Part shown: positions 1 through 64,000 of the stretch, piece after piece
How the letters are laid out: the number at the start of each line of letters is the position of its first letter
Position numbering within the stretch: the first letter of the stretch is position 1
Virus record (IMG/VR): IMGVR_UViG_3300044644_001125
Coordinates: 248,001-312,000 of that record
DNA length: 64,000 bases
Reading direction: 5' to 3' (one strand)
Translations under genes and position numbers: made by a program
The notes under the pieces: model-generated
Told to the model about the DNA's origin: nothing
What the model saw: the letters and a program-made list of their open reading frames with translations, nothing else
Database searches by the model: none

Positions 1-10
1 AAGAAAATCG

Positions 11-604
11 TTGGCCAAAGAACATGGTGAAGTATTCTCAATCGATGATGCTGTAATTGATGTCGATTTTAAAGCAGAATTTGCACCTAGACCACAATCA
101 GTTATCGAATTCTACGTTCCAAAAGAATTACGTGGGCAAGGTATTGGTACCAAACTATTACAAATGGCTGTTTCCAAGTATCCAATGCTTGGTGGTCAAG
201 TTAGTTCAATGGCTTCATTGAAGGTATTTTACAACTTAGATTTTAGAAATCCAAGTATTCCTAAAGGATCGATTCAAGATCATGTGGATATTATGAATGA
301 TTATAGTTCAGTGTATATGGCACATACCGATGATAAAGGTGTACCGTACAGTAAACTTAAAACTGAATCAGTTGATATTAGAACTTTAGTTGATACTATT
401 GATAAACTAGAATCAGAAATTCTAGCTGAAAAGTCTTTGAGTAAAGCACAACAACGGTTGTTTGGTGCGGTTAAACATGCCCAAGAAACTGGTGATGCAT
501 CCAGTCCTAAAATAGCAAAGATGGCTAAGTCGATTAGTAAATCAGATGTTAAAGACTTTGCTAGCACTAAGCATAAAGGCCTACCTGAGAAAAAGAAGAA
601 ATAG
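11..604 (+). CDS. Probable virion-packaged multidomain protein, probably 5'-truncated by the window edge: GNAT acetyltransferase-like domain plus C-terminal DUF3008-like domain
   Basis: GNAT acetyl-CoA motif VPKELRGQGIGTKLL; internal leader-like segment KLKTE-SVDIRTLVDTIDKLESE; C-terminal SKAQQR...KDFASTKHKGLP resembles DUF3008; the frame is open to the window start. Confidence 0.6.
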   Translation: MAKEHGEVFSIDDAVIDVDFKAEFAPRPQSVIEFYVPKELRGQGIGTKLLQMAVSKYPMLGGQVSSMASLKVFYNLDFRNPSIPKGSIQDHVDIMNDYSSVYMAHTDDKGVPYSKLKTESVDIRTLVDTIDKLESEILAEKSLSKAQQRLFGAVKHAQETGDASSPKIAKMAKSISKSDVKDFASTKHKGLPEKKKK

Positions 605-605
605 T

Positions 606-1418
606 ATGGAAATCCGTTATCTTTTAGATAAGTTGAAGTTGATTGAGTCTGAGGTGGAACAGCCAAAAGATGATGAAGTTCAAGAACCCGTTAAGGCAGA
701 ACCAGTCAAGCAAGAACCTCAAAAGGTTGATAAACCAGAACAACGATTGGCACCAAATGGAAAACCTTCCAAATTAAATGCTGGTCAATACCGCATGGTA
801 AGAACCCCTGAATTCAAAGCATGGTTTGGTGATTGGGAACACGATGAACATAAGTATCAATCTAGTGAAATCGTTGGCGCGAATGAAGAACCATTAGTAT
901 GCTATCGAGGCAACGTCGAAGATTTTGGTGATACATTCTCTTATGATAAGCAAAACCTAACACATAAATCAGTAAGTAATACATTTGGATTTTTCTTTAG
1001 TACAGACTCGAGCGATGCCACTCATTACACAGGTGACACGGGTAATACACAAGCCGTATTTTTAAATATAAGAAATCCATTAAGATTACGGCAAAAATAC
1101 ATTTCTGATATGGACGAGTTTGTTAAATTAATGAAAACCGCTAATGTGTCATTATCATCTGATACATTGGATAGTATCGTCAATTATTTGAATGGCATCC
1201 GTTCCTCATTTGATTTGCATGACACCCACAAATACTTAACCGGTGGTGGTTCATTACTACGTAATGATTTAATATCAGCTGGCTATGATGGTATGATGTT
1301 CCTCGAAAATAAACATGAAGGTGCAATCGTCGTTGCATTCAACCCAAACCAAGTTAAATCTGCGATTGGTAATGTAGGATTCAGTACCAAATCTGACAAA
1401 ATGCACGAGGAACTCTAA
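606..1418 (+). CDS. ADP-ribosyltransferase-like protein (ART-PolyVal-like), paralog 1, with MEIRYLLDKLKLIE leader
   Basis: Start placed at ATG 606 because the leader matches the next two genes; LAPNGKPS..RTPEFKAWFGDWE..EPLVCYRG..FFS..YDG..FNPNQVKSA. Confidence 0.7.
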   Translation: MEIRYLLDKLKLIESEVEQPKDDEVQEPVKAEPVKQEPQKVDKPEQRLAPNGKPSKLNAGQYRMVRTPEFKAWFGDWEHDEHKYQSSEIVGANEEPLVCYRGNVEDFGDTFSYDKQNLTHKSVSNTFGFFFSTDSSDATHYTGDTGNTQAVFLNIRNPLRLRQKYISDMDEFVKLMKTANVSLSSDTLDSIVNYLNGIRSSFDLHDTHKYLTGGGSLLRNDLISAGYDGMMFLENKHEGAIVVAFNPNQVKSAIGNVGFSTKSDKMHEEL

Positions 1419-2020
1419 TGGAAATCCGTTATCTTTTAGACAAATTAAAGTTACTTGAATCTGAGCAATTACTAGCACCAAATGGAAAGCCAAGTAATTT
1501 GAATCCGGTTCAATACCAACAAGTAAGAACACCTGCTTTTAAAGCATGGTTTGGTGACAGTAAAGTAGTTGATGAAAACGGTGAACCCTTGGTTGTATAT
1601 CACGCAACTAATGCTGATTTTACTGAATTTGATACTAATTTAGGAAGCGGAGTAGCAGGTAAAGGTACTTACGTTACTTCAATAAAACCATCTAATGACA
1701 ACTATGGGAATTATGTAATGCCATTGTTTGTTAGTATTCGCAATCCTATCGACTTTTCAAGTGGTGATAAGGCAATAAACGATAAAGCTGAAGATTTAGG
1801 ATTGGAAGGATTATTCGAATTGTCAAGCCTAGCACAAATTGACAAGTGGAGTGGCGAGTTAAAACAAAAACTGCAACAAGAAGGATACGATGGTGCTGAA
1901 TTAAAGGGTGATGGTAATGCTAGATATTTCGTAGCATATAACTCGAATCAAATTAAATCTGCCATTGGTAATACCGGATCTTTCAGTCAGCAATCAAACA
2001 AAGTACACGAGGGACTGTAA
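1418..2020 (+). CDS. ADP-ribosyltransferase-like protein (ART-PolyVal-like), paralog 2
   Basis: Same leader; RTPAFKAWFGDSKVVDENGEPLVVYHAT..GYDG..NQIKSA; TAATG stop/start overlap. Confidence 0.75.
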   Translation: MEIRYLLDKLKLLESEQLLAPNGKPSNLNPVQYQQVRTPAFKAWFGDSKVVDENGEPLVVYHATNADFTEFDTNLGSGVAGKGTYVTSIKPSNDNYGNYVMPLFVSIRNPIDFSSGDKAINDKAEDLGLEGLFELSSLAQIDKWSGELKQKLQQEGYDGAELKGDGNARYFVAYNSNQIKSAIGNTGSFSQQSNKVHEGL

Positions 2021-2775
2021 TGGAAATCCGTTATCTTTTAGACAAATTAAAGTTACTTGAATCTGAGATAGAATTACCAAAAGATGATGAACCAACCGTT
2101 GAACCAACTAAACCGGTTAAAGTAAAAAAACAGGCAAGACTAGCACCGAATGGGAAACCATCCAATCTTAATCCAACCCAATATTTACAGGTTAGAACGC
2201 CTGCATTTAAAGCATGGTTTGGCGATTGGGAAAATAACCCAGAATCTGCTAGTAAAGTAGTGGATACTAATGGTGAGCCTATGGTAATGCATCATGGAAC
2301 TAAGTCAAAAACAAAATTCACTAGTTTCAACGCACATTCACCAAACTTCTTTACACATGACCCGGAGTATGCAAAAGTATATTCTCATGGAAAATCACCT
2401 ATATCGGTGTTTTTAAATATAAAACAGCCATTTGATACACGTAATAGTGATGCTCTCGATTTCTATAATAACAAATTCGTGCCCTATTTCACTAATAGAT
2501 TTCCAAGATTAGCAGCTGAAGGATTGTCACCATTAAAACAAGGTGAAGCAGTTCCATTTATATGGGCTGATCAGTTATTTTCAGCATTGCGTTCATTTGG
2601 TCGGGCTGGTGAAAGTTCATATGATGGTATATATGTTGATGAGGGTGATACTCCGAAAATTGCCAAATCATCTGCGCAATTTGCGATAGTACCAATGGGC
2701 AATACACAGATAAAATCAGCAAAACAGAATGTTGGATATAACCCAGAATCTGACAACATTCACGAGGAACTTTAA
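2020..2775 (+). CDS. ADP-ribosyltransferase-like protein (ART-PolyVal-like), paralog 3
   Basis: Same leader; RTPAFKAWFGDWE..SKVVDTNGEPMVMHHGT..FFT..YDG..TQIKSA; TAATG overlap. Confidence 0.75.
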   Translation: MEIRYLLDKLKLLESEIELPKDDEPTVEPTKPVKVKKQARLAPNGKPSNLNPTQYLQVRTPAFKAWFGDWENNPESASKVVDTNGEPMVMHHGTKSKTKFTSFNAHSPNFFTHDPEYAKVYSHGKSPISVFLNIKQPFDTRNSDALDFYNNKFVPYFTNRFPRLAAEGLSPLKQGEAVPFIWADQLFSALRSFGRAGESSYDGIYVDEGDTPKIAKSSAQFAIVPMGNTQIKSAKQNVGYNPESDNIHEEL

Positions 2776-2987
2776 TGGACGAACTAGAACGAATTAAACT
2801 ACTGGCAGGGATTAAGCCATTTGCTGGATTATCCACATACCAGCCATCAGAACAACACGCAACTGCTACTATGAAACGTGATTTTGAAAAATCAAATAAC
2901 ATCCAACCTGGAACTCCAGAATGGTTTAGACTTTGGTTTGCACAAACTCACTTAACTGGTGAATCACCATTTGGAGACAAACAATGA
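2775..2987 (+). CDS. Small hypothetical phage protein
   Basis: Translationally coupled ORF; ELERIKLLAGI motif, related to QLRVLAGQ in the 3250 protein. Confidence 0.65.
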   Translation: MDELERIKLLAGIKPFAGLSTYQPSEQHATATMKRDFEKSNNIQPGTPEWFRLWFAQTHLTGESPFGDKQ

Positions 2988-3232
2988 GATTGCACGAATT
3001 ATTTGAAGAAGCTAGTGCCGGTGCAACAAGTGCAGGTGATATAGCGGCAGTATACAATCCAAATCTTGCCATTGGTAAAAGATCAAAAAGTTACGCAGGT
3101 AGCCCAGGAAAACCTGGAACAAAAGCACCAAAACCACCTAAAGTGGTTCAACCAACGAATTCAGATGGTACGGCTAAAAACGCGCTAAATATGAAAGACA
3201 ACTTGTTTGGTGGAACTCCCATTAAACGCTAA
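2984..3232 (+). CDS. Small probable internal head protein (MRLHELFE leader)
   Basis: ATGA overlap; leader ends in L-F-E and is followed by ASAGATSAG; K/P-rich. Confidence 0.65.
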   Translation: MRLHELFEEASAGATSAGDIAAVYNPNLAIGKRSKSYAGSPGKPGTKAPKPPKVVQPTNSDGTAKNALNMKDNLFGGTPIKR

Positions 3233-3249
3233 CCTTAAGGACCCCCAAA

Positions 3250-4713
3250 ATGAAAGACATTTTAGATAAACTCGATGCAATCGAAACACCAGTAGCTGGT
3301 GTAGCAGCACCCACATTACCATCACCAATTCAATTGGATGAAAGTGCACAATTACGTGTACTAGCAGGCCAATCTTCACTTCTTACTGAAGCAGCTAAGG
3401 TAAAGAAACCAAAAGCTAAGAAAGAAGAAAAAGTCGAAGAACAACAAGTTGAAAGTTTAGATGATGAAATGGAAGAAGATTTGGAAGAATCTGCAGAACA
3501 AGCAGCTGCACGTGCTAAATTTGAAAACTTAGTTACTAAAGTTGCACCTACGTCTAAATCTGGTTCTGCAACCGATGCAATGAAAGCACAGACTGGTAAA
3601 GATAAAAAACCAGTAGGTAAAGGTGGTGCAGCATTCAAAAAAGAACTCGATAAAGAATTGAAAACCGAAGATTCTAAACCAAGTGCTGGTTTAACTAAAA
3701 AAGAGAAATCTGCAGTAGTTAAGAAAGCAGTTGCCGGTAAAGATATTGGAAAAAAAGGTAAAGGCTTTGAGAAAGTTGAAAAAGCAGCAGCAAAAAGTGG
3801 AGCTAAAGACCCTAAAGCAGTTGCAGCAGCCGCTATGTGGAAAGGCCAAGCTAAAAAGAAAGCAGTTAAGGAATCAATCGAACCTAAACTAACTTTCAAA
3901 CAAATGGTCACTTTAGTTCAAGAAAGCGGTGGTCAACAACAAATCGATGCGGTTGATACTGAATTGTTTGCATGGGCACAACGTGTTGCTAGTGCCAAAT
4001 ACGAAGGTGTTAAACAAGAACTTTATGCCGGTATGGTATACGAAAACATGGGTGGTGAATTCCGTATGTTTGACGTATTATCGGAAGCAATGACCGGACA
4101 CCCTGATACTTGGTCAGATCCACGTTGGGATGGTCCAGATCCAGCAGAAGCACCTGTTTCACACAAGGCGTTGGAGTACTTCAATGATAATTTCTATGAA
4201 ATCGCATGGCCAAGTGTTGCAGAAGAACTCAAAGCTATGATTGAAAACGACGAAAGTGGCGATATCATGTGGCCAATTGTTGCTATTGGTAAATCCAAAT
4301 ATGGAAATGAAAAGGTCAACACCGCTGCCGAGCTTGGTAAAATTAAAAATGCAATTTTAAACATGCTCGACGAAAAAACAATCAACGACATATACGACAA
4401 TGCAATTTCTAAATTTTGGAGTAAGCATAATACCGACCCCAGTTTTCAAGATAAGAATGACGAGAGTTTTGAAGAATCATTCGACGAAGAATTCGAAGAA
4501 GCATTTGGTAAACATCAAGCTAAACAAAACTGGTTTGAAACGCTAAACGCAGCATTAGAATCAGAAGGTTTGGTTGACCAATGGCCAACTGGTCGTAATA
4601 TTTCATATGGTCAAACTGTACGTGTAAAATCAAATGATGGTGAACGTCTTATTTCAGTAACTCGTGAAACAGACGGCCGTTATGAACGACCAGTTCACTA
4701 CAAACTTCGTTAA
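3250..4713 (+). CDS. Probable internal head/core protein with multiple (I/L)-X-E processing-like sites
   Basis: AAGGA RBS; MKDILDKLDAIE leader; LDE-S, LTE-A, VKE-S, LSE-A sites; alternating acidic and K/A-rich tracts. Confidence 0.65.
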   Translation: MKDILDKLDAIETPVAGVAAPTLPSPIQLDESAQLRVLAGQSSLLTEAAKVKKPKAKKEEKVEEQQVESLDDEMEEDLEESAEQAAARAKFENLVTKVAPTSKSGSATDAMKAQTGKDKKPVGKGGAAFKKELDKELKTEDSKPSAGLTKKEKSAVVKKAVAGKDIGKKGKGFEKVEKAAAKSGAKDPKAVAAAAMWKGQAKKKAVKESIEPKLTFKQMVTLVQESGGQQQIDAVDTELFAWAQRVASAKYEGVKQELYAGMVYENMGGEFRMFDVLSEAMTGHPDTWSDPRWDGPDPAEAPVSHKALEYFNDNFYEIAWPSVAEELKAMIENDESGDIMWPIVAIGKSKYGNEKVNTAAELGKIKNAILNMLDEKTINDIYDNAISKFWSKHNTDPSFQDKNDESFEESFDEEFEEAFGKHQAKQNWFETLNAALESEGLVDQWPTGRNISYGQTVRVKSNDGERLISVTRETDGRYERPVHYKLR

Positions 4714-4736
4714 TCCTAAAAGATAATGAACACAAG

Positions 4737-4760
4737 AAGCCAGTCTAGTACTGGCTTTTT
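4737..4760 (+). terminator. Intrinsic terminator
   Basis: AAGCCAGT-ctagt-ACTGGCTT followed by a T run. Confidence 0.75.
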
Positions 4761-4775
4761 AAATTGGAGACCTAT

Positions 4776-4880
4776 ATGAGAATTCACGAAATACTAGAAA
4801 ACACAACCAAACAATTTCCAATTCCATGGAACTCGGCATGGAAGCCGAGTGACCCCCTAGGACGGGTTGCGACGCGCTAG
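4776..4880 (+). pseudogene. 5' fragment of a fourth leader-bearing ART-like gene
   Basis: GGAG RBS and ATG 4776 give MRIHEILENTTKQFPI..., stop at 4878-4880; FHGT (ttc cat gga act, 4822-4833) lies in a shifted frame. Confidence 0.55.
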
Positions 4881-6340
4881 CGGAGCAGAGGACGCGAGGG
4901 TCATTTAATTGACATGAGCGGCAACCGTCTTACCTGTTATTATACAGACATAGCTTACAAAGACAACTTCAATTTAACTAAATAGAGATATGAGCACATC
5001 TACTAAAATCACTGGATACAAAACGAAATGCCTGTTAAATCAGGAGCAGATCGCTTTGTTCGATAAATCAGTGGATGGTTGTGTATTTGCATATAACGAA
5101 TTTCTTGCATTGGTGAACGCCGAATATGCCATAACTGGTAAGATTTCTACCAAATGCTGTAGTGTCAAAGAATTAAGAAATAACAACCCGTGGTTAAAAG
5201 AGCTATCTAGTAGAGTAATCGATGGATCTCGTCTTAATCTATTGGATGCATTTAGCCGGTTCTTTAGTAAGCAAAATGACTTCCCAGTATTTAAAAACCG
5301 GTATAGTAAGAAATCACTAAGACATGCCGGCGATTGTTACTTGTACATGAAAAATGGGTATATGTACGCAGTTATTCCAAAAATTGGTCATGTGAAGCTA
5401 TTGACTGATTTCTCGGATTCAGCTAATCAATTTGATTATACAACTGTTACTGGGATAACCTTATCCCAAGATAGTCTTGGAAACTTTTATGTCTCATTTC
5501 ATGCGAAATCGACTACTGCTCATTTACCAAAGACCCATAAATCAGTTGGTATAGACCCAGGTCTTACTACTTTTGCGACCTTGAGCACTGGTAAAAAGAT
5601 CAAGAATCCAAGATTTCGTGAAAGAACAGAAAACCGAATGAAAGCGCTTCAGCGTAAACTCGCGAAATGTACCAAGAACTCAATAAGATATAACAAATAT
5701 AAGAAACAAATAGCTGCACTTCATCAGAAATCGGCAAATCAATTAAATGACTTCCATAAAAAGACATCAACTAAAATAACCAAAGGCTACGACAACATCT
5801 ATATTGAGGAAACTCAGACCAAAAACATGATGTCTCGTGGTAAGAAAAAAACAAAAAGCCCTAGACGCCTAGGGAAATCATTCGCTCAAGCCGGAATCAG
5901 TGCATTCCGTGAAATCTTGATAAGAAAGGCGGAGCTTGTTGGTAAAAAGGTTCATCTTGTACCAGCTCGCAATACAACAAAAACATGCAGTAGTTGTGGT
6001 CACATCCACAACGATTTAACTCTTAAAGATCGGTCATGGACTTGCCCCGTATGCGGTATTGAACATGACCGAGACATAAATGCTGCCCGTAATATATTAC
6101 AAAAAGGGCAAGCTAATCGGTTTACCGGAGGTGGACTTGTTGCACAGGGCAACAATACCGGGTTACCTAATCAAAAAAGGACGCAGCAAAGCGGGTTAAC
6201 TCCCGTTAGCAAAAGTACCAGTTCAGCTACTAGCAGTACCAGTAGCCTACCTGTTATTTAAACGTCTATTCACGGTTTATCCCGTGAACCGAGGACACGA
6301 CGTCCGAAGTTCTCAGGGATGCCGCGAAATACCGACGGTT
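4831..6340 (+). mobile_element. Non-autonomous tnpB-only element (IS200/IS605- or IS607-related); ends approximate
   Basis: GC-rich hairpins on both sides of tnpB (ACTCGGC/GCCGAGT 4831-4850; TTCACGG/CCGTGAA 6269-6288); lies between two fragments of an ART-like gene; no tnpA adjacent. Confidence 0.65.
4990..6261 (+). CDS. tnpB: RNA-guided endonuclease TnpB
   Basis: RuvC-I VGIDPG, RuvC-II IYIEE, zinc finger CSSC..CPVC, RuvC-III DRDINAARNI; N-terminal HTH-like region. Confidence 0.93.
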   Translation: MSTSTKITGYKTKCLLNQEQIALFDKSVDGCVFAYNEFLALVNAEYAITGKISTKCCSVKELRNNNPWLKELSSRVIDGSRLNLLDAFSRFFSKQNDFPVFKNRYSKKSLRHAGDCYLYMKNGYMYAVIPKIGHVKLLTDFSDSANQFDYTTVTGITLSQDSLGNFYVSFHAKSTTAHLPKTHKSVGIDPGLTTFATLSTGKKIKNPRFRERTENRMKALQRKLAKCTKNSIRYNKYKKQIAALHQKSANQLNDFHKKTSTKITKGYDNIYIEETQTKNMMSRGKKKTKSPRRLGKSFAQAGISAFREILIRKAELVGKKVHLVPARNTTKTCSSCGHIHNDLTLKDRSWTCPVCGIEHDRDINAARNILQKGQANRFTGGGLVAQGNNTGLPNQKRTQQSGLTPVSKSTSSATSSTSSLPVI

Positions 6341-6360
6341 TCTGCCACCTATGCTGGTGC
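6120..6360 (+). ncRNA. Putative TnpB omega-RNA (scaffold plus guide running into the flanking gene); boundaries uncertain
   Basis: Low-complexity C-terminal tail of tnpB followed by GC-rich hairpins (6269-6288; GGAC-acgac-GTCC); this is the expected position for TnpB guide RNAs. Confidence 0.45.
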
Positions 6361-6706
6361 CGAACCAAGCGCAACCGGTGAAATTACCCATTTCAAACAA
6401 TGTGGTAATGTGATGCCACTATTAATCAAACCCGGAAAATCAATGGTTGTCGATGCGAAAGGTGCTAACTGGAATGACATTTACATCAAAAAATATCCTA
6501 TCTTGGAAACAACCAACGATTTCGCGGAATATGCCCAATCAAATGGCAAGGATACTTTGTATATCAAAAACGTAAGAGATAATAAGACTTGGCAGAAAGA
6601 TAAACTTCCTAGCACGGTTGTATTTGCATTTCACCCATCTTATATAAGATCAATTAATGCAAAATTCGACCCAGCCAATCACGAAGATGAAGATTTAATG
6701 GCATGA
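6332..6706 (+). pseudogene. 3' fragment of the interrupted ART-like gene
   Basis: PTVSATYA..GNVMPLLIK..DTLYIKNVRD..VFAFHPSYIRSINAKFDP matches the C-terminal half of the ART-like family; no good RBS or start codon. Confidence 0.6.
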
Positions 6707-6769
6707 TATTATCAACTGTGTTATACTACATTCTCAGAATAACAGTCAATTACCACGAGGAGAAATAAG

Positions 6770-7033
6770 ATGAACACGATTGAATTGTTTTTAGCAGACT
6801 TGGAAAAGCTATGCGAGACGCACAATATCCAATTAATGTCCCCACCAAGTATAGCACCATTAGGAAACTCACAACGTAACTATTTGACATACCCGGGTGG
6901 TATAATGTCGGAGATGTTTGTACAACAGCAGCAAGTGGATATTACCATAAATCTACGAGCAATGCTAGAAGGTAATGTCCATCACGAGACAGACAACCGA
7001 CGTATTCACCCAGCTTTGAAGCATGACTATTAA
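6770..7033 (+). CDS. Hypothetical protein
   Basis: GAGGAG RBS; upstream extended -10 TGTTATACT at 6719. Confidence 0.65.
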   Translation: MNTIELFLADLEKLCETHNIQLMSPPSIAPLGNSQRNYLTYPGGIMSEMFVQQQQVDITINLRAMLEGNVHHETDNRRIHPALKHDY

Positions 7034-7118
7034 TCCCTAGTCATAGTACTGGCTTTTTAGTTTTTACTATGTTATACTGCATTCTCAGTTGGTAGTTTCA
7101 AGTATCTAAAAATAACAC

Positions 7119-7147
7119 TTGACAACTACCAACCACTCACCTACAAT
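7119..7147 (+). promoter_or_regulatory. Sigma70-type promoter
   Basis: TTGACA-17-TACAAT. Confidence 0.75.
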
Positions 7148-7176
7148 ACTAATTTTAACCACAACGAGAGAATCAA

Positions 7177-7434
7177 ATGTCAAAAATCTACGGACCTGAA
7201 GAAAAAGCAAAATTAGAACGTTTAATCAATGAAGGTTCTAACGTACTACGTGAAGTTGAAGACCTTTCAATGGGTCTTAAAGATACTGTAAAAGCAGTAG
7301 CTGAAGAACTTCAAATCAAACCTTCTATTATCAACAAAGCCATCAAGATTGCTCACAAAGGCAATTGGTCTACCTTTAATGAAGACTGGGAAGAAGTTGA
7401 AGCTATTCTTGATATCACTAAACGTTTAGATTAA
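7177..7434 (+). CDS. T4 DsbA-like double-stranded DNA-binding protein
   Basis: 85-aa helical protein with LKDTVKAVAEELQIKPSIINKAIKIAHK, the pattern of the DsbA/GapR-like family. Confidence 0.6.
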   Translation: MSKIYGPEEKAKLERLINEGSNVLREVEDLSMGLKDTVKAVAEELQIKPSIINKAIKIAHKGNWSTFNEDWEEVEAILDITKRLD

Positions 7435-7442
7435 TCTAGCAT

Positions 7443-7467
7443 GAGCAGCCTACGGGCTGCTCTTTTT
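7443..7467 (+). terminator. Intrinsic terminator
   Basis: GAGCAGCC-tacg-GGCTGCTC-TTTTT. Confidence 0.85.
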
Positions 7468-7502
7468 GTAATAGTTAATTTTGGGTCTAAATATTAGTTT
7501 AC

Positions 7503-7590
7503 GCTAGCACCTTGCTCGTACCTCACTCGTACATTACTCGTACATTGCTCGTACCTTGCTCGTGCATTGCGAGCACCGATAGGTGCGAGC
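7503..7590 (+). repeat. Six tandem 11-bp units (consensus RCTCGTACMTT) ending in a GCGA-GCACC-GATA-GGTGC-GAGC hairpin
   Basis: Units start at 7503, 7514, 7525, 7536, 7547 and 7558; hairpin at 7569-7590. Confidence 0.85.
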
Positions 7591-7612
7591 TTAACTGATA
7601 TTAGGATTTAAA

Positions 7613-7855
7613 ATGGCTAAAATAATCGAACAAAGTGACAAACTAGGTAGACCAGTAGTAGCAGGTAACTTCGTGGCATTCGCACATCACAACGACTTAC
7701 GAGTTGGTGTGGTAACCAAGGTATGCCCAAAACTAATCATGATAACAGAAATAGACAGAGAACGTAATAGGCATTATCGTAAGTATCAGTTTGACTTAAT
7801 CGTAATGGAAGAAAATCCACTGGTAACTATGTATTGCCTAAAACACGGCAAATAA
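7613..7855 (+). CDS. Hypothetical protein (possible SH3/KOW-like fold)
   Basis: AGGA RBS; DKLGRPVVAGNFVAF..VGVVTKV. Confidence 0.6.
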   Translation: MAKIIEQSDKLGRPVVAGNFVAFAHHNDLRVGVVTKVCPKLIMITEIDRERNRHYRKYQFDLIVMEENPLVTMYCLKHGK

Positions 7856-7934
7856 GTTATAATCAAAAAGGTTTACGACCGCCATAAGTGTCGGATTATA
7901 CGGTAAGATTGGCCATAAACAATCAGGAGTTTAA

Positions 7935-10106
7935 ATGAGTTATGTAGATGCTTTTTATGAAAAAGATCGCGATATTATCCACGTAGTTGAACGTGATACA
8001 GATGGCATTCGCCATTACCGAGAATTTCCAGCAAACTATGTCTTTTATTACGAAGACCCAAATGGTAACCATCATTCAATGAAAGGTAAACCATTGTCTA
8101 GGGTTAAAAGTAAAACCCACAAAGAACATCATAAGAATATTGCTATATTTGGTCAAACCAAGAAGTTATATGAAAGTGATATCAATGTTACCTATCGTTG
8201 CCTTGAAGACCATTACCTTAACGCAGATGCACCTAAACTCAATGTCGCGTATTTCGATATCGAGACCAGTATGTGTCCTGATCGTGGGTATGCCGCACCA
8301 GACGATCCTTTTATGCCAATTGTTTCTATTGCTGTATATCTTCAGTGGTCTGAAACTATGATTTGTTTGGCAATTCCACCAAAACATATGAGTATAAAAG
8401 AAGCTGAAGAGCAAGTAGCTGAGTTTGAGAACACGTTTATCTTTAAAACAGAAAAGGAATTATTAGATACATTCCTTACTATTATCGAAGATGCTGATGT
8501 ATTAAGTGGTTGGAATTCTGAATCATTCGATATTCCATATACCGTTAATCGAGTTGCTAAGGTTTTAAGCAAAAACGATACTCGTCGATTCTGTTTATGG
8601 GATCAATCTCCTAAGAAACGTGAATTCGAGAAGTTTGGTAAGGTTTCGACTACTTTCGATTTGGTTGGTCGAGTTCATATGGATTACTTGGACATTTATC
8701 GCAAGTATACCCATGAAGAAAAGCCATCTTATCGATTGGATGCTATTGCTGAATATGAATTAGGTGACCATAAAACTCCGTATGATGGTACATTAGAACA
8801 GCTATACAATCAAGACTTTAAGACTTTTATCGAATATAACCGACAAGACGTTGCACTGTTAGATAGAATGGATAAGAAGTTGAAGTTTATGGATTTGGCT
8901 AATACGACTGCTCATGGTTGTACTGTATTGTTACCAACTACGTTAGGTTCCGTTGCAGCTATTGAACAAGCTATTATCAATGAGGCGCATAGTAAAGGGC
9001 AGATTGCACCTAATAGAAAGCCACGTAATGATAATGAAAACACGCAAGCTGCTGGTGCGTATGTTGCTTATCCCAAAAAAGGTCTACATGATTGGGTTGC
9101 TTCATTAGATATCAACTCGCTGTATCCTAGTACGATTCGTGCACTTAACATGAGTCCAGAGACTATCATCGGACAGTTAAGACCAGTGGCAACTGATAAG
9201 TTTATTGCAGATCAAATGGCTACAGGTAAGAAGTTTGCTTCATGCTGGGAAGGTGTATTTTCGACTTTAGAATATGATGATGTTATGTCAAGAGATTCAA
9301 ATCGTATGCTTACTATCGATTGGGAAGAAGGTAGCAGTGATGAACTTAGTGCTGCTCAAACCTACGATTTAATTTTCAAATCTGGTCAATCATGGATGTT
9401 AAGTGCAAATGGTACTATCTTTACTTTTGAAAAAGAGGGAATTGTACCTGGGCTATTGAAAAAGTGGTACGCTGATAGGCAAGGTATGCAAGCGAAAATG
9501 AAAATTGCACGCGATGCCGGACTCGACATCGAAGAACGATACTGGAGTATTAAGGAGCAATTTTGTAAATTATTGCTAAATAGTTTATACGGTGCTTTGC
9601 TCAATAGCGGTTGCAGGTTTTTTGATAAACGTATTGGCCAAAGTACAACGTTGACTGGTAGGTCTATCACTAGACACATGACAGCTCAGGTTAATGAAAT
9701 TGTATGCGGTGAATATAATTATCTAGGAAAATCAATACTTTACAATGACACGGATTCGCTAGAATCTGGATCTATCATTCGAACAACGAGTGGAGATTTG
9801 ACTATCGAAGAATTGTTCGATCGTGGTAATTTGAAATGGAATTCTGGTGATAAAGAATATTCACGCGATGATGATATACGAGTAATACACTGCGATGGGA
9901 CTGACAACTTGTCATATACCAATTATAATTATGTTTATCGACATAAAGTGTCTAAAAGACGATTTAAAATTATGACAGCGAATGGAAAAACGGTAACAGT
10001 AACCGAAGATCATAGTGTTATGATCAAAACGGATACTGGATATATTGAAAAGAAACCGATGGATATTAAACCAGGTGATGTGGTAATGACTATTAATACA
10101 GTATGA
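7935..10106 (+). CDS. DNA polymerase family B (gp43-like), N-terminal part fused to the split intein N-half
   Basis: Exo I FDIET, Exo II GWNSESFD, Exo III YNRQD; motif A DINSLYPS; motif B KLLLNSLYG; motif C YNDTD then intein sequence. Confidence 0.95.
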   Translation: MSYVDAFYEKDRDIIHVVERDTDGIRHYREFPANYVFYYEDPNGNHHSMKGKPLSRVKSKTHKEHHKNIAIFGQTKKLYESDINVTYRCLEDHYLNADAPKLNVAYFDIETSMCPDRGYAAPDDPFMPIVSIAVYLQWSETMICLAIPPKHMSIKEAEEQVAEFENTFIFKTEKELLDTFLTIIEDADVLSGWNSESFDIPYTVNRVAKVLSKNDTRRFCLWDQSPKKREFEKFGKVSTTFDLVGRVHMDYLDIYRKYTHEEKPSYRLDAIAEYELGDHKTPYDGTLEQLYNQDFKTFIEYNRQDVALLDRMDKKLKFMDLANTTAHGCTVLLPTTLGSVAAIEQAIINEAHSKGQIAPNRKPRNDNENTQAAGAYVAYPKKGLHDWVASLDINSLYPSTIRALNMSPETIIGQLRPVATDKFIADQMATGKKFASCWEGVFSTLEYDDVMSRDSNRMLTIDWEEGSSDELSAAQTYDLIFKSGQSWMLSANGTIFTFEKEGIVPGLLKKWYADRQGMQAKMKIARDAGLDIEERYWSIKEQFCKLLLNSLYGALLNSGCRFFDKRIGQSTTLTGRSITRHMTAQVNEIVCGEYNYLGKSILYNDTDSLESGSIIRTTSGDLTIEELFDRGNLKWNSGDKEYSRDDDIRVIHCDGTDNLSYTNYNYVYRHKVSKRRFKIMTANGKTVTVTEDHSVMIKTDTGYIEKKPMDIKPGDVVMTINTV
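9756..10103 (+). other. Split intein N-fragment (116 aa, Ser1)
   Basis: Starts SLESGSIIRT..LTIEELF immediately after YNDTD; block B VTEDHSV; ends KKPMDIKPGDVV then a stop. Confidence 0.9.
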
Positions 10107-10113
10107 GGAGATA

Positions 10114-11844
10114 ATGATGAATGAATTGGAAGAACGTAATTTAACAGTACTAACATTTAAAAAGAAGTACCCACGGCAGTACAAGTACTTGCTTGAATAT
10201 TACGGCGGGGTTCGTGTATTTGACAAAGCAGCGGCGGTGTGTTTATATTTACGAGGGGCTAAACCTCCGACATGCTCTATTTGTGGGAAATTACTTGCGG
10301 TTGATAAATGGTCTAGGAATTCGTCATATTCGCCAAGGTGTAATACTCACTCGAAAACTAACCCTGATACTATAGTAACTCGTGAGATATTAGAGGAAAA
10401 TAACCCACATGGGTATACTATTGTTGACGTGCCACTATATGCGTCACCATCGACCTATATAAAACTACACTGCCATAATCATGGTGATTTTTCACAACCA
10501 GCGTCTAATTTCCTTAAAGGTATGCGGTGTAATAAGTGCTATGATCGTAGTACTGAAATTCCAGTAAAAGTCGATTATAATACTTGGTTGGAGCGTAGTA
10601 TTGGACATTTTGGTGATTTTTATGATTATTCAAAAGTCAGTTTTACAAGAGTGGAACAGGATATGATAACAATAGGATGCCCAGATCATGGAGATTATGA
10701 GCAACGTGCATCGACTCATATGCGCGGCCATGGTTGCCCAAAATGTGCAAACGCATTGAGTAGTACAAATCTAACTCGATCGACTGCAGAATTTATCAGG
10801 TTGGCAAATATCAAGCATTCTGGAAAATACCAATACCCGAATACAATATATAATGGTTCTCGTTCTATTGTGGAAATTGAATGCCCGATACACGGGCCAT
10901 TTAATCAAGTCGCGTATTACCATCTTGCTGGGAATGCGTGTCAGCAGTGTGGTTATGAGATATCAACAAGCAGGTCCGCTGCAGAAAAAGAATTGGTTGC
11001 GTGGTTGGAAGATACGGGTATTTCTAACGTAACCCACTCTAATAGGATTTTCAGTTACGAGTTAGACGTTTATCTACCAGATTATAACATTGCAATCGAA
11101 TATAATGGATTGCATTGGCATTCTTCCAATAGTAAAGATTTAGATTGGAAATATAAATCTGCACACTTGTACAAGACCACTGAGTGTGAAAGTCGAGGTA
11201 TTCAACTATTTCATATCAACGAATCAGAATGGGGATTGAATGCAACGAAAAAGGAAATATGGAAATCGATTATACTTGAAAACCTACAGGTCGCACCAAC
11301 GATATTAAAGATTACTGACTGCGATATCATAATTGTGGATTCTAGCACCGCAATCGAGTTCATGGAAGAGAATCATATTTATGGTTACTTTCCTGGATCA
11401 TCGCATATTGGTTTAGAACGTGATGGTGTACTGGTTGCATTAGCCACCTTTGCCAAATCTAATGATAGAAATGCGAAACCAAATACGTATGAACTGGTAA
11501 GGTATGCCACCCTAATATACACAAGCATACCATCCGCGTTTAGTGTAATACTTTCGCATTTCACACAGGATAAGACTGGTGCATTAATTGCATATGCTGA
11601 TCGTAGATTCGATAACGGTGCTTTATTTGAATCCAATGGGTTCGTGTTAGATTCAATTGAAAAACCAACATATCAATATATCAAAGGTCAAAAAACGTAC
11701 CATCGTTGCAAATTCACCAAATCAATTGCGGAAAATACATTACCAATATTTGACAAAAGCAAAACTTTGGTTGAAAATATGTATGATAACAAATACCGCA
11801 GAATGTGGGATTGTGGCCAATTGATTTATATTTTACAATTTTAG
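10114..11844 (+). CDS. Free-standing homing endonuclease-like protein (zinc-ribbon repeats, Vsr/DUF559-like PD-(D/E)XK domain, C-terminal GNAT-like domain)
   Basis: Own GAGGAG RBS; three CxxHG...CxxC repeats; ELDVYLPDYNIAIEYNGLHWHS..GIQLFHINESEW; C-terminal YELVRYA..AYADRRF..WDCG. Confidence 0.85.
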   Translation: MMNELEERNLTVLTFKKKYPRQYKYLLEYYGGVRVFDKAAAVCLYLRGAKPPTCSICGKLLAVDKWSRNSSYSPRCNTHSKTNPDTIVTREILEENNPHGYTIVDVPLYASPSTYIKLHCHNHGDFSQPASNFLKGMRCNKCYDRSTEIPVKVDYNTWLERSIGHFGDFYDYSKVSFTRVEQDMITIGCPDHGDYEQRASTHMRGHGCPKCANALSSTNLTRSTAEFIRLANIKHSGKYQYPNTIYNGSRSIVEIECPIHGPFNQVAYYHLAGNACQQCGYEISTSRSAAEKELVAWLEDTGISNVTHSNRIFSYELDVYLPDYNIAIEYNGLHWHSSNSKDLDWKYKSAHLYKTTECESRGIQLFHINESEWGLNATKKEIWKSIILENLQVAPTILKITDCDIIIVDSSTAIEFMEENHIYGYFPGSSHIGLERDGVLVALATFAKSNDRNAKPNTYELVRYATLIYTSIPSAFSVILSHFTQDKTGALIAYADRRFDNGALFESNGFVLDSIEKPTYQYIKGQKTYHRCKFTKSIAENTLPIFDKSKTLVENMYDNKYRRMWDCGQLIYILQF

Positions 11845-11850
11845 GAGTTT

Positions 11851-11988
11851 ATGATGCAATTTGTTTCAGAATTATCAACGGTGACATTCGTTGAGGAGTT
11901 ATCACCGTTTGATGACGAATACGTATACGACATTGGAGTTAACGCAACAGATCCATGGTTTTTTGGTAACGATATACTAGTTCATAAT
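11851..11988 (+). other. Split intein C-fragment (46 aa), terminal His-Asn, +1 Ser
   Basis: Block F VYDIGV and block G ILVHN followed by S. Confidence 0.92.
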
Positions 11989-12837
11989 TCAGTATATTTC
12001 TCTGCGTATGAAACACTTAAACCAGATATCGAAGCTGGTTTGATTCCATGGGATAAAGAATCAATCATTCAGTTTTATGATGCAATTGGTGAAGAAGTTA
12101 ACGAGACTTTCCCTAAATTCATGTCCACTGCGTTTCATTGCCCTAAAGCACGTGGTTCTGTTATTAAGGCTGGTCGTGAGATTATTGGGTCTAAAGCGCT
12201 ATTCATTACTAAGAAACGGTACGCGGTTCTTTACTTCGACAAGGAAGGTAAACGTACAGATATTGATGGTAAGCCTGGAAAAGTAAAAGCTATGGGTTTG
12301 GACTTAAGACGATCCGACACCCCACCTCCCATTCAAGACTTTTTAAGTAATGTATTGGATATGGTTCTTAATGGCAAACCACAAGAGGATACAATCAAGT
12401 ACATTACCGAATTCAGACAAGAATTCAAGAAATGGAATGGTTGGGAAAAAGGTTCACCAAAACGAGCTAATAACATTACCAAGTATGGTACACTATTAAC
12501 CGATAAAGGCAAAGCAACGATACCAGGTCAAGTCAGAGCTAGTATCAATTGGAATACTTTAAAACGCATGAATAGTGACAAATATACTATGTCTATTATC
12601 GATGGATCAAAAGTGGTAGTTTGTACACTCAAAGATAACCCGATGGGATTCAAGAGCGTAGCGTACCCAGTTGATGAACAAAGATTACCTCAATGGTTCA
12701 AAGAACTCCCATTTGATGAAGCCATTATGGAAGAAAAGTTAATTGATGATAAGTTGGACAACTTGATTGGCGTACTCAACTGGGATTTGAGTGAAACCCG
12801 TCAGAATAACTTCTTTAATTCGTTGTTTTCGTTTTAA
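11851..12837 (+). CDS. Split intein C-half fused to the DNA polymerase B C-terminal part (palm/thumb)
   Basis: AGGAG RBS; YVYDIGV..FFGNDILVHN|SVYF; KKRYA; KAMGLDLRRSDTP. Confidence 0.95.
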   Translation: MMQFVSELSTVTFVEELSPFDDEYVYDIGVNATDPWFFGNDILVHNSVYFSAYETLKPDIEAGLIPWDKESIIQFYDAIGEEVNETFPKFMSTAFHCPKARGSVIKAGREIIGSKALFITKKRYAVLYFDKEGKRTDIDGKPGKVKAMGLDLRRSDTPPPIQDFLSNVLDMVLNGKPQEDTIKYITEFRQEFKKWNGWEKGSPKRANNITKYGTLLTDKGKATIPGQVRASINWNTLKRMNSDKYTMSIIDGSKVVVCTLKDNPMGFKSVAYPVDEQRLPQWFKELPFDEAIMEEKLIDDKLDNLIGVLNWDLSETRQNNFFNSLFSF

Positions 12838-12840
12838 GTA

Positions 12841-12870
12841 TTGACATATTGCGGTTAGTTGTAATATACT
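12841..12870 (+). promoter_or_regulatory. Sigma70-type promoter overlapped by an inverted repeat
   Basis: TTGACA-18-TATACT; ATTGCGGTTAGT/ACTGACCGCAAT arms span the spacer and the -10 box. Confidence 0.65.
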
Positions 12871-12888
12871 GACCGCAATTTAAACAAA

Positions 12889-12910
12889 GCTCGTGCCTAT
12901 CGGCACTCGC
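12889..12910 (-). repeat. GCGA-GTGCC-GATA-GGCAC-GAGC hairpin (copy of the 7569 element on the opposite strand)
   Basis: Reverse complement of gctcgtgcctatcggcactcgc; compensatory stem changes relative to 7569-7590. Confidence 0.8.
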
Positions 12911-12933
12911 AATAACCAATAAAGGAAAATAGT

Positions 12934-13257
12934 ATGCTGAAACGTGAGGATGTAAAACTTACCATTGAGATGGCACCAAAGCAATACGAAAAAGAATTAG
13001 CATGGGATACTGGTATGATGTACTGTTTTTCATTAGATATTAATGGAAAAACTGGTTGGAGATTACCTACTATATCAGATGTACGAGATTTATGGTTCCA
13101 ATATGATGCTTCCGAAATAGATGGAATCTACTGGACAAATCAAACCACACCAGGTGAAGATTTCGCATGGGCTGTTGATTCTGACGGTATAGATGCTACT
13201 GGATATGATAAGTGTATGGCTAAACTCATGGTTAGACCAGTACGAGATATCACTTGA
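12934..13257 (+). CDS. Short DUF1566/Lcl-like (CLec-fold) protein, paralog of the 60588-61473 genes
   Basis: EMAPK..YCFSLDINGKTGWRLPT..YWT..AW..VRPVRD. Confidence 0.75.
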   Translation: MLKREDVKLTIEMAPKQYEKELAWDTGMMYCFSLDINGKTGWRLPTISDVRDLWFQYDASEIDGIYWTNQTTPGEDFAWAVDSDGIDATGYDKCMAKLMVRPVRDIT

Positions 13258-13282
13258 CAACCCATTCACAAACCATTAAACT
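13254..13282 (+). promoter_or_regulatory. Sigma70-type promoter
   Basis: TTGACA-17-TAAACT. Confidence 0.6.
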
Positions 13283-13348
13283 ACACAAAGCAGTACCAGA
13301 TTCCACTTATATGTGGATTATTTTAACTTCAAACCTCGAGATTATATT

Positions 13349-14089
13349 ATGATTAAAGATACTCTACAAGACATCGTAGCACACACACATTCATTAGGTA
13401 TTTTACCAACAGTAAAAGTAACTGGAACACCAACATCAACTTCTATTGAATCTATTGCCGAAGATAAATCGGTTATTTTGCAGGCTGAAGTACATAAGCC
13501 AGTTGCAGAATTTGAAGGTGTATTTGGTTTACCTAACTTAGATAAGTTAAACATCCATTTAAAATGTCCAGAATACCGTGAAGACGGAAAAATTGAAGTT
13601 GTACGTGAAGTACGTGACGGAGTTGAAGTTCCGACTTCCCTACATTTTGAAAATGCAGCAGGTGACTTTTCAAATGACTACCGTTTTATGAGTACTGCGG
13701 TTATTAACGAAAAGATCAAGAATGCTATTTTCAATGGTGCACAGTGGAAGATTTCATTTGAACCGACTATTGCAAGTATTACGCGTTTGAAGTATCAAAG
13801 TACGGCTCATTCACAAGAACCAGTTCTGGAAATAAGTACAAAGAACAATAACTTAATCGTTAGTTTTGGTGATGCATCTACGCATGCTGGTAGTTTTATA
13901 TTCCATACAGTTACTGCTACTGAATCCTTAAAATATACTTGGTCTTGGCCAGTACATCAAATCATTCAGATTCTTGGATTAGCTGGTACTAAAACCATGA
14001 ACATTTCTGATGTTGGTGCGATGCAAATTATAGTTGATAGTGGTATTGCTGTATATAAGTACATCTTACCTGCATTATCTAGTAAGTAA
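13349..14089 (+). CDS. DNA polymerase sliding clamp (gp45-like)
   Basis: About 246 aa, two-domain alpha/beta pattern ending YKYILPA; located just downstream of polB; likely start at ATG 13349. Confidence 0.65.
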   Translation: MIKDTLQDIVAHTHSLGILPTVKVTGTPTSTSIESIAEDKSVILQAEVHKPVAEFEGVFGLPNLDKLNIHLKCPEYREDGKIEVVREVRDGVEVPTSLHFENAAGDFSNDYRFMSTAVINEKIKNAIFNGAQWKISFEPTIASITRLKYQSTAHSQEPVLEISTKNNNLIVSFGDASTHAGSFIFHTVTATESLKYTWSWPVHQIIQILGLAGTKTMNISDVGAMQIIVDSGIAVYKYILPALSSK

Positions 14090-14095
14090 TCTTTT

Positions 14096-14120
14096 AGGGT
14101 GGTTAATAGCCACCCTTTTT
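14096..14120 (+). terminator. Intrinsic terminator
   Basis: AGGGTGGTT-aat-AGCCACCCT-TTTT. Confidence 0.7.
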
Positions 14121-14130
14121 CGGAGGTTTT

Positions 14131-14322
14131 ATGCAAAGAGTTACGATATTAACCCGTGAACAGATCAGTAAGTTGAGTGAAATCGCTGATAGATTTGAAG
14201 ATATACCACAATTTGAGATTTGGGAGAAATCCGAATCTGGTATTGGGGTTAATGATTATGTTAAGTTTGAACATGGTTCATTGTCAATTACGATTGATAT
14301 TACGGATGTGAGTAATTGGTGA
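14131..14322 (+). CDS. Hypothetical protein
   Basis: GGAGG RBS; conserved-looking SGIG and IDITDVSNW motifs. Confidence 0.7.
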   Translation: MQRVTILTREQISKLSEIADRFEDIPQFEIWEKSESGIGVNDYVKFEHGSLSITIDITDVSNW

Positions 14323-14900
14323 ACATGCCAGAAGTTATAGGGTCTTACGACCCAGCCGAATTGAATGACTTTGAAAACAACCACGAGTTGTACTTACAGT
14401 ATGATCGAAATCCAAGAAAGGATGAGTTGTTTTCTTTATCTCCAGATTCTAAGGTTTATATCCACTCGAAAGAAATCTACTGTTTGGATTCGAGTATTGA
14501 AAAACTTACGTATAGTATGGAGTTTAAAACTAAGTCAAATCCAGTATTAGGTACGTTTGTTTGGCAAGCTAGTGTGTGGCATTCTAAGATTGATCCAATC
14601 ACCACCGGATTGCCAGAAAAAGTATTTTTCGAATACTTGTTACCAACATACGAAACCGTGCTAACTGATTCTCGACAGTCTTGGGACGGTAAAAGATTCT
14701 GGATGGGATTGATTCCCAAGGCTTTTGAGAAAGGTTTGAATGTTTATTATTTTGACTTTAGTGATAACCGGCTAACCAAGATAATTGATTTAACCCATTG
14801 GAAATCGTTCTACAATCAGGTTGGGTCAAAGATATGGACTACTGCTGAAATAGGGCAGATGAAGCGTATGGTGATTACTTCTAAGTTGTTACAGGGATAA
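14319..14900 (+). CDS. Hypothetical protein, possible GNAT-like fold
   Basis: GTGA overlap; GLPEKVFFEYLL..LTDSRQSWDGKRFW. Confidence 0.55.
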   Translation: MNMPEVIGSYDPAELNDFENNHELYLQYDRNPRKDELFSLSPDSKVYIHSKEIYCLDSSIEKLTYSMEFKTKSNPVLGTFVWQASVWHSKIDPITTGLPEKVFFEYLLPTYETVLTDSRQSWDGKRFWMGLIPKAFEKGLNVYYFDFSDNRLTKIIDLTHWKSFYNQVGSKIWTTAEIGQMKRMVITSKLLQG

Positions 14901-14960
14901 ATACAATTGCTTACGTAAGCAATTTAAACCCTTTTTCAATAACCAATTAGGAACCAAACA

Positions 14961-15191
14961 ATGGCTACTATTGAACCATCAGTTTTTTATCATGGACGAC
15001 GTACAGTTGACCAAATCTTTGACGATTTAGATTCATATCTTGATTTCTGCCGTTTTGAGTTAAGAGAGTACAACCCAGCGGAGTTATACCGCAGAGATTC
15101 AGCAAATTACACTGCTTATCTTACGAGTAAACGTCCGCGAAAACCGTATCTAGGTAACAATCCTAGAAACAAGAAATACCAAAATTCGTAA
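14961..15191 (+). CDS. Hypothetical protein
   Basis: AGGA RBS; IFDDLDSYLDFCR..YNPAELY. Confidence 0.7.
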   Translation: MATIEPSVFYHGRRTVDQIFDDLDSYLDFCRFELREYNPAELYRRDSANYTAYLTSKRPRKPYLGNNPRNKKYQNS

Positions 15192-15240
15192 AACAAACAA
15201 GAGCAGATTCCTTAATCTGCTCTTTTAATTTGAGGTGATT

Positions 15241-15585
15241 ATGACTCCCGAAGACTTTTTTGATGCAGTTGAAAACGACACTGCTCCTTATACTATTAGA
15301 TTTAGACCACAGCATTTTTGTCCAATATTCAAACTTAATTCTAAACTTAGGGGCGCATGGAAAAACTATGCGTTTGAGAAGTATTATGGTTGGGATAGTT
15401 CGCCTACTATAAACCGCAAAACCTTGATGAAAATACACGGTGAATTGCATTATCTTTCAGAACATGCACCACTGCCAGTTCAATCCAAGTGGCAATCTGC
15501 GTATCGTAGATTTTCAGCACGACATCTACCAAGTAAGAATTATTACAGATGGGCTGATCGGTATACACCTTGCGGCTGGATTTAA
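15241..15585 (+). CDS. Hypothetical protein
   Basis: GAGGT RBS before ATG 15241. Confidence 0.6.
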   Translation: MTPEDFFDAVENDTAPYTIRFRPQHFCPIFKLNSKLRGAWKNYAFEKYYGWDSSPTINRKTLMKIHGELHYLSEHAPLPVQSKWQSAYRRFSARHLPSKNYYRWADRYTPCGWI

Positions 15586-15588
15586 AGG

Positions 15589-15617
15589 TTGACTTCTATT
15601 ATCTTTTAGACTAAACT
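15589..15617 (+). promoter_or_regulatory. Sigma70-type promoter with an ATTATCTTTTAG box in its spacer
   Basis: TTGACT-17-TAAACT; box at 15598-15609. Confidence 0.6.
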
Positions 15618-15644
15618 AGGCTTTTACAAATCAAGAGGTGAAAG

Positions 15645-16154
15645 ATGGAATTAATAACGATTGACCAGCGAGAGTTTAACGGATATGTTGCTAATATCTG
15701 TAGACAAATCGCAAAAACCAATTGGAAACCTGATTATGTTGTTGGTATTGGTCGTGGTGGTGCAGTTCCAGCAGTAATGATTAGCCAATACTTTGATGTT
15801 CCCTACCATTCAGTTGGCGTGAACTTGCACACCCATTCAAATACTGAGCATAACTGCTGGATTAGTTGTGATGCGTTTGGTGAATCTGGTGAACGTAAGA
15901 ATATCCTAGTAGTTGATGACTTAAACGAAACTGGTGAAACCCTAAACTGGATTGTTGATGATTGGCAATCTGCGTGTATACCAGATTCACCAGAATGGGA
16001 TTCCATTTGGAACGCAAACGTTAAATTTGCGGTAGTAGCAGATAATACCACTAGTAAGTTTAACAAAAATATTGACTTTTGTGGTTTTGAAATGCATTAC
16101 CCAAAAGAAGAATACCTTATAACTTTTCCTTATTCAAGATGGTGGCAACTGTGA
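15645..16154 (+). CDS. Type I phosphoribosyltransferase (purine PRT-like)
   Basis: YVVGIGRGGAVPAVMIS and PRPP-binding loop ILVVDDLNETGETL; C-terminal FPY. Confidence 0.85.
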   Translation: MELITIDQREFNGYVANICRQIAKTNWKPDYVVGIGRGGAVPAVMISQYFDVPYHSVGVNLHTHSNTEHNCWISCDAFGESGERKNILVVDDLNETGETLNWIVDDWQSACIPDSPEWDSIWNANVKFAVVADNTTSKFNKNIDFCGFEMHYPKEEYLITFPYSRWWQL

Positions 16155-16483
16155 AGCAGTGGACAACAGAAGTACAATACGACGAAACAACCGATTCACA
16201 TTTTATCATCTTACCAGATGATCTTTTAGATACAGTTGACTTAAACGGTGGTGATGACGTGGAATGGATTGATAATAAAGATGGTTCTTGGACTATTAAA
16301 CGAGTTGATTATGTGGCTGGTTCTACGCAATTAGACTTTAGTTCATACGACGAAATTATTGAATGGCCATTGGACTTGACTCCAGTTGATTCTGTGGTGT
16401 ATTCTGAAACTATGAAAGGTTTGACGAAATTAACACCAGTCAAAGCTGGTTGGTCTGCTCAGTTCATATTAAATACAATGTAA
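16151..16483 (+). CDS. AbrB/MazE-like DNA-binding domain protein
   Basis: FIILPDDLLDTVDLNGGDDVEWIDNKDGSWTIKR; GTGA overlap start. Confidence 0.6.
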   Translation: MKQWTTEVQYDETTDSHFIILPDDLLDTVDLNGGDDVEWIDNKDGSWTIKRVDYVAGSTQLDFSSYDEIIEWPLDLTPVDSVVYSETMKGLTKLTPVKAGWSAQFILNTM

Positions 16484-16535
16484 TACGTGTGGGTAGTTAT
16501 CTACCCACGGTTTTCCACCAATACGGGAATCAAAA

Positions 16536-17030
16536 ATGATTAAAGACGCACTTAGAAAGATAACAGGTATTGCTGCAATGGAAGAAACTGCTGCAGCAAC
16601 TATTAAACAATTAGAAGAAGCAGAGGCTAGACTTCAGAAAAAGATTAAGTCTGCTGAGAAAGCAACTAAAGCGGCTGAACAAGCAAAAGCCGAAGCAGAA
16701 GAAGCTATTATCAAAGCAGAACAGCAACAAGCCAATTACGCATCACCAAAAGATAAGGCAACCGCCAATGGTGAACCTTGGGTTGGCGTACTTGAAACTC
16801 ATGTAAATGCTGATAACATCCGTAATGGGTTCTTTGAACTTGATTGGAATGATATGTTTATCACCCAATTGAGAAATAACGGCTATGGTGCTAATGGCGA
16901 TTCTGATGAAAGTATTATCGACCGTTGGTTTAAAGAATTATGTGCTAATGTTGTAATGGAAGATGATTATCCAAGTGATATTACTACTGGTACACTTGAT
17001 ATTGCCTCTGTTTTGAGAGCAAACGCATGA
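16536..17030 (+). CDS. Hypothetical protein (coiled coil plus C-terminal domain)
   Basis: EPWVGV..NGFFELDWND..IIDRWF. Confidence 0.7.
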   Translation: MIKDALRKITGIAAMEETAAATIKQLEEAEARLQKKIKSAEKATKAAEQAKAEAEEAIIKAEQQQANYASPKDKATANGEPWVGVLETHVNADNIRNGFFELDWNDMFITQLRNNGYGANGDSDESIIDRWFKELCANVVMEDDYPSDITTGTLDIASVLRANA

Positions 17031-18046
17031 GCCACATCCTAGTTGATTTATCAAATACGTTTTATAGAGCAAGATTCTCTATTAACGGTGATGTTGACCT
17101 TAAACTAGGTATGGCATTTCATATTACGCTACATTCAATTAAGAAAGCATGGGAAGACTTCGATGGTAGTCATGTTGTTGTTTTCTTAGAAGGTCGTAGT
17201 TGGCGTAAAGACTTCTATCCACCGTATAAACGTAATCGTTCTGATACCAGAGCAGCACATACTGAAAAGGAAGCAATTGAAGAAAAGGTTTTCTGGGAAG
17301 CGTATGAAAAGTTAGCAAACTTTCTAACTGAAAAGACTAACTGCACGGTATTGCAACATCCTCGTTTAGAAGCAGATGACTTGATTGCTGGTTGGATTCA
17401 AAACCATCCCAATGATAATCATGTTATTATTAGTACAGATAGTGATTTTTATCAGTTAATTGCACCGAATGTACGTCAGTATAACGGTGTTAGTGAAACG
17501 ACAGTGTGTGAAAGTGGGTTCTTTGATGTAAAAGGTAAGTTGGTTATTGATAAGAAAACCAACTTACCAAAACCACCACCAGATCCACAATGGCTGCTAT
17601 TTGAAAAATGCATACGTGGTGATACGTCTGATAATGTGTTTTCTGCTTATCCAGGGGTTCGTACCAAAGGTAGTAAAAACAAAGTTGGTTTACTTGAAGC
17701 ATTTGAAGACAAAAAACACAAAGGTTTCAGTTGGAATAACCTAATGTTGCAGAAATGGACAGATCACAACGGTACTGACCATCGTGTTTTAGATGATTAT
17801 AATCGCAATTGTACGTTGATTGATTTGACCAAACAACCAGCTGATGTACGTGCTATTATTGATGAAACAATTCGGTCAGTTGAACCAAAGTCTATTAATC
17901 AAGTGGGTTCTAGGTTGATTAAGTTTTGCGGATTGTATGATTTAAAGAAGATTTCAGACCAATCCATTAAGTATGCATCTCCATTAGGTGCTTCATATAC
18001 CACTAAAGGAGTAAAACATGAGCAATATGACTTTGCCGACAATTGA
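17027..18046 (+). CDS. rnh: 5'-3' exonuclease/flap endonuclease (T4 RNase H-like)
   Basis: ILVDLSN, WRKDFYPPYKRNR, EADDLIA, STDSDFYQL, GDTSDNV. Confidence 0.88.
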   Translation: MSHILVDLSNTFYRARFSINGDVDLKLGMAFHITLHSIKKAWEDFDGSHVVVFLEGRSWRKDFYPPYKRNRSDTRAAHTEKEAIEEKVFWEAYEKLANFLTEKTNCTVLQHPRLEADDLIAGWIQNHPNDNHVIISTDSDFYQLIAPNVRQYNGVSETTVCESGFFDVKGKLVIDKKTNLPKPPPDPQWLLFEKCIRGDTSDNVFSAYPGVRTKGSKNKVGLLEAFEDKKHKGFSWNNLMLQKWTDHNGTDHRVLDDYNRNCTLIDLTKQPADVRAIIDETIRSVEPKSINQVGSRLIKFCGLYDLKKISDQSIKYASPLGASYTTKGVKHEQYDFADN

Positions 18047-18254
18047 AAGATTGTTTCAACGAGTTGCAGCTGCTGAGAAATCTCAACAGAAAGATATTCG
18101 ACTTTCTATACAAGAAGCACGTGAGTTAGCCACTGAATTGGCTGGTATGACTATGAATCTAGGTAAAACAGTTACTGAAATTCATAGTATGTTAGCTGAA
18201 ATCAAAGAATCTTCTACATCAGTTGAAGTTAAGTTTGATGGTGGTGGTTTCTAG
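18018..18254 (+). CDS. Hypothetical protein
   Basis: Overlapping ORF in the operon; ends VKFDGGGF. Confidence 0.65.
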   Translation: MSNMTLPTIERLFQRVAAAEKSQQKDIRLSIQEARELATELAGMTMNLGKTVTEIHSMLAEIKESSTSVEVKFDGGGF

Positions 18255-18649
18255 TGGACTTGAAATCCAAGTATACTAGGATATTCCTTGAAGTGGCTGG
18301 ACTGCCAGTTGACGATAGTTCAGTAAAAGAACATAGAAGTCGCTGGTGGGCCAACCTAAGAGCAACTAACCGAGGTTTAAGATTAACCGAAAAAGGGTTG
18401 CAATTTTTACTTTACCGTGCTAATATAACTTCTTACGAAGTCAATTTAAAGATCGAAGGTGATGTAACTGCTCAACTTTTGTTGCAATTGGATGAATTTA
18501 TCACTTGCCCTTGGTTCGCAAAACATGGTATAATTGTTGTATTCTGTGAGAAAATGGCATTTGAATTAATGATATTTGATGGTGATCTTAAGAAGTTGGG
18601 TAATAACAAAGCATCTGCTAAGAAATTCCAGCAAGAAATCGGAGACTAA
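18254..18649 (+). CDS. Hypothetical protein
   Basis: WWANLR..GLRLTEKG; coupled to the upstream stop. Confidence 0.65.
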   Translation: MDLKSKYTRIFLEVAGLPVDDSSVKEHRSRWWANLRATNRGLRLTEKGLQFLLYRANITSYEVNLKIEGDVTAQLLLQLDEFITCPWFAKHGIIVVFCEKMAFELMIFDGDLKKLGNNKASAKKFQQEIGD

Positions 18650-18651
18650 AT

Positions 18652-18909
18652 ATGTTTACTCCACTTGACGCATTAAAGAAAAGAGAATTAAAAACCTTAC
18701 CACCACATTTCCATAAAATAGAGATGTGTTATGATAAGGAATCTGAAGTAAGAGAATGGATTCGAAATAGACTTTCAGGACGATTTTGTATAGTTAGATA
18801 TCCTAGTAATAACAAGGATTCTGGAAAAACCGCCACCTATGTGGCTTTTGAAAACATGCATGAACTCACGTATTTCGCGTTAGCATGCACATTCTTTAGA
18901 GGAAATTAA
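18652..18909 (+). CDS. Hypothetical protein
   Basis: GGAG RBS; WIRNRLSGRF..VAFE..ELTYF. Confidence 0.65.
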   Translation: MFTPLDALKKRELKTLPPHFHKIEMCYDKESEVREWIRNRLSGRFCIVRYPSNNKDSGKTATYVAFENMHELTYFALACTFFRGN

Positions 18910-18910
18910 A

Positions 18911-19189
18911 ATGACTGAAGCTGTATTAGAAGCAACAACCGCAACCGTAGAATCTACAGAAACTGTTGACACAGCGGCAACAACCGCAGCAGAAGCATCG
19001 ACACAAGCTGCTGACGCAGCGGCTGCACCTGAATTAACATTAAATGACTTAGCTGTATTACGCCAAATCATCGAAGTTGCATCACAACGCGGTGCATTCA
19101 AAGCGGCTGAATTAGAAGCAGTTGGTAAAGCATTCAATAAATTATCAGCATTCTTAGATGCTGCAACTGAATCAGCAGCACAAGGCTAA
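18911..19189 (+). CDS. Hypothetical protein
   Basis: LTLNDLAVLRQIIEVASQRGAFKAAEL; codon usage suggests high expression. Confidence 0.7.
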   Translation: MTEAVLEATTATVESTETVDTAATTAAEASTQAADAAAAPELTLNDLAVLRQIIEVASQRGAFKAAELEAVGKAFNKLSAFLDAATESAAQG

Positions 19190-19195
19190 TCAATC

Positions 19196-19981
19196 ATGAG
19201 AACTCTCAAACACATTGGTAAAATTGCAAAAACCAAGGAAAATGTTCTTGTTGTATTCAGAACATTACCAGGTGATTCAGGCAGTGCTTTAGTATTACCA
19301 ACTGCTGGTTTGTCAGATTTGTATCATGATGCAGTGAATCAGTTGGTTGAAACAATTCAAGCACAAGAATCATTTGAGTTTGGTGAAATCTTATTCACTC
19401 GTATGTTCCCAGATGGTCGTCCAATGTTACGTGCATTGCGTGCTGATGGGTTGTTACATAAAGTACCAACTGATTCAGTTATGATGATGCCTACGTTGAA
19501 TGATGAAATCTTGTTGTCAGATTTGAATGTTTTAATTGCAGAACAACGCAATTGTGCAGTTGATGATTTGTGCCAGTTTGTTTCTGGTGCTAAAGCAAAT
19601 GCTGCTGCAAACGAAAATGCAGATCCAGTTCAAGATTTAGGTCGTGATGTTGGTGAACCAGCTAGAGCACAAGCTCCAGTTGCGCCGCTACAAGCCAATA
19701 CAAATGCTGTATTGTCTGATGCAGATATTGCTAAAAGCTATCGTAGCCAAGCAGAAGCTCTTTTGAAAGAAGCTGCTGAATTACGTAAACAAGCTGATGA
19801 CTTAGATCCACCTGCTGTGGTTGCAACCGTTGAAGCCAAACCAGCAGTAAAAGCACAGGCTAAACCTGCTGCAAAGACTGCTACTAAAGCTCCTGTAAAA
19901 ACAGTAGCTAAAACTGCTACGAAAACCGTTGCTAAGACTACTTCTAAAGTAGTTGAATCAAAGGAAACTTCTGACGTTTAA
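19196..19981 (+). CDS. Hypothetical protein with a K/A/T-rich histone-like C-terminal tail
   Basis: LKHIG..FRTLPG N-terminal domain; AKPAAKTATKAPVKTVAKT tail. Confidence 0.7.
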   Translation: MRTLKHIGKIAKTKENVLVVFRTLPGDSGSALVLPTAGLSDLYHDAVNQLVETIQAQESFEFGEILFTRMFPDGRPMLRALRADGLLHKVPTDSVMMMPTLNDEILLSDLNVLIAEQRNCAVDDLCQFVSGAKANAAANENADPVQDLGRDVGEPARAQAPVAPLQANTNAVLSDADIAKSYRSQAEALLKEAAELRKQADDLDPPAVVATVEAKPAVKAQAKPAAKTATKAPVKTVAKTATKTVAKTTSKVVESKETSDV

Positions 19982-19995
19982 TGTTTTGAATGTTG

Positions 19996-20030
19996 AAAAG
20001 CCCCAGAAGTTTTACTTCTGGGGCTTTTTT
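19996..20030. terminator. Bidirectional intrinsic terminator between convergent modules
   Basis: AAAAGCCCCAGAAGT-ttt-ACTTCTGGGGCTTTT. Confidence 0.9.
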
Positions 20031-20035
20031 GTTGT

Positions 20036-23000
20036 TTATGGTAATATTTCAATTGTAATCGAACCGTCAGCACCTTTTGCACCTGATTCGGTTCGAGAAG
20101 AACCAACATAAGTACTTCCAGCGCCACCATTCTTCGTATATAATACTGTTGGTGTTCCAACAATATTATCAGGATTATACATTAATACACCAGCCGATCC
20201 ACCGTATGCGTTCGTTGCAGGTGATTCTTCTGAACGACCATACTCACCACCCAATCCGCCACCAGCACCACCAGCACCACCACCAGAACTATGATATGAA
20301 GTACTAAATGTACCATTTGTTCCACTAACTATATATGAACCATTCAGCGGAATCACAGTGCCAACCAATAATGATAGCGTACTCCAAATGATTGATCCTG
20401 CTTGGTTTTTTATTACGATTGCACCTGAACCGGGTGAATTTGCTACTGTATTGGTTGCTGTGAAATATAGAGTATGTTGGCCCTGCGATAATGTTATTGT
20501 TGTGGTTTTTTCCGATGGGTAATGTGCAGAATACATAGTACCATAGTCTATATTCCAATGTATTTCATCATCCGCAGCGTATTCTACCGTGTATTGACCG
20601 GCTGGTAATGAGCCTAAATCAATAGCTTCGGTGATACTACCATTCGGACTAACAATACTTCGATAACTACCTTTCCAAACACCGTATGTTTTTAAAGTAG
20701 CTGGCCATGTACTGTATACCGTTGGTGTTTTATACCATCCGCTATTACTAATACCAGATAACCCAGGATATCCATTATATTCACCACCGCCACCGCCACC
20801 GGCACCACCTGCAAATACTAGGATTGATGGAGTTGCAGATGGTAGAAATACAGCAGATGCTCCACCGCCACCGCCACCGGCACCAGAACCCTCTGGGTGA
20901 ACACCCGCATTTCCACCCAAACCACCAGATATTACAGGTATTCCTGAAACACTACCCCATGAACCACCAACACCACCACCCGTACCATTATTAAATGATT
21001 TACCACCAACACCACCAGCACCAACTGCCATAATCAATGAATGATGTGATATATTATATGATGCAATTACGGTATTCGCGTCACCACCATCACCACCTCG
21101 ATTGGTAGTACCGTCACCATTAGAACCGCCACCACCACCTGCACCACCACGAACTGTTAATTTAACTTTCGTAGCAGATGCTGGTAATGCCGCTATATAG
21201 TTAACGGATTTTGTTAATGGGAATCTATCTATAATTCTCAATTGAACTGTACCATTAATGTAACTATTTGTACTAGCAACGATTGAAACTTCCGGTAAAC
21301 TTCCAGATACTGCCGCTGTACTGGTTTTTAGAACCAACGTACAATTCCCTGATGTATTTGTAGTTACAGTTCCAGTATTTTGGCCATTTTGATCGGTAAC
21401 ACCAAAAGATGATGGAATTGACCAATTTAATACTGTTACAGTCGTACAATTAGATACTACAACTGCAAGAGTTATCGTACTACCCAACGTTAATTCCAGA
21501 TTGGTATTTGTAACGCTAATTGCTTGACCAGTCGCGGTGAAACTTAACGATGGGGTATGTCCAGATTGCGCAAATGTTACAACTGCCGAGACAGAACCAC
21601 TTGCACTTGGAATTACTTGGAATGTGTTTTTTGTTGGATCTGCGACTATTGTTCCAGATGTTACAGGAATACTAGCATTCACTATACTCCCAACCGTATA
21701 ACTATCACCGACTTTGGCATTTAATATTTTAGCAGTATATGGTGCACCAGCGTAATACGGTGCTGTTTGAACCATACTAACAGATTCGGTTGAGTATATG
21801 AAATGGGTAGTGTGATCAGTTGTTATATTACCACTGACACAATTAATCCTAGTTATTACATCTGCGACACTATTGGATGTAAATGTACCAGTACCAGCGC
21901 CATTCGCATCTAATTGACGCATTGATGATCTAGTATACGTGCTACCGGTTTTGGTTTCTAGGTAATAATAACCATTCGCTGTACCGTTTGATACGGTATA
22001 TGTTACATTCGAATCTACATTAGCTGTACCATCTGGTGAGTATATAACAGTTGCAGTTGGTGCAGATACAGTAGAAACAGCCAACGTGCTAGTAAAAGAT
22101 GGATAATATTTGGCATTTGAAATAGTAGCAACTACATTAAAATCTTGATGCGGCTGCGCAATTCCAACATCATATGAACTATTTGTGCTATTAACAAATT
22201 CACCTGGGGTGAAGGTTATTAACGGATTTGTGAATCCGGTATCTGATGTCGCATAGGCTTTAACGGTATAATTAAATTTATCACCGACAATTGAACCAAC
22301 TGGCCATGAAGTCATTGATAACGTTAATTTGGTATACACAATCTTAGTATTTGGATCGGTATAATTAGCACCCTTTACAAATAAACCGGGGAATGTAGAA
22401 GTATCATTGATTTTAACTCTGCAGGTTCCACTATATGTTTGTGAAGCAACTATAACAGACGCTGTTAATATAAAGGTTTCACTACCTTCATTAAATGAAC
22501 TATCAGCTGCTATCGTTAATGGTATATTACAGGTTCCTGTAGTTGAACCGGACGGTACTATAGTGTGGGCAATACCCGACAAGGAAGCTGGGCTGAAGTC
22601 AGTAGCTGTTATACCAGTAGTACCACTCGCATTGGTGATAGTCCAATTAACAGTTGCATTGTTTGGAACATTCTGAGTGGTAACATCAACTGATATACCA
22701 GTTCCTTCATTAACTCCAGTAGTAAGCCAATTTGGATTTTGGTATAATGATATAGAAGGAACTGGAGTTCCAGATGTATCTCTCAACCATAGATAAAATG
22801 CACTTGATTGTATAACAGTACTACCGTTAGATTCCCAGCGTGCTCGAATTTTTAGTCTAATATCGCCATCCGTGGTATTGTTTGCCTTAGCCGCAATCTG
22901 AAAATATGCAGTGCTATCTGCAACAGTAACAGTACCAGTTGTAGCACTTGTGTTTGGTGGTACAATATCTAATCTATTAGATACATCTTGACCTGTTTCA

Positions 23001-24352
23001 CCAGTAACTTCCCATATAATAGGAGTGTCATTTGGTATACCAGTCGTGGTTATATTAATAGTTGCTTGTTTATTAGTGGTTTCGTTGATTTCTGTAGAAA
23101 CCGACCCAACAGTTAATGATACCGTATCAATGATAGTTATGATATTACTTGATGCTAATTGATTAGCATTTGGTAGAGTTGGATCTATATCAGATATGAA
23201 CAATTGTAACGTATTGGAGTCTAATATACCATCTTCTTTAATTTGAATATTAAAGTTATGCTGACCATTTACTAGTGTAATCTGACCAGTCATTGCAATA
23301 TTACCGCCAACAACCGGTGCTGTTAAATCTGCAGACGATACATTTCCACCAATAAAATACCAAACAGTTGATGGTCCACTGAAAACAGAAACCGACGCTA
23401 CGACGGTACTTCCTTCAAACGCAATACCTGGCGTGCCGGAATTAGCAGTTAATGTAACCTGATAACCGGGCATTGATGTTAACTCATATGTGGTAGCAAC
23501 TGTGGGTGCAGCCAACGATACGTTGTTGCCAGTTGCGATTCTATAAGTTACGCTACTTGTCAATGTACCAGAAACTAGTAAATCAGATGGTGTTTCTGCA
23601 ACGGCATCGTTAAATAGTATACTAACATCAACATATTGCCCCGTTTTAGAAGCAGTTACTGCGTATGAATTTGCAGCATATGTGCCAGTATCATTCGCCG
23701 TGAATACAGCTTGCGGCGAGCCAGTTAACGAATAATATCCTAATGCACTACCAGTTCCAGCACCAGTCGATGCTGTTGAATGGTGTTTAATTTTAATGGT
23801 TTTTAAACTAGCTAAGAATGCGTTCCACGAAGTACTCTTTGCACCAACCGGACTAGCTAAATTTGCATTCAATTGAATTTCACCACCAGCGTTAAAGAAG
23901 TAATTTGCTTTTAATGCAGTTCCAAAATCAAATCTAACTGTATGCTTAACTTGATTGTTCCAAGAAGTTGAACGAGTGCTTAACCCACCTGGTGATACCG
24001 CAGCTGGTGTTGTCGATTGATTGTCAGCCATGTCCCATTTATATGTTTCAATATTGGTCATAAATGGCTCAAAGAAATTCGTATAATCTGCATCATTGAT
24101 TATAGAATCTTTCAATATCATGGGTAAATCAGTCGCTAATACAATGGTACCAGTTTGATGTTGCCTTGCAAGTACCATATCTGTTCTTAGCTTCTGCATG
24201 TCAACTGCTTGTATTAGTGGTAGAGGAGATCCGGTTATTTGTGAGCTACCAACATTACTACCATAGCCAGTATCAGCAGTTCCTAAAACCGCAGCAATTC
24301 TAGCTTGTAAGTCATTATATCGTTTTTTGGTAATTAGGTCTGTACGAGCCAT
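20036..24352 (-). CDS. Long tail fibre/adhesin with Ig-like repeats and a glycine-rich C-terminal domain
   Basis: T/S/G-rich beta repeats, GGAGGGGG tracts, terminal GADGSITIE; last gene of the tail operon. Confidence 0.75.
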   Translation of the reverse strand: MARTDLITKKRYNDLQARIAAVLGTADTGYGSNVGSSQITGSPLPLIQAVDMQKLRTDMVLARQHQTGTIVLATDLPMILKDSIINDADYTNFFEPFMTNIETYKWDMADNQSTTPAAVSPGGLSTRSTSWNNQVKHTVRFDFGTALKANYFFNAGGEIQLNANLASPVGAKSTSWNAFLASLKTIKIKHHSTASTGAGTGSALGYYSLTGSPQAVFTANDTGTYAANSYAVTASKTGQYVDVSILFNDAVAETPSDLLVSGTLTSSVTYRIATGNNVSLAAPTVATTYELTSMPGYQVTLTANSGTPGIAFEGSTVVASVSVFSGPSTVWYFIGGNVSSADLTAPVVGGNIAMTGQITLVNGQHNFNIQIKEDGILDSNTLQLFISDIDPTLPNANQLASSNIITIIDTVSLTVGSVSTEINETTNKQATINITTTGIPNDTPIIWEVTGETGQDVSNRLDIVPPNTSATTGTVTVADSTAYFQIAAKANNTTDGDIRLKIRARWESNGSTVIQSSAFYLWLRDTSGTPVPSISLYQNPNWLTTGVNEGTGISVDVTTQNVPNNATVNWTITNASGTTGITATDFSPASLSGIAHTIVPSGSTTGTCNIPLTIAADSSFNEGSETFILTASVIVASQTYSGTCRVKINDTSTFPGLFVKGANYTDPNTKIVYTKLTLSMTSWPVGSIVGDKFNYTVKAYATSDTGFTNPLITFTPGEFVNSTNSSYDVGIAQPHQDFNVVATISNAKYYPSFTSTLAVSTVSAPTATVIYSPDGTANVDSNVTYTVSNGTANGYYYLETKTGSTYTRSSMRQLDANGAGTGTFTSNSVADVITRINCVSGNITTDHTTHFIYSTESVSMVQTAPYYAGAPYTAKILNAKVGDSYTVGSIVNASIPVTSGTIVADPTKNTFQVIPSASGSVSAVVTFAQSGHTPSLSFTATGQAISVTNTNLELTLGSTITLAVVVSNCTTVTVLNWSIPSSFGVTDQNGQNTGTVTTNTSGNCTLVLKTSTAAVSGSLPEVSIVASTNSYINGTVQLRIIDRFPLTKSVNYIAALPASATKVKLTVRGGAGGGGGSNGDGTTNRGGDGGDANTVIASYNISHHSLIMAVGAGGVGGKSFNNGTGGGVGGSWGSVSGIPVISGGLGGNAGVHPEGSGAGGGGGGASAVFLPSATPSILVFAGGAGGGGGGEYNGYPGLSGISNSGWYKTPTVYSTWPATLKTYGVWKGSYRSIVSPNGSITEAIDLGSLPAGQYTVEYAADDEIHWNIDYGTMYSAHYPSEKTTTITLSQGQHTLYFTATNTVANSPGSGAIVIKNQAGSIIWSTLSLLVGTVIPLNGSYIVSGTNGTFSTSYHSSGGGAGGAGGGLGGEYGRSEESPATNAYGGSAGVLMYNPDNIVGTPTVLYTKNGGAGSTYVGSSRTESGAKGADGSITIEILP

Positions 24353-24366
24353 TGTAAATCCTTATA

Positions 24367-26121
24367 TTAAAGCACAACTGCTTCGATTAATCGTATGTCG
24401 GTTGTATTATTAGTCTCTAAAGCAATTGCGAAAATATGATTGCTTGGTGATTTTGTTGTAACTGCAGTGCCGTCTACACCTGCTGTTAATTTGTCACCCT
24501 TTGTAACTGGACCACTAACCAAAACAGGAACTCTTCCTTTCAATGCGATGTAGGTACCATTAACCAATCCACTATTCATCATAAACGCTGGGTGTTCACT
24601 AACAACGCCAATTGCATAATCATCAATATTACATGCGGTTACTTCGACTGTTCCACCAATAGAAACTACAGTACCAACTGGGTATTCTTTATCTGTTAGG
24701 TATTTTTCAGCTAAATCAGCATATTGAGCCGACGTTGCAACACCATTAAATTTGTTAGCTGCGATGTCCATGTTACCATCACGCACCGCGATAGTGTTAG
24801 CAAGTTTTGCAATAGTTGCAGTTTTATAAACAGTATCACCAACACCAGAAACCGTATAATCTTGAACTTTTAATTTGTTAGCAGTATCAATAGTTCCGAT
24901 TACACTGTTTACGTTGATAGCACCGTTGGCATCACGAACAACAACAGTATTTGGTGTTGCTGGTATACTTGGATTTAAACCGGTAAGTTGTGTAGCACTA
25001 CCAGTCAAAGTACCAGTTACATTACCGGTGAATGTACGATTGGTTGCATGTAGTAATACATCACCATTAGATGCTAATACATTACCGGTTACGTTACCGG
25101 TTACGTTACCAGTTACGTTACCAGCCACCGTACCTGTTATATCACCAACAAATGTAGGTGCTGACACAGTACCAGTCGAGTTTAAAGTAGAAACGTATGC
25201 GGCATTCCATCTATTTGTCGTAGCACCTAAATCAACCACACCACCATTACCAGGCATTACAATTTGTTTACCAATAACTAAAACACCTTGGGTTGCAGTA
25301 CTACTTGCAATTTTAAAAGTGATTGGGTTTTCTAGTGTATTTTCAAGAATTACTTGATCGCTACCATCAATTCTAACGGATAAATCGTTGTTATTACCAA
25401 CAGTGAATCCAGGGTTTTTAAAGTGAACAAGTGTTTCAAATGTTGGATTATCACGACGCATATAATATTGAGCATCAAACCCACCCAATTGAAGAGCATT
25501 TGATGTAGTACCCCAGTAAATCCAATCGCCTAAACTAACACCAGATGAACTTTTTGCTAGTGTTACACCTTGTTTAATGATCGTAAAATCAGGAATAACG
25601 TCAGCACTCAATTGAAATTCTGCATCTTGATTCAATACGATAACTACCTTACCATTCGCAGATAGGGTCGTAATTTTATGAGTAACACCAGTTGTATCCA
25701 TTACGGTTGGTGATGCTAATGATGATTGCCCAGTCGTTAAATCTGGACCAATAAGTTTAAATGTAGTTCCATCCCAAGCATGTAGTTGAAGAGTGTTACT
25801 ATTGAACCACAAATCACCACGTGCTGGATTTACTGGTTCTACTGAACCAAATTCCGCACCACCTAGTACTTTGAACTTTTCACTGTCATATACTTTTATT
25901 TTTTTGGTACCAGTGTCGTACCATAACTGGCCTTGAATTGCTTTGGGTGGCTGAGTTGCATTTGCAAAACTTTCCAAAATATGAAGGAAGTTTTCATTTT
26001 GAACTTCACCATAACCAGCATAATTCTTACCAATAAAGGTTAAATCAGTTGAGGTATCGATAGTACCATCGGCAACTGTTGTTAATTGTGTTCCATTAAA
26101 TTTGTTTACTTGATATGCCAT
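24367..26121 (-). CDS. Tail fibre protein with a C-terminal autoproteolytic chaperone-like domain
   Basis: Shared N-module GKNYAGYGEVQNENFLHILESFA..GQLWYD; GNVT repeats; YADLAEKY..ALKGRVP. Confidence 0.75.
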   Translation of the reverse strand: MAYQVNKFNGTQLTTVADGTIDTSTDLTFIGKNYAGYGEVQNENFLHILESFANATQPPKAIQGQLWYDTGTKKIKVYDSEKFKVLGGAEFGSVEPVNPARGDLWFNSNTLQLHAWDGTTFKLIGPDLTTGQSSLASPTVMDTTGVTHKITTLSANGKVVIVLNQDAEFQLSADVIPDFTIIKQGVTLAKSSSGVSLGDWIYWGTTSNALQLGGFDAQYYMRRDNPTFETLVHFKNPGFTVGNNNDLSVRIDGSDQVILENTLENPITFKIASSTATQGVLVIGKQIVMPGNGGVVDLGATTNRWNAAYVSTLNSTGTVSAPTFVGDITGTVAGNVTGNVTGNVTGNVLASNGDVLLHATNRTFTGNVTGTLTGSATQLTGLNPSIPATPNTVVVRDANGAINVNSVIGTIDTANKLKVQDYTVSGVGDTVYKTATIAKLANTIAVRDGNMDIAANKFNGVATSAQYADLAEKYLTDKEYPVGTVVSIGGTVEVTACNIDDYAIGVVSEHPAFMMNSGLVNGTYIALKGRVPVLVSGPVTKGDKLTAGVDGTAVTTKSPSNHIFAIALETNNTTDIRLIEAVVL

Positions 26122-26157
26122 TACTTAACTCCATGGGGCTTCATTATATTTAGCCGT

Positions 26158-27948
26158 TTAAACTCGACCTACAACGATGTTAATAACACCATATTCACCA
26201 TCAAAATCCTCAATGGCTTTACCAATCACTGTTCCAATTTTAGGGTGTGTGTCTGAAATAGCATACCCATTACTACCACTAACCATCAAATCACCTTTTT
26301 TTACAGTTCCAGTAACTTTACATGGTACTTTACCTTGTAGTGCTACTGGAACAACGAACTCGCCAGATGCCATTGAATTCATCAAATAAGCAGGTTGTGT
26401 CGAAACGACACCAGCGACTCTTGGTGATTTACTCGAACCGATTGTGACTTCAAACTCACCACCAAACTCAACTACTGTACCAGCAGGATATTGACTATCT
26501 GCTATATAGTTTTCAGCCAAGTCAGCATATTGCGCTTGTGTTGCAACACCATTGAATTCAGTTGCATAGATTTTGTTGAATTTATATGCGGTTGAACCAA
26601 GATTAACTGATTGCTTCGTATAGATGGTTGCTTTAGAATCCCAGTTCAGCAAACCAGCAGCAGTTGATGTGATAAATGATAATGATGCACCAGTAGTGCC
26701 CATATCCACATCTAAGTTACCAGTCGTTGATTTAATTGTTGGTGCTGATGTTGATACTGACAATTTAAGTTGGCTACCGTTATCTGGACCGACTGTAATA
26801 CCAGTATTTGCAACATACAGCATATCTAAAGTACCAAGTGTTTTTAGATTAGACGAAACTACAGTTGGATTTAATGATGTACCAGTCAACGTAGTTGCGT
26901 TTGCTGGTGGGTCGATATCTCTAGTTCCATCAAACAACACACCATTGATACGACGTGCAGTTGCTAATTGTGTTGCAGTATTTGAATTACCGGATAAGTT
27001 AGCACCTCTGAATTCTTTTGCTTGTACGATACCAAACGTGCTTAGTGATGTATCAGGTGCAGTGACAGTTCCAGTAACATTACCAACTAAGTTTGCAGTA
27101 ACAGTACCAGCACTAAAAGATCCGTTTCCATCCCTGACAACAACCGTACCTGGTGAAGAAGTAGAAGCAGCATTTAATGTCCAAATTTGTTCTGAAGTTC
27201 CATCAAAATCATTACCTAAAAGATAATTGCCTGCTTTTAGTAACTTAGTTGTACCAGCCTTGAGCGTAATTGAGCTTTCACCAGTAAACCCAACACCATT
27301 GATGGTAACTGTATTCTTCAATCTAGTAGCAGTATCAGCATTACCTGAAAATGCACCTTTCATTGAAAGTACACTAGAAATCGTTAATCCAGCAACTAAG
27401 TCTAAAAAACCATTGATTGGGTTTGATGCAGCAATAGTAAACGCAGTAGCTGAACAAACAGCAATTGCAACGTCATTTACTGTTAAAATTAATATTGGTC
27501 TAGTTGTACCGGTAGAATCAACCACGCTAGTTGCTTTAGCTCTGGTAGTACCAAAGTTAACAACAGATTCGGGTCCAATAAATTGCCATTCAAAATTATG
27601 ATAGGCATGTAATTGGGATGATTTTGTATCGAACCATAACTGGCCTGGTGTTGGTGTTAACGGTGCGGTGTCAGTTACGGTAGCTGAACCAATTGGACTC
27701 CAATTTGAACCATTGTATACATTTAAAATATTTGAGTTCGTATCAAACCAAGTTTGACCAGTAACTGGTCTATTAGGAGCACCATCATTAGCAAAGTTTT
27801 CTAAAAGATAAAGGAAGTTTTCATTTTGAATTTCACCATATCCTACATAGTTTCTACCAACTAATCCAATATTAGAATCAACGTTAAGTTGACCATCTTG
27901 TAAGGTCGTAAATTCAGTTCCATTGAATTTATTAATTGTATAAGGCAT
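26158..27948 (-). CDS. Tail fibre protein with a C-terminal autoproteolytic chaperone-like domain
   Basis: Shared N-module; ATARRINGVLFDGT fibre motif; YADLAENY..ALQGKVPCKV. Confidence 0.75.
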   Translation of the reverse strand: MPYTINKFNGTEFTTLQDGQLNVDSNIGLVGRNYVGYGEIQNENFLYLLENFANDGAPNRPVTGQTWFDTNSNILNVYNGSNWSPIGSATVTDTAPLTPTPGQLWFDTKSSQLHAYHNFEWQFIGPESVVNFGTTRAKATSVVDSTGTTRPILILTVNDVAIAVCSATAFTIAASNPINGFLDLVAGLTISSVLSMKGAFSGNADTATRLKNTVTINGVGFTGESSITLKAGTTKLLKAGNYLLGNDFDGTSEQIWTLNAASTSSPGTVVVRDGNGSFSAGTVTANLVGNVTGTVTAPDTSLSTFGIVQAKEFRGANLSGNSNTATQLATARRINGVLFDGTRDIDPPANATTLTGTSLNPTVVSSNLKTLGTLDMLYVANTGITVGPDNGSQLKLSVSTSAPTIKSTTGNLDVDMGTTGASLSFITSTAAGLLNWDSKATIYTKQSVNLGSTAYKFNKIYATEFNGVATQAQYADLAENYIADSQYPAGTVVEFGGEFEVTIGSSKSPRVAGVVSTQPAYLMNSMASGEFVVPVALQGKVPCKVTGTVKKGDLMVSGSNGYAISDTHPKIGTVIGKAIEDFDGEYGVINIVVGRV

Positions 27949-27966
27949 TTCTAATCTCTCCTGAAC

Positions 27967-29769
27967 CTATTGTATGGCAATGGTTGAATCATGAACCCAT
28001 TGATTCGCTGAAATGATGAAAACTTCAATGGTTCTTGTAATTGTAATACCAGATGAATAACCAATAGTACTACACAATACTCGTAATTTAACACCATCTA
28101 AACCGCCAATGTAATTTTGAACTGGCATCAACTGGTCTATAATACCTTGAATATTAGCAATGGTAGTTGACTCTGTGATATCAATACTCAATGCTAAGTT
28201 TTGTGATTTGATTTGATTATCCACATATTCTAAATTTGCGGCATCATTTCTATCTACTGGGTATGCAACACCTGTAATACGTGGACGTATACCAGTTGAA
28301 CTTGGGATTAAAGCAACGTTTCCAATGTTACTACCAGAACCATTTAGGGCTATTCTCAAATCTTGGTTTGGTTGATGGGTTGATATAGTATTCCCAGTTA
28401 ATCGTATATACGTATCACCTGGTCCAATATTAACAACCGCTTGTGTACCAAACGAGGTTACACCTGGGATGCTGGTGATAGCAGCACCAAGTGAAGTGCC
28501 CGTTAATACAGTAACACCATTAATTTTGAATTCTTTACCAGCCGCTAAGTTGAAATTCTCGGTACTATTCCAAGCATTTTCACTCAATGCTGGTAAGTTA
28601 TCAGTATATCCACCTGAAATAGCTTCTGTCGTTGAAGTAGAAGCTGCTTGATTTGTAGACGACCAAATTAGACCATGACTCGATGCACCTTGTACAATAA
28701 CACCACCACCACTCGCGTTACTATCAGTTGGCGTTGTACCAGCATGTTTAGCCAATACGATATTTTTATCTTCTACAGTAATATTTGTTGTATCGATTGA
28801 TGTTGTTGTTCCATTGACATCTAAATTGCCATTGATAACAATATCACCACCAACCGTCAATGTAAACGCAGAATCAACCGCAACTGTACCTGCGGTAGAA
28901 CCGTTACTTGGTGTAATTACAATTGCTTTTTCTTGAGTATTGGTTGAATTTTTAACACCAAGTGCTAGTGTATTAGTTTGAATTGTATTAGCTAGTATAA
29001 CACTACCAGAATTGACTGATAAACTAGCAGTACCTGCGGCACCAACAATAATACCATCGTCGGTTGTTACCCTCAATTGGCCGGTAAGCGCGTTGGTCGT
29101 GGTGGTCTTAACATACGATGATGCAGGTAATCCGCCTAAATTGTCAGAGTTTGTACTAGTTGCATTGATTTTAAAACCATCCAACGTACCAACATTAAAA
29201 CCAATAGATATTGACCCAGTAAAACCGGCAATTGCACTGGGATTTTCTAATGTAAAGTTGTCATTGGCGTACAATCCCATCAATCTACCGTTATTGTACA
29301 AGCAAGTTACAACTCTAGTATTACCAACCGAGTCTAAAACACTTAATGTTTTTAACCCACTTAATAATTGGCTATCGGTATAAGTTGGTCCAAGTAAAAC
29401 TTGTTCAGTTCCGTTCCAGTAAAATAATTGTTTATTGGAGTCGTTATACCACAAATCACCAATACCTGGACTTGCTGGACCAGTCGATGATATTGTAGCT
29501 GAACTAACTGGTACGAACGAAGTTCCGCTATACACTTTTAATGCTTTTGCAGTTGAATCATACCAAAGCTGTCCTTTTATTGGATGCTCTGGGTAATCTG
29601 TACTAGCAAAGTTTTCAAGTAATTTGACGAAATTCTCATTTAGAACTTGACCAAAACCGGAGTAATTCTTACCAATTAGCGTGATATCAGTGCTATATTG
29701 ATCGATAGAACCATCTGGTACTTCTGCAATTTTTGTTTTACTATCAGATTTGTGAATAATATATGACAT
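27967..29769 (-). CDS. Tail fibre protein
   Basis: Shared N-module GKNYSGFGQVLNENFVKLLENFA; GNLDVNGTTT..VEDKNIVL; DAANLEYVD. Confidence 0.7.
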   Translation of the reverse strand: MSYIIHKSDSKTKIAEVPDGSIDQYSTDITLIGKNYSGFGQVLNENFVKLLENFASTDYPEHPIKGQLWYDSTAKALKVYSGTSFVPVSSATISSTGPASPGIGDLWYNDSNKQLFYWNGTEQVLLGPTYTDSQLLSGLKTLSVLDSVGNTRVVTCLYNNGRLMGLYANDNFTLENPSAIAGFTGSISIGFNVGTLDGFKINATSTNSDNLGGLPASSYVKTTTTNALTGQLRVTTDDGIIVGAAGTASLSVNSGSVILANTIQTNTLALGVKNSTNTQEKAIVITPSNGSTAGTVAVDSAFTLTVGGDIVINGNLDVNGTTTSIDTTNITVEDKNIVLAKHAGTTPTDSNASGGGVIVQGASSHGLIWSSTNQAASTSTTEAISGGYTDNLPALSENAWNSTENFNLAAGKEFKINGVTVLTGTSLGAAITSIPGVTSFGTQAVVNIGPGDTYIRLTGNTISTHQPNQDLRIALNGSGSNIGNVALIPSSTGIRPRITGVAYPVDRNDAANLEYVDNQIKSQNLALSIDITESTTIANIQGIIDQLMPVQNYIGGLDGVKLRVLCSTIGYSSGITITRTIEVFIISANQWVHDSTIAIQ

Positions 29770-29778
29770 GTTATTACC

Positions 29779-31440
29779 TTATGCTTTAATAATATAGCGA
29801 ATTGCTGCGAACGGGTCGGTATTTGCTATCGATGGAACTCTAAACACGTTTGAACCAACGTATGCAGTGGAACCCTTATAGGTTTCACCAATAACAGCAA
29901 ACAGTGCACTATAATCGTCTCGATTTTTTTCAGAACCATCACATGCCAAATACCCAACTGGTACTGCACTTCCAGCAAATTGGCTGATGGTACCAACCGG
30001 CGTGGTTAATACAGTACCTGCGCTATTCTTGATGGTATCAGTGTATACTGTCTTTGCGTATACTTCATTCCATCGTTTACTTGCGGTTCCTAATAAAATA
30101 GTATCGGTTGAATTTGGGATTATATTAGCACTAACAGTAGTCAATCCGGTTACAGTCAATGTTTCACCAACTGATGCGGCTTTTGTGATACTGATCCCAC
30201 CATTAATACCAAAGGTCGTCGGTGTTAATGAACCAGCCGGTCCACTTAATTGTTCAGTATATACAGTCTTGACATGAATTTCTTTCCAACGTTTTGGTGT
30301 GATACCAGCATTTCCAAGGATGTAAGAATCCGTAGTTGTTGGAATAATATTACTATTTGCAGTAGTCAATCCAGTTATTGTTAAATCAGCACCAACTGTG
30401 ATATTCTTTGCAACGCTCAATCCACCTAGTGTTTTAATACTGGTTTGTGTCGTGTTATTTACAAGTAAAGTACCACTTGAACGAATATTACCAGTAACAT
30501 CTAACGATTCGCTAGGTGCTAAGTTGTTAATACCAACTTTATCATTAATAACTCGTAATGTCGTTTTTGGAGTTCCATTAATATTCGTTTGTAAATCAAT
30601 CCCACTACCAGAAACGGTGTTGTAAAGTTTAGCAGATTCGGTTGTATAGAATGCAGTAAATTCAGATTCAGCACCAATAGTTATACCCGAATTATGTCTA
30701 ATGTTTATTGGGTATTCAGTAGAACTTATCTTATCTGAACGCATAAAATTAACAGCCGGTACTGTAAATCCATTAACGGTTAATGCACTAGCGGTTGATG
30801 CCGTTCCAGTTAATTGTGGTTTAAACCCACCAGAAAATTTAGTTAAGTCGGAATCGGTATTCATATTAATACCAGATGTCAATTGACCAAAACCAACGAT
30901 TAATGGATTGGGTGTAAATGTATCTTTACTAATGATTAGAACTGGGACATCTTCGACGTATAATGACAAGATAGATCTATCAATACCATCAGTATCTTTG
31001 ATATGTTCGACCGTCGTCCCATACGATTTACCATCTTTTGAACTAACATTTGGACCAACCAATACCCATTTAGAACCATCAAATATATTAAGTTGATTGT
31101 TCGCTAAATTGACATACAGTTGTCCAGCTTTTGATGAATCGAGCGCAGGTTCTGATGTACTTTTACTGATATTACTAGCAGCCTGCCACGACGTTCCATC
31201 CCACAACTTTAGATAACCATTGTCGTTGTCATACCAGATTTGACCTTCGACTGGGTTAGATGGTTCTGTAGCATTTGCAAAATTTTCAAGCAGATGCAAG
31301 AAGTTTTCAGCAATTAACTGCCCATACCCAGAGAAATTCCGACCAGCATACTTTAAACTGGTTTCTATATTTTGAGTATTGTCATAAACCGTGATTGGCG
31401 TTTTGTTACTTGAATCGCTATAATCTATATTATACGGCAT
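29779..31440 (-). CDS. Short tail fibre-like protein with a tail collar domain
   Basis: Shared N-module; PVGTISQFAGSAVPVGYLACDGS..YSALFAVIG..YIIKA collar motif. Confidence 0.8.
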   Translation of the reverse strand: MPYNIDYSDSSNKTPITVYDNTQNIETSLKYAGRNFSGYGQLIAENFLHLLENFANATEPSNPVEGQIWYDNDNGYLKLWDGTSWQAASNISKSTSEPALDSSKAGQLYVNLANNQLNIFDGSKWVLVGPNVSSKDGKSYGTTVEHIKDTDGIDRSILSLYVEDVPVLIISKDTFTPNPLIVGFGQLTSGINMNTDSDLTKFSGGFKPQLTGTASTASALTVNGFTVPAVNFMRSDKISSTEYPINIRHNSGITIGAESEFTAFYTTESAKLYNTVSGSGIDLQTNINGTPKTTLRVINDKVGINNLAPSESLDVTGNIRSSGTLLVNNTTQTSIKTLGGLSVAKNITVGADLTITGLTTANSNIIPTTTDSYILGNAGITPKRWKEIHVKTVYTEQLSGPAGSLTPTTFGINGGISITKAASVGETLTVTGLTTVSANIIPNSTDTILLGTASKRWNEVYAKTVYTDTIKNSAGTVLTTPVGTISQFAGSAVPVGYLACDGSEKNRDDYSALFAVIGETYKGSTAYVGSNVFRVPSIANTDPFAAIRYIIKA

Positions 31441-32036
31441 TATAGTACCTCAGTTAAACCAGTTAAACTTTGAATACGGATCGTATAATCAATCTGCAAC
31501 AATCTATTCAAGGATTTTTGAACTGGGTGGAAAATCACGTGTGTTAATAGTTTAGTACTACCATCTGGGTTGGTTGTTATCAAACCCAACTCATCGAATA
31601 CAAAATTACCATTCATATCAACACTGTTATCAAATGCTTCTTGATTTGTTGGTTCGCCATAGTCTAACAGACAAGAAATTACAATGTCACTAAAAGTAGC
31701 ACCACTGATGTGTCTAACTTCCATCTTATTGCGAACTGGGTCCGTGTTTGCGATGTTAAATTGATTGACAATTTTTGAATACGTTTGGTTATATAGACTA
31801 CAATTCACTCCTACGGTGTTAGGTGTAAGATATGAAATCAAACCAGTTGGGTCTACTAACGTACCACCCGTACCGAATGCCATTGCATCTATACCAAGGC
31901 CATTATTAGTTAAACTATTAGCCATTGCAACACTAATATTTTCATAATGAATGGCGTTGTCTTTGTCTTCAAAGACTTCATGTGTGATTGGGTCAAATAT
32001 CTTAATATGACCGAGAATTTTGTAAGTTAATTGCAT
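31440..32036 (-). CDS. Virion/baseplate structural protein
   Basis: GHIKIFDP..NAIHYEN..FVFDELGL..THVIFHPVQKSLNR; lies in the tail operon. Confidence 0.7.
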   Translation of the reverse strand: MQLTYKILGHIKIFDPITHEVFEDKDNAIHYENISVAMANSLTNNGLGIDAMAFGTGGTLVDPTGLISYLTPNTVGVNCSLYNQTYSKIVNQFNIANTDPVRNKMEVRHISGATFSDIVISCLLDYGEPTNQEAFDNSVDMNGNFVFDELGLITTNPDGSTKLLTHVIFHPVQKSLNRLLQIDYTIRIQSLTGLTEVL

Positions 32037-32056
32037 CTATAATACCGGTTGTAAGG

Positions 32057-32188
32057 TTAGGCTCTAGTCGAAACGAAAACTTCTTCCGTTTCTGGATCAA
32101 AAATCTTGATGTGGCTTTCATAATGAAAGCCACTTGTTTCGTCTGGGGTATTGTCCAATTGTTCTTCTTCAATACTGCCGTCTGCCAT
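32057..32188 (-). CDS. 43-aa microprotein absent from the ORF track, homologous to the N-terminus of the next gene
   Basis: MADGSIEEEQLDNTPDETSGFHYESHIKIFDPETEEVFVSTRA; AGGA RBS and CTAAATA upstream. Confidence 0.7.
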   Translation of the reverse strand: MADGSIEEEQLDNTPDETSGFHYESHIKIFDPETEEVFVSTRA

Positions 32189-32217
32189 AATTAATCCTGT
32201 TAGTTTGTATCTGGTAT

Positions 32218-35200
32218 TTAGCCTATCATCGCGGTGGTTTTTTGCGATATAAACTTAGCCATTGGTGTATTATTTTCCAATAACGTAATACCAGCACTTG
32301 CCGCCGTTGCAGTTTGTTCATACCAAACTTTACCAACCTTTCTATAAACAACGACGTTAACACTTGCATTAACCGGTATACTATCAAGTACCGAATCAGT
32401 CAGCCTGATGTAGTTGGAAGTACCATCGACCGAGAATTCAGCATCTAACAATTCATCAGCACGTGGGCTAGTAGAACCTAATGATTCATTGAATACATGC
32501 ATTGGATTTTTACGCAATCTTCTTCCGCCCACAAATACTTCAACCTGATCGCATGGACCATATCCAGTAGGTATATTACCAGCAGCCCAATTAGTTCTAA
32601 CAGATTTAACTGGAATATAACTCAATGGTCCAACCGATCTAGTAGAACCATCAATCATGAATGATTCTTTCATCTCAGTTTCGTTGTATGGGATTCGTTC
32701 TTGTATACTTACATCAGCAACATCAGTTCCTGCAGTATATAACTCTGCAATTGCAGTTCCCATACTACCACGTCTTAACTGTGATAATGTATTGTCAGTA
32801 AGCATCAAATACTCGATACGTTCGCCGTTAATCAATACAGTACCAGGTTGATTTCTTGCAGCAACAGGAATAGATAGCAGTGAGGCGTCAGTTACTAAAA
32901 TCTCAGTATCATAGTAGTTCAAATCTTTAGCCAATTGGATAGTTCCAATTGAATATCTGTTATATCTAAAGACATTTAGCATATCTTTTGATATTTCATA
33001 TGATTTGGTACTGCACAATTTCGATCCAAATAATACAACTTTAACCATATCAGATTCACTAGTGGTGTCTAGTAGATATACTTTTGTTTTATCATCGGAT
33101 AGATAATAATCACGGATTGGTGTTAATTTAACGCCGTTCACATAAACCCAAACATAACTTGAATCAATTGGCTTCATTGCTAATGCGTAACTAGCTTTTC
33201 CACCAACATGCTCATCTGTCAATAATTGCATAGTTTGGTATTGTGTAAACCAGACAACATTAACCACATCGTTCGTAGTCAGTTCACTACTGATAATCAA
33301 CGTATTTCCGTTAATGCTATACTCGGCATTTGAATTGTTTTCTATTAATACCACGTCATTAATAACCAATGAGTCAATAGTAACCAGTGTCATTTCTTCA
33401 TTGAAAACGTAATCGACCAAGAATGATTTTAAAACACCATTGACATATACTTTAATATTACTAGGTGTTGCATAACCACTTCCTAGTTCAATTTTGAATT
33501 GTGCAGTTGAGCCAGTATAAACACCGTAGGTTGTATCAACACCAGTCAACGCGCTACCATTAACATTCACAATCATTGGCGTATATTGATGGTTGGTTGG
33601 TTCTACTGCAAACATTGACAAGGTGAATTCTGGGTTATCGGTATAAATGAAGGTTTGTTCATTAATTCTTGCGATTGACGTATCAAAATCAACATTTGCA
33701 TTTGCACCAAAGCACACAACCTTAACATCGTCAGACACGGTAGGCATTGGGTTTACTGTAACTTCCGTTTTACCAGTTATTTTCTTGCCTGTTGTACTAC
33801 CAAAACTTGCGTCAGTGCTAATACCATTAACAGTTACATAAACTGATGTGGTATCTTTAAACTTAGCATTTGTTGCAAATTTGGCTGATTTACCATCAGC
33901 AACGAACGATTTTGAATCGAGAATTGCAACACCACCAACCCCAATCGCCGTGATTTCAATGATAGCACCAGCCGTAACCGGTAATACAAACTTAACTGTA
34001 TTGTTAGTTAGATTAATGGTATAGTGCGTGTCAATTGACTTCTTAACCTTATTCACCGTCACAATAACCGATGAGAATTCGATGATAGGTAAACCAATAC
34101 TATAGGTTGTTGTAATACCATCACTGATAAACACTGTTGAATGCAGTGGGGTTGAACCAGTTGATTTAGTATCAAATACTTTAATACTTAAACTATCAAG
34201 TACTTGACCTGGTACGTTTTCTTCAGTTGCTGATACATTCTCTGGACTTATAAATTTACCACCTTCAATTATAATTTCCTCAGCCTTCAAACCAGTTGCA
34301 GTTGTATACGCGTTGTTCAATCTCTCCAACGAACCACCACTCATATTGGTATCCACGATATTTGGGTCATTAATAACCAATGAACCATCGCTTTCTTCAG
34401 GTCTAAAGATTAACGTATCGCCTTGTATCGTGTCAAAATATGAACCAATATCAATAGTTGCCGACACGCCATCACCGATAAATGTTGGCATTTGTGCATA
34501 TGGATTGATTGTACTAGTTGAATCCCATTGCGATGTATATGCAATATCATCCAATCTAATAACTGATGGCATTGACCCATCATACAAGGTGTATGCCGTT
34601 GATTTCAATCCATACTGTTTAACAGATTTCCATGATTCACGTTTAACATAGATATTAATGTGTTGACCAGCTACTGGAACAAATGGCAAAGTGACGGTTG
34701 TTGCTATTACTGGATTCGCAATACCATCACAAACATAATAGTAATCACTACTTTGTTCAACACTATCCCAATTATCAGTGAACCAAGGTTGTGAATCCCA
34801 ACCACCAGTCACATCAAATGTAGTTCCTTGAACTTGAACTCCACCAAAATCCACACCTGTTATTAACTGAGATAATTGATTACCTTTCATACCTGACATT
34901 GGTTGGTAGTATTTCGATATACGGTTAACACTATCAAGTAAACTATCGTGTTTTTCGTAATTTACAACAATAACATCACCAACTATTGGATTGTTATTGA
35001 ATATAATCATACCAGAAGTAGCTATATTAGCATTACCAGCCGGTATTACCAATTCAACCGTATATTCGCTACTAAGAATCAATTTATCATTGATATAAAC
35101 AGTGATTCTATTTTTTTCATTTAGTGGAGCATACATCAAATTGAAAACTGATGTATAACCAGTCGCAATAAATGTTTCAGTATTATACAGCGATTGATAT

Positions 35201-38200
35201 AATCCAGTTTTTGAAATTCTATCAAACTTCATTGCTACATTAAATAGTCTGACCTTACTATCACCAATTACTGCGATAGCCGAAGCACTTTTTGATCCGG
35301 GTGTATTACCACCAATCAATTCAACTGTTGGTGCTTCTTTATAGCCAATTCCAGCATTTTCAATGATAATATTAGATACCACGCCATTTGATATGTAGGC
35401 TTTTGCAGTGGCACCTACACCAGTTCCTGTTATCACAACAGATGGTGGTTGATTGTAGTTTTCACCACCAGATGCTAAAATTATTTGTTTAACCGTAAAC
35501 GTATTGTTATCAGTCCACCACTTCCATGGATATTGATTTAAAGTATACCAATCATAGATGGTTACCGGTTTATTGGAACCGCCGGTATATGCAACTGGTA
35601 AGTCAAAATCACCAATAGCAATAGACGATTCTTCAGTTGTATCATACTTACTAATATACTCACGAATAGTTGATCGATAGGGTTTAACCTCTTCGATGTA
35701 ACTTTGGAAACTTTGCAAACTATCGTTTTTATAATTCAATGGTTGTTCAAAAGGTCCAACATTATGAACTGCTGTTAAGAAACTGGTTTTAAAAGCCCAA
35801 TCAACATATAACTGTTCCGCAAAAACTGCGCGAACACAAGTGAAGAATAGATTACCCCATTCAGTGGCATTATTACCAATGCAAATATCATGTTTTACTG
35901 CCCGTAAGATATTACGGAGTTCTAAACTAGAATCCATATCATAGCTAATAGAATCAAACGCAGCAGAACTATCATAACCAACTCCAGAGGTAACATCATC
36001 ATACAATTTTGTAGATAATTGAATTGTTCCGTTTTCTCTACCAACCATAGTATAGAAATCAGAGAAAATACCGGCATCTACTGGAACTGCGATGCACTCG
36101 AAGGTTGCCCAACCACCAGATTCGAACTCTTTTATTCTAATCAGATCGCCAATTACTGGATTAATTGTCTTAATTGATACGATTGCTGTGATTTCATTGG
36201 TTACTTTTGAAGAACTATTATAACCAGTTGCCCACCAATCAACGTATGACCAGTATTTGGTAGTATCATATGCTTGCGCTGAACTTCTAACAAATTGTTT
36301 ACTTACTGAATCCCACGCATATATACTCCAATAACCACTAATAGTAGAATCAGAATTAACTAATACAGAATATGGTCTTACTGTCGCGGTTGCATTGCTG
36401 TATTTTTTACCACTACTAATAATATTAGCCTGGATTGCACTACCATTTTTATCAATAATCAGTTGAACAACCGCACCAGTTCCATCACCAGATACGGTCA
36501 CTAATGGTCCTTGATACCCAACCCCTTGATAATTATACGCAGGTATACTGATACTTTCATACACTGGTACGTTTGGTTTATAGCCGTATCCTTGTTTTAC
36601 GATATTAACTGCTGTTACTTTACCATTAGTTAATTCCACACCCAACTCGGCTTGAGTTACTCGAGTAATACCAACATTTTGTAAATCCTGATAGGTATCG
36701 ACTGTTGTATCGTAGTAGTTTAACTCAACGATCGGTGCTTGATCTACCAAATTAAGGTTACTAAAGTTCATGTTACCAGTAAACGGTTCAGTAGTTAAGA
36801 TTGAATTTACATTAGTAATTACCATTTTAAGGGCAGGTAATCTATCAATAAACATACTTTGGCGTGGTCTAAAACTAACACCATATTTCAATTTAGTTGG
36901 TAGTGTATTATCTGGTACTCTATTACCAACAACATCTCTACCAATTACACTATCAATCCACTTTGCTTCTAATTCGTTAGATAATTCAAATGATTCGCTA
37001 CCTTCAGACAATAACTGATATTCGTTATGAACTGGCACTTGATTATATGAATCTTTGAAATATTCAATATTAACCAATGCAGTTTCTGTTGTTAGTACCG
37101 AACCAAAGTTATAAGCTAACATTGCAGCAGGTGAACATAAACCAACAAACGCAATACCAGTACCAATTGGGTTATCAATCGCATTTGCAACATCCAATGC
37201 TGATAAATTTCTACCAATCACAGCATCTGGTATTAATGCCGTGTTTTTAACCCAGTAGTAATACTGCGTTCCAGTGACTACACCAGTTACTGAATTATAC
37301 AACTCTTTAACAACCATAACGGAATCATCTGAGTACAACGGCTGCCCAGAAATACCAGAAGCTAATCCTTCCGTTGTATCTGCCAATGATGCCCATTCTG
37401 AAGGTAATATTGTAGTTTTAACCCATTCATAAACATCGACCGTTGAACCAGTAACTTGAACATTCCAATGGCCTGTCCGATAAGTTAAATCATCTTGTTC
37501 AGCATACATCCATTTTGATTTAGAAATATCCCACCAAAGTGTCCCAACATTCTTATCTGCCCATGCTTGTGATGGTTCTATGATTTGAGTTTCATCATTG
37601 GTACCAATAGAATAGACCGCTGGGTCATACATTGTTTTAAACGTGATTTCCTGTTCAGCAATATTCAATACTTTTAACTTTGAATTATCAACGTAATCAA
37701 CATCTTGAATTTTCAAACTGTTAACATTGTCATATAATGAAATGCTTTTAACATTGCGAGTATCGACTACTTGTTGTTGAGATGCAATTATATCCCAAGC
37801 ACCATTAGAATTGGTATTCGTGAACATACGCAAACATCCCACTAATGTGTCACTAGTCGGTAATGTGTAAGTTGGTGAACCAACAAATATTGATGAATCA
37901 GTGCATGCTAAACTTCCACCAAATGATTCATAAGGACGTAATGTAGGTTTTAATTCTGAAGTTAGTAGGTATTGGTCGCCTTTCTTTTCGAATACATAAA
38001 CTGCACCGGCATATCCACGTTCACTATAGAATGTAGTTCTACCACCATCAAAAGTAGCATTGAATGAATCATAAGTTACATAGTCAGTATTTTTCGCACT
38101 AATTACTATTCTATTGTCACTAATAGCAACACTACTACCAAATTGTTCATTGGTGATATATTCAAAACTTTCAATAGTTTGTGATAATACATACTGAGAA

Positions 38201-41200
38201 TTAACCTTGGTATATACATACGCTTTACCTTGGTCGATAATTGAACTATCTGCATTTGGACTAGTTATAACTAGTGTTGAACCAGTTGGATTGATAGCAA
38301 TCGCATGTCCAAATTTATCACCAGTAGCATCACCAACCATATCATCAAGTTTAACAACCGAACTGTCATTCGATGCGTATATATAAACTGAGCCTTTTGG
38401 CTGATTTTCACCAACTGGATTTCCAACAACTAACGTAGATCCATCAGAAGTCATTACTAACGATTTACCAAATTCGTCCATATCAGTGCTGTTTTCTGGT
38501 AATGTATAAGTGGCGTCACCAAATACCCATTCTGAATTTGTATATCTATAAGTGTATACAATACCATGGTTATTTGTTAACGTGCTATCACCTGGGTGAA
38601 CTGCTGCAGAAACAGCTAAAAGATAATCGGTATCCGATGTTTTACCAAGTGCAACCGCTGTTCCAAACTGAACAGTATTCTCTAAATCTGGACTAACAAA
38701 TGAAGTTGAATATCTCCAGTTATTATCGTAATATTCATACACTGAAATAACACCTTGATTGGTTATATTACTCGGTGTACCAGTAGAATCTGATATGATA
38801 TTTGATGCCTCCTTCCACTTTGTTTTATCAGCAGTGGTATCATTGATACTATCGCCGATAATTTCAACAATAGATTCCAACAATGCATTTGAAGTTTTTA
38901 CAATAGCACCAATTGGATATATTGCAGTATTAGTATACGCACCTCGGTAATTACTACGAATATGAGATGCACTAGGTGACCCAACAATCAAGAATTTATT
39001 GTCTGGTGATATCGCCATCGATTTACCGAATGAACCATCCAATGAGCTACTACCAGTACGAATCCCTGAAATTGGTTCAACTGATTGATACCAATCCAAC
39101 CCAGTAGTTCCAACCGAATAAACTTCAATTCTATTAGAACCAGGAATACTGGTAATAACTTGGTTTAATGTTTTTGCATACACCGTGGTTGTACCAACAC
39201 CAATTGGATTATCACCATAAACTGTAGGACTAACTACTGAATATTGGTCTTTCTTTTGTGATACTTCCCACTTATCAGAATCATTCGCATCAACCCACAG
39301 TTTAGCACCGACTGGCAACGTAGCAGCATACAAATCATCAATATCAGAGTATGATTTATATCTAGCTTTCTTGAAGGTACAAGCATAAATTGGTTTGTTT
39401 TGGTTTAATGTTGGGATTGTAGATAGCAATGAACTATCAATAGAGACAGTATTCCAAGTCACACCAACTACTTTAAATATACCAGAAAACGCAGTGATTG
39501 TTCCTAGTGGTCTGACAGCAAATACATCACCAACTTCATAGGTATGTCTACTAGAAAGTTCAAAATCAATTGTACTGGTTTCTGTGATGTTTACTACGCG
39601 CAACGCAGTATCATTGAATCTAAAGACATTCCAAGAATAATCATCGAATGTTACCCAGATATTGGCATTGTCTTTAATTGCACGGATATCAAGATTTAGA
39701 ATATCATCAATAGTTTTAACCATATATGAAACGTGTTTAGTGTTAACATACCCAGCAGTTCTCGATGGTTCTGTTTCATATGATAACTTATTAATACCAA
39801 CTGTATTACTTGGAGTTAATGTGAAATCAGATGACTTGATTTGGTACGCAATACCATCAGATACGGATGTATCAGTAACTAGTAATGGTTGTGGGTTAAG
39901 TTTTATTTTATTCTTCTCGATATAAAACTCAAATTCTTCGATTGCATCCACCCCACCAAACTGGCCAACTCTAAATGCCCATTCTTCATTAAGAACAATA
40001 CTAGAATCACCAGATCTGCTTAGTTTATCAAATACCTTGGTTACTGCATTAATTGTACCTTTTTCACGAATAAATCCTTGATATAGCTGGAATTGAGTAA
40101 CTGGATCTTCTGCTAAATCTTGCAAATAACCTCTAGGTTGATACCCAATGGCATGCCTTGCTAGAGTTCGTTGTGATTCACCAATACCTTCCGCAGTAGT
40201 ATCGTAATATTCATCAAATTGGTTAATCTTATAATCAAAGTTAGAAACCAATTCCTTTGTTGGGTTTGTATCAAGTTTAGACCAAACTGCATTGTCAAAT
40301 GATTCGGTGCTTGTATGTGATTTAATACAAGTCCAATTTGTTGAACGATAAGCAACAATATCACCTAGTTTGTAATCTTTATATTGTTGCCAAACAACAA
40401 TATTAACATTGTCGAATAAGAATCCTGGGCTTGTGTAATCACCATCCCAATCAACTGTTCTAAATCCCTGTGATTTGATTCTACCTTGTCTATAACCTGT
40501 AGTTTTATCATAGATAACATCGTTGAAAACCGTTCTATCAGAAAATACGGTTACATGCTCTTTTAGAACACAGTACATATTAAGGTAATAAATCCCATCA
40601 GTTGTCGAATCTGGTGTGATGACAATATTTTGGAAAGTTCTAGTTACATTAAGTTGTTCAATCGGGAATACTTGACCATTACTTTTTAAGATTTCGTAAT
40701 CATAAAATCCATCAGTTAAGCTATCAACAACACCACCATTCATATTAATTTCAATTCTACTTGAAATTGGACTTAATGAAATAAGAGATCCAGCTGCCCA
40801 ATTATGCTTCGTCCAGAACATGAATTCTTTACAACTCGTTGTCCAGTTAATAGGCACTCGGTTTTCAGCATCATATCCACTGAATACAAATCCGATAGAT
40901 TTCAAGTAAACTTCATAACCCAACAAGAAATCAACTACTTCTTGAATAGATTCCAAGGTAGTTCCATATAGCATTTGTTTAATAGTAAACTTATTGAATG
41001 ATTTACGATTTTTAGCTACAACTTCGCCGGTTATCGGCAAATTTGACAGCAACTTCCAGTAATCGTGCTCATCATTAAATGTCGTACTTGAATTGGTTTT
41101 TAATGCTCTGTAAAAATGCTGTTCATATCTTACGATTTGACCATTCGCATACGTTACATTTGGTTCCCAATCAGTATAGGCCGCACTAACACCACCAACA

Positions 41201-44200
41201 GAAATGACTTGGTCGGTATTCTGTGGAGTAATAGTCAAATATGGATCTTTACTAGAAGCCAGAGCTTCGTAATAATTAAAGAATTGATTATTTGAGTTAT
41301 ATCCACTAATTACCCAACCAGTATCTGATTTAGTTATCATCACACCACTATACGTTATAGTACGAATGGGTGAACTAACATTGAATATAATGTCATAGTT
41401 TTCAGGTGGAACAAATACTGTACTACCGAGTGTACTTGTTTTACTATCAAGTATATACTTTTGTTGGTCTGTTACTACGAAACCAGATAGTCGGGTAGAT
41501 AACTTCACATCTAAGTTCTTGATTTTTTTCTCAACCAATACTGGGTCGGTACCTTTGGATTTAGCATGGTCAACCAAATAGGTAATCAAACCAGTGGATT
41601 GCACTGTGTTAGTTGGGATAACCAAGTCTGATAAGGTAACAAATACACCACTTGTAGTGTGTACTGTTTGTCCAACCAAATTGGTTTTTGTTCTTGACGA
41701 ATCAAATCTATCTGAAATATATTCAAATGGTTTCATCAAACACATAGCAATACTAACCGTAAACGCCCAGTCTGAACTAGAACGCCAAGCATATTCTACC
41801 GGTGATACATCACCAAATACAAAACTACCTTGTGTTGCATATATGTCATAATTATGAGCTAATCTTGACATCAATGGACTTAGCAATGCACCATGTTCAT
41901 CAACTGGTAAATGATCTAATAAGGTACTACGCTTATATCTAGCATATTCACCTGCTCTTTCACCTTGACGGATAATACCGTCACGTAAATCTTCCCATAG
42001 AATCAAGTTATTGCTTGTATATGGTGCTGGACCATATTCGGATTCCCACCACAACGGCTGTTGTGAAAAACCAAGCATCTCCCATGGGCATCTATGTGGT
42101 CGATCTGTGTCATAAAACCAATTATAAATTCCACGCCAGTACCCAGGCAATCCCTGCGTACTAGTAGGATCTGTCATATTACTATAATTATAAGTGAACG
42201 TATTCGATGAATCATACCAATCATTATTAGTATAAGTCATCTGATATTGTGTAGACCACTTATAGAATTCGGTTTTAATTACAGAATCTATCTCGTCTTT
42301 TGAATACAAGCCAGTGTCGTAATAACCACCCATGATTGAATCCAAATCAAATATATCTGAATTATATTCTTGTTTGATATTGTTATAGATTCTTAATTCC
42401 AATTCTAATAACAAATCATCACGATAGTCTTCATACGCTGCAGTTATACTACCATCATGCCCCTGAATAACCATCCGAGGTGTGACATAAGTATCATCCA
42501 AGAATTTCATTGGTGTGAATTTCTTAAATAATCCCATTGATGTTGGTGTTGCTGGTATATAGTTAACTGACGTTGACAAGTATTCACGAATTTCGACAAT
42601 ATCACCTTCGAATAATTCAGTTAACAATGTAACATAACCGAATACATCATTAAACATGTAGTCGGTTGTATTCAGCAAGTGTGTTGGCTTTAACAACCCA
42701 TCGGCTACTCGATACACGTATACATAAACCGCTGAAGTACTTATTTCTGTCAAATTGATTTTTTTCGACAATGCAAATGTTTTAATTCCAGTATCTTCAA
42801 CTGTATATCTTATTGGCGTATAAGCACCACTACCGAGCATGTCAGAATTTGCAAATGGGCTTTCTGCTGTTTTGGTAGATGTCATCAACGTTATCAATTC
42901 ATCAACTGCATCAACGTTATTCATACCAGCATATTGCGATGCCTGTTCAATGAAGTTATTCTTAAATTCAGTATACATCTTTTTAGCATACTGTATGGAT
43001 TTTATAACGTTGTGAGTTTTATCACATAATACAGTAACTGCCAATGGTGCAAGCCCAGCATGTTTCAAAAATCTCGATGCATACTGTTGGTAATTAGTCA
43101 AGTCACGAAGATTAGACACACCTGGAGTTATCCCAGAAAAATCCGAAAAGAACTCAACTGCTGATGATATATGGTCATCCGCTTGTCCAAGCGTAAATGT
43201 CGTCATTTCTTGATTTAACGGGTTCTTTTCCAACCCAACTGGCATTTGATAATACCCAGTATTTGGATCGATATTAGCAATTATCTTAATAGATACGATA
43301 TCATTAACCGCTAAGTTTTTTGGAAACGTAAACTGATCACCTTCTCTGAAATACGTTCCAGTATAAGGTTTTCCATTTATGTACAATCTAACAATTAGGT
43401 CTGATAACGGTATGTTTGAAAAATCAATGGTAGTAAAGGTTACTACTGTCGTAGCCTCTGTGATTTTTTGACTATCGATGATAGGTTGGATGTACTTGTT
43501 ATCAGTTTTAATCCAGCCATTATCGAATTCTAAGCCAATATTAGTTAGTTTGTAATACCCGGATTCTATCTTTTTTGTTGTAGTTACTTTGTTTATCGCA
43601 TAAGTAAACGTGTCAATACCAAAGTTCCAATTGAACTGGATATCTCCAATGTTACCGATGTTTAGGTAACTTAAACTGAATCCAAGCTGAGTATCTGTTC
43701 TACCATTACCAACTTTATAACTAAGAATTTTAGAACCAGCAAATGTACTACCTGGATAATATTCAGTATTTGAAAAACTAATTTCATTATCGTCGTATAC
43801 ATCAAATAAAGGTGCTTGGTTAACTGCAGTTTTTTGTTGACTTAATACCCATTTAACACCATCAAAATGGAACATTTCACCACCAAAGTTTTTACCATGT
43901 TTGATAAGAACGCATTGGTCAATGTATGGTAATGAATCATCCACCTCTATCAAATGAATTTGTGGAACTATAGTTGTGGTGGTATCAGTTATTGATTGCG
44001 TATTATGGTTGAAGTTCATTAACTGAACTTCGTAAATCTTATTATTGACTAAGTTATCAGTATCTGCGGTTACTAATATTCTAGCACCGTGAAATAAGGT
44101 TTCATTATCAATTTGGTACCCAGAACTACCTTCAATTGTAGAAAAAACATCAGTGGTTAGGGTATCAACAAAATCAACTGGTCTTTTTGCAATCGCACCA

Positions 44201-45807
44201 TAATTGAATAGTCTTAAATTTGACGAGAACTCGATGATAGGACGTTTTGCTCTATTAGTTTCTGGTGCAGAGTATTCTTGCCCACGAATAGCACATGAGT
44301 ACTCAAGAACAGAACGATGGAACCATCGATTGTATCGACTCCATGAATTAGAATCAATACTAGAATGTGATATCGTAATATAATCTTGGTCAGTTGGATA
44401 AGCACTAGCCTCATCAAATGGCTGTGTGTCGAATCCTTCGTTGTCAAAAAGAACATCAGGAACATCTTTAGAAATTCTAGGTGTTACCAAATCGGCAAAT
44501 GGCATCAATGTTATAGACGAACCAACACCACTAACCAACCAAGTACCACTAGCATATGTCGATGGAGTTACTGAACCCCTGAATTCAACAACTAAACCAT
44601 TGGTGAATACAATACCATTGCTACTTGTGTAGTTTTTTAATCCAACGATTTCAGCATTAACATCAATTTCAGTATTAATCTTAATATCGGCAATGATGAA
44701 TCTACCCAATTTATTTGGATCTAATGGGCTTTGATAATATAAGGAATCAGGTGCATCATAAGGAACTTGGAATGTAACAGTTGCATTACTTGTACCATTA
44801 TTCATCACACCTGTGTTATATTCCAACGAAGGTGCTTTAACAACATACCCAATGAATCTCCATTCAGCCGAACCAGTCACAGGTAGGGATATTACATCGC
44901 TTGGTATGTTAGCAATTGCTTCCCATAATCCATTTGAATATACAACAGTCGAACCAATCTTATATTCAGTTCCGGTGATATATTCATTAAATGCAGTTTG
45001 ATATATGAATCTAACGAATTCCCAATCAGTAATTAAATTAGGAACTGTTCTGGTTGCACTTGCAACAATTCGAGTTTTTGCACGAATTAACTGGTTTTCA
45101 TAAACCGCAAGTTGACCTTGGGTATATGCAAGTACTGGATTGTAAGAAATTGAACCGGTATCATACTGCGTTCTAATGATAAAACTATCATTAGGTGTAT
45201 TAACATTAAACTTGTAAGTTTGACCACGATATAGGGTCAATGTTGGATTGTTAACTACATTAGCTACATTCGTGACTTGTGTGAACACAAAAGAATTAGC
45301 AGCAACTGTTACATTGTACTCACTAATTACCTTTGCACTATGCCCAATTACTGGAACTGAAAGAGGACCATCTGGTTCCCAGAAGTATTCACGATAATTG
45401 ATAAATTTATCCCAACTAATTGGTGGATTCCACGAATAATGTTGTTGTGATGTGATATGGTCATCTCTATCATTAGTATTACCAAAGAATTTAAGTTGGT
45501 TCTTTAAATCAATGTAATCATAAAAGTTTTCGATTTTATCGCCATCTGTAAACACCACACCAGGTTCTAACTGATATCTACTACGAAGCGTGTTATCAGA
45601 ATCCAGATAGGTATCAGAACCACTGTATGTTTTTCCGTATCTTCGACCGACATAACCAACTGTCTTTTGTAAAAGACCAGGTTGAATTAATGGATCGACA
45701 GCGGCCGCCATGAATTTGTTGTTTGTTTCCGTTTTAAAAACGCCTGGCAATAAGTCAACAGTTTTTCTTATTGGTAATTGGCTTTCTGGGTAAAATTGTT
45801 CAGTCAT
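32218..45807 (-). CDS. Giant baseplate wedge/structural protein (4529 aa; gp7-like position)
   Basis: Uninterrupted ORF downstream of the gp6-like gene; CBM-like W..Y..G.IV.Y repeats, FG-GAP-like propeller repeats, VKPYRS motif, repeated VYVNG Ig-like units. Confidence 0.7.
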   Translation of the reverse strand: MTEQFYPESQLPIRKTVDLLPGVFKTETNNKFMAAAVDPLIQPGLLQKTVGYVGRRYGKTYSGSDTYLDSDNTLRSRYQLEPGVVFTDGDKIENFYDYIDLKNQLKFFGNTNDRDDHITSQQHYSWNPPISWDKFINYREYFWEPDGPLSVPVIGHSAKVISEYNVTVAANSFVFTQVTNVANVVNNPTLTLYRGQTYKFNVNTPNDSFIIRTQYDTGSISYNPVLAYTQGQLAVYENQLIRAKTRIVASATRTVPNLITDWEFVRFIYQTAFNEYITGTEYKIGSTVVYSNGLWEAIANIPSDVISLPVTGSAEWRFIGYVVKAPSLEYNTGVMNNGTSNATVTFQVPYDAPDSLYYQSPLDPNKLGRFIIADIKINTEIDVNAEIVGLKNYTSSNGIVFTNGLVVEFRGSVTPSTYASGTWLVSGVGSSITLMPFADLVTPRISKDVPDVLFDNEGFDTQPFDEASAYPTDQDYITISHSSIDSNSWSRYNRWFHRSVLEYSCAIRGQEYSAPETNRAKRPIIEFSSNLRLFNYGAIAKRPVDFVDTLTTDVFSTIEGSSGYQIDNETLFHGARILVTADTDNLVNNKIYEVQLMNFNHNTQSITDTTTTIVPQIHLIEVDDSLPYIDQCVLIKHGKNFGGEMFHFDGVKWVLSQQKTAVNQAPLFDVYDDNEISFSNTEYYPGSTFAGSKILSYKVGNGRTDTQLGFSLSYLNIGNIGDIQFNWNFGIDTFTYAINKVTTTKKIESGYYKLTNIGLEFDNGWIKTDNKYIQPIIDSQKITEATTVVTFTTIDFSNIPLSDLIVRLYINGKPYTGTYFREGDQFTFPKNLAVNDIVSIKIIANIDPNTGYYQMPVGLEKNPLNQEMTTFTLGQADDHISSAVEFFSDFSGITPGVSNLRDLTNYQQYASRFLKHAGLAPLAVTVLCDKTHNVIKSIQYAKKMYTEFKNNFIEQASQYAGMNNVDAVDELITLMTSTKTAESPFANSDMLGSGAYTPIRYTVEDTGIKTFALSKKINLTEISTSAVYVYVYRVADGLLKPTHLLNTTDYMFNDVFGYVTLLTELFEGDIVEIREYLSTSVNYIPATPTSMGLFKKFTPMKFLDDTYVTPRMVIQGHDGSITAAYEDYRDDLLLELELRIYNNIKQEYNSDIFDLDSIMGGYYDTGLYSKDEIDSVIKTEFYKWSTQYQMTYTNNDWYDSSNTFTYNYSNMTDPTSTQGLPGYWRGIYNWFYDTDRPHRCPWEMLGFSQQPLWWESEYGPAPYTSNNLILWEDLRDGIIRQGERAGEYARYKRSTLLDHLPVDEHGALLSPLMSRLAHNYDIYATQGSFVFGDVSPVEYAWRSSSDWAFTVSIAMCLMKPFEYISDRFDSSRTKTNLVGQTVHTTSGVFVTLSDLVIPTNTVQSTGLITYLVDHAKSKGTDPVLVEKKIKNLDVKLSTRLSGFVVTDQQKYILDSKTSTLGSTVFVPPENYDIIFNVSSPIRTITYSGVMITKSDTGWVISGYNSNNQFFNYYEALASSKDPYLTITPQNTDQVISVGGVSAAYTDWEPNVTYANGQIVRYEQHFYRALKTNSSTTFNDEHDYWKLLSNLPITGEVVAKNRKSFNKFTIKQMLYGTTLESIQEVVDFLLGYEVYLKSIGFVFSGYDAENRVPINWTTSCKEFMFWTKHNWAAGSLISLSPISSRIEINMNGGVVDSLTDGFYDYEILKSNGQVFPIEQLNVTRTFQNIVITPDSTTDGIYYLNMYCVLKEHVTVFSDRTVFNDVIYDKTTGYRQGRIKSQGFRTVDWDGDYTSPGFLFDNVNIVVWQQYKDYKLGDIVAYRSTNWTCIKSHTSTESFDNAVWSKLDTNPTKELVSNFDYKINQFDEYYDTTAEGIGESQRTLARHAIGYQPRGYLQDLAEDPVTQFQLYQGFIREKGTINAVTKVFDKLSRSGDSSIVLNEEWAFRVGQFGGVDAIEEFEFYIEKNKIKLNPQPLLVTDTSVSDGIAYQIKSSDFTLTPSNTVGINKLSYETEPSRTAGYVNTKHVSYMVKTIDDILNLDIRAIKDNANIWVTFDDYSWNVFRFNDTALRVVNITETSTIDFELSSRHTYEVGDVFAVRPLGTITAFSGIFKVVGVTWNTVSIDSSLLSTIPTLNQNKPIYACTFKKARYKSYSDIDDLYAATLPVGAKLWVDANDSDKWEVSQKKDQYSVVSPTVYGDNPIGVGTTTVYAKTLNQVITSIPGSNRIEVYSVGTTGLDWYQSVEPISGIRTGSSSLDGSFGKSMAISPDNKFLIVGSPSASHIRSNYRGAYTNTAIYPIGAIVKTSNALLESIVEIIGDSINDTTADKTKWKEASNIISDSTGTPSNITNQGVISVYEYYDNNWRYSTSFVSPDLENTVQFGTAVALGKTSDTDYLLAVSAAVHPGDSTLTNNHGIVYTYRYTNSEWVFGDATYTLPENSTDMDEFGKSLVMTSDGSTLVVGNPVGENQPKGSVYIYASNDSSVVKLDDMVGDATGDKFGHAIAINPTGSTLVITSPNADSSIIDQGKAYVYTKVNSQYVLSQTIESFEYITNEQFGSSVAISDNRIVISAKNTDYVTYDSFNATFDGGRTTFYSERGYAGAVYVFEKKGDQYLLTSELKPTLRPYESFGGSLACTDSSIFVGSPTYTLPTSDTLVGCLRMFTNTNSNGAWDIIASQQQVVDTRNVKSISLYDNVNSLKIQDVDYVDNSKLKVLNIAEQEITFKTMYDPAVYSIGTNDETQIIEPSQAWADKNVGTLWWDISKSKWMYAEQDDLTYRTGHWNVQVTGSTVDVYEWVKTTILPSEWASLADTTEGLASGISGQPLYSDDSVMVVKELYNSVTGVVTGTQYYYWVKNTALIPDAVIGRNLSALDVANAIDNPIGTGIAFVGLCSPAAMLAYNFGSVLTTETALVNIEYFKDSYNQVPVHNEYQLLSEGSESFELSNELEAKWIDSVIGRDVVGNRVPDNTLPTKLKYGVSFRPRQSMFIDRLPALKMVITNVNSILTTEPFTGNMNFSNLNLVDQAPIVELNYYDTTVDTYQDLQNVGITRVTQAELGVELTNGKVTAVNIVKQGYGYKPNVPVYESISIPAYNYQGVGYQGPLVTVSGDGTGAVVQLIIDKNGSAIQANIISSGKKYSNATATVRPYSVLVNSDSTISGYWSIYAWDSVSKQFVRSSAQAYDTTKYWSYVDWWATGYNSSSKVTNEITAIVSIKTINPVIGDLIRIKEFESGGWATFECIAVPVDAGIFSDFYTMVGRENGTIQLSTKLYDDVTSGVGYDSSAAFDSISYDMDSSLELRNILRAVKHDICIGNNATEWGNLFFTCVRAVFAEQLYVDWAFKTSFLTAVHNVGPFEQPLNYKNDSLQSFQSYIEEVKPYRSTIREYISKYDTTEESSIAIGDFDLPVAYTGGSNKPVTIYDWYTLNQYPWKWWTDNNTFTVKQIILASGGENYNQPPSVVITGTGVGATAKAYISNGVVSNIIIENAGIGYKEAPTVELIGGNTPGSKSASAIAVIGDSKVRLFNVAMKFDRISKTGLYQSLYNTETFIATGYTSVFNLMYAPLNEKNRITVYINDKLILSSEYTVELVIPAGNANIATSGMIIFNNNPIVGDVIVVNYEKHDSLLDSVNRISKYYQPMSGMKGNQLSQLITGVDFGGVQVQGTTFDVTGGWDSQPWFTDNWDSVEQSSDYYYVCDGIANPVIATTVTLPFVPVAGQHINIYVKRESWKSVKQYGLKSTAYTLYDGSMPSVIRLDDIAYTSQWDSTSTINPYAQMPTFIGDGVSATIDIGSYFDTIQGDTLIFRPEESDGSLVINDPNIVDTNMSGGSLERLNNAYTTATGLKAEEIIIEGGKFISPENVSATEENVPGQVLDSLSIKVFDTKSTGSTPLHSTVFISDGITTTYSIGLPIIEFSSVIVTVNKVKKSIDTHYTINLTNNTVKFVLPVTAGAIIEITAIGVGGVAILDSKSFVADGKSAKFATNAKFKDTTSVYVTVNGISTDASFGSTTGKKITGKTEVTVNPMPTVSDDVKVVCFGANANVDFDTSIARINEQTFIYTDNPEFTLSMFAVEPTNHQYTPMIVNVNGSALTGVDTTYGVYTGSTAQFKIELGSGYATPSNIKVYVNGVLKSFLVDYVFNEEMTLVTIDSLVINDVVLIENNSNAEYSINGNTLIISSELTTNDVVNVVWFTQYQTMQLLTDEHVGGKASYALAMKPIDSSYVWVYVNGVKLTPIRDYYLSDDKTKVYLLDTTSESDMVKVVLFGSKLCSTKSYEISKDMLNVFRYNRYSIGTIQLAKDLNYYDTEILVTDASLLSIPVAARNQPGTVLINGERIEYLMLTDNTLSQLRRGSMGTAIAELYTAGTDVADVSIQERIPYNETEMKESFMIDGSTRSVGPLSYIPVKSVRTNWAAGNIPTGYGPCDQVEVFVGGRRLRKNPMHVFNESLGSTSPRADELLDAEFSVDGTSNYIRLTDSVLDSIPVNASVNVVVYRKVGKVWYEQTATAASAGITLLENNTPMAKFISQKTTAMIG

Positions 45808-45818
45808 TAGTCACACTT

Positions 45819-48800
45819 CTAGGTTGATGATGTAATTGTTGTTGAACTCGCTCTAACTTCAGTAGCTGAAATGGCGGTTACTATATCAATATTGTCTACG
45901 GTTGCACCGCTAACTAATATTTCATCGTGTTTACTTTGTATTTCAAACAAACTACCGAATGATTGGGCAGTTTGCTTTGGGACAATGATTATATTACTGA
46001 TATCTGGTGAAACTGAATTCAAAATATAGGTAGTTAATTCACCCAAATAGAATCTATCACCAAAATCCCAGTAATTGATATCAAAAAACTCATTGACTGC
46101 CGTTATTATTCTAACTTTCAGGTCATTGTCATTGATTGTTTTATTTGGATTTTTAACAACTTTGAACTGAGCCTGTAATTGTTCATCTGCTAATGCACCA
46201 AATAACACTTTATATCTAACAGGATGGTAAATTATTTCATCACTGATTGATTTGATTGCATTGAGTTTAGAACCGAAGCTAATTCTTAGACTATCACTAC
46301 TTGGTGGTTCTGGTGGTGTTGTTAATCCACCACTCAAATAACTACGGAAAGCAGTATCATACGACCGTGTCATGATAGAAAGATCCATGATGTTACTCGA
46401 ACTTGGGTCTATTCTTCTCGCAGAATTGGCATTGTGTACGTACTGGAACTTAAGTCCAGATCTACCAACAACTGCTTTATATGAACTAATCAACGTAAAC
46501 GTATTCGTTGTTCTATTAACTTCCTTGACGTAATCTTCAGCGGAATCATAAAAGTATATCAGTTGGCCGGTAGTATACTGTGTTATATCAGTAGTTAATT
46601 CGGATTCTCGCACTACAATACTAGTAATTGATGTATCCACGAAATCATGGTATACGTTACCAGCGCCATCAGTTGTTTCCTTGAAGAAAATATACAAGTT
46701 TGCTTTATCTTCACCATTAGAATCTAATGAATGCGCTGTATCTTCACCCACTAACATGACAAATGATTCTGGGTTATCAACAACACCATCACTATTTGCA
46801 TCACTGAATGTTAGTTTAACTTCAGCATTACTAACGTATCCATCATTGAATTTAACAGTATCCGAAATTTCAAACGTAACATCGGTATTTAACTGGTTGA
46901 TTCTATCTGGTCCAGTGTTAATCCCAAGAATTCTAACGTTATCCTTTACAACTTTACCAAGTTGATCGTTATATGCCTTCTCATATGAATCAAAATAGAA
47001 TCTATTTTGCTCAATACTGCCAAACACGTAATCTAATGCTCTTACCCGAACCGTGTATTGGTCAGCTTCTTTAACAAAAGCAACTATCCACGACGCATCG
47101 GTATTGGTATTTGTCGAATCACCAGCAGATATTAGATTAAAACTGGCAGTTAGATCAATATTGGACGGTGTTATCAAATACCACGACGCAGCAGTAACAT
47201 CATATCTTAATCCAAAATTAACATTTTGATAGGCTTGGTTAACAATCTCTGATTCCAAACCAACTGGCAGGTTATTAACGAATTTTGGTACAATTCTCGA
47301 TATAATCGAACCATTAGGGATAACATCATTAAAGGTTACTGTACCAAGACCATTACTAAGTACACCTAGGCCATTATTGGTACCATCACCAACAACTTTA
47401 ATAACTTTAACCCATAACTCATTGACTTGCGCTGGGTCGGTTGCATCAGTAGTTACTAACTTTCCATTTTTAAATGAATTTCCAGTTGGTGGCGTGAACT
47501 TAACCATTGCTCCATATGAAATGTATTTTAAATTATTAGTACCGTATGCCTGTCCAACCTTTTTAACAAGTCCGTTATTAACGAAATATCCAGTTGATAT
47601 GTTAGTTCCCGATGAACATTGTGTCCAAGTAGTTAATCCATCAAATAACTTCTTATCATATTTTGTAATATAGAAGTTGTAAACATCGGTTTTAGTGATA
47701 GCAGGTTCTACAATCTGTCTAATTGCATTGATAATGTCATTTTTGGTATTGAACTTAAATGACAAGGTATGTTCGATATCATCTTTGTAAATATACCCAT
47801 CGTCGGCAAATACATTAACCGAACTATACTTACCACTGGCATCGATTATTTCAAAATTACGTGAAATACCACTAGATGTTCGGTTAACTGCTTTGATTTT
47901 GATGATATCTTGCGAACTTGAAAGTGGTGCTAAATTGTAATCCTCACCAGTTATCATTCTATTTTGTGTATAGTACATCGCAGGTGCATTTGTTCTAATG
48001 CTTTCCACACTTTCAGTTGCAGCCGCATTAGAAACAGTCTGTTGCAAACCTAATCCAATAGTTATCGTTTGTTTTGCACCGGTTTTATTGACGTATGGAA
48101 TACTAATCGAAATACCACGCATTTCAGTTGGTGAGATTGCATAAGATAAACCATTACTTACTCGGTAAAATACTCTGAATTTACCTTGCGGTACATTACC
48201 ATACACACCATCGGCAAATGACAATTCAATTTTATCGTTTTCTTTTGATGTAACTGCAAAGATGTTACGAATACTACGTGATAAGCTGTTATATGCGATG
48301 TTATTACCAACCAAGTTTGATACTTGAGCCCATTGATTCAATTGTTCGTTTTTTGGACCAAGTGCAAACATCCAAACATCATCGTTATTGATGTTTTGAC
48401 TTTCGACTGCGATCTTTTCATTTGGGATAGGTGTATCTATTGAGAAATCAGCTAATTCCAAACTACCTTGTTTGAACATTAGATGGAATCCATTACTTGC
48501 ACTACCTGGTCCTTTACCGTCGTTACGATAAACGAACCCAAGTTGATTACCTGGATAGGGTGCTTCTTCGTAGATAGATTCGCTATTTTTAAACGATGTA
48601 CTAACAACTTCAAATGCCATACTTCTGCCAGCAACAGATTTGCTATACGTATAGATTGGCACATCGGTATTAATCGTATTGAAGCGGTATTGTTGTGTTG
48701 GAATACCACCAATCGTAGCAGACCCTTGGCTTTTTCCAAATTCAGTATTAGCAGCCATTGCTGCATTTAATACTATAATGAATTGCTCGTACCAATTAGA

Positions 48801-49247
48801 ATTGGTAGGGTCATTCCATGTAATATGTTGCTGTGCTAAATTTCTACCATTACTATCAATCAATGGTTCTGTAGTAGAAACATAGGTGAATTTCAATAAC
48901 CCAGAGGCTGCCACGTTACGTTTTGGACTGTAACTTAGCATTCTTGCTATCTTTAATACACTTTCTTTTCGTTCGGCTAACTCTAAGAAGTTTTCTCTAC
49001 TTGCCAAATCGATTCTAAATGATAAACTTTGGCCCAAAAACGCTATAGCATCTATTAATGCCATGTATTCAGATGATTCAATATAATCATTGAAGTCTTC
49101 TGGGTAGTTTTCACGGATGTAAGTGATCATTACTCTGCGCAAATTTTCAAAATCATATGATTTGAAATCGGCATTCTTGAAAGTCTGGTATATACGAGTC
49201 CAGTCTTCGTTTAAAATCAAATTGTTTTGTCTAGTGGTTGATGTCAT
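45819..49247 (-). CDS. Baseplate wedge protein (gp6-like)
   Basis: DFENLR..FNDYIESSE..ENFLELAERKESVLKIARMLSY; ESVESIRTNAP..QNRMITGEDY. Confidence 0.85.
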   Translation of the reverse strand: MTSTTRQNNLILNEDWTRIYQTFKNADFKSYDFENLRRVMITYIRENYPEDFNDYIESSEYMALIDAIAFLGQSLSFRIDLASRENFLELAERKESVLKIARMLSYSPKRNVAASGLLKFTYVSTTEPLIDSNGRNLAQQHITWNDPTNSNWYEQFIIVLNAAMAANTEFGKSQGSATIGGIPTQQYRFNTINTDVPIYTYSKSVAGRSMAFEVVSTSFKNSESIYEEAPYPGNQLGFVYRNDGKGPGSASNGFHLMFKQGSLELADFSIDTPIPNEKIAVESQNINNDDVWMFALGPKNEQLNQWAQVSNLVGNNIAYNSLSRSIRNIFAVTSKENDKIELSFADGVYGNVPQGKFRVFYRVSNGLSYAISPTEMRGISISIPYVNKTGAKQTITIGLGLQQTVSNAAATESVESIRTNAPAMYYTQNRMITGEDYNLAPLSSSQDIIKIKAVNRTSSGISRNFEIIDASGKYSSVNVFADDGYIYKDDIEHTLSFKFNTKNDIINAIRQIVEPAITKTDVYNFYITKYDKKLFDGLTTWTQCSSGTNISTGYFVNNGLVKKVGQAYGTNNLKYISYGAMVKFTPPTGNSFKNGKLVTTDATDPAQVNELWVKVIKVVGDGTNNGLGVLSNGLGTVTFNDVIPNGSIISRIVPKFVNNLPVGLESEIVNQAYQNVNFGLRYDVTAASWYLITPSNIDLTASFNLISAGDSTNTNTDASWIVAFVKEADQYTVRVRALDYVFGSIEQNRFYFDSYEKAYNDQLGKVVKDNVRILGINTGPDRINQLNTDVTFEISDTVKFNDGYVSNAEVKLTFSDANSDGVVDNPESFVMLVGEDTAHSLDSNGEDKANLYIFFKETTDGAGNVYHDFVDTSITSIVVRESELTTDITQYTTGQLIYFYDSAEDYVKEVNRTTNTFTLISSYKAVVGRSGLKFQYVHNANSARRIDPSSSNIMDLSIMTRSYDTAFRSYLSGGLTTPPEPPSSDSLRISFGSKLNAIKSISDEIIYHPVRYKVLFGALADEQLQAQFKVVKNPNKTINDNDLKVRIITAVNEFFDINYWDFGDRFYLGELTTYILNSVSPDISNIIIVPKQTAQSFGSLFEIQSKHDEILVSGATVDNIDIVTAISATEVRASSTTITSST

Positions 49248-49318
49248 AATGGTTCCATTTAGCGATACTGATATTTATCAGTTTTCGCAACCCAAAATTA
49301 GACCATCAACCACCGATA

Positions 49319-49759
49319 TTATGCGATTACTGCGTTATTTTTGTCAAAACTCAAGGTCATACGGTCACTTATATCAAATGGCATATAAGTTAGTTCTAAA
49401 TCGATTCTAATACCAAGCGTGGTGGTTGTTATAACCAATTTATCCACTCTAAGTCTAGGATCGTAGTTGACAATAGCTTCCACGTCCTTTGCAATAATCG
49501 ATTTGGTTTCTTCTGTGAATGGCTCGAATAACATATCCCATATTACAGTACCAATCATTGGATTTTCTAACTTTTCACCACGCCGTATATAGAAATGGTT
49601 TAGTAAATCCCGTTTTACGATATCAATATCGTGTAACTTATAGTTAGTTGATTTTGAGTTTGAATCAAAACCTTTAAATGTAAAGCTACCTTGGTTACTA
49701 TCACCGACAGAGGCTTTATTGACTGCTACTGTTTTCTGATTATATAATTTATTCGCCAC
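49319..49759 (-). CDS. Baseplate wedge subunit (gp25-like)
   Basis: DIVKRDLLNHF..RGEKLENPMIGT..LFEP..YDPRL. Confidence 0.85.
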   Translation of the reverse strand: MANKLYNQKTVAVNKASVGDSNQGSFTFKGFDSNSKSTNYKLHDIDIVKRDLLNHFYIRRGEKLENPMIGTVIWDMLFEPFTEETKSIIAKDVEAIVNYDPRLRVDKLVITTTTLGIRIDLELTYMPFDISDRMTLSFDKNNAVIA

Positions 49760-51314
49760 GTTTCTTTCCTTCTTTTGTTATGTCCGTTTTGTCAGGCACT
49801 GATACGGTTGGATCTAAATTCTCATGCAATGACCATGGCTCATGCATTGGGATTCTTCGTAGGATACTTTGTAGCGGTTTTTCTGCTTGATATCTCTTTT
49901 CCTTCCATGCAACCGCAGTACTTGTTACTGGGATATCATGTATCTTAAACGGTTCTGCTGGTGCTGCTATTTCCGCGACATTCTTATCACAGTTCATGTA
50001 TATTTGGTCTGCAGTTACAGAATGTGTAGTCTGACTTCTTATATGCGTTGATGATCCAGCTGTAAACTTATTTGACTTACCTGATTGTAACTCGAAATTA
50101 AACGCAGTTGTTACTTGCCCATTTGCACCAATTACCAACGTAGTATCACCAGCACTTTCCATACGAATACCACCTAAACCAGAATCTGCACCTGCACTTA
50201 GATTGAAATTCCTACCAGCTTCTAAATTAATATCCCTATCTGCACGGATATTCAAATCATTTTCTGTATGGATTGAAATGGAATCCTTAGCATATATGTC
50301 AATTTTACCATTACTAGTCAGTTCAACCCACGCCGTTCCTCTTGAATTTGCAATATAAATCAAATCCTCTGAGTTGTGCATCAATATTTGATGCCCAGTG
50401 CGAGTTCTTACCCTAAAATATTCATTGTATGGTATATTCAGAGAACCTTTTCCGGTATTAGTGATGTCTTCGTATTCCATTTTACCAGTCGAAGCATGCG
50501 ACTTACGTTGCATCTTATCTTGACCATCATCCATCACGAACTGGGTTCCGCCAACGCGACTTACTGGAATAGCAGACGGCGTTTGACTTTGATTAGTCCC
50601 AACTGGTGCCATTTTCGAACCTTTACGTCTATCAACCGGACCAGGTGTTGAAATACCAAACACCATACTAGGTGCTTCTCGTCTACTAGAGCTATTCGTA
50701 ACACCACGAATCCCGTCTTCAACCAATCCTTGCTCCAAATAACAAGCAGCCATTGGATGTAATGCTTTTTTCAACTTACTAGCATCGATTTCTTTGTCAG
50801 TTGAGTTATGGCGTTTGTTAATTTCTGCAACAGGTAACGGTGACTTTGTATCAAATGAATCTTTATCTGCTTTACTAGCATCAACCGTAGATGAACCAGC
50901 AATACCAGGAACCATATGATTAGTAAATCTGGATGGAACAGCCGCAAACCAATATCCTTGTGAGGAATCACCATCGACAAACACAACGAGGACTGTAACA
51001 CCGATGTCCGGTGGTACAAACCACATCCCATAACTCTTCTGGGTGTCATTAAATCCACCAAGTCCATCAGTCTTTTCACTGGTATTATTACCAGTATGTT
51101 CAGCTGCCGTGTAGCCAAAGAATGGTGGTGCATATTTCACAATATACGATTGCATTGTATTACCAACCTGGTTTCCTTGTGGTTTCATTAGAGTAACCTC
51201 TAAACTTCCCATGTAGGTTGGATCTAAATTATTAACAATCCTAGCGGAATATATCCCAGTTCCTAACTTTGATTTACTAGTCGCGCTCGCTGGCTGCCTT
51301 GTATGTTCTGCCAT
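49749..51314 (-). CDS. Baseplate hub/spike protein (gp5/VgrG-like OB-fold plus beta-helix)
   Basis: DPTYMGSLEV, GMWFVPPDIGVTVLVVF..GD, RTRTGHQILM, beta-helix repeats; no lysozyme domain recognised. Confidence 0.8.
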   Translation of the reverse strand: MAEHTRQPASATSKSKLGTGIYSARIVNNLDPTYMGSLEVTLMKPQGNQVGNTMQSYIVKYAPPFFGYTAAEHTGNNTSEKTDGLGGFNDTQKSYGMWFVPPDIGVTVLVVFVDGDSSQGYWFAAVPSRFTNHMVPGIAGSSTVDASKADKDSFDTKSPLPVAEINKRHNSTDKEIDASKLKKALHPMAACYLEQGLVEDGIRGVTNSSSRREAPSMVFGISTPGPVDRRKGSKMAPVGTNQSQTPSAIPVSRVGGTQFVMDDGQDKMQRKSHASTGKMEYEDITNTGKGSLNIPYNEYFRVRTRTGHQILMHNSEDLIYIANSRGTAWVELTSNGKIDIYAKDSISIHTENDLNIRADRDINLEAGRNFNLSAGADSGLGGIRMESAGDTTLVIGANGQVTTAFNFELQSGKSNKFTAGSSTHIRSQTTHSVTADQIYMNCDKNVAEIAAPAEPFKIHDIPVTSTAVAWKEKRYQAEKPLQSILRRIPMHEPWSLHENLDPTVSVPDKTDITKEGKKRGE

Positions 51315-51329
51315 TTGTATATCCTGATT

Positions 51330-53771
51330 TTATGGGGTTTTGAATTGGTTTATTGTTTGTTTTACAGAATTAATAGTACCAGCAACTTCCGAGGCTGCAC
51401 CAGGAATAGAAGATACCATATCAGCTACTTTACTCAACTCTGACGTTTGATGAAACGATGCTAGGTCTGGGATTACTTCTGCGACTGCATTTTTTACAGA
51501 CTTCAATGCCTGGAACTGCCATAATCCACTATTTGGTGTGGTTGATGGGTTTTCACTTCCTAAGAATGATGATAATGTTTCTGATTTTTTACCAGATGAT
51601 TGTAAATCTGGCACATCCGATGGTTGACATGGTTTTCTAATACAAGTCAGTTTTTGCTTAAATAAGCCATCATTGATAACATTTTCACAAGTTATAACTT
51701 GATATATACCACTAAATTGTGATTTCAACTTAGCTTCTTTGTCAATAAATCCATATAGTCCATCACCACCCATATTAACATCGACTGGAGTTCTAAACGT
51801 AACATTGATATGAACTTCTCTATCCTGATAGTTCATAGTTCCATCAGCTGTCATTTGTGGACTAGCGTCTGACACTGGGCTGAAGTAATTTGCAGTACCG
51901 CTATCAACCATCCAATAAGGGTCGCCCATAACTTCTAATTGCAATTTAATCATATCACCGCTACCAGCACCGAGTAATATTTTATGAAAACGCAATGCGG
52001 TTTCTATTTCAGTGTCGGTTGCACCTGAGCCACCAGAAGATTCTGTCAAAAAAGTTGGATCAGTATGAACTCGTGGACGCATTGCAACAGCAGCACCAGG
52101 TGTTGATCCTGGATTTACTACTTGTTTAGTCGGTAATACTTCAGAAGTTGTTGAGTTGACGTTAGGATCCGCTATCTTACCAGATTGACTTGCTGGCGAT
52201 GAATTAGTCGCGGCATAGAACAAATTGTTAAGTTCAATATCAAATCGTAAAACGTTTGTATTCTTACCAGTGTAAATGTAGTTATACGCCTTACATACTT
52301 GCTTCTTAAGCGTATCATACCCATCCGGCACAGCACCAGGTGGTGTTACGATAGATTGATGCACCCAATACGGTCTTACCCTAAACGTAATTTTTTTCGC
52401 AAACTCACCAGCGATAACATTACTAACACCTGGAATAATCTCAATTTGAATGTCAATCATAAAATGGCGTATCAAGCCATCCTTAATATTCTCTGGTTTA
52501 AGTTGATACTTACAATAATCCGATTTCTTTACTATATCAGTTATCACATCGGTTATACGTTTACCTTGATCGTATTGAAATGCTCGATTCTTTGGATCAA
52601 CAAGCATGGTTCCTTCATCTTGCATCCCTTTATCATTGTAAACATCATCGGGTTGCTTCATTGGAATGGTTCCACCAGTACTGCCAGTAAACCCAAGACT
52701 AGATCGACCAATATCGTTCATTAAGGGATCTTCAAGTTCCATATTCGTACCAGCGATTGCTTTTGGATTGCTACTACCAGGCGTTACAGTCGCAGAATCA
52801 GGTATCGTTGCCATTGCAATTGACGTGAAATCCTCAATATTCTCTGGGAATTGAATATCATATGTGTCTGGTCTTCCACTCTGACCTTCTTGAACTTTAG
52901 TTTGTTCAAAATTATTCAAGAAAGAAACTAAACTGTTTTTACCTGTTTTTAAAATCTCGACAACAGTACCTTCCGAATCAGCAATTAGTTTAGCATCTCG
53001 CATTAATGTGTTATAAACATCACTATGCCCAAGTTCATTCCATGGAATTGCAGTTACGTTGTAGGTACTACCAGCTTCGGTTACTTTGAATTTAACATTT
53101 GATATCCTTATGGTAAAATACTTTGGCTGCATCACAGTCAATATAGTACCATCGGTATCATAGCCTTTAAATTCCAATATCAATACAAAGGAGGCTTCAC
53201 CATAAGACGTATAGTTGGCATTTATAGCAGCATTTTGCAAACTTTCAATAAATTGGCCCATTGAATACGGTTCAAATATGTCAAATCGATAATTGATTGA
53301 ATTTGAGTTACCAACCTTTTGATCGGGTGCAACGGTCATCAAAAAATTGAAGTTATTAAGAAAAAACTCAGGTGTTCCACGTGATGTTCTAACACGTTCG
53401 GCATCGTATCGACCAGCAGACGAGAAAATAACATTGGATAACGTACTCGATTTACTTCTATACAACGCTGGTTGATTATATTCTTCAGCTGTTAAACAGG
53501 CAAGCGTCCACAACGGTGTACACGACGCAAACTGTTCCAGTACATTATCAACGACATTAGGTAATTCATTATCATTACCTGTCGTCGTATCAGCAGCGGT
53601 TCCTGTAGAAACAGTTGCACCTGGATTTGCCATTGATTGAAAAGATGGAGTTATGGCAGTAGCTATACCAGTTGATATATTAGAAGGAACAAATACCGGT
53701 TGTCCATTTGCAATCGGTGTCATTGGTATTTCTGTCGAGCCAGGTTCTCCTAATCCAATAGTTACCGTCAT
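51330..53771 (-). CDS. Baseplate hub protein (gp27/late control D-like)
   Basis: Position between the gp53-like and gp5-like genes; LEVMGDPYW, FSGIYQVITCENVINDGLFKQKL. Confidence 0.65.
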   Translation of the reverse strand: MTVTIGLGEPGSTEIPMTPIANGQPVFVPSNISTGIATAITPSFQSMANPGATVSTGTAADTTTGNDNELPNVVDNVLEQFASCTPLWTLACLTAEEYNQPALYRSKSSTLSNVIFSSAGRYDAERVRTSRGTPEFFLNNFNFLMTVAPDQKVGNSNSINYRFDIFEPYSMGQFIESLQNAAINANYTSYGEASFVLILEFKGYDTDGTILTVMQPKYFTIRISNVKFKVTEAGSTYNVTAIPWNELGHSDVYNTLMRDAKLIADSEGTVVEILKTGKNSLVSFLNNFEQTKVQEGQSGRPDTYDIQFPENIEDFTSIAMATIPDSATVTPGSSNPKAIAGTNMELEDPLMNDIGRSSLGFTGSTGGTIPMKQPDDVYNDKGMQDEGTMLVDPKNRAFQYDQGKRITDVITDIVKKSDYCKYQLKPENIKDGLIRHFMIDIQIEIIPGVSNVIAGEFAKKITFRVRPYWVHQSIVTPPGAVPDGYDTLKKQVCKAYNYIYTGKNTNVLRFDIELNNLFYAATNSSPASQSGKIADPNVNSTTSEVLPTKQVVNPGSTPGAAVAMRPRVHTDPTFLTESSGGSGATDTEIETALRFHKILLGAGSGDMIKLQLEVMGDPYWMVDSGTANYFSPVSDASPQMTADGTMNYQDREVHINVTFRTPVDVNMGGDGLYGFIDKEAKLKSQFSGIYQVITCENVINDGLFKQKLTCIRKPCQPSDVPDLQSSGKKSETLSSFLGSENPSTTPNSGLWQFQALKSVKNAVAEVIPDLASFHQTSELSKVADMVSSIPGAASEVAGTINSVKQTINQFKTP

Positions 53772-53772
53772 T

Positions 53773-54072
53773 CTATACTCCTAGATATTGTGATAATCTG
53801 CTTTTCTTTGGGATGTATATTGCAACACCAGTTTCAAAATCATAAATTGGATCTTTTATTACACTCATATTACGTTGAACAAACACCCACCATAGTTTTG
53901 GGTTACCGTATATGTCATAGGCTAGTAAATCTGGTCTATGACGATGCTGTGATTGAATTATGTGCAATGCATCATCTGGTTCTGATGGCACTGGTCTCAT
54001 CTGCAGTAATTCCAAATACAACGCATTTTGTGGTGTTGTATTCCAAGGGGATGAATTTGAATATTTTGCCAT
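53773..54072 (-). CDS. Baseplate wedge LysM-like protein (gp53-like)
   Basis: RPDLLAYDIYGNPKLWWVF..N..DPI..IYIP. Confidence 0.8.
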   Translation of the reverse strand: MAKYSNSSPWNTTPQNALYLELLQMRPVPSEPDDALHIIQSQHRHRPDLLAYDIYGNPKLWWVFVQRNMSVIKDPIYDFETGVAIYIPKKSRLSQYLGV

Positions 54073-55085
54073 TATAGATATCCTAAACCGCTATTGTCTA
54101 CCATCGCGCCTTTCGCGTATGATTTTAAATTAAATTGTCTTACTGTTGTTCTATTATAAATTGGGCTAACCACTACCGTCACTGTACTTATGATTGGAAC
54201 CCACGTCACTTTACCGTCAACCGTGCACCGAATATAGTTTACTGAATCCTTGAAATCAACCGTAAATGATTTGATGACTACTGGTACATTATCGAAAATA
54301 TGCTTACCATATCCAGATAATCTACAAATAATTGGTGGATTACCCACGTGATTGCCACTACCAAAAAACATTTTAGTCGCTGTTCTAAAAAAGGTTGTGG
54401 CAGCAAGCCAATACTCTGCATCCGTCTCCGTTTCGCACGAAAACTCACCAGAAATGCTAATATCTTCTACTTGGCTGTCTTTATATGCTTGAAATGGGTA
54501 GTTGCTATGTACTACACTGGTTGTTGTATAGTTTGCTTTTGTTGTTAATGTGATATTTGGAACATATGGCCAAATAGCACCACCTGTTTTTTCTAATCTT
54601 TTGAATAATTTTGAATCGAATAGCTGCCAAGGGGCATTGATTCTAACTCTCCAATCGTTCTGTGCTGTTGGTGATAAACTAATAGATGCCTGCTTTTCTG
54701 CAAACAATTCAGCACCAGTTGGGTTTTTACTATTACTAAGCCGTAACGTACTTAAAAAATCATTAGCTTGCCCTGCCAAGGTTGATAAGCTACCAGCCAA
54801 GTTAGTGAAATCAGATAACCCTGAATTACCAGTAAATTCAGCAATTGTAGTTTCTGCCTGTGCAAGACCATCAAACCCACCAATGATACCAGCATCGCTT
54901 GCTACTTGATTACTAGCCATAGACATGTATGTATTAGCAACATTATCGGCAGCTGCAGTATTATTACCAAGCGATAAAGCACCGCTTGCGTTAACCGCAT
55001 TCGCAACTGCGGTATTTACTTGGCTTGTATTCACGCCTGGACTAACGCCAGTCGTTGGATTGTAACTAAAGGTATCGATTGCCAT
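54072..55085 (-). CDS. Tail tube initiator/baseplate protein (tube fold)
   Basis: WPYVPNIT..HSNY..PPIICRLSGYG..FDNVPVVIKSF; first gene of the tail operon. Confidence 0.6.
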   Translation of the reverse strand: MAIDTFSYNPTTGVSPGVNTSQVNTAVANAVNASGALSLGNNTAAADNVANTYMSMASNQVASDAGIIGGFDGLAQAETTIAEFTGNSGLSDFTNLAGSLSTLAGQANDFLSTLRLSNSKNPTGAELFAEKQASISLSPTAQNDWRVRINAPWQLFDSKLFKRLEKTGGAIWPYVPNITLTTKANYTTTSVVHSNYPFQAYKDSQVEDISISGEFSCETETDAEYWLAATTFFRTATKMFFGSGNHVGNPPIICRLSGYGKHIFDNVPVVIKSFTVDFKDSVNYIRCTVDGKVTWVPIISTVTVVVSPIYNRTTVRQFNLKSYAKGAMVDNSGLGYL

Positions 55086-55109
55086 TGCTAAATATTCTCC
55101 TATTAGTAC

Positions 55110-55116
55110 TATTTAT
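55110..55116 (-). promoter_or_regulatory. T4-late-like promoter (ATAAATA) for the tail operon
   Basis: 25 nt upstream of the first tail gene; the same NTAAATA motif precedes minus-strand genes at 49272, 32215 and 26147. Confidence 0.55.
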
Positions 55117-55169
55117 TCCATAAAAAGTATGTTATAATAGGTCTTATCAAATTCATTTGGAGAGAGTTA

Positions 55170-56018
55170 ATGGCTGACCACGTGGTACCAAAAGCAAAGT
55201 ATTTGACAAACAAAGAGTTACTAAAAGCAATACACGCAAGTAAAAATACTTTTTGTTCGTACACAAAACCTGAATATGGATTCTATGACTGTATCGTAAC
55301 TGATATCGGTGAAATCAATGAAGATACAATCAACGATGCTAAACAAAGCCGTGCTACTCGATTATCAAGAGCAGCACATGAAAAAGCCCAACTAGAAGCT
55401 GGTAAGAAAATCCCAGCAATCGAATTTGAAGTCGATTACACCACCATTTGTGAAAATGATTTAGTATTCAGAATCATGACGTTTGACCACATTCCCCTAC
55501 AGCCAGACCGTAAGAAAACGGTTAAAACTGTTGCTGATGCTCGTGCCAAAGTAAACTTCCCACCTTTCCAACATTGGAAATTCAATGAGAATAAAGAGTT
55601 AGTTTGTGTTGGTAAAAGTCATTGGGATGGTGATGTCGATACTGGTCATTTCAGTATCACAAAAGGTCAGATGTCTAACTTGCTAGGTAAGATGTTAATG
55701 AAATTGGCTGAAAGATATTCTTCACGTAGCAACGTTCGCGGATATACCTATAATGATGAGATGCGAGGCCAGGCAGTACTTCAGTTAACGCAGGTTGCAC
55801 TCCAATTCGACGAGTCAAAATCATCTAATCCATTCAGTTTCTATACACAATGTTGCACGAACGCCTTCTTACGTGTGATAAACATTGAGAAAAGAAATCG
55901 TGAAATTCGTGATGACATCCTTGAAAGTGCAGGTTTAAACCCTAGTCATACTAGAATGAATTCGGATACCTATGGAGAAAGAATGAATGATGGTTATACT
56001 TGGATTGATGTAGACTAA
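55170..56018 (+). CDS. Late transcription sigma factor (gp55-like)
   Basis: YLTNKELL; KLAERYS..RGYTYNDEMRGQA..QFDESKSSNPFSFYTQ..NAFLRVINIEK. Confidence 0.85.
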   Translation: MADHVVPKAKYLTNKELLKAIHASKNTFCSYTKPEYGFYDCIVTDIGEINEDTINDAKQSRATRLSRAAHEKAQLEAGKKIPAIEFEVDYTTICENDLVFRIMTFDHIPLQPDRKKTVKTVADARAKVNFPPFQHWKFNENKELVCVGKSHWDGDVDTGHFSITKGQMSNLLGKMLMKLAERYSSRSNVRGYTYNDEMRGQAVLQLTQVALQFDESKSSNPFSFYTQCCTNAFLRVINIEKRNREIRDDILESAGLNPSHTRMNSDTYGERMNDGYTWIDVD

Positions 56019-56039
56019 AAGATAATTGTTCTACTAATT

Positions 56040-56063
56040 AAGCCCAGCGAAGCTGGGCTTTTT
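56040..56063. terminator. Intrinsic terminator between convergent genes
   Basis: AAGCCCAGC-gaa-GCTGGGCTT-TTT. Confidence 0.8.
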
Positions 56064-56064
56064 C

Positions 56065-56514
56065 TTATCTCACTTGCACGATATACTCACCTGAACTTGG
56101 ATCATTTGTTACTACCTTAAATCCATATCGTTTACTTAATTGTCGAGTTAATGATTGATATACACCACGTCTGTCATTAGTCCCATCATCCTTTGCCGCT
56201 GAGTACCCAATGTACATAATCTTTGGGTTTTGTTTAATCCAAACCAATGCACATGCTATCACGGTTGATAGTATCTTACGAGCAAAACCTTCTGTATTGA
56301 ATCCATCAAATGAATCATTAATTTCGTATATTAAAGTAGCATAGTTAGATTTATTTCTGTGAAACAAAACCATACCCGAATGCTTTTCACCAGATGGTGT
56401 TTCAAACGCAAACTCAAATATATTTGAATCAGTTTGTTTGTATTCTAGTGGAGTATCTAATGCCTCCACTAGATCAATGTTGTCAATTATGTCAAGCAGT
56501 TCTCGCATTTGCAT
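56065..56514 (-). CDS. Hypothetical protein with a head-targeting-like leader
   Basis: MRELLDIIDNIDLVE-A leader resembles those at 606-4776. Confidence 0.6.
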   Translation of the reverse strand: MQMRELLDIIDNIDLVEALDTPLEYKQTDSNIFEFAFETPSGEKHSGMVLFHRNKSNYATLIYEINDSFDGFNTEGFARKILSTVIACALVWIKQNPKIMYIGYSAAKDDGTNDRRGVYQSLTRQLSKRYGFKVVTNDPSSGEYIVQVR

Positions 56515-56863
56515 TTCTCTTTTCCTTTACTTGTATGTAGATTGCCTCTGGTTCCACGTCGAAGTATTTGTACAATGCACCGCACAACCAACCATCTATA
56601 CCCAATGCCTTACACACATACCAGTTACCGGTTTCTTCATTTCCACGTGTTTTCAATTCTAACTTATATTTATAGGATGGAAATGGGTTTTTAGAAAAGA
56701 TACAGAGGAATCCATCGTGTGCATTTGGAATATGACTAACCATAGCGTCAATAATCAAATCAGCACCCGATACAAATGCTTCTTTGTTCAATCCTGTTGT
56801 TTCGTCATCAAATACCCAAACCCCGTGGTAATTGTAAATCTCAATAATATTGATTGCGTTCAT
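56492..56863 (-). CDS. Hypothetical protein (DUF6717-like)
   Basis: GAGG RBS; WVFDDE..GL.KEAFVSGAD..FS..PFP..GNWY..GWLC.AL.KYF. Confidence 0.65.
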   Translation of the reverse strand: MNAINIIEIYNYHGVWVFDDETTGLNKEAFVSGADLIIDAMVSHIPNAHDGFLCIFSKNPFPSYKYKLELKTRGNEETGNWYVCKALGIDGWLCGALYKYFDVEPEAIYIQVKEKRNANARTA

Positions 56864-56892
56864 ATTACACCTCGTTAGTTGAATGAGCCGTT

Positions 56893-56974
56893 AATATATA
56901 GTATAATGGACCTATAGTCAATACCTAAAAGATAATTAAATCACAATTGACTTCCATTATCTTTTAGTTATAAT
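56893..56974. promoter_or_regulatory. Divergent sigma70-type promoter pair containing an inverted pair of CTAAAAGATAAT boxes
   Basis: Minus strand TTGACT(56921-16)-17-TATATT; plus strand TTGACT(56947)-16-TATAAT; boxes at 56925 (+) and 56956 (-). Confidence 0.65.
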
Positions 56975-57005
56975 ACCAGCAACTTAACCCAACTAGGACA
57001 ATTAT

Positions 57006-57206
57006 ATGAAAATAGAACCATTTGATGCACTCATAAGAGAAAAATACGGTGTATCAGTTTACGACTGCAATCGTGACCCAATTAAAGAAATGCGAACTTG
57101 GTGCATTAATACGTTTGGTGAGCATACCGTCAGAGTATCGCTTTCCAATTTCTATTTCCTAAAAGAATCAGATAGACTGTTGTTCATCATGCGATGGACT
57201 GAATAG
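57006..57206 (+). CDS. Hypothetical protein
   Basis: AGGA RBS; WC..FG..FYF..ESD..LF..RW, typical of small phage proteins. Confidence 0.65.
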   Translation: MKIEPFDALIREKYGVSVYDCNRDPIKEMRTWCINTFGEHTVRVSLSNFYFLKESDRLLFIMRWTE

Positions 57207-57210
57207 CCAC

Positions 57211-57239
57211 TTGACAAACCACTACATACCTTATACAAT
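57211..57239 (+). promoter_or_regulatory. Sigma70-type promoter
   Basis: TTGACA-17-TACAAT. Confidence 0.75.
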
Positions 57240-57269
57240 TCACCAATCATAACTAACCTGAAGAACAAT

Positions 57270-58286
57270 ATGACAGATAATTTATTCAAGAAAGTAGCAG
57301 TATTCACTGATTTGCACATCGGTGCTAAGTCTAATTCAACCACACACAATGAAGATTGTGAACAATTCATCGATTGGTTTATCGAAACAGCAAAGGCTAA
57401 TGACTGTGAAGTTGGTATGTTCTTAGGTGATTTTCATCACAATAGAAGTTCACTTAATATCTTATCAATGGATTATAGTGTACGTTGCCTTGAAAAAATG
57501 GGTGCTGCATTTGAAAAGTTCTATTTCTTACCAGGCAACCACGATTTGTACTTAAAAGATCGCAGAGACGTATGTAGTGTTATCTATGGTAAGTTCATTC
57601 CAGGGATTACAATCATTGAAAAACCAATGACTATTGGTAATGTAACGCTTTGCCCTTGGTTGATTGGTGAAGAATGGAAAACAGTTGGTAAAACCGGTGG
57701 TCGATATATCTTTGGTCATTTTGAATTACCTGGTTTCTTCTTAAACTCGATGGTTAGAATGCCAGATACTGGTGAAATTCGCAATGAACAGTTCAAACCA
57801 TACGAACTTGGTTTCAGTGGACATTTCCATCAAAGACAATCTAATGGCAATATCAACTACATTGGTAATGCGTTTCCACACAATTATGCGGATGCTGGTG
57901 ATGATGCCCGTGGTATGATGATTTTAGAATGGGGTGGTGAACCTCAATACCTTTCATGGCCTAAACAACCTACTTATAGATCATACAAGCTAAGTGAAGT
58001 TATCAGTGAACCAGATAAGTTGCTTAAAGAAGGTATGCATTGCCGTGTAACTATTGATATTCCTATTACATTTGAGGAAGCAAACTTCATCAAGGAAACT
58101 TTCATACCACAGTACAACCTGCGTGAGATGCACTTGGTTCCTTCTAAAGCAGATATCAACCCTGACTTAGCTCCAGTTGATATTAGTTTTGAAACAGTTG
58201 ATACTATTGTTATGAGTCAAATTGAATCAATTGATACTGAATCATTTGATAAGAATTTGTTGATGGCAATCTATCAAGAACTGTAG
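57270..58286 (+). CDS. Recombination endonuclease subunit (gp47/Mre11/SbcD-like)
   Basis: Metallophosphoesterase motifs DLH, GDFHH, GNHD, GHFE, SGHFH. Confidence 0.9.
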   Translation: MTDNLFKKVAVFTDLHIGAKSNSTTHNEDCEQFIDWFIETAKANDCEVGMFLGDFHHNRSSLNILSMDYSVRCLEKMGAAFEKFYFLPGNHDLYLKDRRDVCSVIYGKFIPGITIIEKPMTIGNVTLCPWLIGEEWKTVGKTGGRYIFGHFELPGFFLNSMVRMPDTGEIRNEQFKPYELGFSGHFHQRQSNGNINYIGNAFPHNYADAGDDARGMMILEWGGEPQYLSWPKQPTYRSYKLSEVISEPDKLLKEGMHCRVTIDIPITFEEANFIKETFIPQYNLREMHLVPSKADINPDLAPVDISFETVDTIVMSQIESIDTESFDKNLLMAIYQEL

Positions 58287-58295
58287 GTGGTGATA

Positions 58296-58658
58296 ATGAA
58301 TATGCAAGAAACCTATTTGTTTGAACAGTTCCGTTCTGTATTCCCAGAGATTGAAAAGCAATTCTATATACCTTATGTTCGTAGTGGTTCTAAACGACAT
58401 TATCGCTATGACTTTCGGTATCAAAACAAGATAATTGAATTTCATGGTGATTTCTGGCATGCGCATCCTTTGCTGTATGCCGAAGACTTCGTTAATCCAA
58501 CTACGAAGAAAACTGCGTTTGAAACTTGGACTTCTGATTATCACAAGAATCAATACGCCATTGACAATGGTTATTCTTTACTGGTTGTTTGGGAATCTGA
58601 TTTTAACGCCAACCGACAAGAAGTTGTTGACCGTTGTACTAATTTCCTGTTAACATAA
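58296..58658 (+). CDS. Stand-alone Vsr/DUF559-like PD-(D/E)XK endonuclease domain
   Basis: YDF..KIIEFHGDFWH..D..K...A...GYSLLVVWESD. Confidence 0.75.
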   Translation: MNMQETYLFEQFRSVFPEIEKQFYIPYVRSGSKRHYRYDFRYQNKIIEFHGDFWHAHPLLYAEDFVNPTTKKTAFETWTSDYHKNQYAIDNGYSLLVVWESDFNANRQEVVDRCTNFLLT

Positions 58659-58686
58659 ACTATCCATCCTACAATTACTGACTATC

Positions 58687-60456
58687 ATGATAACAATTAA
58701 GAATCTAACTGCAAAAAACTTCCTATCTATTGGGAATCAAACTCAATCCGTTTCCTTTGATAATGGGTTATTGACCCTTGTACTAGGCGAAAACCTTGAC
58801 ATGGGTGGGCCTGAAAAACGGAACGGCTGTGGTAAAACGGTAATGGTTAACGCATTAAGTTACGCATTATTCGGTTCTGCGTTGACTAATATCAAGCGTG
58901 AAAACCTTATTAATAAGATAAATGGTAAGAATATGCTTGCCACTGTATCATTTGACAAGGATGGTGTTGAATACAAGATAGAACGTGGTAGAAAACCAAA
59001 TATCTTGAAGTTTTCTATCAATGGAAAAGACCAAGTGCTACAAGATTTGGATGAAAGTCAAGGTGATTCAAGAGAAACTCAAAAGGCTATTGAAGAAATC
59101 TTAGGTATGAAATTGGAGATGTTCAAGCACATAGTTGCTCTGAATACTTACACTGTTCCATTCTTAGGAATGAAACCAGGTGAACAACGAGAAATCATTG
59201 AACAGTTACTTGGTATTACCCAATTGAGTGAAAAAGCTGATTCGTTAAAGGTATTAGTAAAAGAATCAAAAGATTCGATTGCGACTGAAAACACTCGCAT
59301 TACTACAGTACAAGCATCGAATGACCGTATTCAACAAAGTATTGAAGCCTTAATTCGTAAAGAAAAGATGTGGAATGAAACTCGTGATAGAGCAGTTGTT
59401 TCTATCAACAAAGATATTGAACGATTAAGTCCAATTGACATTGATGCCGAGATTCAAGCACAACGAGAGTATACTGTTTGGCATGCTAGTAAGAAAGAAC
59501 GTGATAGTATTAACTCATTAATTGCAAAGCAATCTACTGCAGTTGAACGAGAAGAACGTGTTCTTAAATCACTAGAGCAAGAGTTAGTTCACTTAGCAGA
59601 ACATAAATGCCATGCCTGTGGTCAAGAGTTACATGACGACAAACATGAACAGTTATTAGCTACTAAAAGTGAACAATACCAAACTAGTTTAAAGTCAATT
59701 GCTTCACATAAAGAAGAATTAGACTTGTTAGATGAAGCTATCATTACTTTAGGTGAGATTGGTCCTTGTCCAACTGTTAAGTATGATACCCTAGAACAAG
59801 CCTTGAATCACAAGAATACAATTGCTTCACTAGAGAAAGAGTTGGCTAGTAAGTTAGCTGAAACCAATCCCTACTTAGAACAAATCGAAGACTTGAAAAC
59901 GACTGCTATTCAAGATGTTTCATGGGACAAAATGAATGAATTAGTCAGAGTTAAAGAGCACCAAGACTTTCTCTATAACTTGTTAACTAACAAGAATAGT
60001 TTTATCCGTAAACGTATCATCGATCAAAACTTGGCATTCTTGAATCAAAGACTTTCTGTTTACTTAGGTCAATTGGGTCTACCACATCAAGTAGAATTCC
60101 AAAATGATTTATCTGTATCGATTACCCAATTAGGTCAAGATTTAGATTTCTACAACCTATCTCGTGGTGAGATGAATCGTTTAATCTTGTCTTTAAGCTG
60201 GTCTTTTAGAGATGTTTGGGAGAACTTATACCAACCAATCAACTTGTTATTCATTGATGAGTTGCTAGATTCTGGTTTAGATTCATCTGGTGTTGAATGT
60301 AGTATCTCTGTTCTAAAACAAATGACTCGTGAACGTAACAAGAATGTGTTCTTGATTTCACATAGAGATGACTTAACCAGTAGAGTTAATCACGTGTTGA
60401 AAGTTATCAAAGAAGGTGGGTTTACTCATTATGCTACTGACGTCGATATTGTCTAA
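58687..60456 (+). CDS. Recombination ATPase subunit (gp46/Rad50/SbcC-like)
   Basis: KNFLSIGN, Walker A NGCGKT, zinc hook CHACG, signature LSRGE, Walker B LFIDE, ISH. Confidence 0.92.
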   Translation: MITIKNLTAKNFLSIGNQTQSVSFDNGLLTLVLGENLDMGGPEKRNGCGKTVMVNALSYALFGSALTNIKRENLINKINGKNMLATVSFDKDGVEYKIERGRKPNILKFSINGKDQVLQDLDESQGDSRETQKAIEEILGMKLEMFKHIVALNTYTVPFLGMKPGEQREIIEQLLGITQLSEKADSLKVLVKESKDSIATENTRITTVQASNDRIQQSIEALIRKEKMWNETRDRAVVSINKDIERLSPIDIDAEIQAQREYTVWHASKKERDSINSLIAKQSTAVEREERVLKSLEQELVHLAEHKCHACGQELHDDKHEQLLATKSEQYQTSLKSIASHKEELDLLDEAIITLGEIGPCPTVKYDTLEQALNHKNTIASLEKELASKLAETNPYLEQIEDLKTTAIQDVSWDKMNELVRVKEHQDFLYNLLTNKNSFIRKRIIDQNLAFLNQRLSVYLGQLGLPHQVEFQNDLSVSITQLGQDLDFYNLSRGEMNRLILSLSWSFRDVWENLYQPINLLFIDELLDSGLDSSGVECSISVLKQMTRERNKNVFLISHRDDLTSRVNHVLKVIKEGGFTHYATDVDIV

Positions 60457-60474
60457 AAGATAATCGAATCTACT

Positions 60475-60499
60475 AAGCCCAGTTAATTCTGGGCTTTTT
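60475..60499 (+). terminator. Intrinsic terminator
   Basis: AAGCCCAG-ttaatt-CTGGGCTT-TTT. Confidence 0.8.
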
Positions 60500-60526
60500 G
60501 TTGTCTAAAAGATGATTGAAAAACAG

Positions 60527-60554
60527 TTGACATTCCAAAATAAGCCTGTATACT
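60527..60554 (+). promoter_or_regulatory. Sigma70-type promoter for the DUF1566-like triplet
   Basis: TTGACA-16-TATACT. Confidence 0.7.
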
Positions 60555-60587
60555 ACGCACAACTTAAACAAAATTAGAGAAACTATC

Positions 60588-60884
60588 ATGAAATTCGAAA
60601 TAGCACCTAAATCAACTGAGATAGAATCCAACTGGTTTGATGCAAAACTCTATTGCTTCTCCCTTAACATAGATGGTAAGACTGGTTGGAGATTACCAAC
60701 AAGGGCAGAACTAAATGAAATTTATGAATCTGATAATGATTTCGTTATTTGCACCTACTACTGGACATCTGCTGAATTTAGCGGCACCGGTGCTTGGACT
60801 CAACTATTCATTAATGGGATCCAGAACTTCCGCACGAAGGATTACGACAAAAATCAGGTTAGAGCAGTAAGGGACTTAGCATGA
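60588..60884 (+). CDS. Short DUF1566/Lcl-like (CLec-fold) protein 1
   Basis: W.DA..YC..L...GWRLPT..EL..YWTS..AW...F..G.Q....K....VRAVR. Confidence 0.8.
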   Translation: MKFEIAPKSTEIESNWFDAKLYCFSLNIDGKTGWRLPTRAELNEIYESDNDFVICTYYWTSAEFSGTGAWTQLFINGIQNFRTKDYDKNQVRAVRDLA

Positions 60885-61177
60885 AATTTGAAATAGCACC
60901 GAAAGAAACAGAGACCCAAGCCAATTGGGATGATGCCCGTTTGTATTGCTTTGCTCTTAATATAGATGAGAAAGTTGGCTGGAGATTACCTACTATTAAA
61001 GAGTTAAACTATATAAATCGTGTGATTAATGATCTTTCAACCGAAGATTACTGGTCATCAATAGAACGACCAGACAAAAGATACGCAGAATGCTATACCA
61101 CAATCGATGGTGGTTATACGGTCAATACATTAAAACACGATTTAGGCTATGTTAGCGCAGTAAGGGACTTAGTATGA
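60881..61177 (+). CDS. Short DUF1566/Lcl-like protein 2
   Basis: MKFEIAPK..GWRLPTIKEL..YWSS..VSAVRDL; ATGA overlap. Confidence 0.8.
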   Translation: MKFEIAPKETETQANWDDARLYCFALNIDEKVGWRLPTIKELNYINRVINDLSTEDYWSSIERPDKRYAECYTTIDGGYTVNTLKHDLGYVSAVRDLV

Positions 61178-61473
61178 ACTTTGAAATAGCACCCAAAGAA
61201 TACGAGATACGAGGAAACTGGGATGATTCCAGATTCTATTGCTTTGCTCTTAATATAGATGGAAAATCAGATTGGAGATTACCAACTAAAGAAGAACTTA
61301 ACGAAATCTTCCAATCAGCACATGATTTCGAGGATGGCTCGTATTGGTCTTCTACTCCTTCCGATGTTGATGAGGTAGGCGTGCGGGTTCAAATATTCGA
61401 TACTAGTGGATTCGAATACTCCGCAATAAAGTCCAGTCCCTACGGATATACCAGAGCCGTCAGAACAATCTAA
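61174..61473 (+). CDS. Short DUF1566/Lcl-like protein 3
   Basis: MNFEIAPK..DWRLPTKEEL..YWSST..TRAVR; ATGA overlap. Confidence 0.8.
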   Translation: MNFEIAPKEYEIRGNWDDSRFYCFALNIDGKSDWRLPTKEELNEIFQSAHDFEDGSYWSSTPSDVDEVGVRVQIFDTSGFEYSAIKSSPYGYTRAVRTI

Positions 61474-61548
61474 TCGTTGCGAGCCACAAACCAGTAAAAT
61501 CCCACCAGATAAATAGGTTCACTACCAACCAAAACAAGTGAACCTACA

Positions 61549-62070
61549 ATGACCAGCAAATCAAAAAACAAAGGCAATACATGGGAACGTGAGATTGCAA
61601 ATCACTTATCCTCCATTTACAATCTAAAATTTTTAAGATGCCAAGGTAGCGGAGCATTCGTCGGAGGTAAAAACACACAGCGAAAAGCAGTATTAGATGC
61701 TGGTCAAATCCAAAGTTTCAAAGGTGATATTATCCCACCAACCGAATGGACTTCCTTTAACAGTGAAGCCAAGAACTATGCAGATTTTCCTTTTCATCAG
61801 TTATATTCAGGTGAAGTCAAACAACTTGAAACTTGGCTAGGTCAATTGGTTCAAGTGGCAGATCCAAATGATATGAATATCCTCATGTTTAAGATCACAC
61901 GTAAAGGAAAGTACGTTGCGGTTGAATCTGACAAAGGATGGGACATATCACATCCTCATACCAATTACACTTCAGTTAAGTTTGGCAACTGGCAAATCTT
62001 TGATTATGATTCTTTTTGGCAACATAATCATCAATTAGTCAAGCAATTAAGCACTATTTCGCCAGACTAA
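61549..62070 (+). CDS. Holliday junction resolvase-like PD-(D/E)XK nuclease (Hjc type)
   Basis: SKNKGNTWERE..SGA..GDI..EAKNY. Confidence 0.75.
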   Translation: MTSKSKNKGNTWEREIANHLSSIYNLKFLRCQGSGAFVGGKNTQRKAVLDAGQIQSFKGDIIPPTEWTSFNSEAKNYADFPFHQLYSGEVKQLETWLGQLVQVADPNDMNILMFKITRKGKYVAVESDKGWDISHPHTNYTSVKFGNWQIFDYDSFWQHNHQLVKQLSTISPD

Positions 62071-62103
62071 ATATCATTTTATTATTTCTCAAAAACTAAT
62101 ACT

Positions 62104-62523
62104 ATGAAAGATAAGGTAATCGTATATACTGATGGTGGGTGCATTCCTAATCCCGGAAAGGGTGGTTGGGGTGCTGTACTTATGTGCAACAACAAAGAAA
62201 AAGAACTCTTTGGTGGTGTAGATGGTACTACTAATAACCGCATGGAACTAATGGCAGCAATCCAAGCATTAAATGCCTTAACCAGACCATGTGATGTCAC
62301 AATCTATAGTGATTCAAAATATGTTGTAGATGGAATCACTAAATGGTATCCCAATTGGATTAAGAACGGTCGTACCAATTTCGTTAATCCAGACTTATGG
62401 CATGCACTGGCTGCAGCAGCTAAACCTCACAATGTCACTTGGCAATGGATCAAAGGCCATTCAGGAATTCCTGGCAATGAACGTGCCGATGAACTGGCTA
62501 TGCGAGCTATTGAGTATTGTTAA
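62104..62523 (+). CDS. rnhA: Ribonuclease HI
   Basis: [46 protein letters not shown]. Confidence 0.95.
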
Positions 62524-62611
62524 CTGTTTGTTGACTATTATTTTCTTAATAGTTAACAATAAGTGCTGTTTTTCTCTACTAAATAGAGTATAATCAATCT
62601 ATATCAGAACA

Positions 62612-62801
62612 TTACCGAGACCATCTCAAATATATTTTCACAAAAGTGTTGACAACAGGGATTAACTAAGTTACAATTAATCATACTAAAGAATTACCCA
62701 AAAGCAGTTTACCGAGACCATCTCAAATCCATACCGACACCAAGTCTATATTTTCTTTTACTTACAGAGACCATCTCAAATCATTACCGACACCAAGTCT
62801 A
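62612..62801 (+). repeat. Direct repeats: TTACCGAGACCATCTCAAAT x3 and TACCGACACCAAGTCTA x2
   Basis: Copies at 62612, 62709 and 62762; the last two are 40-nt composites. Confidence 0.9.
62649..62677 (+). promoter_or_regulatory. Sigma70-type promoter with no ORF downstream
   Basis: TTGACA-17-TACAAT. Confidence 0.75.
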
Positions 62802-62849
62802 CTCGCACAAAAGCAATTACTCAATTATCTTTTAGGCACCCGCCAAACT

Positions 62850-63345
62850 TGCTCACCGAATTACTAGATAGAACATAGAAAGGTGAGAGAATTGCTAAGA
62901 AAGCCGCGCACAGGCGACCATTACGTGCCCTTAAACCCTGGTCTACTTGAATCACAGGGGATGGAAGTTCCGACATTAGCAACGGAGATATAGTTCACTA
63001 CCCCACCAGATGAGTTATGGGATATGCCTTCATACAACCCATTTGAACTATAGCAAAAACGAATAACCAAGGCTAAAGATGGGTTGAGAAAACCCACGTT
63101 TACTAGATAAGGTAGCTGTTGTCTAGTAAGCCACCGTCAGATTAATAAGACTGAGCTCGAGGTACCGGCTGACCGCCTCTGTAATGCTCTACATGCTACT
63201 GTGATGCGATGCTTGTACGCAGAACCCTTGGACGTTTCAGTTCCACAATTAGAAATGTCCATTGTCCTTTGAATTAACCCGAGTTTTTCGGGTTAAGATG
63301 TTCAGCTCCACAACCCGCAGTGAGGGCTCCGCTGGCGCGTCGCTT
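62850..63345 (+). ncRNA. Putative large structured non-coding RNA; family not identified
   Basis: GC-richer ORF-free tract with many helices: 62852/62882, 62989/63044, 63080/63091, 63100/63120, 63153-63189 nested, 63230/63252, 63274/63288; upstream promoter. Confidence 0.7.
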
Positions 63346-63405
63346 TAATAATAGATTTAATTATTGATTTTAATAATTGTAGGAGCATATAAGATTAAAT
63401 GAATT

Positions 63406-63911
63406 CTAAAAGATAATGTACCTAATAGATACCTGCTTAAGCCACGCGCACATACATTTTTAGATGCATTCGAACCCATACATTTTAGCTGTTTCCATTC
63501 GCGCACATACATTTTAGATTCCATTATAGCTTTTTACCAGATGCACACATACATTATAAACTCCATACGAACACATACATTTTAAACTAAAAGATAATTC
63601 AATTAATAACTCAACTATAAGATCATCTATAAGACCATTAATATAAACATCAATAAGAACATCATAACTAAAAGATAATAGATCAGTAATTCACATCATC
63701 TATAAGACAATTATCTTTTAGTAATCGACATCATCTATAAGACAATCATTAATACATTATCTTTTAGTATTATTCTTTTAAATGGATAGCTACGTCTGGA
63801 GTTTATTCATTATCTTTTAGTTTCTATTATCTTTTAATGGATAACTGCGTCTAGTGGTTTCTATTATCTTTTAGTAATGATCATCAGGTGGATGGGTTCA
63901 TTATCTTTTAG
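63406..63911. repeat. AT-rich iteron-like cluster (candidate replication origin)
   Basis: CTAAAAGATAAT x3 (+) then ATTATCTTTTAG x6 (one variant); CACATACATT-type unit x5; CATCTATAAGAC x3. Confidence 0.8.
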
Positions 63912-63954
63912 TGCGTTCGTCAAATAAATAGGTTCCGGTTCATCGCGGGTTTGC

Positions 63955-63962
63955 TATAAATA
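63955..63962 (+). promoter_or_regulatory. T4-type late promoter for a gene starting at 63998, beyond the window
   Basis: Perfect TATAAATA, AAGGA RBS, ATG at 63998. Confidence 0.65.
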
Positions 63963-64000
63963 CTTGCAATACCCCATTCGAATAAGGAACCCAATCAATG

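What the first reader, a model, noticed from the sequence alone, without database searches (positions are those of the whole stretch)
63406..63911. Iteron cluster whose 12-mer flips orientation around ~63690
Seen: CTAAAAGATAAT at 63406, 63587 and 63668, then its reverse complement at 63710, 63756, 63809, 63826 (variant), 63863 and 63900. Other repeats are nested by zone: CACATACATT-type units (63449-63583), CATCTATAAGAC (63624-63743) and two AATGGATARCTRCGTCT copies. Inference: a polar protein-loading platform such as an origin, a centromere-like site or a packaging signal.
Basis: partly seen in the sequence, partly recalled or inferred. Interest (0 to 1): 0.6.

Follow-up and report, generated by a model that had tools for sequence, protein, structure and literature searches.

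The report
Protein-binding repeat array in phage module
The orientation-flipping cluster of a 12-letter DNA word is real, but it is one of four copies of a larger non-coding unit (RNA gene, AT-rich stretch, repeats) in a giant lake-water phage, and the word occurs 139 times across that genome, so it is most likely a docking array for a phage DNA-binding protein and possibly one of several replication origins.

Summary
It is far above chance: 25 copies of the word (up to 1 mismatch) in the window against 0.94 expected. With 9 copies in 600 bp it is the densest cluster in the 327-kb genome.

The cluster is not unique. It is the 3' half of one of four paralogous ~1.2-kb non-coding modules (about 77% identical). 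Each module has the same order:
- a strong sigma70-type promoter;
- a ~0.5-kb structured RNA, whose 5' third is Rfam Polynucleobacter-1;
- the most AT-rich stretch of the genome;
- five or six module-specific direct repeats;
- converging arrays of the 12-mer.

The 12-mer is a genome-wide word: 139 exact copies, 103 of them in the 9.5% non-coding DNA. It occurs in both orientations, often beside or inside early promoters, and shows no genome-wide polarity.

About 30 related phage contigs carry the RNA without any array. The array is therefore a clade-specific insertion. Lake metatranscriptome contigs cover the RNA but not the array.

Best reading (confidence 0.4): a loading platform for a phage DNA-binding protein that forms an origin of the T4 oriE or oriF kind. 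The main rival (0.3) is an operator array, roadblock or titration sink. Centromere and packaging readings have no support.

The parts
62104..62523 (+). RNase H gene, the upstream neighbour of module D
   Evidence: Pfam RNase_H, E 1.6e-46
62649..62677 (+). Strong sigma70-type promoter P2 (TTGACA, 17 nt, TACAAT) that drives the module RNA. A weaker promoter P1 lies at 62531-62560.
   Evidence: 11 of 12 consensus matches. The -35 element is invariant in all four paralogs.
62610..62810 (+). Transcribed leader with module-specific repeats: GAGACCATCTCAA three times and CGACACCAAGTCTA twice
   Evidence: These words occur only in the four modules. The leader is covered by metatranscriptome contigs.
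62824..62835 (-). A 12-mer copy (ATTATCTTTTAG on the + strand) that abuts the 5' end of the conserved RNA
   Evidence: It is invariant in all four paralogs.
62836..63335 (+). Structured RNA of about 0.5 kb. Positions 62903-63053 match Rfam RF01718 (Polynucleobacter-1). A 25-nt invariant core lies at 63153-63177.
   Evidence: RF01718 scores 80.1 bits against a cut-off of 37, and all four paralogs score 68-80 bits. The core is found in 44 IMG/VR loci. 19 of 29 predicted pairs show compensatory changes. RNA-library contigs cover 62617-63184. The 3' end is inferred from paralog conservation.
63344..63403 (.). AT-rich block, 85% A+T, a candidate unwinding element
   Evidence: It is the highest 60-bp AT content in the whole genome. 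All four modules hold windows at or above the 99.9th percentile.
63406..63679 (+). Left arm: 12-mer CTAAAAGATAAT at 63406, 63587 and 63668
   Evidence: The three copies are identical and held in position in all four paralogs.
63449..63581 (+). Five module-specific direct repeats of the CACATACATT type, with start-to-start spacing of 27, 28, 42 and 26
   Evidence: The zone 63521-63595 is 96% identical among the paralogs, as conserved as the RNA core.
63612..63746 (+). CATCTATAAGAC / CTATAAGACAAT units, which are degenerate 12-mers. A near-palindrome lies at 63700-63721, where the orientation flips.
63710..63911 (-). Right arm: reverse 12-mers at 63710, 63756, 63809, 63826 (variant), 63863 and 63900
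   Evidence: Close relatives L017, L019 and L021 gain or lose copies by indels of one repeat unit.
63781..63852 (+). The 3' edge of the paralogous module (AATGGATAGCTACGTCT, 63781-63797) and a tandem second copy found only in D (63836-63852)
   Evidence: Similarity among the paralogs ends at about 63797.
63955..63963 (+). Late-promoter-like TATAAATAC, 35 nt before the start codon of the downstream gene X (ATG at 63998)
   Evidence: ATAAATAC and CTAAATAC are the 8-mers enriched upstream of genes in this genome. A gp55-like late sigma factor lies at 55170-56018.

Best explanation
The 506-bp stretch is a dense array of binding sites for a phage-encoded, sequence-specific DNA-binding protein. It forms the 3' half of one of four paralogous non-coding modules in a 327-kb freshwater T4-type jumbo phage.

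Module order:
- early sigma70 promoter or promoters;
- a ~0.5-kb structured RNA;
- the most AT-rich stretch of the genome;
- five or six module-specific direct repeats (CACATACATT type);
- 12-mer sites that converge, several forward copies followed by reverse copies.

Proposed mechanism: the general 12-mer-binding protein also sits at about 100 intergenic places, many of them on early promoters. This resembles DnaA boxes, which serve both oriC and promoters. That protein and a second factor that reads the module-specific repeats load next to the AT-rich block. Transcription arriving from the strong upstream promoter helps to open the block or to prime synthesis there. Each module would then work as one of several replication origins, as in T4 (oriE: early promoter plus 12-nt repeats; oriF and oriG: promoter plus unwinding element).

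Shown:
- the repeats, their excess over chance and their conservation;
- the four copies;
- the genome-wide, intergenic, orientation-free distribution of the 12-mer;
- the promoter, the RNA and the AT extreme;
- RNA-library contigs over the RNA but none over the array.

Inferred:
- that a protein binds the word, and which protein it is;
- that replication starts here.
For: - The cluster is real and is the densest in the genome.
- Four paralogous modules share the same order and the same flip.
- The left-arm 12-mers are invariant in all four. 12-mer columns are 85% invariant against 59% for the rest of the array.
- The iteron zone 63521-63595 is 96% identical among paralogs, equal to the RNA core.
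- 103 of 139 copies of the 12-mer lie in the 9.5% non-coding DNA, with no bias toward gene direction.
- The word recurs at fixed places in early promoters, and all 7 close inverted pairs outside the modules (start-to-start 26-31 bp) are convergent; no divergent pair lies within 80 bp.
- A strong promoter lies upstream.
- The genome-maximum AT block lies between the RNA and the first 12-mer.
- CACATACATT-type and the other nested repeats occur only in the modules.
- T4 has at least 5 origins. oriE depends on an early promoter and has a cluster of 12-nt repeats (PMC3016281).
- Copy D sits beside RNase H, a PD-(D/E)XK nuclease and Rad50/Mre11 homologues.
- In copy A the array faces the 3' end of a convergent gene, so it cannot be a promoter region for a downstream gene.
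Against: - There are no replication data of any kind.
- No initiator of the Rep3 or lambda-O type and no MotA/AsiA were found. The record is 92% complete and divergent proteins could be missed.
- The main word is not origin-specific. About a quarter of its copies lie in or beside early promoters.
- The repeats are neither evenly spaced nor in helical phase.
- About 30 related contigs carry the RNA with no array, with a gene starting directly after it. The RNA therefore has a function of its own and need not be a primer.
- GC skew follows transcription and marks no origin.
Confidence: 0.4

Rival explanations
1. Operator array, roadblock or titration sink. The 12-mer is the operator of a phage regulator of early promoters. 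The array downstream of a very strongly transcribed RNA gene that lacks an intrinsic terminator would stop read-through into late genes. Alternatively it would buffer the free concentration of the regulator, as datA does for DnaA.
For: - The 12-mer lies in the spacer and -10 region, or 2 nt upstream of the -35 element, in about 30 of 121 intergenic promoter-like sites.
- Other arrays sit on promoters at genome 134.05, 221.75, 41.04 and 104.4 kb.
- No intrinsic terminator follows the RNA.
- Three of the four arrays lie between the RNA and virion or late-type genes.
- RNA-library contigs stop before the array.
- The number of copies changes by indels of one repeat unit among close relatives.
Against: - Relatives manage without any array.
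- The module-specific direct repeats and the extreme AT block are left unexplained.
- Contigs cannot show where a transcript ends.
Confidence: 0.3
2. A recombination-prone repeat region with no dedicated function. It would resemble the PeSL cassettes of T4-type phages or the four long repeat regions of Campylobacter phages CP21 and CP220. The 12-mers would be fragments of the phage's promoter cassette, multiplied by slippage and exchange between copies.
For: - The 12-mer is part of a repeated early-promoter and gene-end cassette. 19 genes use its TAA as their stop codon.
- Indels of one repeat unit occur among relatives.
- One module is inverted relative to the others.
- Metagenome assemblies break in the module.
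- CP21-type phages have four bipartite repeat regions with variable unit numbers and stray units elsewhere in the genome (PMC4546147).
- PeSLs are sites of exchange (PMC2839356 and PMC4122927).
Against: - Three 12-mers and most CACATACATT units are held in position and invariant in paralogs that are only about 77% identical overall. That indicates selection or targeted conversion, not decay.
- The array holds no promoter above chance.
Confidence: 0.15
3. The array is transcribed as a 3' extension of the RNA or as an antisense RNA, and it acts at the RNA level. For example, the inverted 12-mers could pair with each other.
For: - If transcribed, the inverted 12-mers pair in the predicted fold.
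- A 12-mer also lies at the 5' edge of the RNA.
Against: - The fold is not better than shuffles (z = -1.5).
- No RNA-library contig covers 63273-63985, although the RNA and both flanking genes are covered.
- Genome-wide, the word has no orientation relative to transcription.
Confidence: 0.08
4. A centromere-like site or a packaging (pac) signal.
For: - Dense, converging repeats are typical of such sites.
- Copy A lies in the gap of a split large-terminase gene.
Against: - There are four copies.
- The word has 139 copies.
- No ParB-like gene was found.
- From established knowledge of the family, T4-type phages package by headful from concatemers without a unique site.
- Copy D lies far from the terminase pieces.
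Confidence: 0.05

Closest known systems
Bacteriophage T4 oriE (early promoter plus a cluster of 12-nt 'iterons')
   Same: - A T4-type phage, with a gp55-like late sigma factor and Rad50/Mre11, PolB and RNase H homologues.
- Several candidate origin loci per genome.
- An early sigma70 promoter upstream.
- A cluster of 12-nt repeats whose role is unproven even in T4 (PMC3016281).
   Different: - T4's repeats are evenly spaced and direct. Here the spacing is irregular and the orientation flips.
- The word is genome-wide.
- A 0.5-kb structured RNA and a second set of repeats belong to the unit.
- No sequence similarity or RepEA/RepEB homology was tested.
Repeat regions RR1-RR4 of Campylobacter group II phages CP21, CP220 and CPt10
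   Same: - Four long non-coding repeat regions in a T4-related genome.
- Two arms of repeat units, direct or inverted, around unique sequence.
- The number of units varies between close relatives.
- Stray units occur elsewhere in the genome (PMC4546147).
   Different: - The units there are 72-86 bp, against 12 bp here.
- No RNA gene is described there.
- No DNA similarity to any phage record was found.
PeSL cassettes (early promoter plus stem-loop) of T4-type phages
   Same: - A repeated, highly conserved early-promoter cassette between small genes of plastic regions.
- An AT-rich element upstream of the -35 element (PMC2839356).
- Outside the modules the 12-mer is part of such cassettes.
   Different: The cluster itself holds no promoter above chance and no terminator stem-loop. 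It is an array of the word alone, together with other repeats.
DnaA boxes at oriC, datA and promoters; ColE1 RNA II
   Same: One asymmetric word is used in both orientations, scattered at promoters and concentrated next to an AT-rich unwinding element. A long structured transcript from a sigma70 promoter ends at the candidate origin, with RNase H encoded next door. This comparison rests on established knowledge and is an analogy only.
   Different: No homology. No initiator has been identified. No evidence exists for an R-loop or for RNase H processing.
Rfam RF01718, Polynucleobacter-1 RNA motif (for the adjacent RNA)
   Same: All four module RNAs match the full 141-position model at 68-80 bits against a cut-off of 37. 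The habitat, fresh water, agrees with the original description (PMC2864571).
   Different: The motif is only the 5' third of an RNA of about 0.45-0.5 kb. The most conserved part, the 25-nt invariant core at 63153-63177 with its covarying helices, lies outside the Rfam model.

Membership tests
Iteron-type origin (plasmid or lambda type) | Three or more direct repeats of one unit, in the same orientation, regularly spaced | tested here: inconclusive
   Five CACATACATT-type units share one orientation, but their spacing is 27, 28, 42 and 26. The 12-mers are irregular and in both orientations.
Iteron-type origin (plasmid or lambda type) | Adjacent AT-rich unwinding element | tested here: met
   Positions 63344-63403 are 85% A+T, the genome maximum for 60-bp windows.
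Iteron-type origin (plasmid or lambda type) | Cognate initiator gene (Rep or O type), usually adjacent | tested here: not met
   No Rep3_N or Phage_rep_O match in the genome. The four modules share no neighbouring gene. The record is 92% complete.
Iteron-type origin (plasmid or lambda type) | Replication starts at the site | not testable with these tools
   Only assembled contigs of public runs were available, with no raw-read depth.
T4 oriE-type origin | Dependence on a nearby early (sigma70) promoter | tested here: met
   A promoter is present: TTGACA, 17 nt, TACAAT at 62649-62677, conserved in the paralogs. Dependence itself was not tested.
T4 oriE-type origin | [quoted passage not shown] | tested here: not met
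   The repeats are 12 nt long, but the spacing is 17 to 181 nt and the orientation flips.
T4 oriE-type origin | RepEA and RepEB homologues nearby | not tested
   No reference sequence or model was at hand, and the original paper is not held.
Centromere (parS-type) | Partner ParB-type protein and one or a few clustered sites | tested here: not met
   No ParB_N match. The word has 139 exact copies.
Packaging signal (pac or cos) | A single site, usually in or next to the terminase genes | tested here: not met
   There are four copies, and only A lies near terminase pieces.
Packaging signal (pac or cos) | Defined DNA ends at the site | not testable with these tools
   Contigs cannot show molecule ends.
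Polar chromosome word (KOPS or Chi type) | Strand bias that switches at the origin or terminus across the genome | tested here: not met
   Forward and reverse counts are similar in nearly every 20-kb bin, and there is no bias relative to gene direction.
PeSL regulatory cassette | Sigma70 promoter plus terminator stem-loop between ORFs | tested here: not met
   This result is for the cluster: promoter-like hits are at the level of shuffles and no terminator-like site is found. Many 12-mers elsewhere do sit in promoter or gene-end cassettes.
CP21-type repeat regions | Several long bipartite non-coding repeat regions with variable unit number | tested here: met
   There are four modules. 12-mers lie on both sides of the unique RNA sequence, and unit number varies among relatives.
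CP21-type repeat regions | 72-86 bp units with the CP21 core consensus, or sequence relatedness | tested here: not met
   The units are 12 bp. There is no blastn match to any phage record.
Rfam RF01718 (adjacent RNA) | Score at or above the gathering cut-off over the full model | tested here: met
   80.1, 75.9, 69.7 and 68.3 bits against a cut-off of 37, over model positions 1-141.

The most novel reading that the evidence does not exclude
A widespread, previously unrecognised ~0.5-kb structured phage RNA, of which the orphan Rfam motif Polynucleobacter-1 is only the 5' third, has been multiplied to four copies in one jumbo-phage clade. There it is coupled to a DNA platform (AT-rich block, specific iterons and arrays of a genome-wide operator) to form a new kind of RNA-linked replication and regulation hub. 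The structured transcript and the protein array would act together at the DNA, for example through RNA-primed or RNA-gated origin firing.
Probability: 0.15. Interest if true: 0.85.

Novelty: new variant of a known kind. Interest (0 to 1): 0.6.

Why it matters
If the modules are origins, they would give a sequence-defined, four-fold example of how T4-type jumbo phages start replication. That question is still open even for the oriE repeats of T4 itself.

Whatever their role, the 12-mer defines a regulon-like set of about 140 sites for an unknown phage DNA-binding protein. That set can be tested directly by DAP-seq or EMSA.

The work also places an orphan Rfam motif inside a much larger phage RNA that appears in contigs from lake RNA libraries and is found in at least 44 viral contigs. 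This gives the RNA a genomic context and makes its function approachable.

Tried and rejected
- **Phage records:** DNA similarity searches, both distant mode on the module and near mode on a neighbouring gene block, gave no match.
- **tRNA or tmRNA in the window:** none.
- **Rfam at E up to 1 on all four modules:** only RF01718, and nothing in the array.
- **Coding potential of the array:** only short ORFs that are not shared among the paralogs, and indels that are not multiples of three. Rejected.
- **RNA structure of the array:** not better than shuffles, z = -1.5.
- **12-mer as a directional promoter:** rejected. Its orientation relative to genes is 51 against 52, and no -10 element lies at a fixed distance.
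- **12-mer as the T4-type late promoter:** rejected. The late-promoter-like word here is CTAAATAC or ATAAATAC.
- **MotA, AsiA, ParB, Rep3 and lambda-O families:** no match in the genome. The MotA and AsiA searches had no positive control.
- **GC skew:** it follows transcription and gives no origin signal.
- **Regulator gene next to other 12-mer arrays:** none was evident.
- **More genomes of the 12-mer clade:** only six loci on five short contigs of 72 kb or less, so conservation of module number could not be checked.
- **Read evidence:** only assembled contigs were available, so depth, ends and strand could not be used.
- **Not used:** structure and complex prediction. No protein-protein claim is made.
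- The one read-laying run used 3,601 letters.

Full report
**1. The observation**

Every coordinate in the finding is correct. CTAAAAGATAAT stands on the + strand at 63406, 63587 and 63668. Its reverse complement stands at 63710, 63756, 63809, 63826 (one mismatch), 63863 and 63900.

The window holds 25 copies with up to one mismatch, against 0.94 expected from dinucleotide shuffles.

The nested repeats are also real. They are the CACATACATT units, the CATCTATAAGAC units and two AATGGATARCTRCGTCT copies.

The CATCTATAAGAC units are degenerate copies of the 12-mer itself. The stretch therefore holds 17 sites with up to three mismatches in 620 bp, ten times the genome density.

**2. What genome this is**

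The window is bases 248001-312000 of a single 327,256-bp IMG/VR virus record. The record is 38% G+C, linear, and estimated 92% complete.

Its genes mark a T4-type jumbo myovirus:
- a gp55-like late sigma factor;
- Rad50/Mre11 homologues;
- a family B DNA polymerase with an intein;
- RNase H;
- baseplate and virion proteins.

Public runs that hold the stretch are lake and freshwater metagenomes. No phage record in GenBank resembles it at the DNA level.

**3. The cluster is one of four**

A self-comparison shows that window 62576-63797 is one of four copies of a ~1.2-kb non-coding module, 77-78% identical:
- A: genome 34305-35398, inverted;
- B: 165149-166216;
- C: 232415-233563;
- D: 310576-311797, which is the finding.

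All four have the same order:
- one or two sigma70-type promoters, in D the TTGACA, 17 nt, TACAAT promoter at 62649-62677;
- a leader with module-specific repeats;
- one 12-mer;
- a conserved RNA of about 0.5 kb;
- an AT-rich block;
- five or six direct CACATACATT-type repeats;
- 12-mers that point rightwards;
- 12-mers that point leftwards.

In module orientation the patterns are +++------ (D), ++++-- (C), +++-- (B) and +++++- (A). D is the densest cluster of the word in the genome.

Conservation among the paralogs has two peaks. One is the RNA core at 63126-63224 (94-96%). The other is the iteron zone at 63521-63595 (96%).

The three left-arm 12-mers are identical and in the same place in all four copies. 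Across the array, 12-mer columns are 85% invariant against 59% for the remaining columns, Fisher p = 1.3e-4.

Close relatives of copy D (L017, L019, L021) differ from it mainly by indels of one repeat unit that add or remove 12-mers.

**4. The 12-mer is a genome-wide word**

There are 139 exact copies and 249 with up to one mismatch. By a crude ORF map, 103 of the 139 lie in the 9.5% of the genome that is non-coding.

The word has no preferred direction relative to genes (51 against 52). It has no polarity along the genome. It is common in the early, small-gene regions and rare in the structural-gene blocks.

Recurrent contexts are:
- TTGACA, 8 nt, then the word, whose last three letters begin the -10 hexamer (TAGAAT);
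- the inverted word 2 nt upstream of the -35 element;
- the word inside a 17-nt spacer.

About 30 of 121 intergenic promoter-like sites carry it.

Nineteen genes use the TAA at positions 2-4 of the word as their stop codon. Four small Lcl_C-type genes end in LKDN-stop, which is the word read in frame 1.

All seven close inverted pairs outside the modules (start-to-start 26-31 bp) are convergent. No divergent pair lies within 80 bp. The flip in the cluster has the same sense.

The other repeats of the cluster occur only in the four modules.

An exact, asymmetric, intergenic word that does not depend on orientation is best read as the site of a DNA-binding protein. This is an inference. No binding was tested.

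**5. The neighbour: a large structured RNA**

Rfam's Polynucleobacter-1 model (RF01718) matches 62903-63053 at 80.1 bits and matches all four modules.

The motif is only part of a larger RNA. A 25-nt stretch at 63153-63177, outside the Rfam model, is invariant in the 18 IMG/VR loci found with it. A 21-nt piece of it is present in 44 IMG/VR loci with G+C from 32 to 51%.

An alignment of 20 diverse copies gives helices in which 19 of 29 predicted pairs show compensatory changes.

Contigs from three lake metatranscriptome libraries cover window 62617-63184, which is the leader and the RNA. None covers 63273-63985. One of these libraries also has contigs on both flanking genes. Contigs cannot prove absence or transcript ends, and RNA libraries can hold DNA.

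In about 30 relatives that lack the 12-mer, the RNA is followed within some tens of bases by an ORF that begins MKI(T/N)(D/E). No repeats lie between them. That ORF is homologous to the gene after copy D: 39% identity, E = 8e-16.

The ~600-bp array is therefore an insertion specific to the small clade that also has the genome-wide 12-mer.

**6. Origin-like features**

The 60-bp window at 63344-63403, between the RNA and the first 12-mer, is 85% A+T. That is the maximum for the whole genome, and all four modules contain windows at or above the 99.9th percentile.

The module thus carries a promoter-driven transcript, an extreme AT block, specific direct repeats and arrays of a general site. These are the parts list of an origin.

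T4 itself fires at least five origins. oriF and oriG use a promoter plus an unwinding element. oriE depends on an early promoter and carries a cluster of 12-nt repeats whose role is still undefined (PMC3016281).

Copy D lies next to RNase H and recombination-replication genes.

In copy A the array faces the 3' end of a convergent ORF. It therefore cannot simply be the control region of a downstream gene.

Against the origin reading:
- no initiator family was found;
- the repeats are not evenly spaced;
- the 12-mer is not origin-specific;
- there are no replication data.

**7. Rivals**

- **Operator array (0.3).** An array acting as a roadblock or titration sink explains the promoter contexts, the lack of a terminator after the RNA and the position between an early RNA gene and late-type genes. 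It does not explain the module-specific repeats or the AT extreme.
- **Recombination-prone repeat region (0.15).** This would be of the PeSL or CP21 kind (PMC2839356, PMC4122927, PMC4546147). It fits the unit indels, the inverted copy and the assembly breaks. It does not fit the positional invariance of the sites.
- **RNA-level role of the array (0.08).** Unlikely.
- **Centromere or packaging (0.05).** No support.

**8. Verdict**

Its picture of one polar landmark is wrong: there are four such modules, and the word is a genome-wide site.

I commit to an origin-like loading platform at confidence 0.4.

The feature is a new variant of known kinds, namely the T4 oriE repeats and the CP21-type repeat regions. 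The adjacent RNA, an extended Polynucleobacter-1, is the more novel object.

Noticed in passing
window 62836-63335; also L001-L003 and L009-L052: The orphan Rfam motif Polynucleobacter-1 is the 5' third of a phage RNA of about 0.45-0.5 kb. A 25-nt stretch outside the Rfam model is invariant in the 18 IMG/VR loci found with it, and a 21-nt piece of it is present in 44 IMG/VR loci (G+C 32-51%). Helices outside the model covary. Lake metatranscriptome contigs cover the RNA.
   Followed up: partly
L015:2652-3086 and L015:3575-4615; window 63998 onwards: In relatives the RNA lies between a SegE-like GIY-YIG endonuclease gene (Pfam E 3.8e-36) and an ORF that starts MKI(T/N)(D/E)(I/L). The gene after copy D starts MKMSDVDVLIE and shares the next ~100 residues. 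From memory, such N-termini recall the capsid-targeting sequences of T4 internal head proteins. This was not tested.
   Followed up: partly
genome 32647-41040 (locus L059), outside the window: The large terminase looks split. One ORF carries a weak N-terminal ATPase-domain match. An ORF 5.7 kb further on carries intein-splicing and terminase nuclease-domain matches. Module A, three opposite-strand genes and Hint/DUF7487 ORFs lie in between. All matches are below Pfam's cut-offs.
   Followed up: partly
window 7935-11844: The family B DNA polymerase ends in an intein-splicing domain at the end of ORF 7935-10106. A second ORF, 10114-11844, follows directly. This may be a split or intein-interrupted polymerase.
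   Followed up: no
window 60588-61473; genome 159.9-161.2, 230.3-232.4 and 236.7-238.7 kb: There are dozens of tandem small paralogs of about 70-100 aa (Pfam Lcl_C, motif GWRLPT). Arrays of them lie upstream of modules A, B, C and D. Four of them end in LKDN-stop, which is the 12-mer read in frame 1.
   Followed up: partly
window 56015 and 60453, and 17 other places in the genome: The TAA at positions 2-4 of the 12-mer is the stop codon of 19 ORFs of 60 codons or more. These include the late sigma factor and the Rad50-like gene.
   Followed up: yes
whole genome; window 63955-63963: TATAAATA, the T4 late promoter, occurs only 7 times against about 56 expected. The 8-mers enriched upstream of genes are CTAAATAC and ATAAATAC, which suggests a shifted late-promoter consensus.
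   Followed up: partly
genome 77-101 kb, outside the window: About 20-30 early transcription units share a nearly identical cassette. It consists of TTGACA, 8 nt, the 12-mer, AAT, and then a conserved leader ending in GCACTACGGAGTAAAC. It resembles a PeSL-like cassette.
   Followed up: partly
genome 134054-134482, outside the window: This is the second-densest 12-mer array: 7 copies, all in one orientation. It includes two promoters in which the word fills the 17-nt spacer (TTGACA, 4 nt, word, 1 nt, TACAAT). It lies upstream of a 400-aa gene whose family was not searched.
   Followed up: partly
window 56925-56967: A convergent pair of 12-mers sits exactly in the divergent promoter region where transcription switches from the minus to the plus strand (genome 304.9 kb), about 6 kb left of module D.
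   Followed up: no
window 32218-45807 (minus strand): A single ORF of 4,529 codons lies in the virion-gene block. It was not analysed.
   Followed up: no
genome 44868-44974, outside the window: A 12-mer followed by ATAAATAC lies about 20 nt before a tRNA-Thr gene. The genome holds only three tRNA genes.
   Followed up: no
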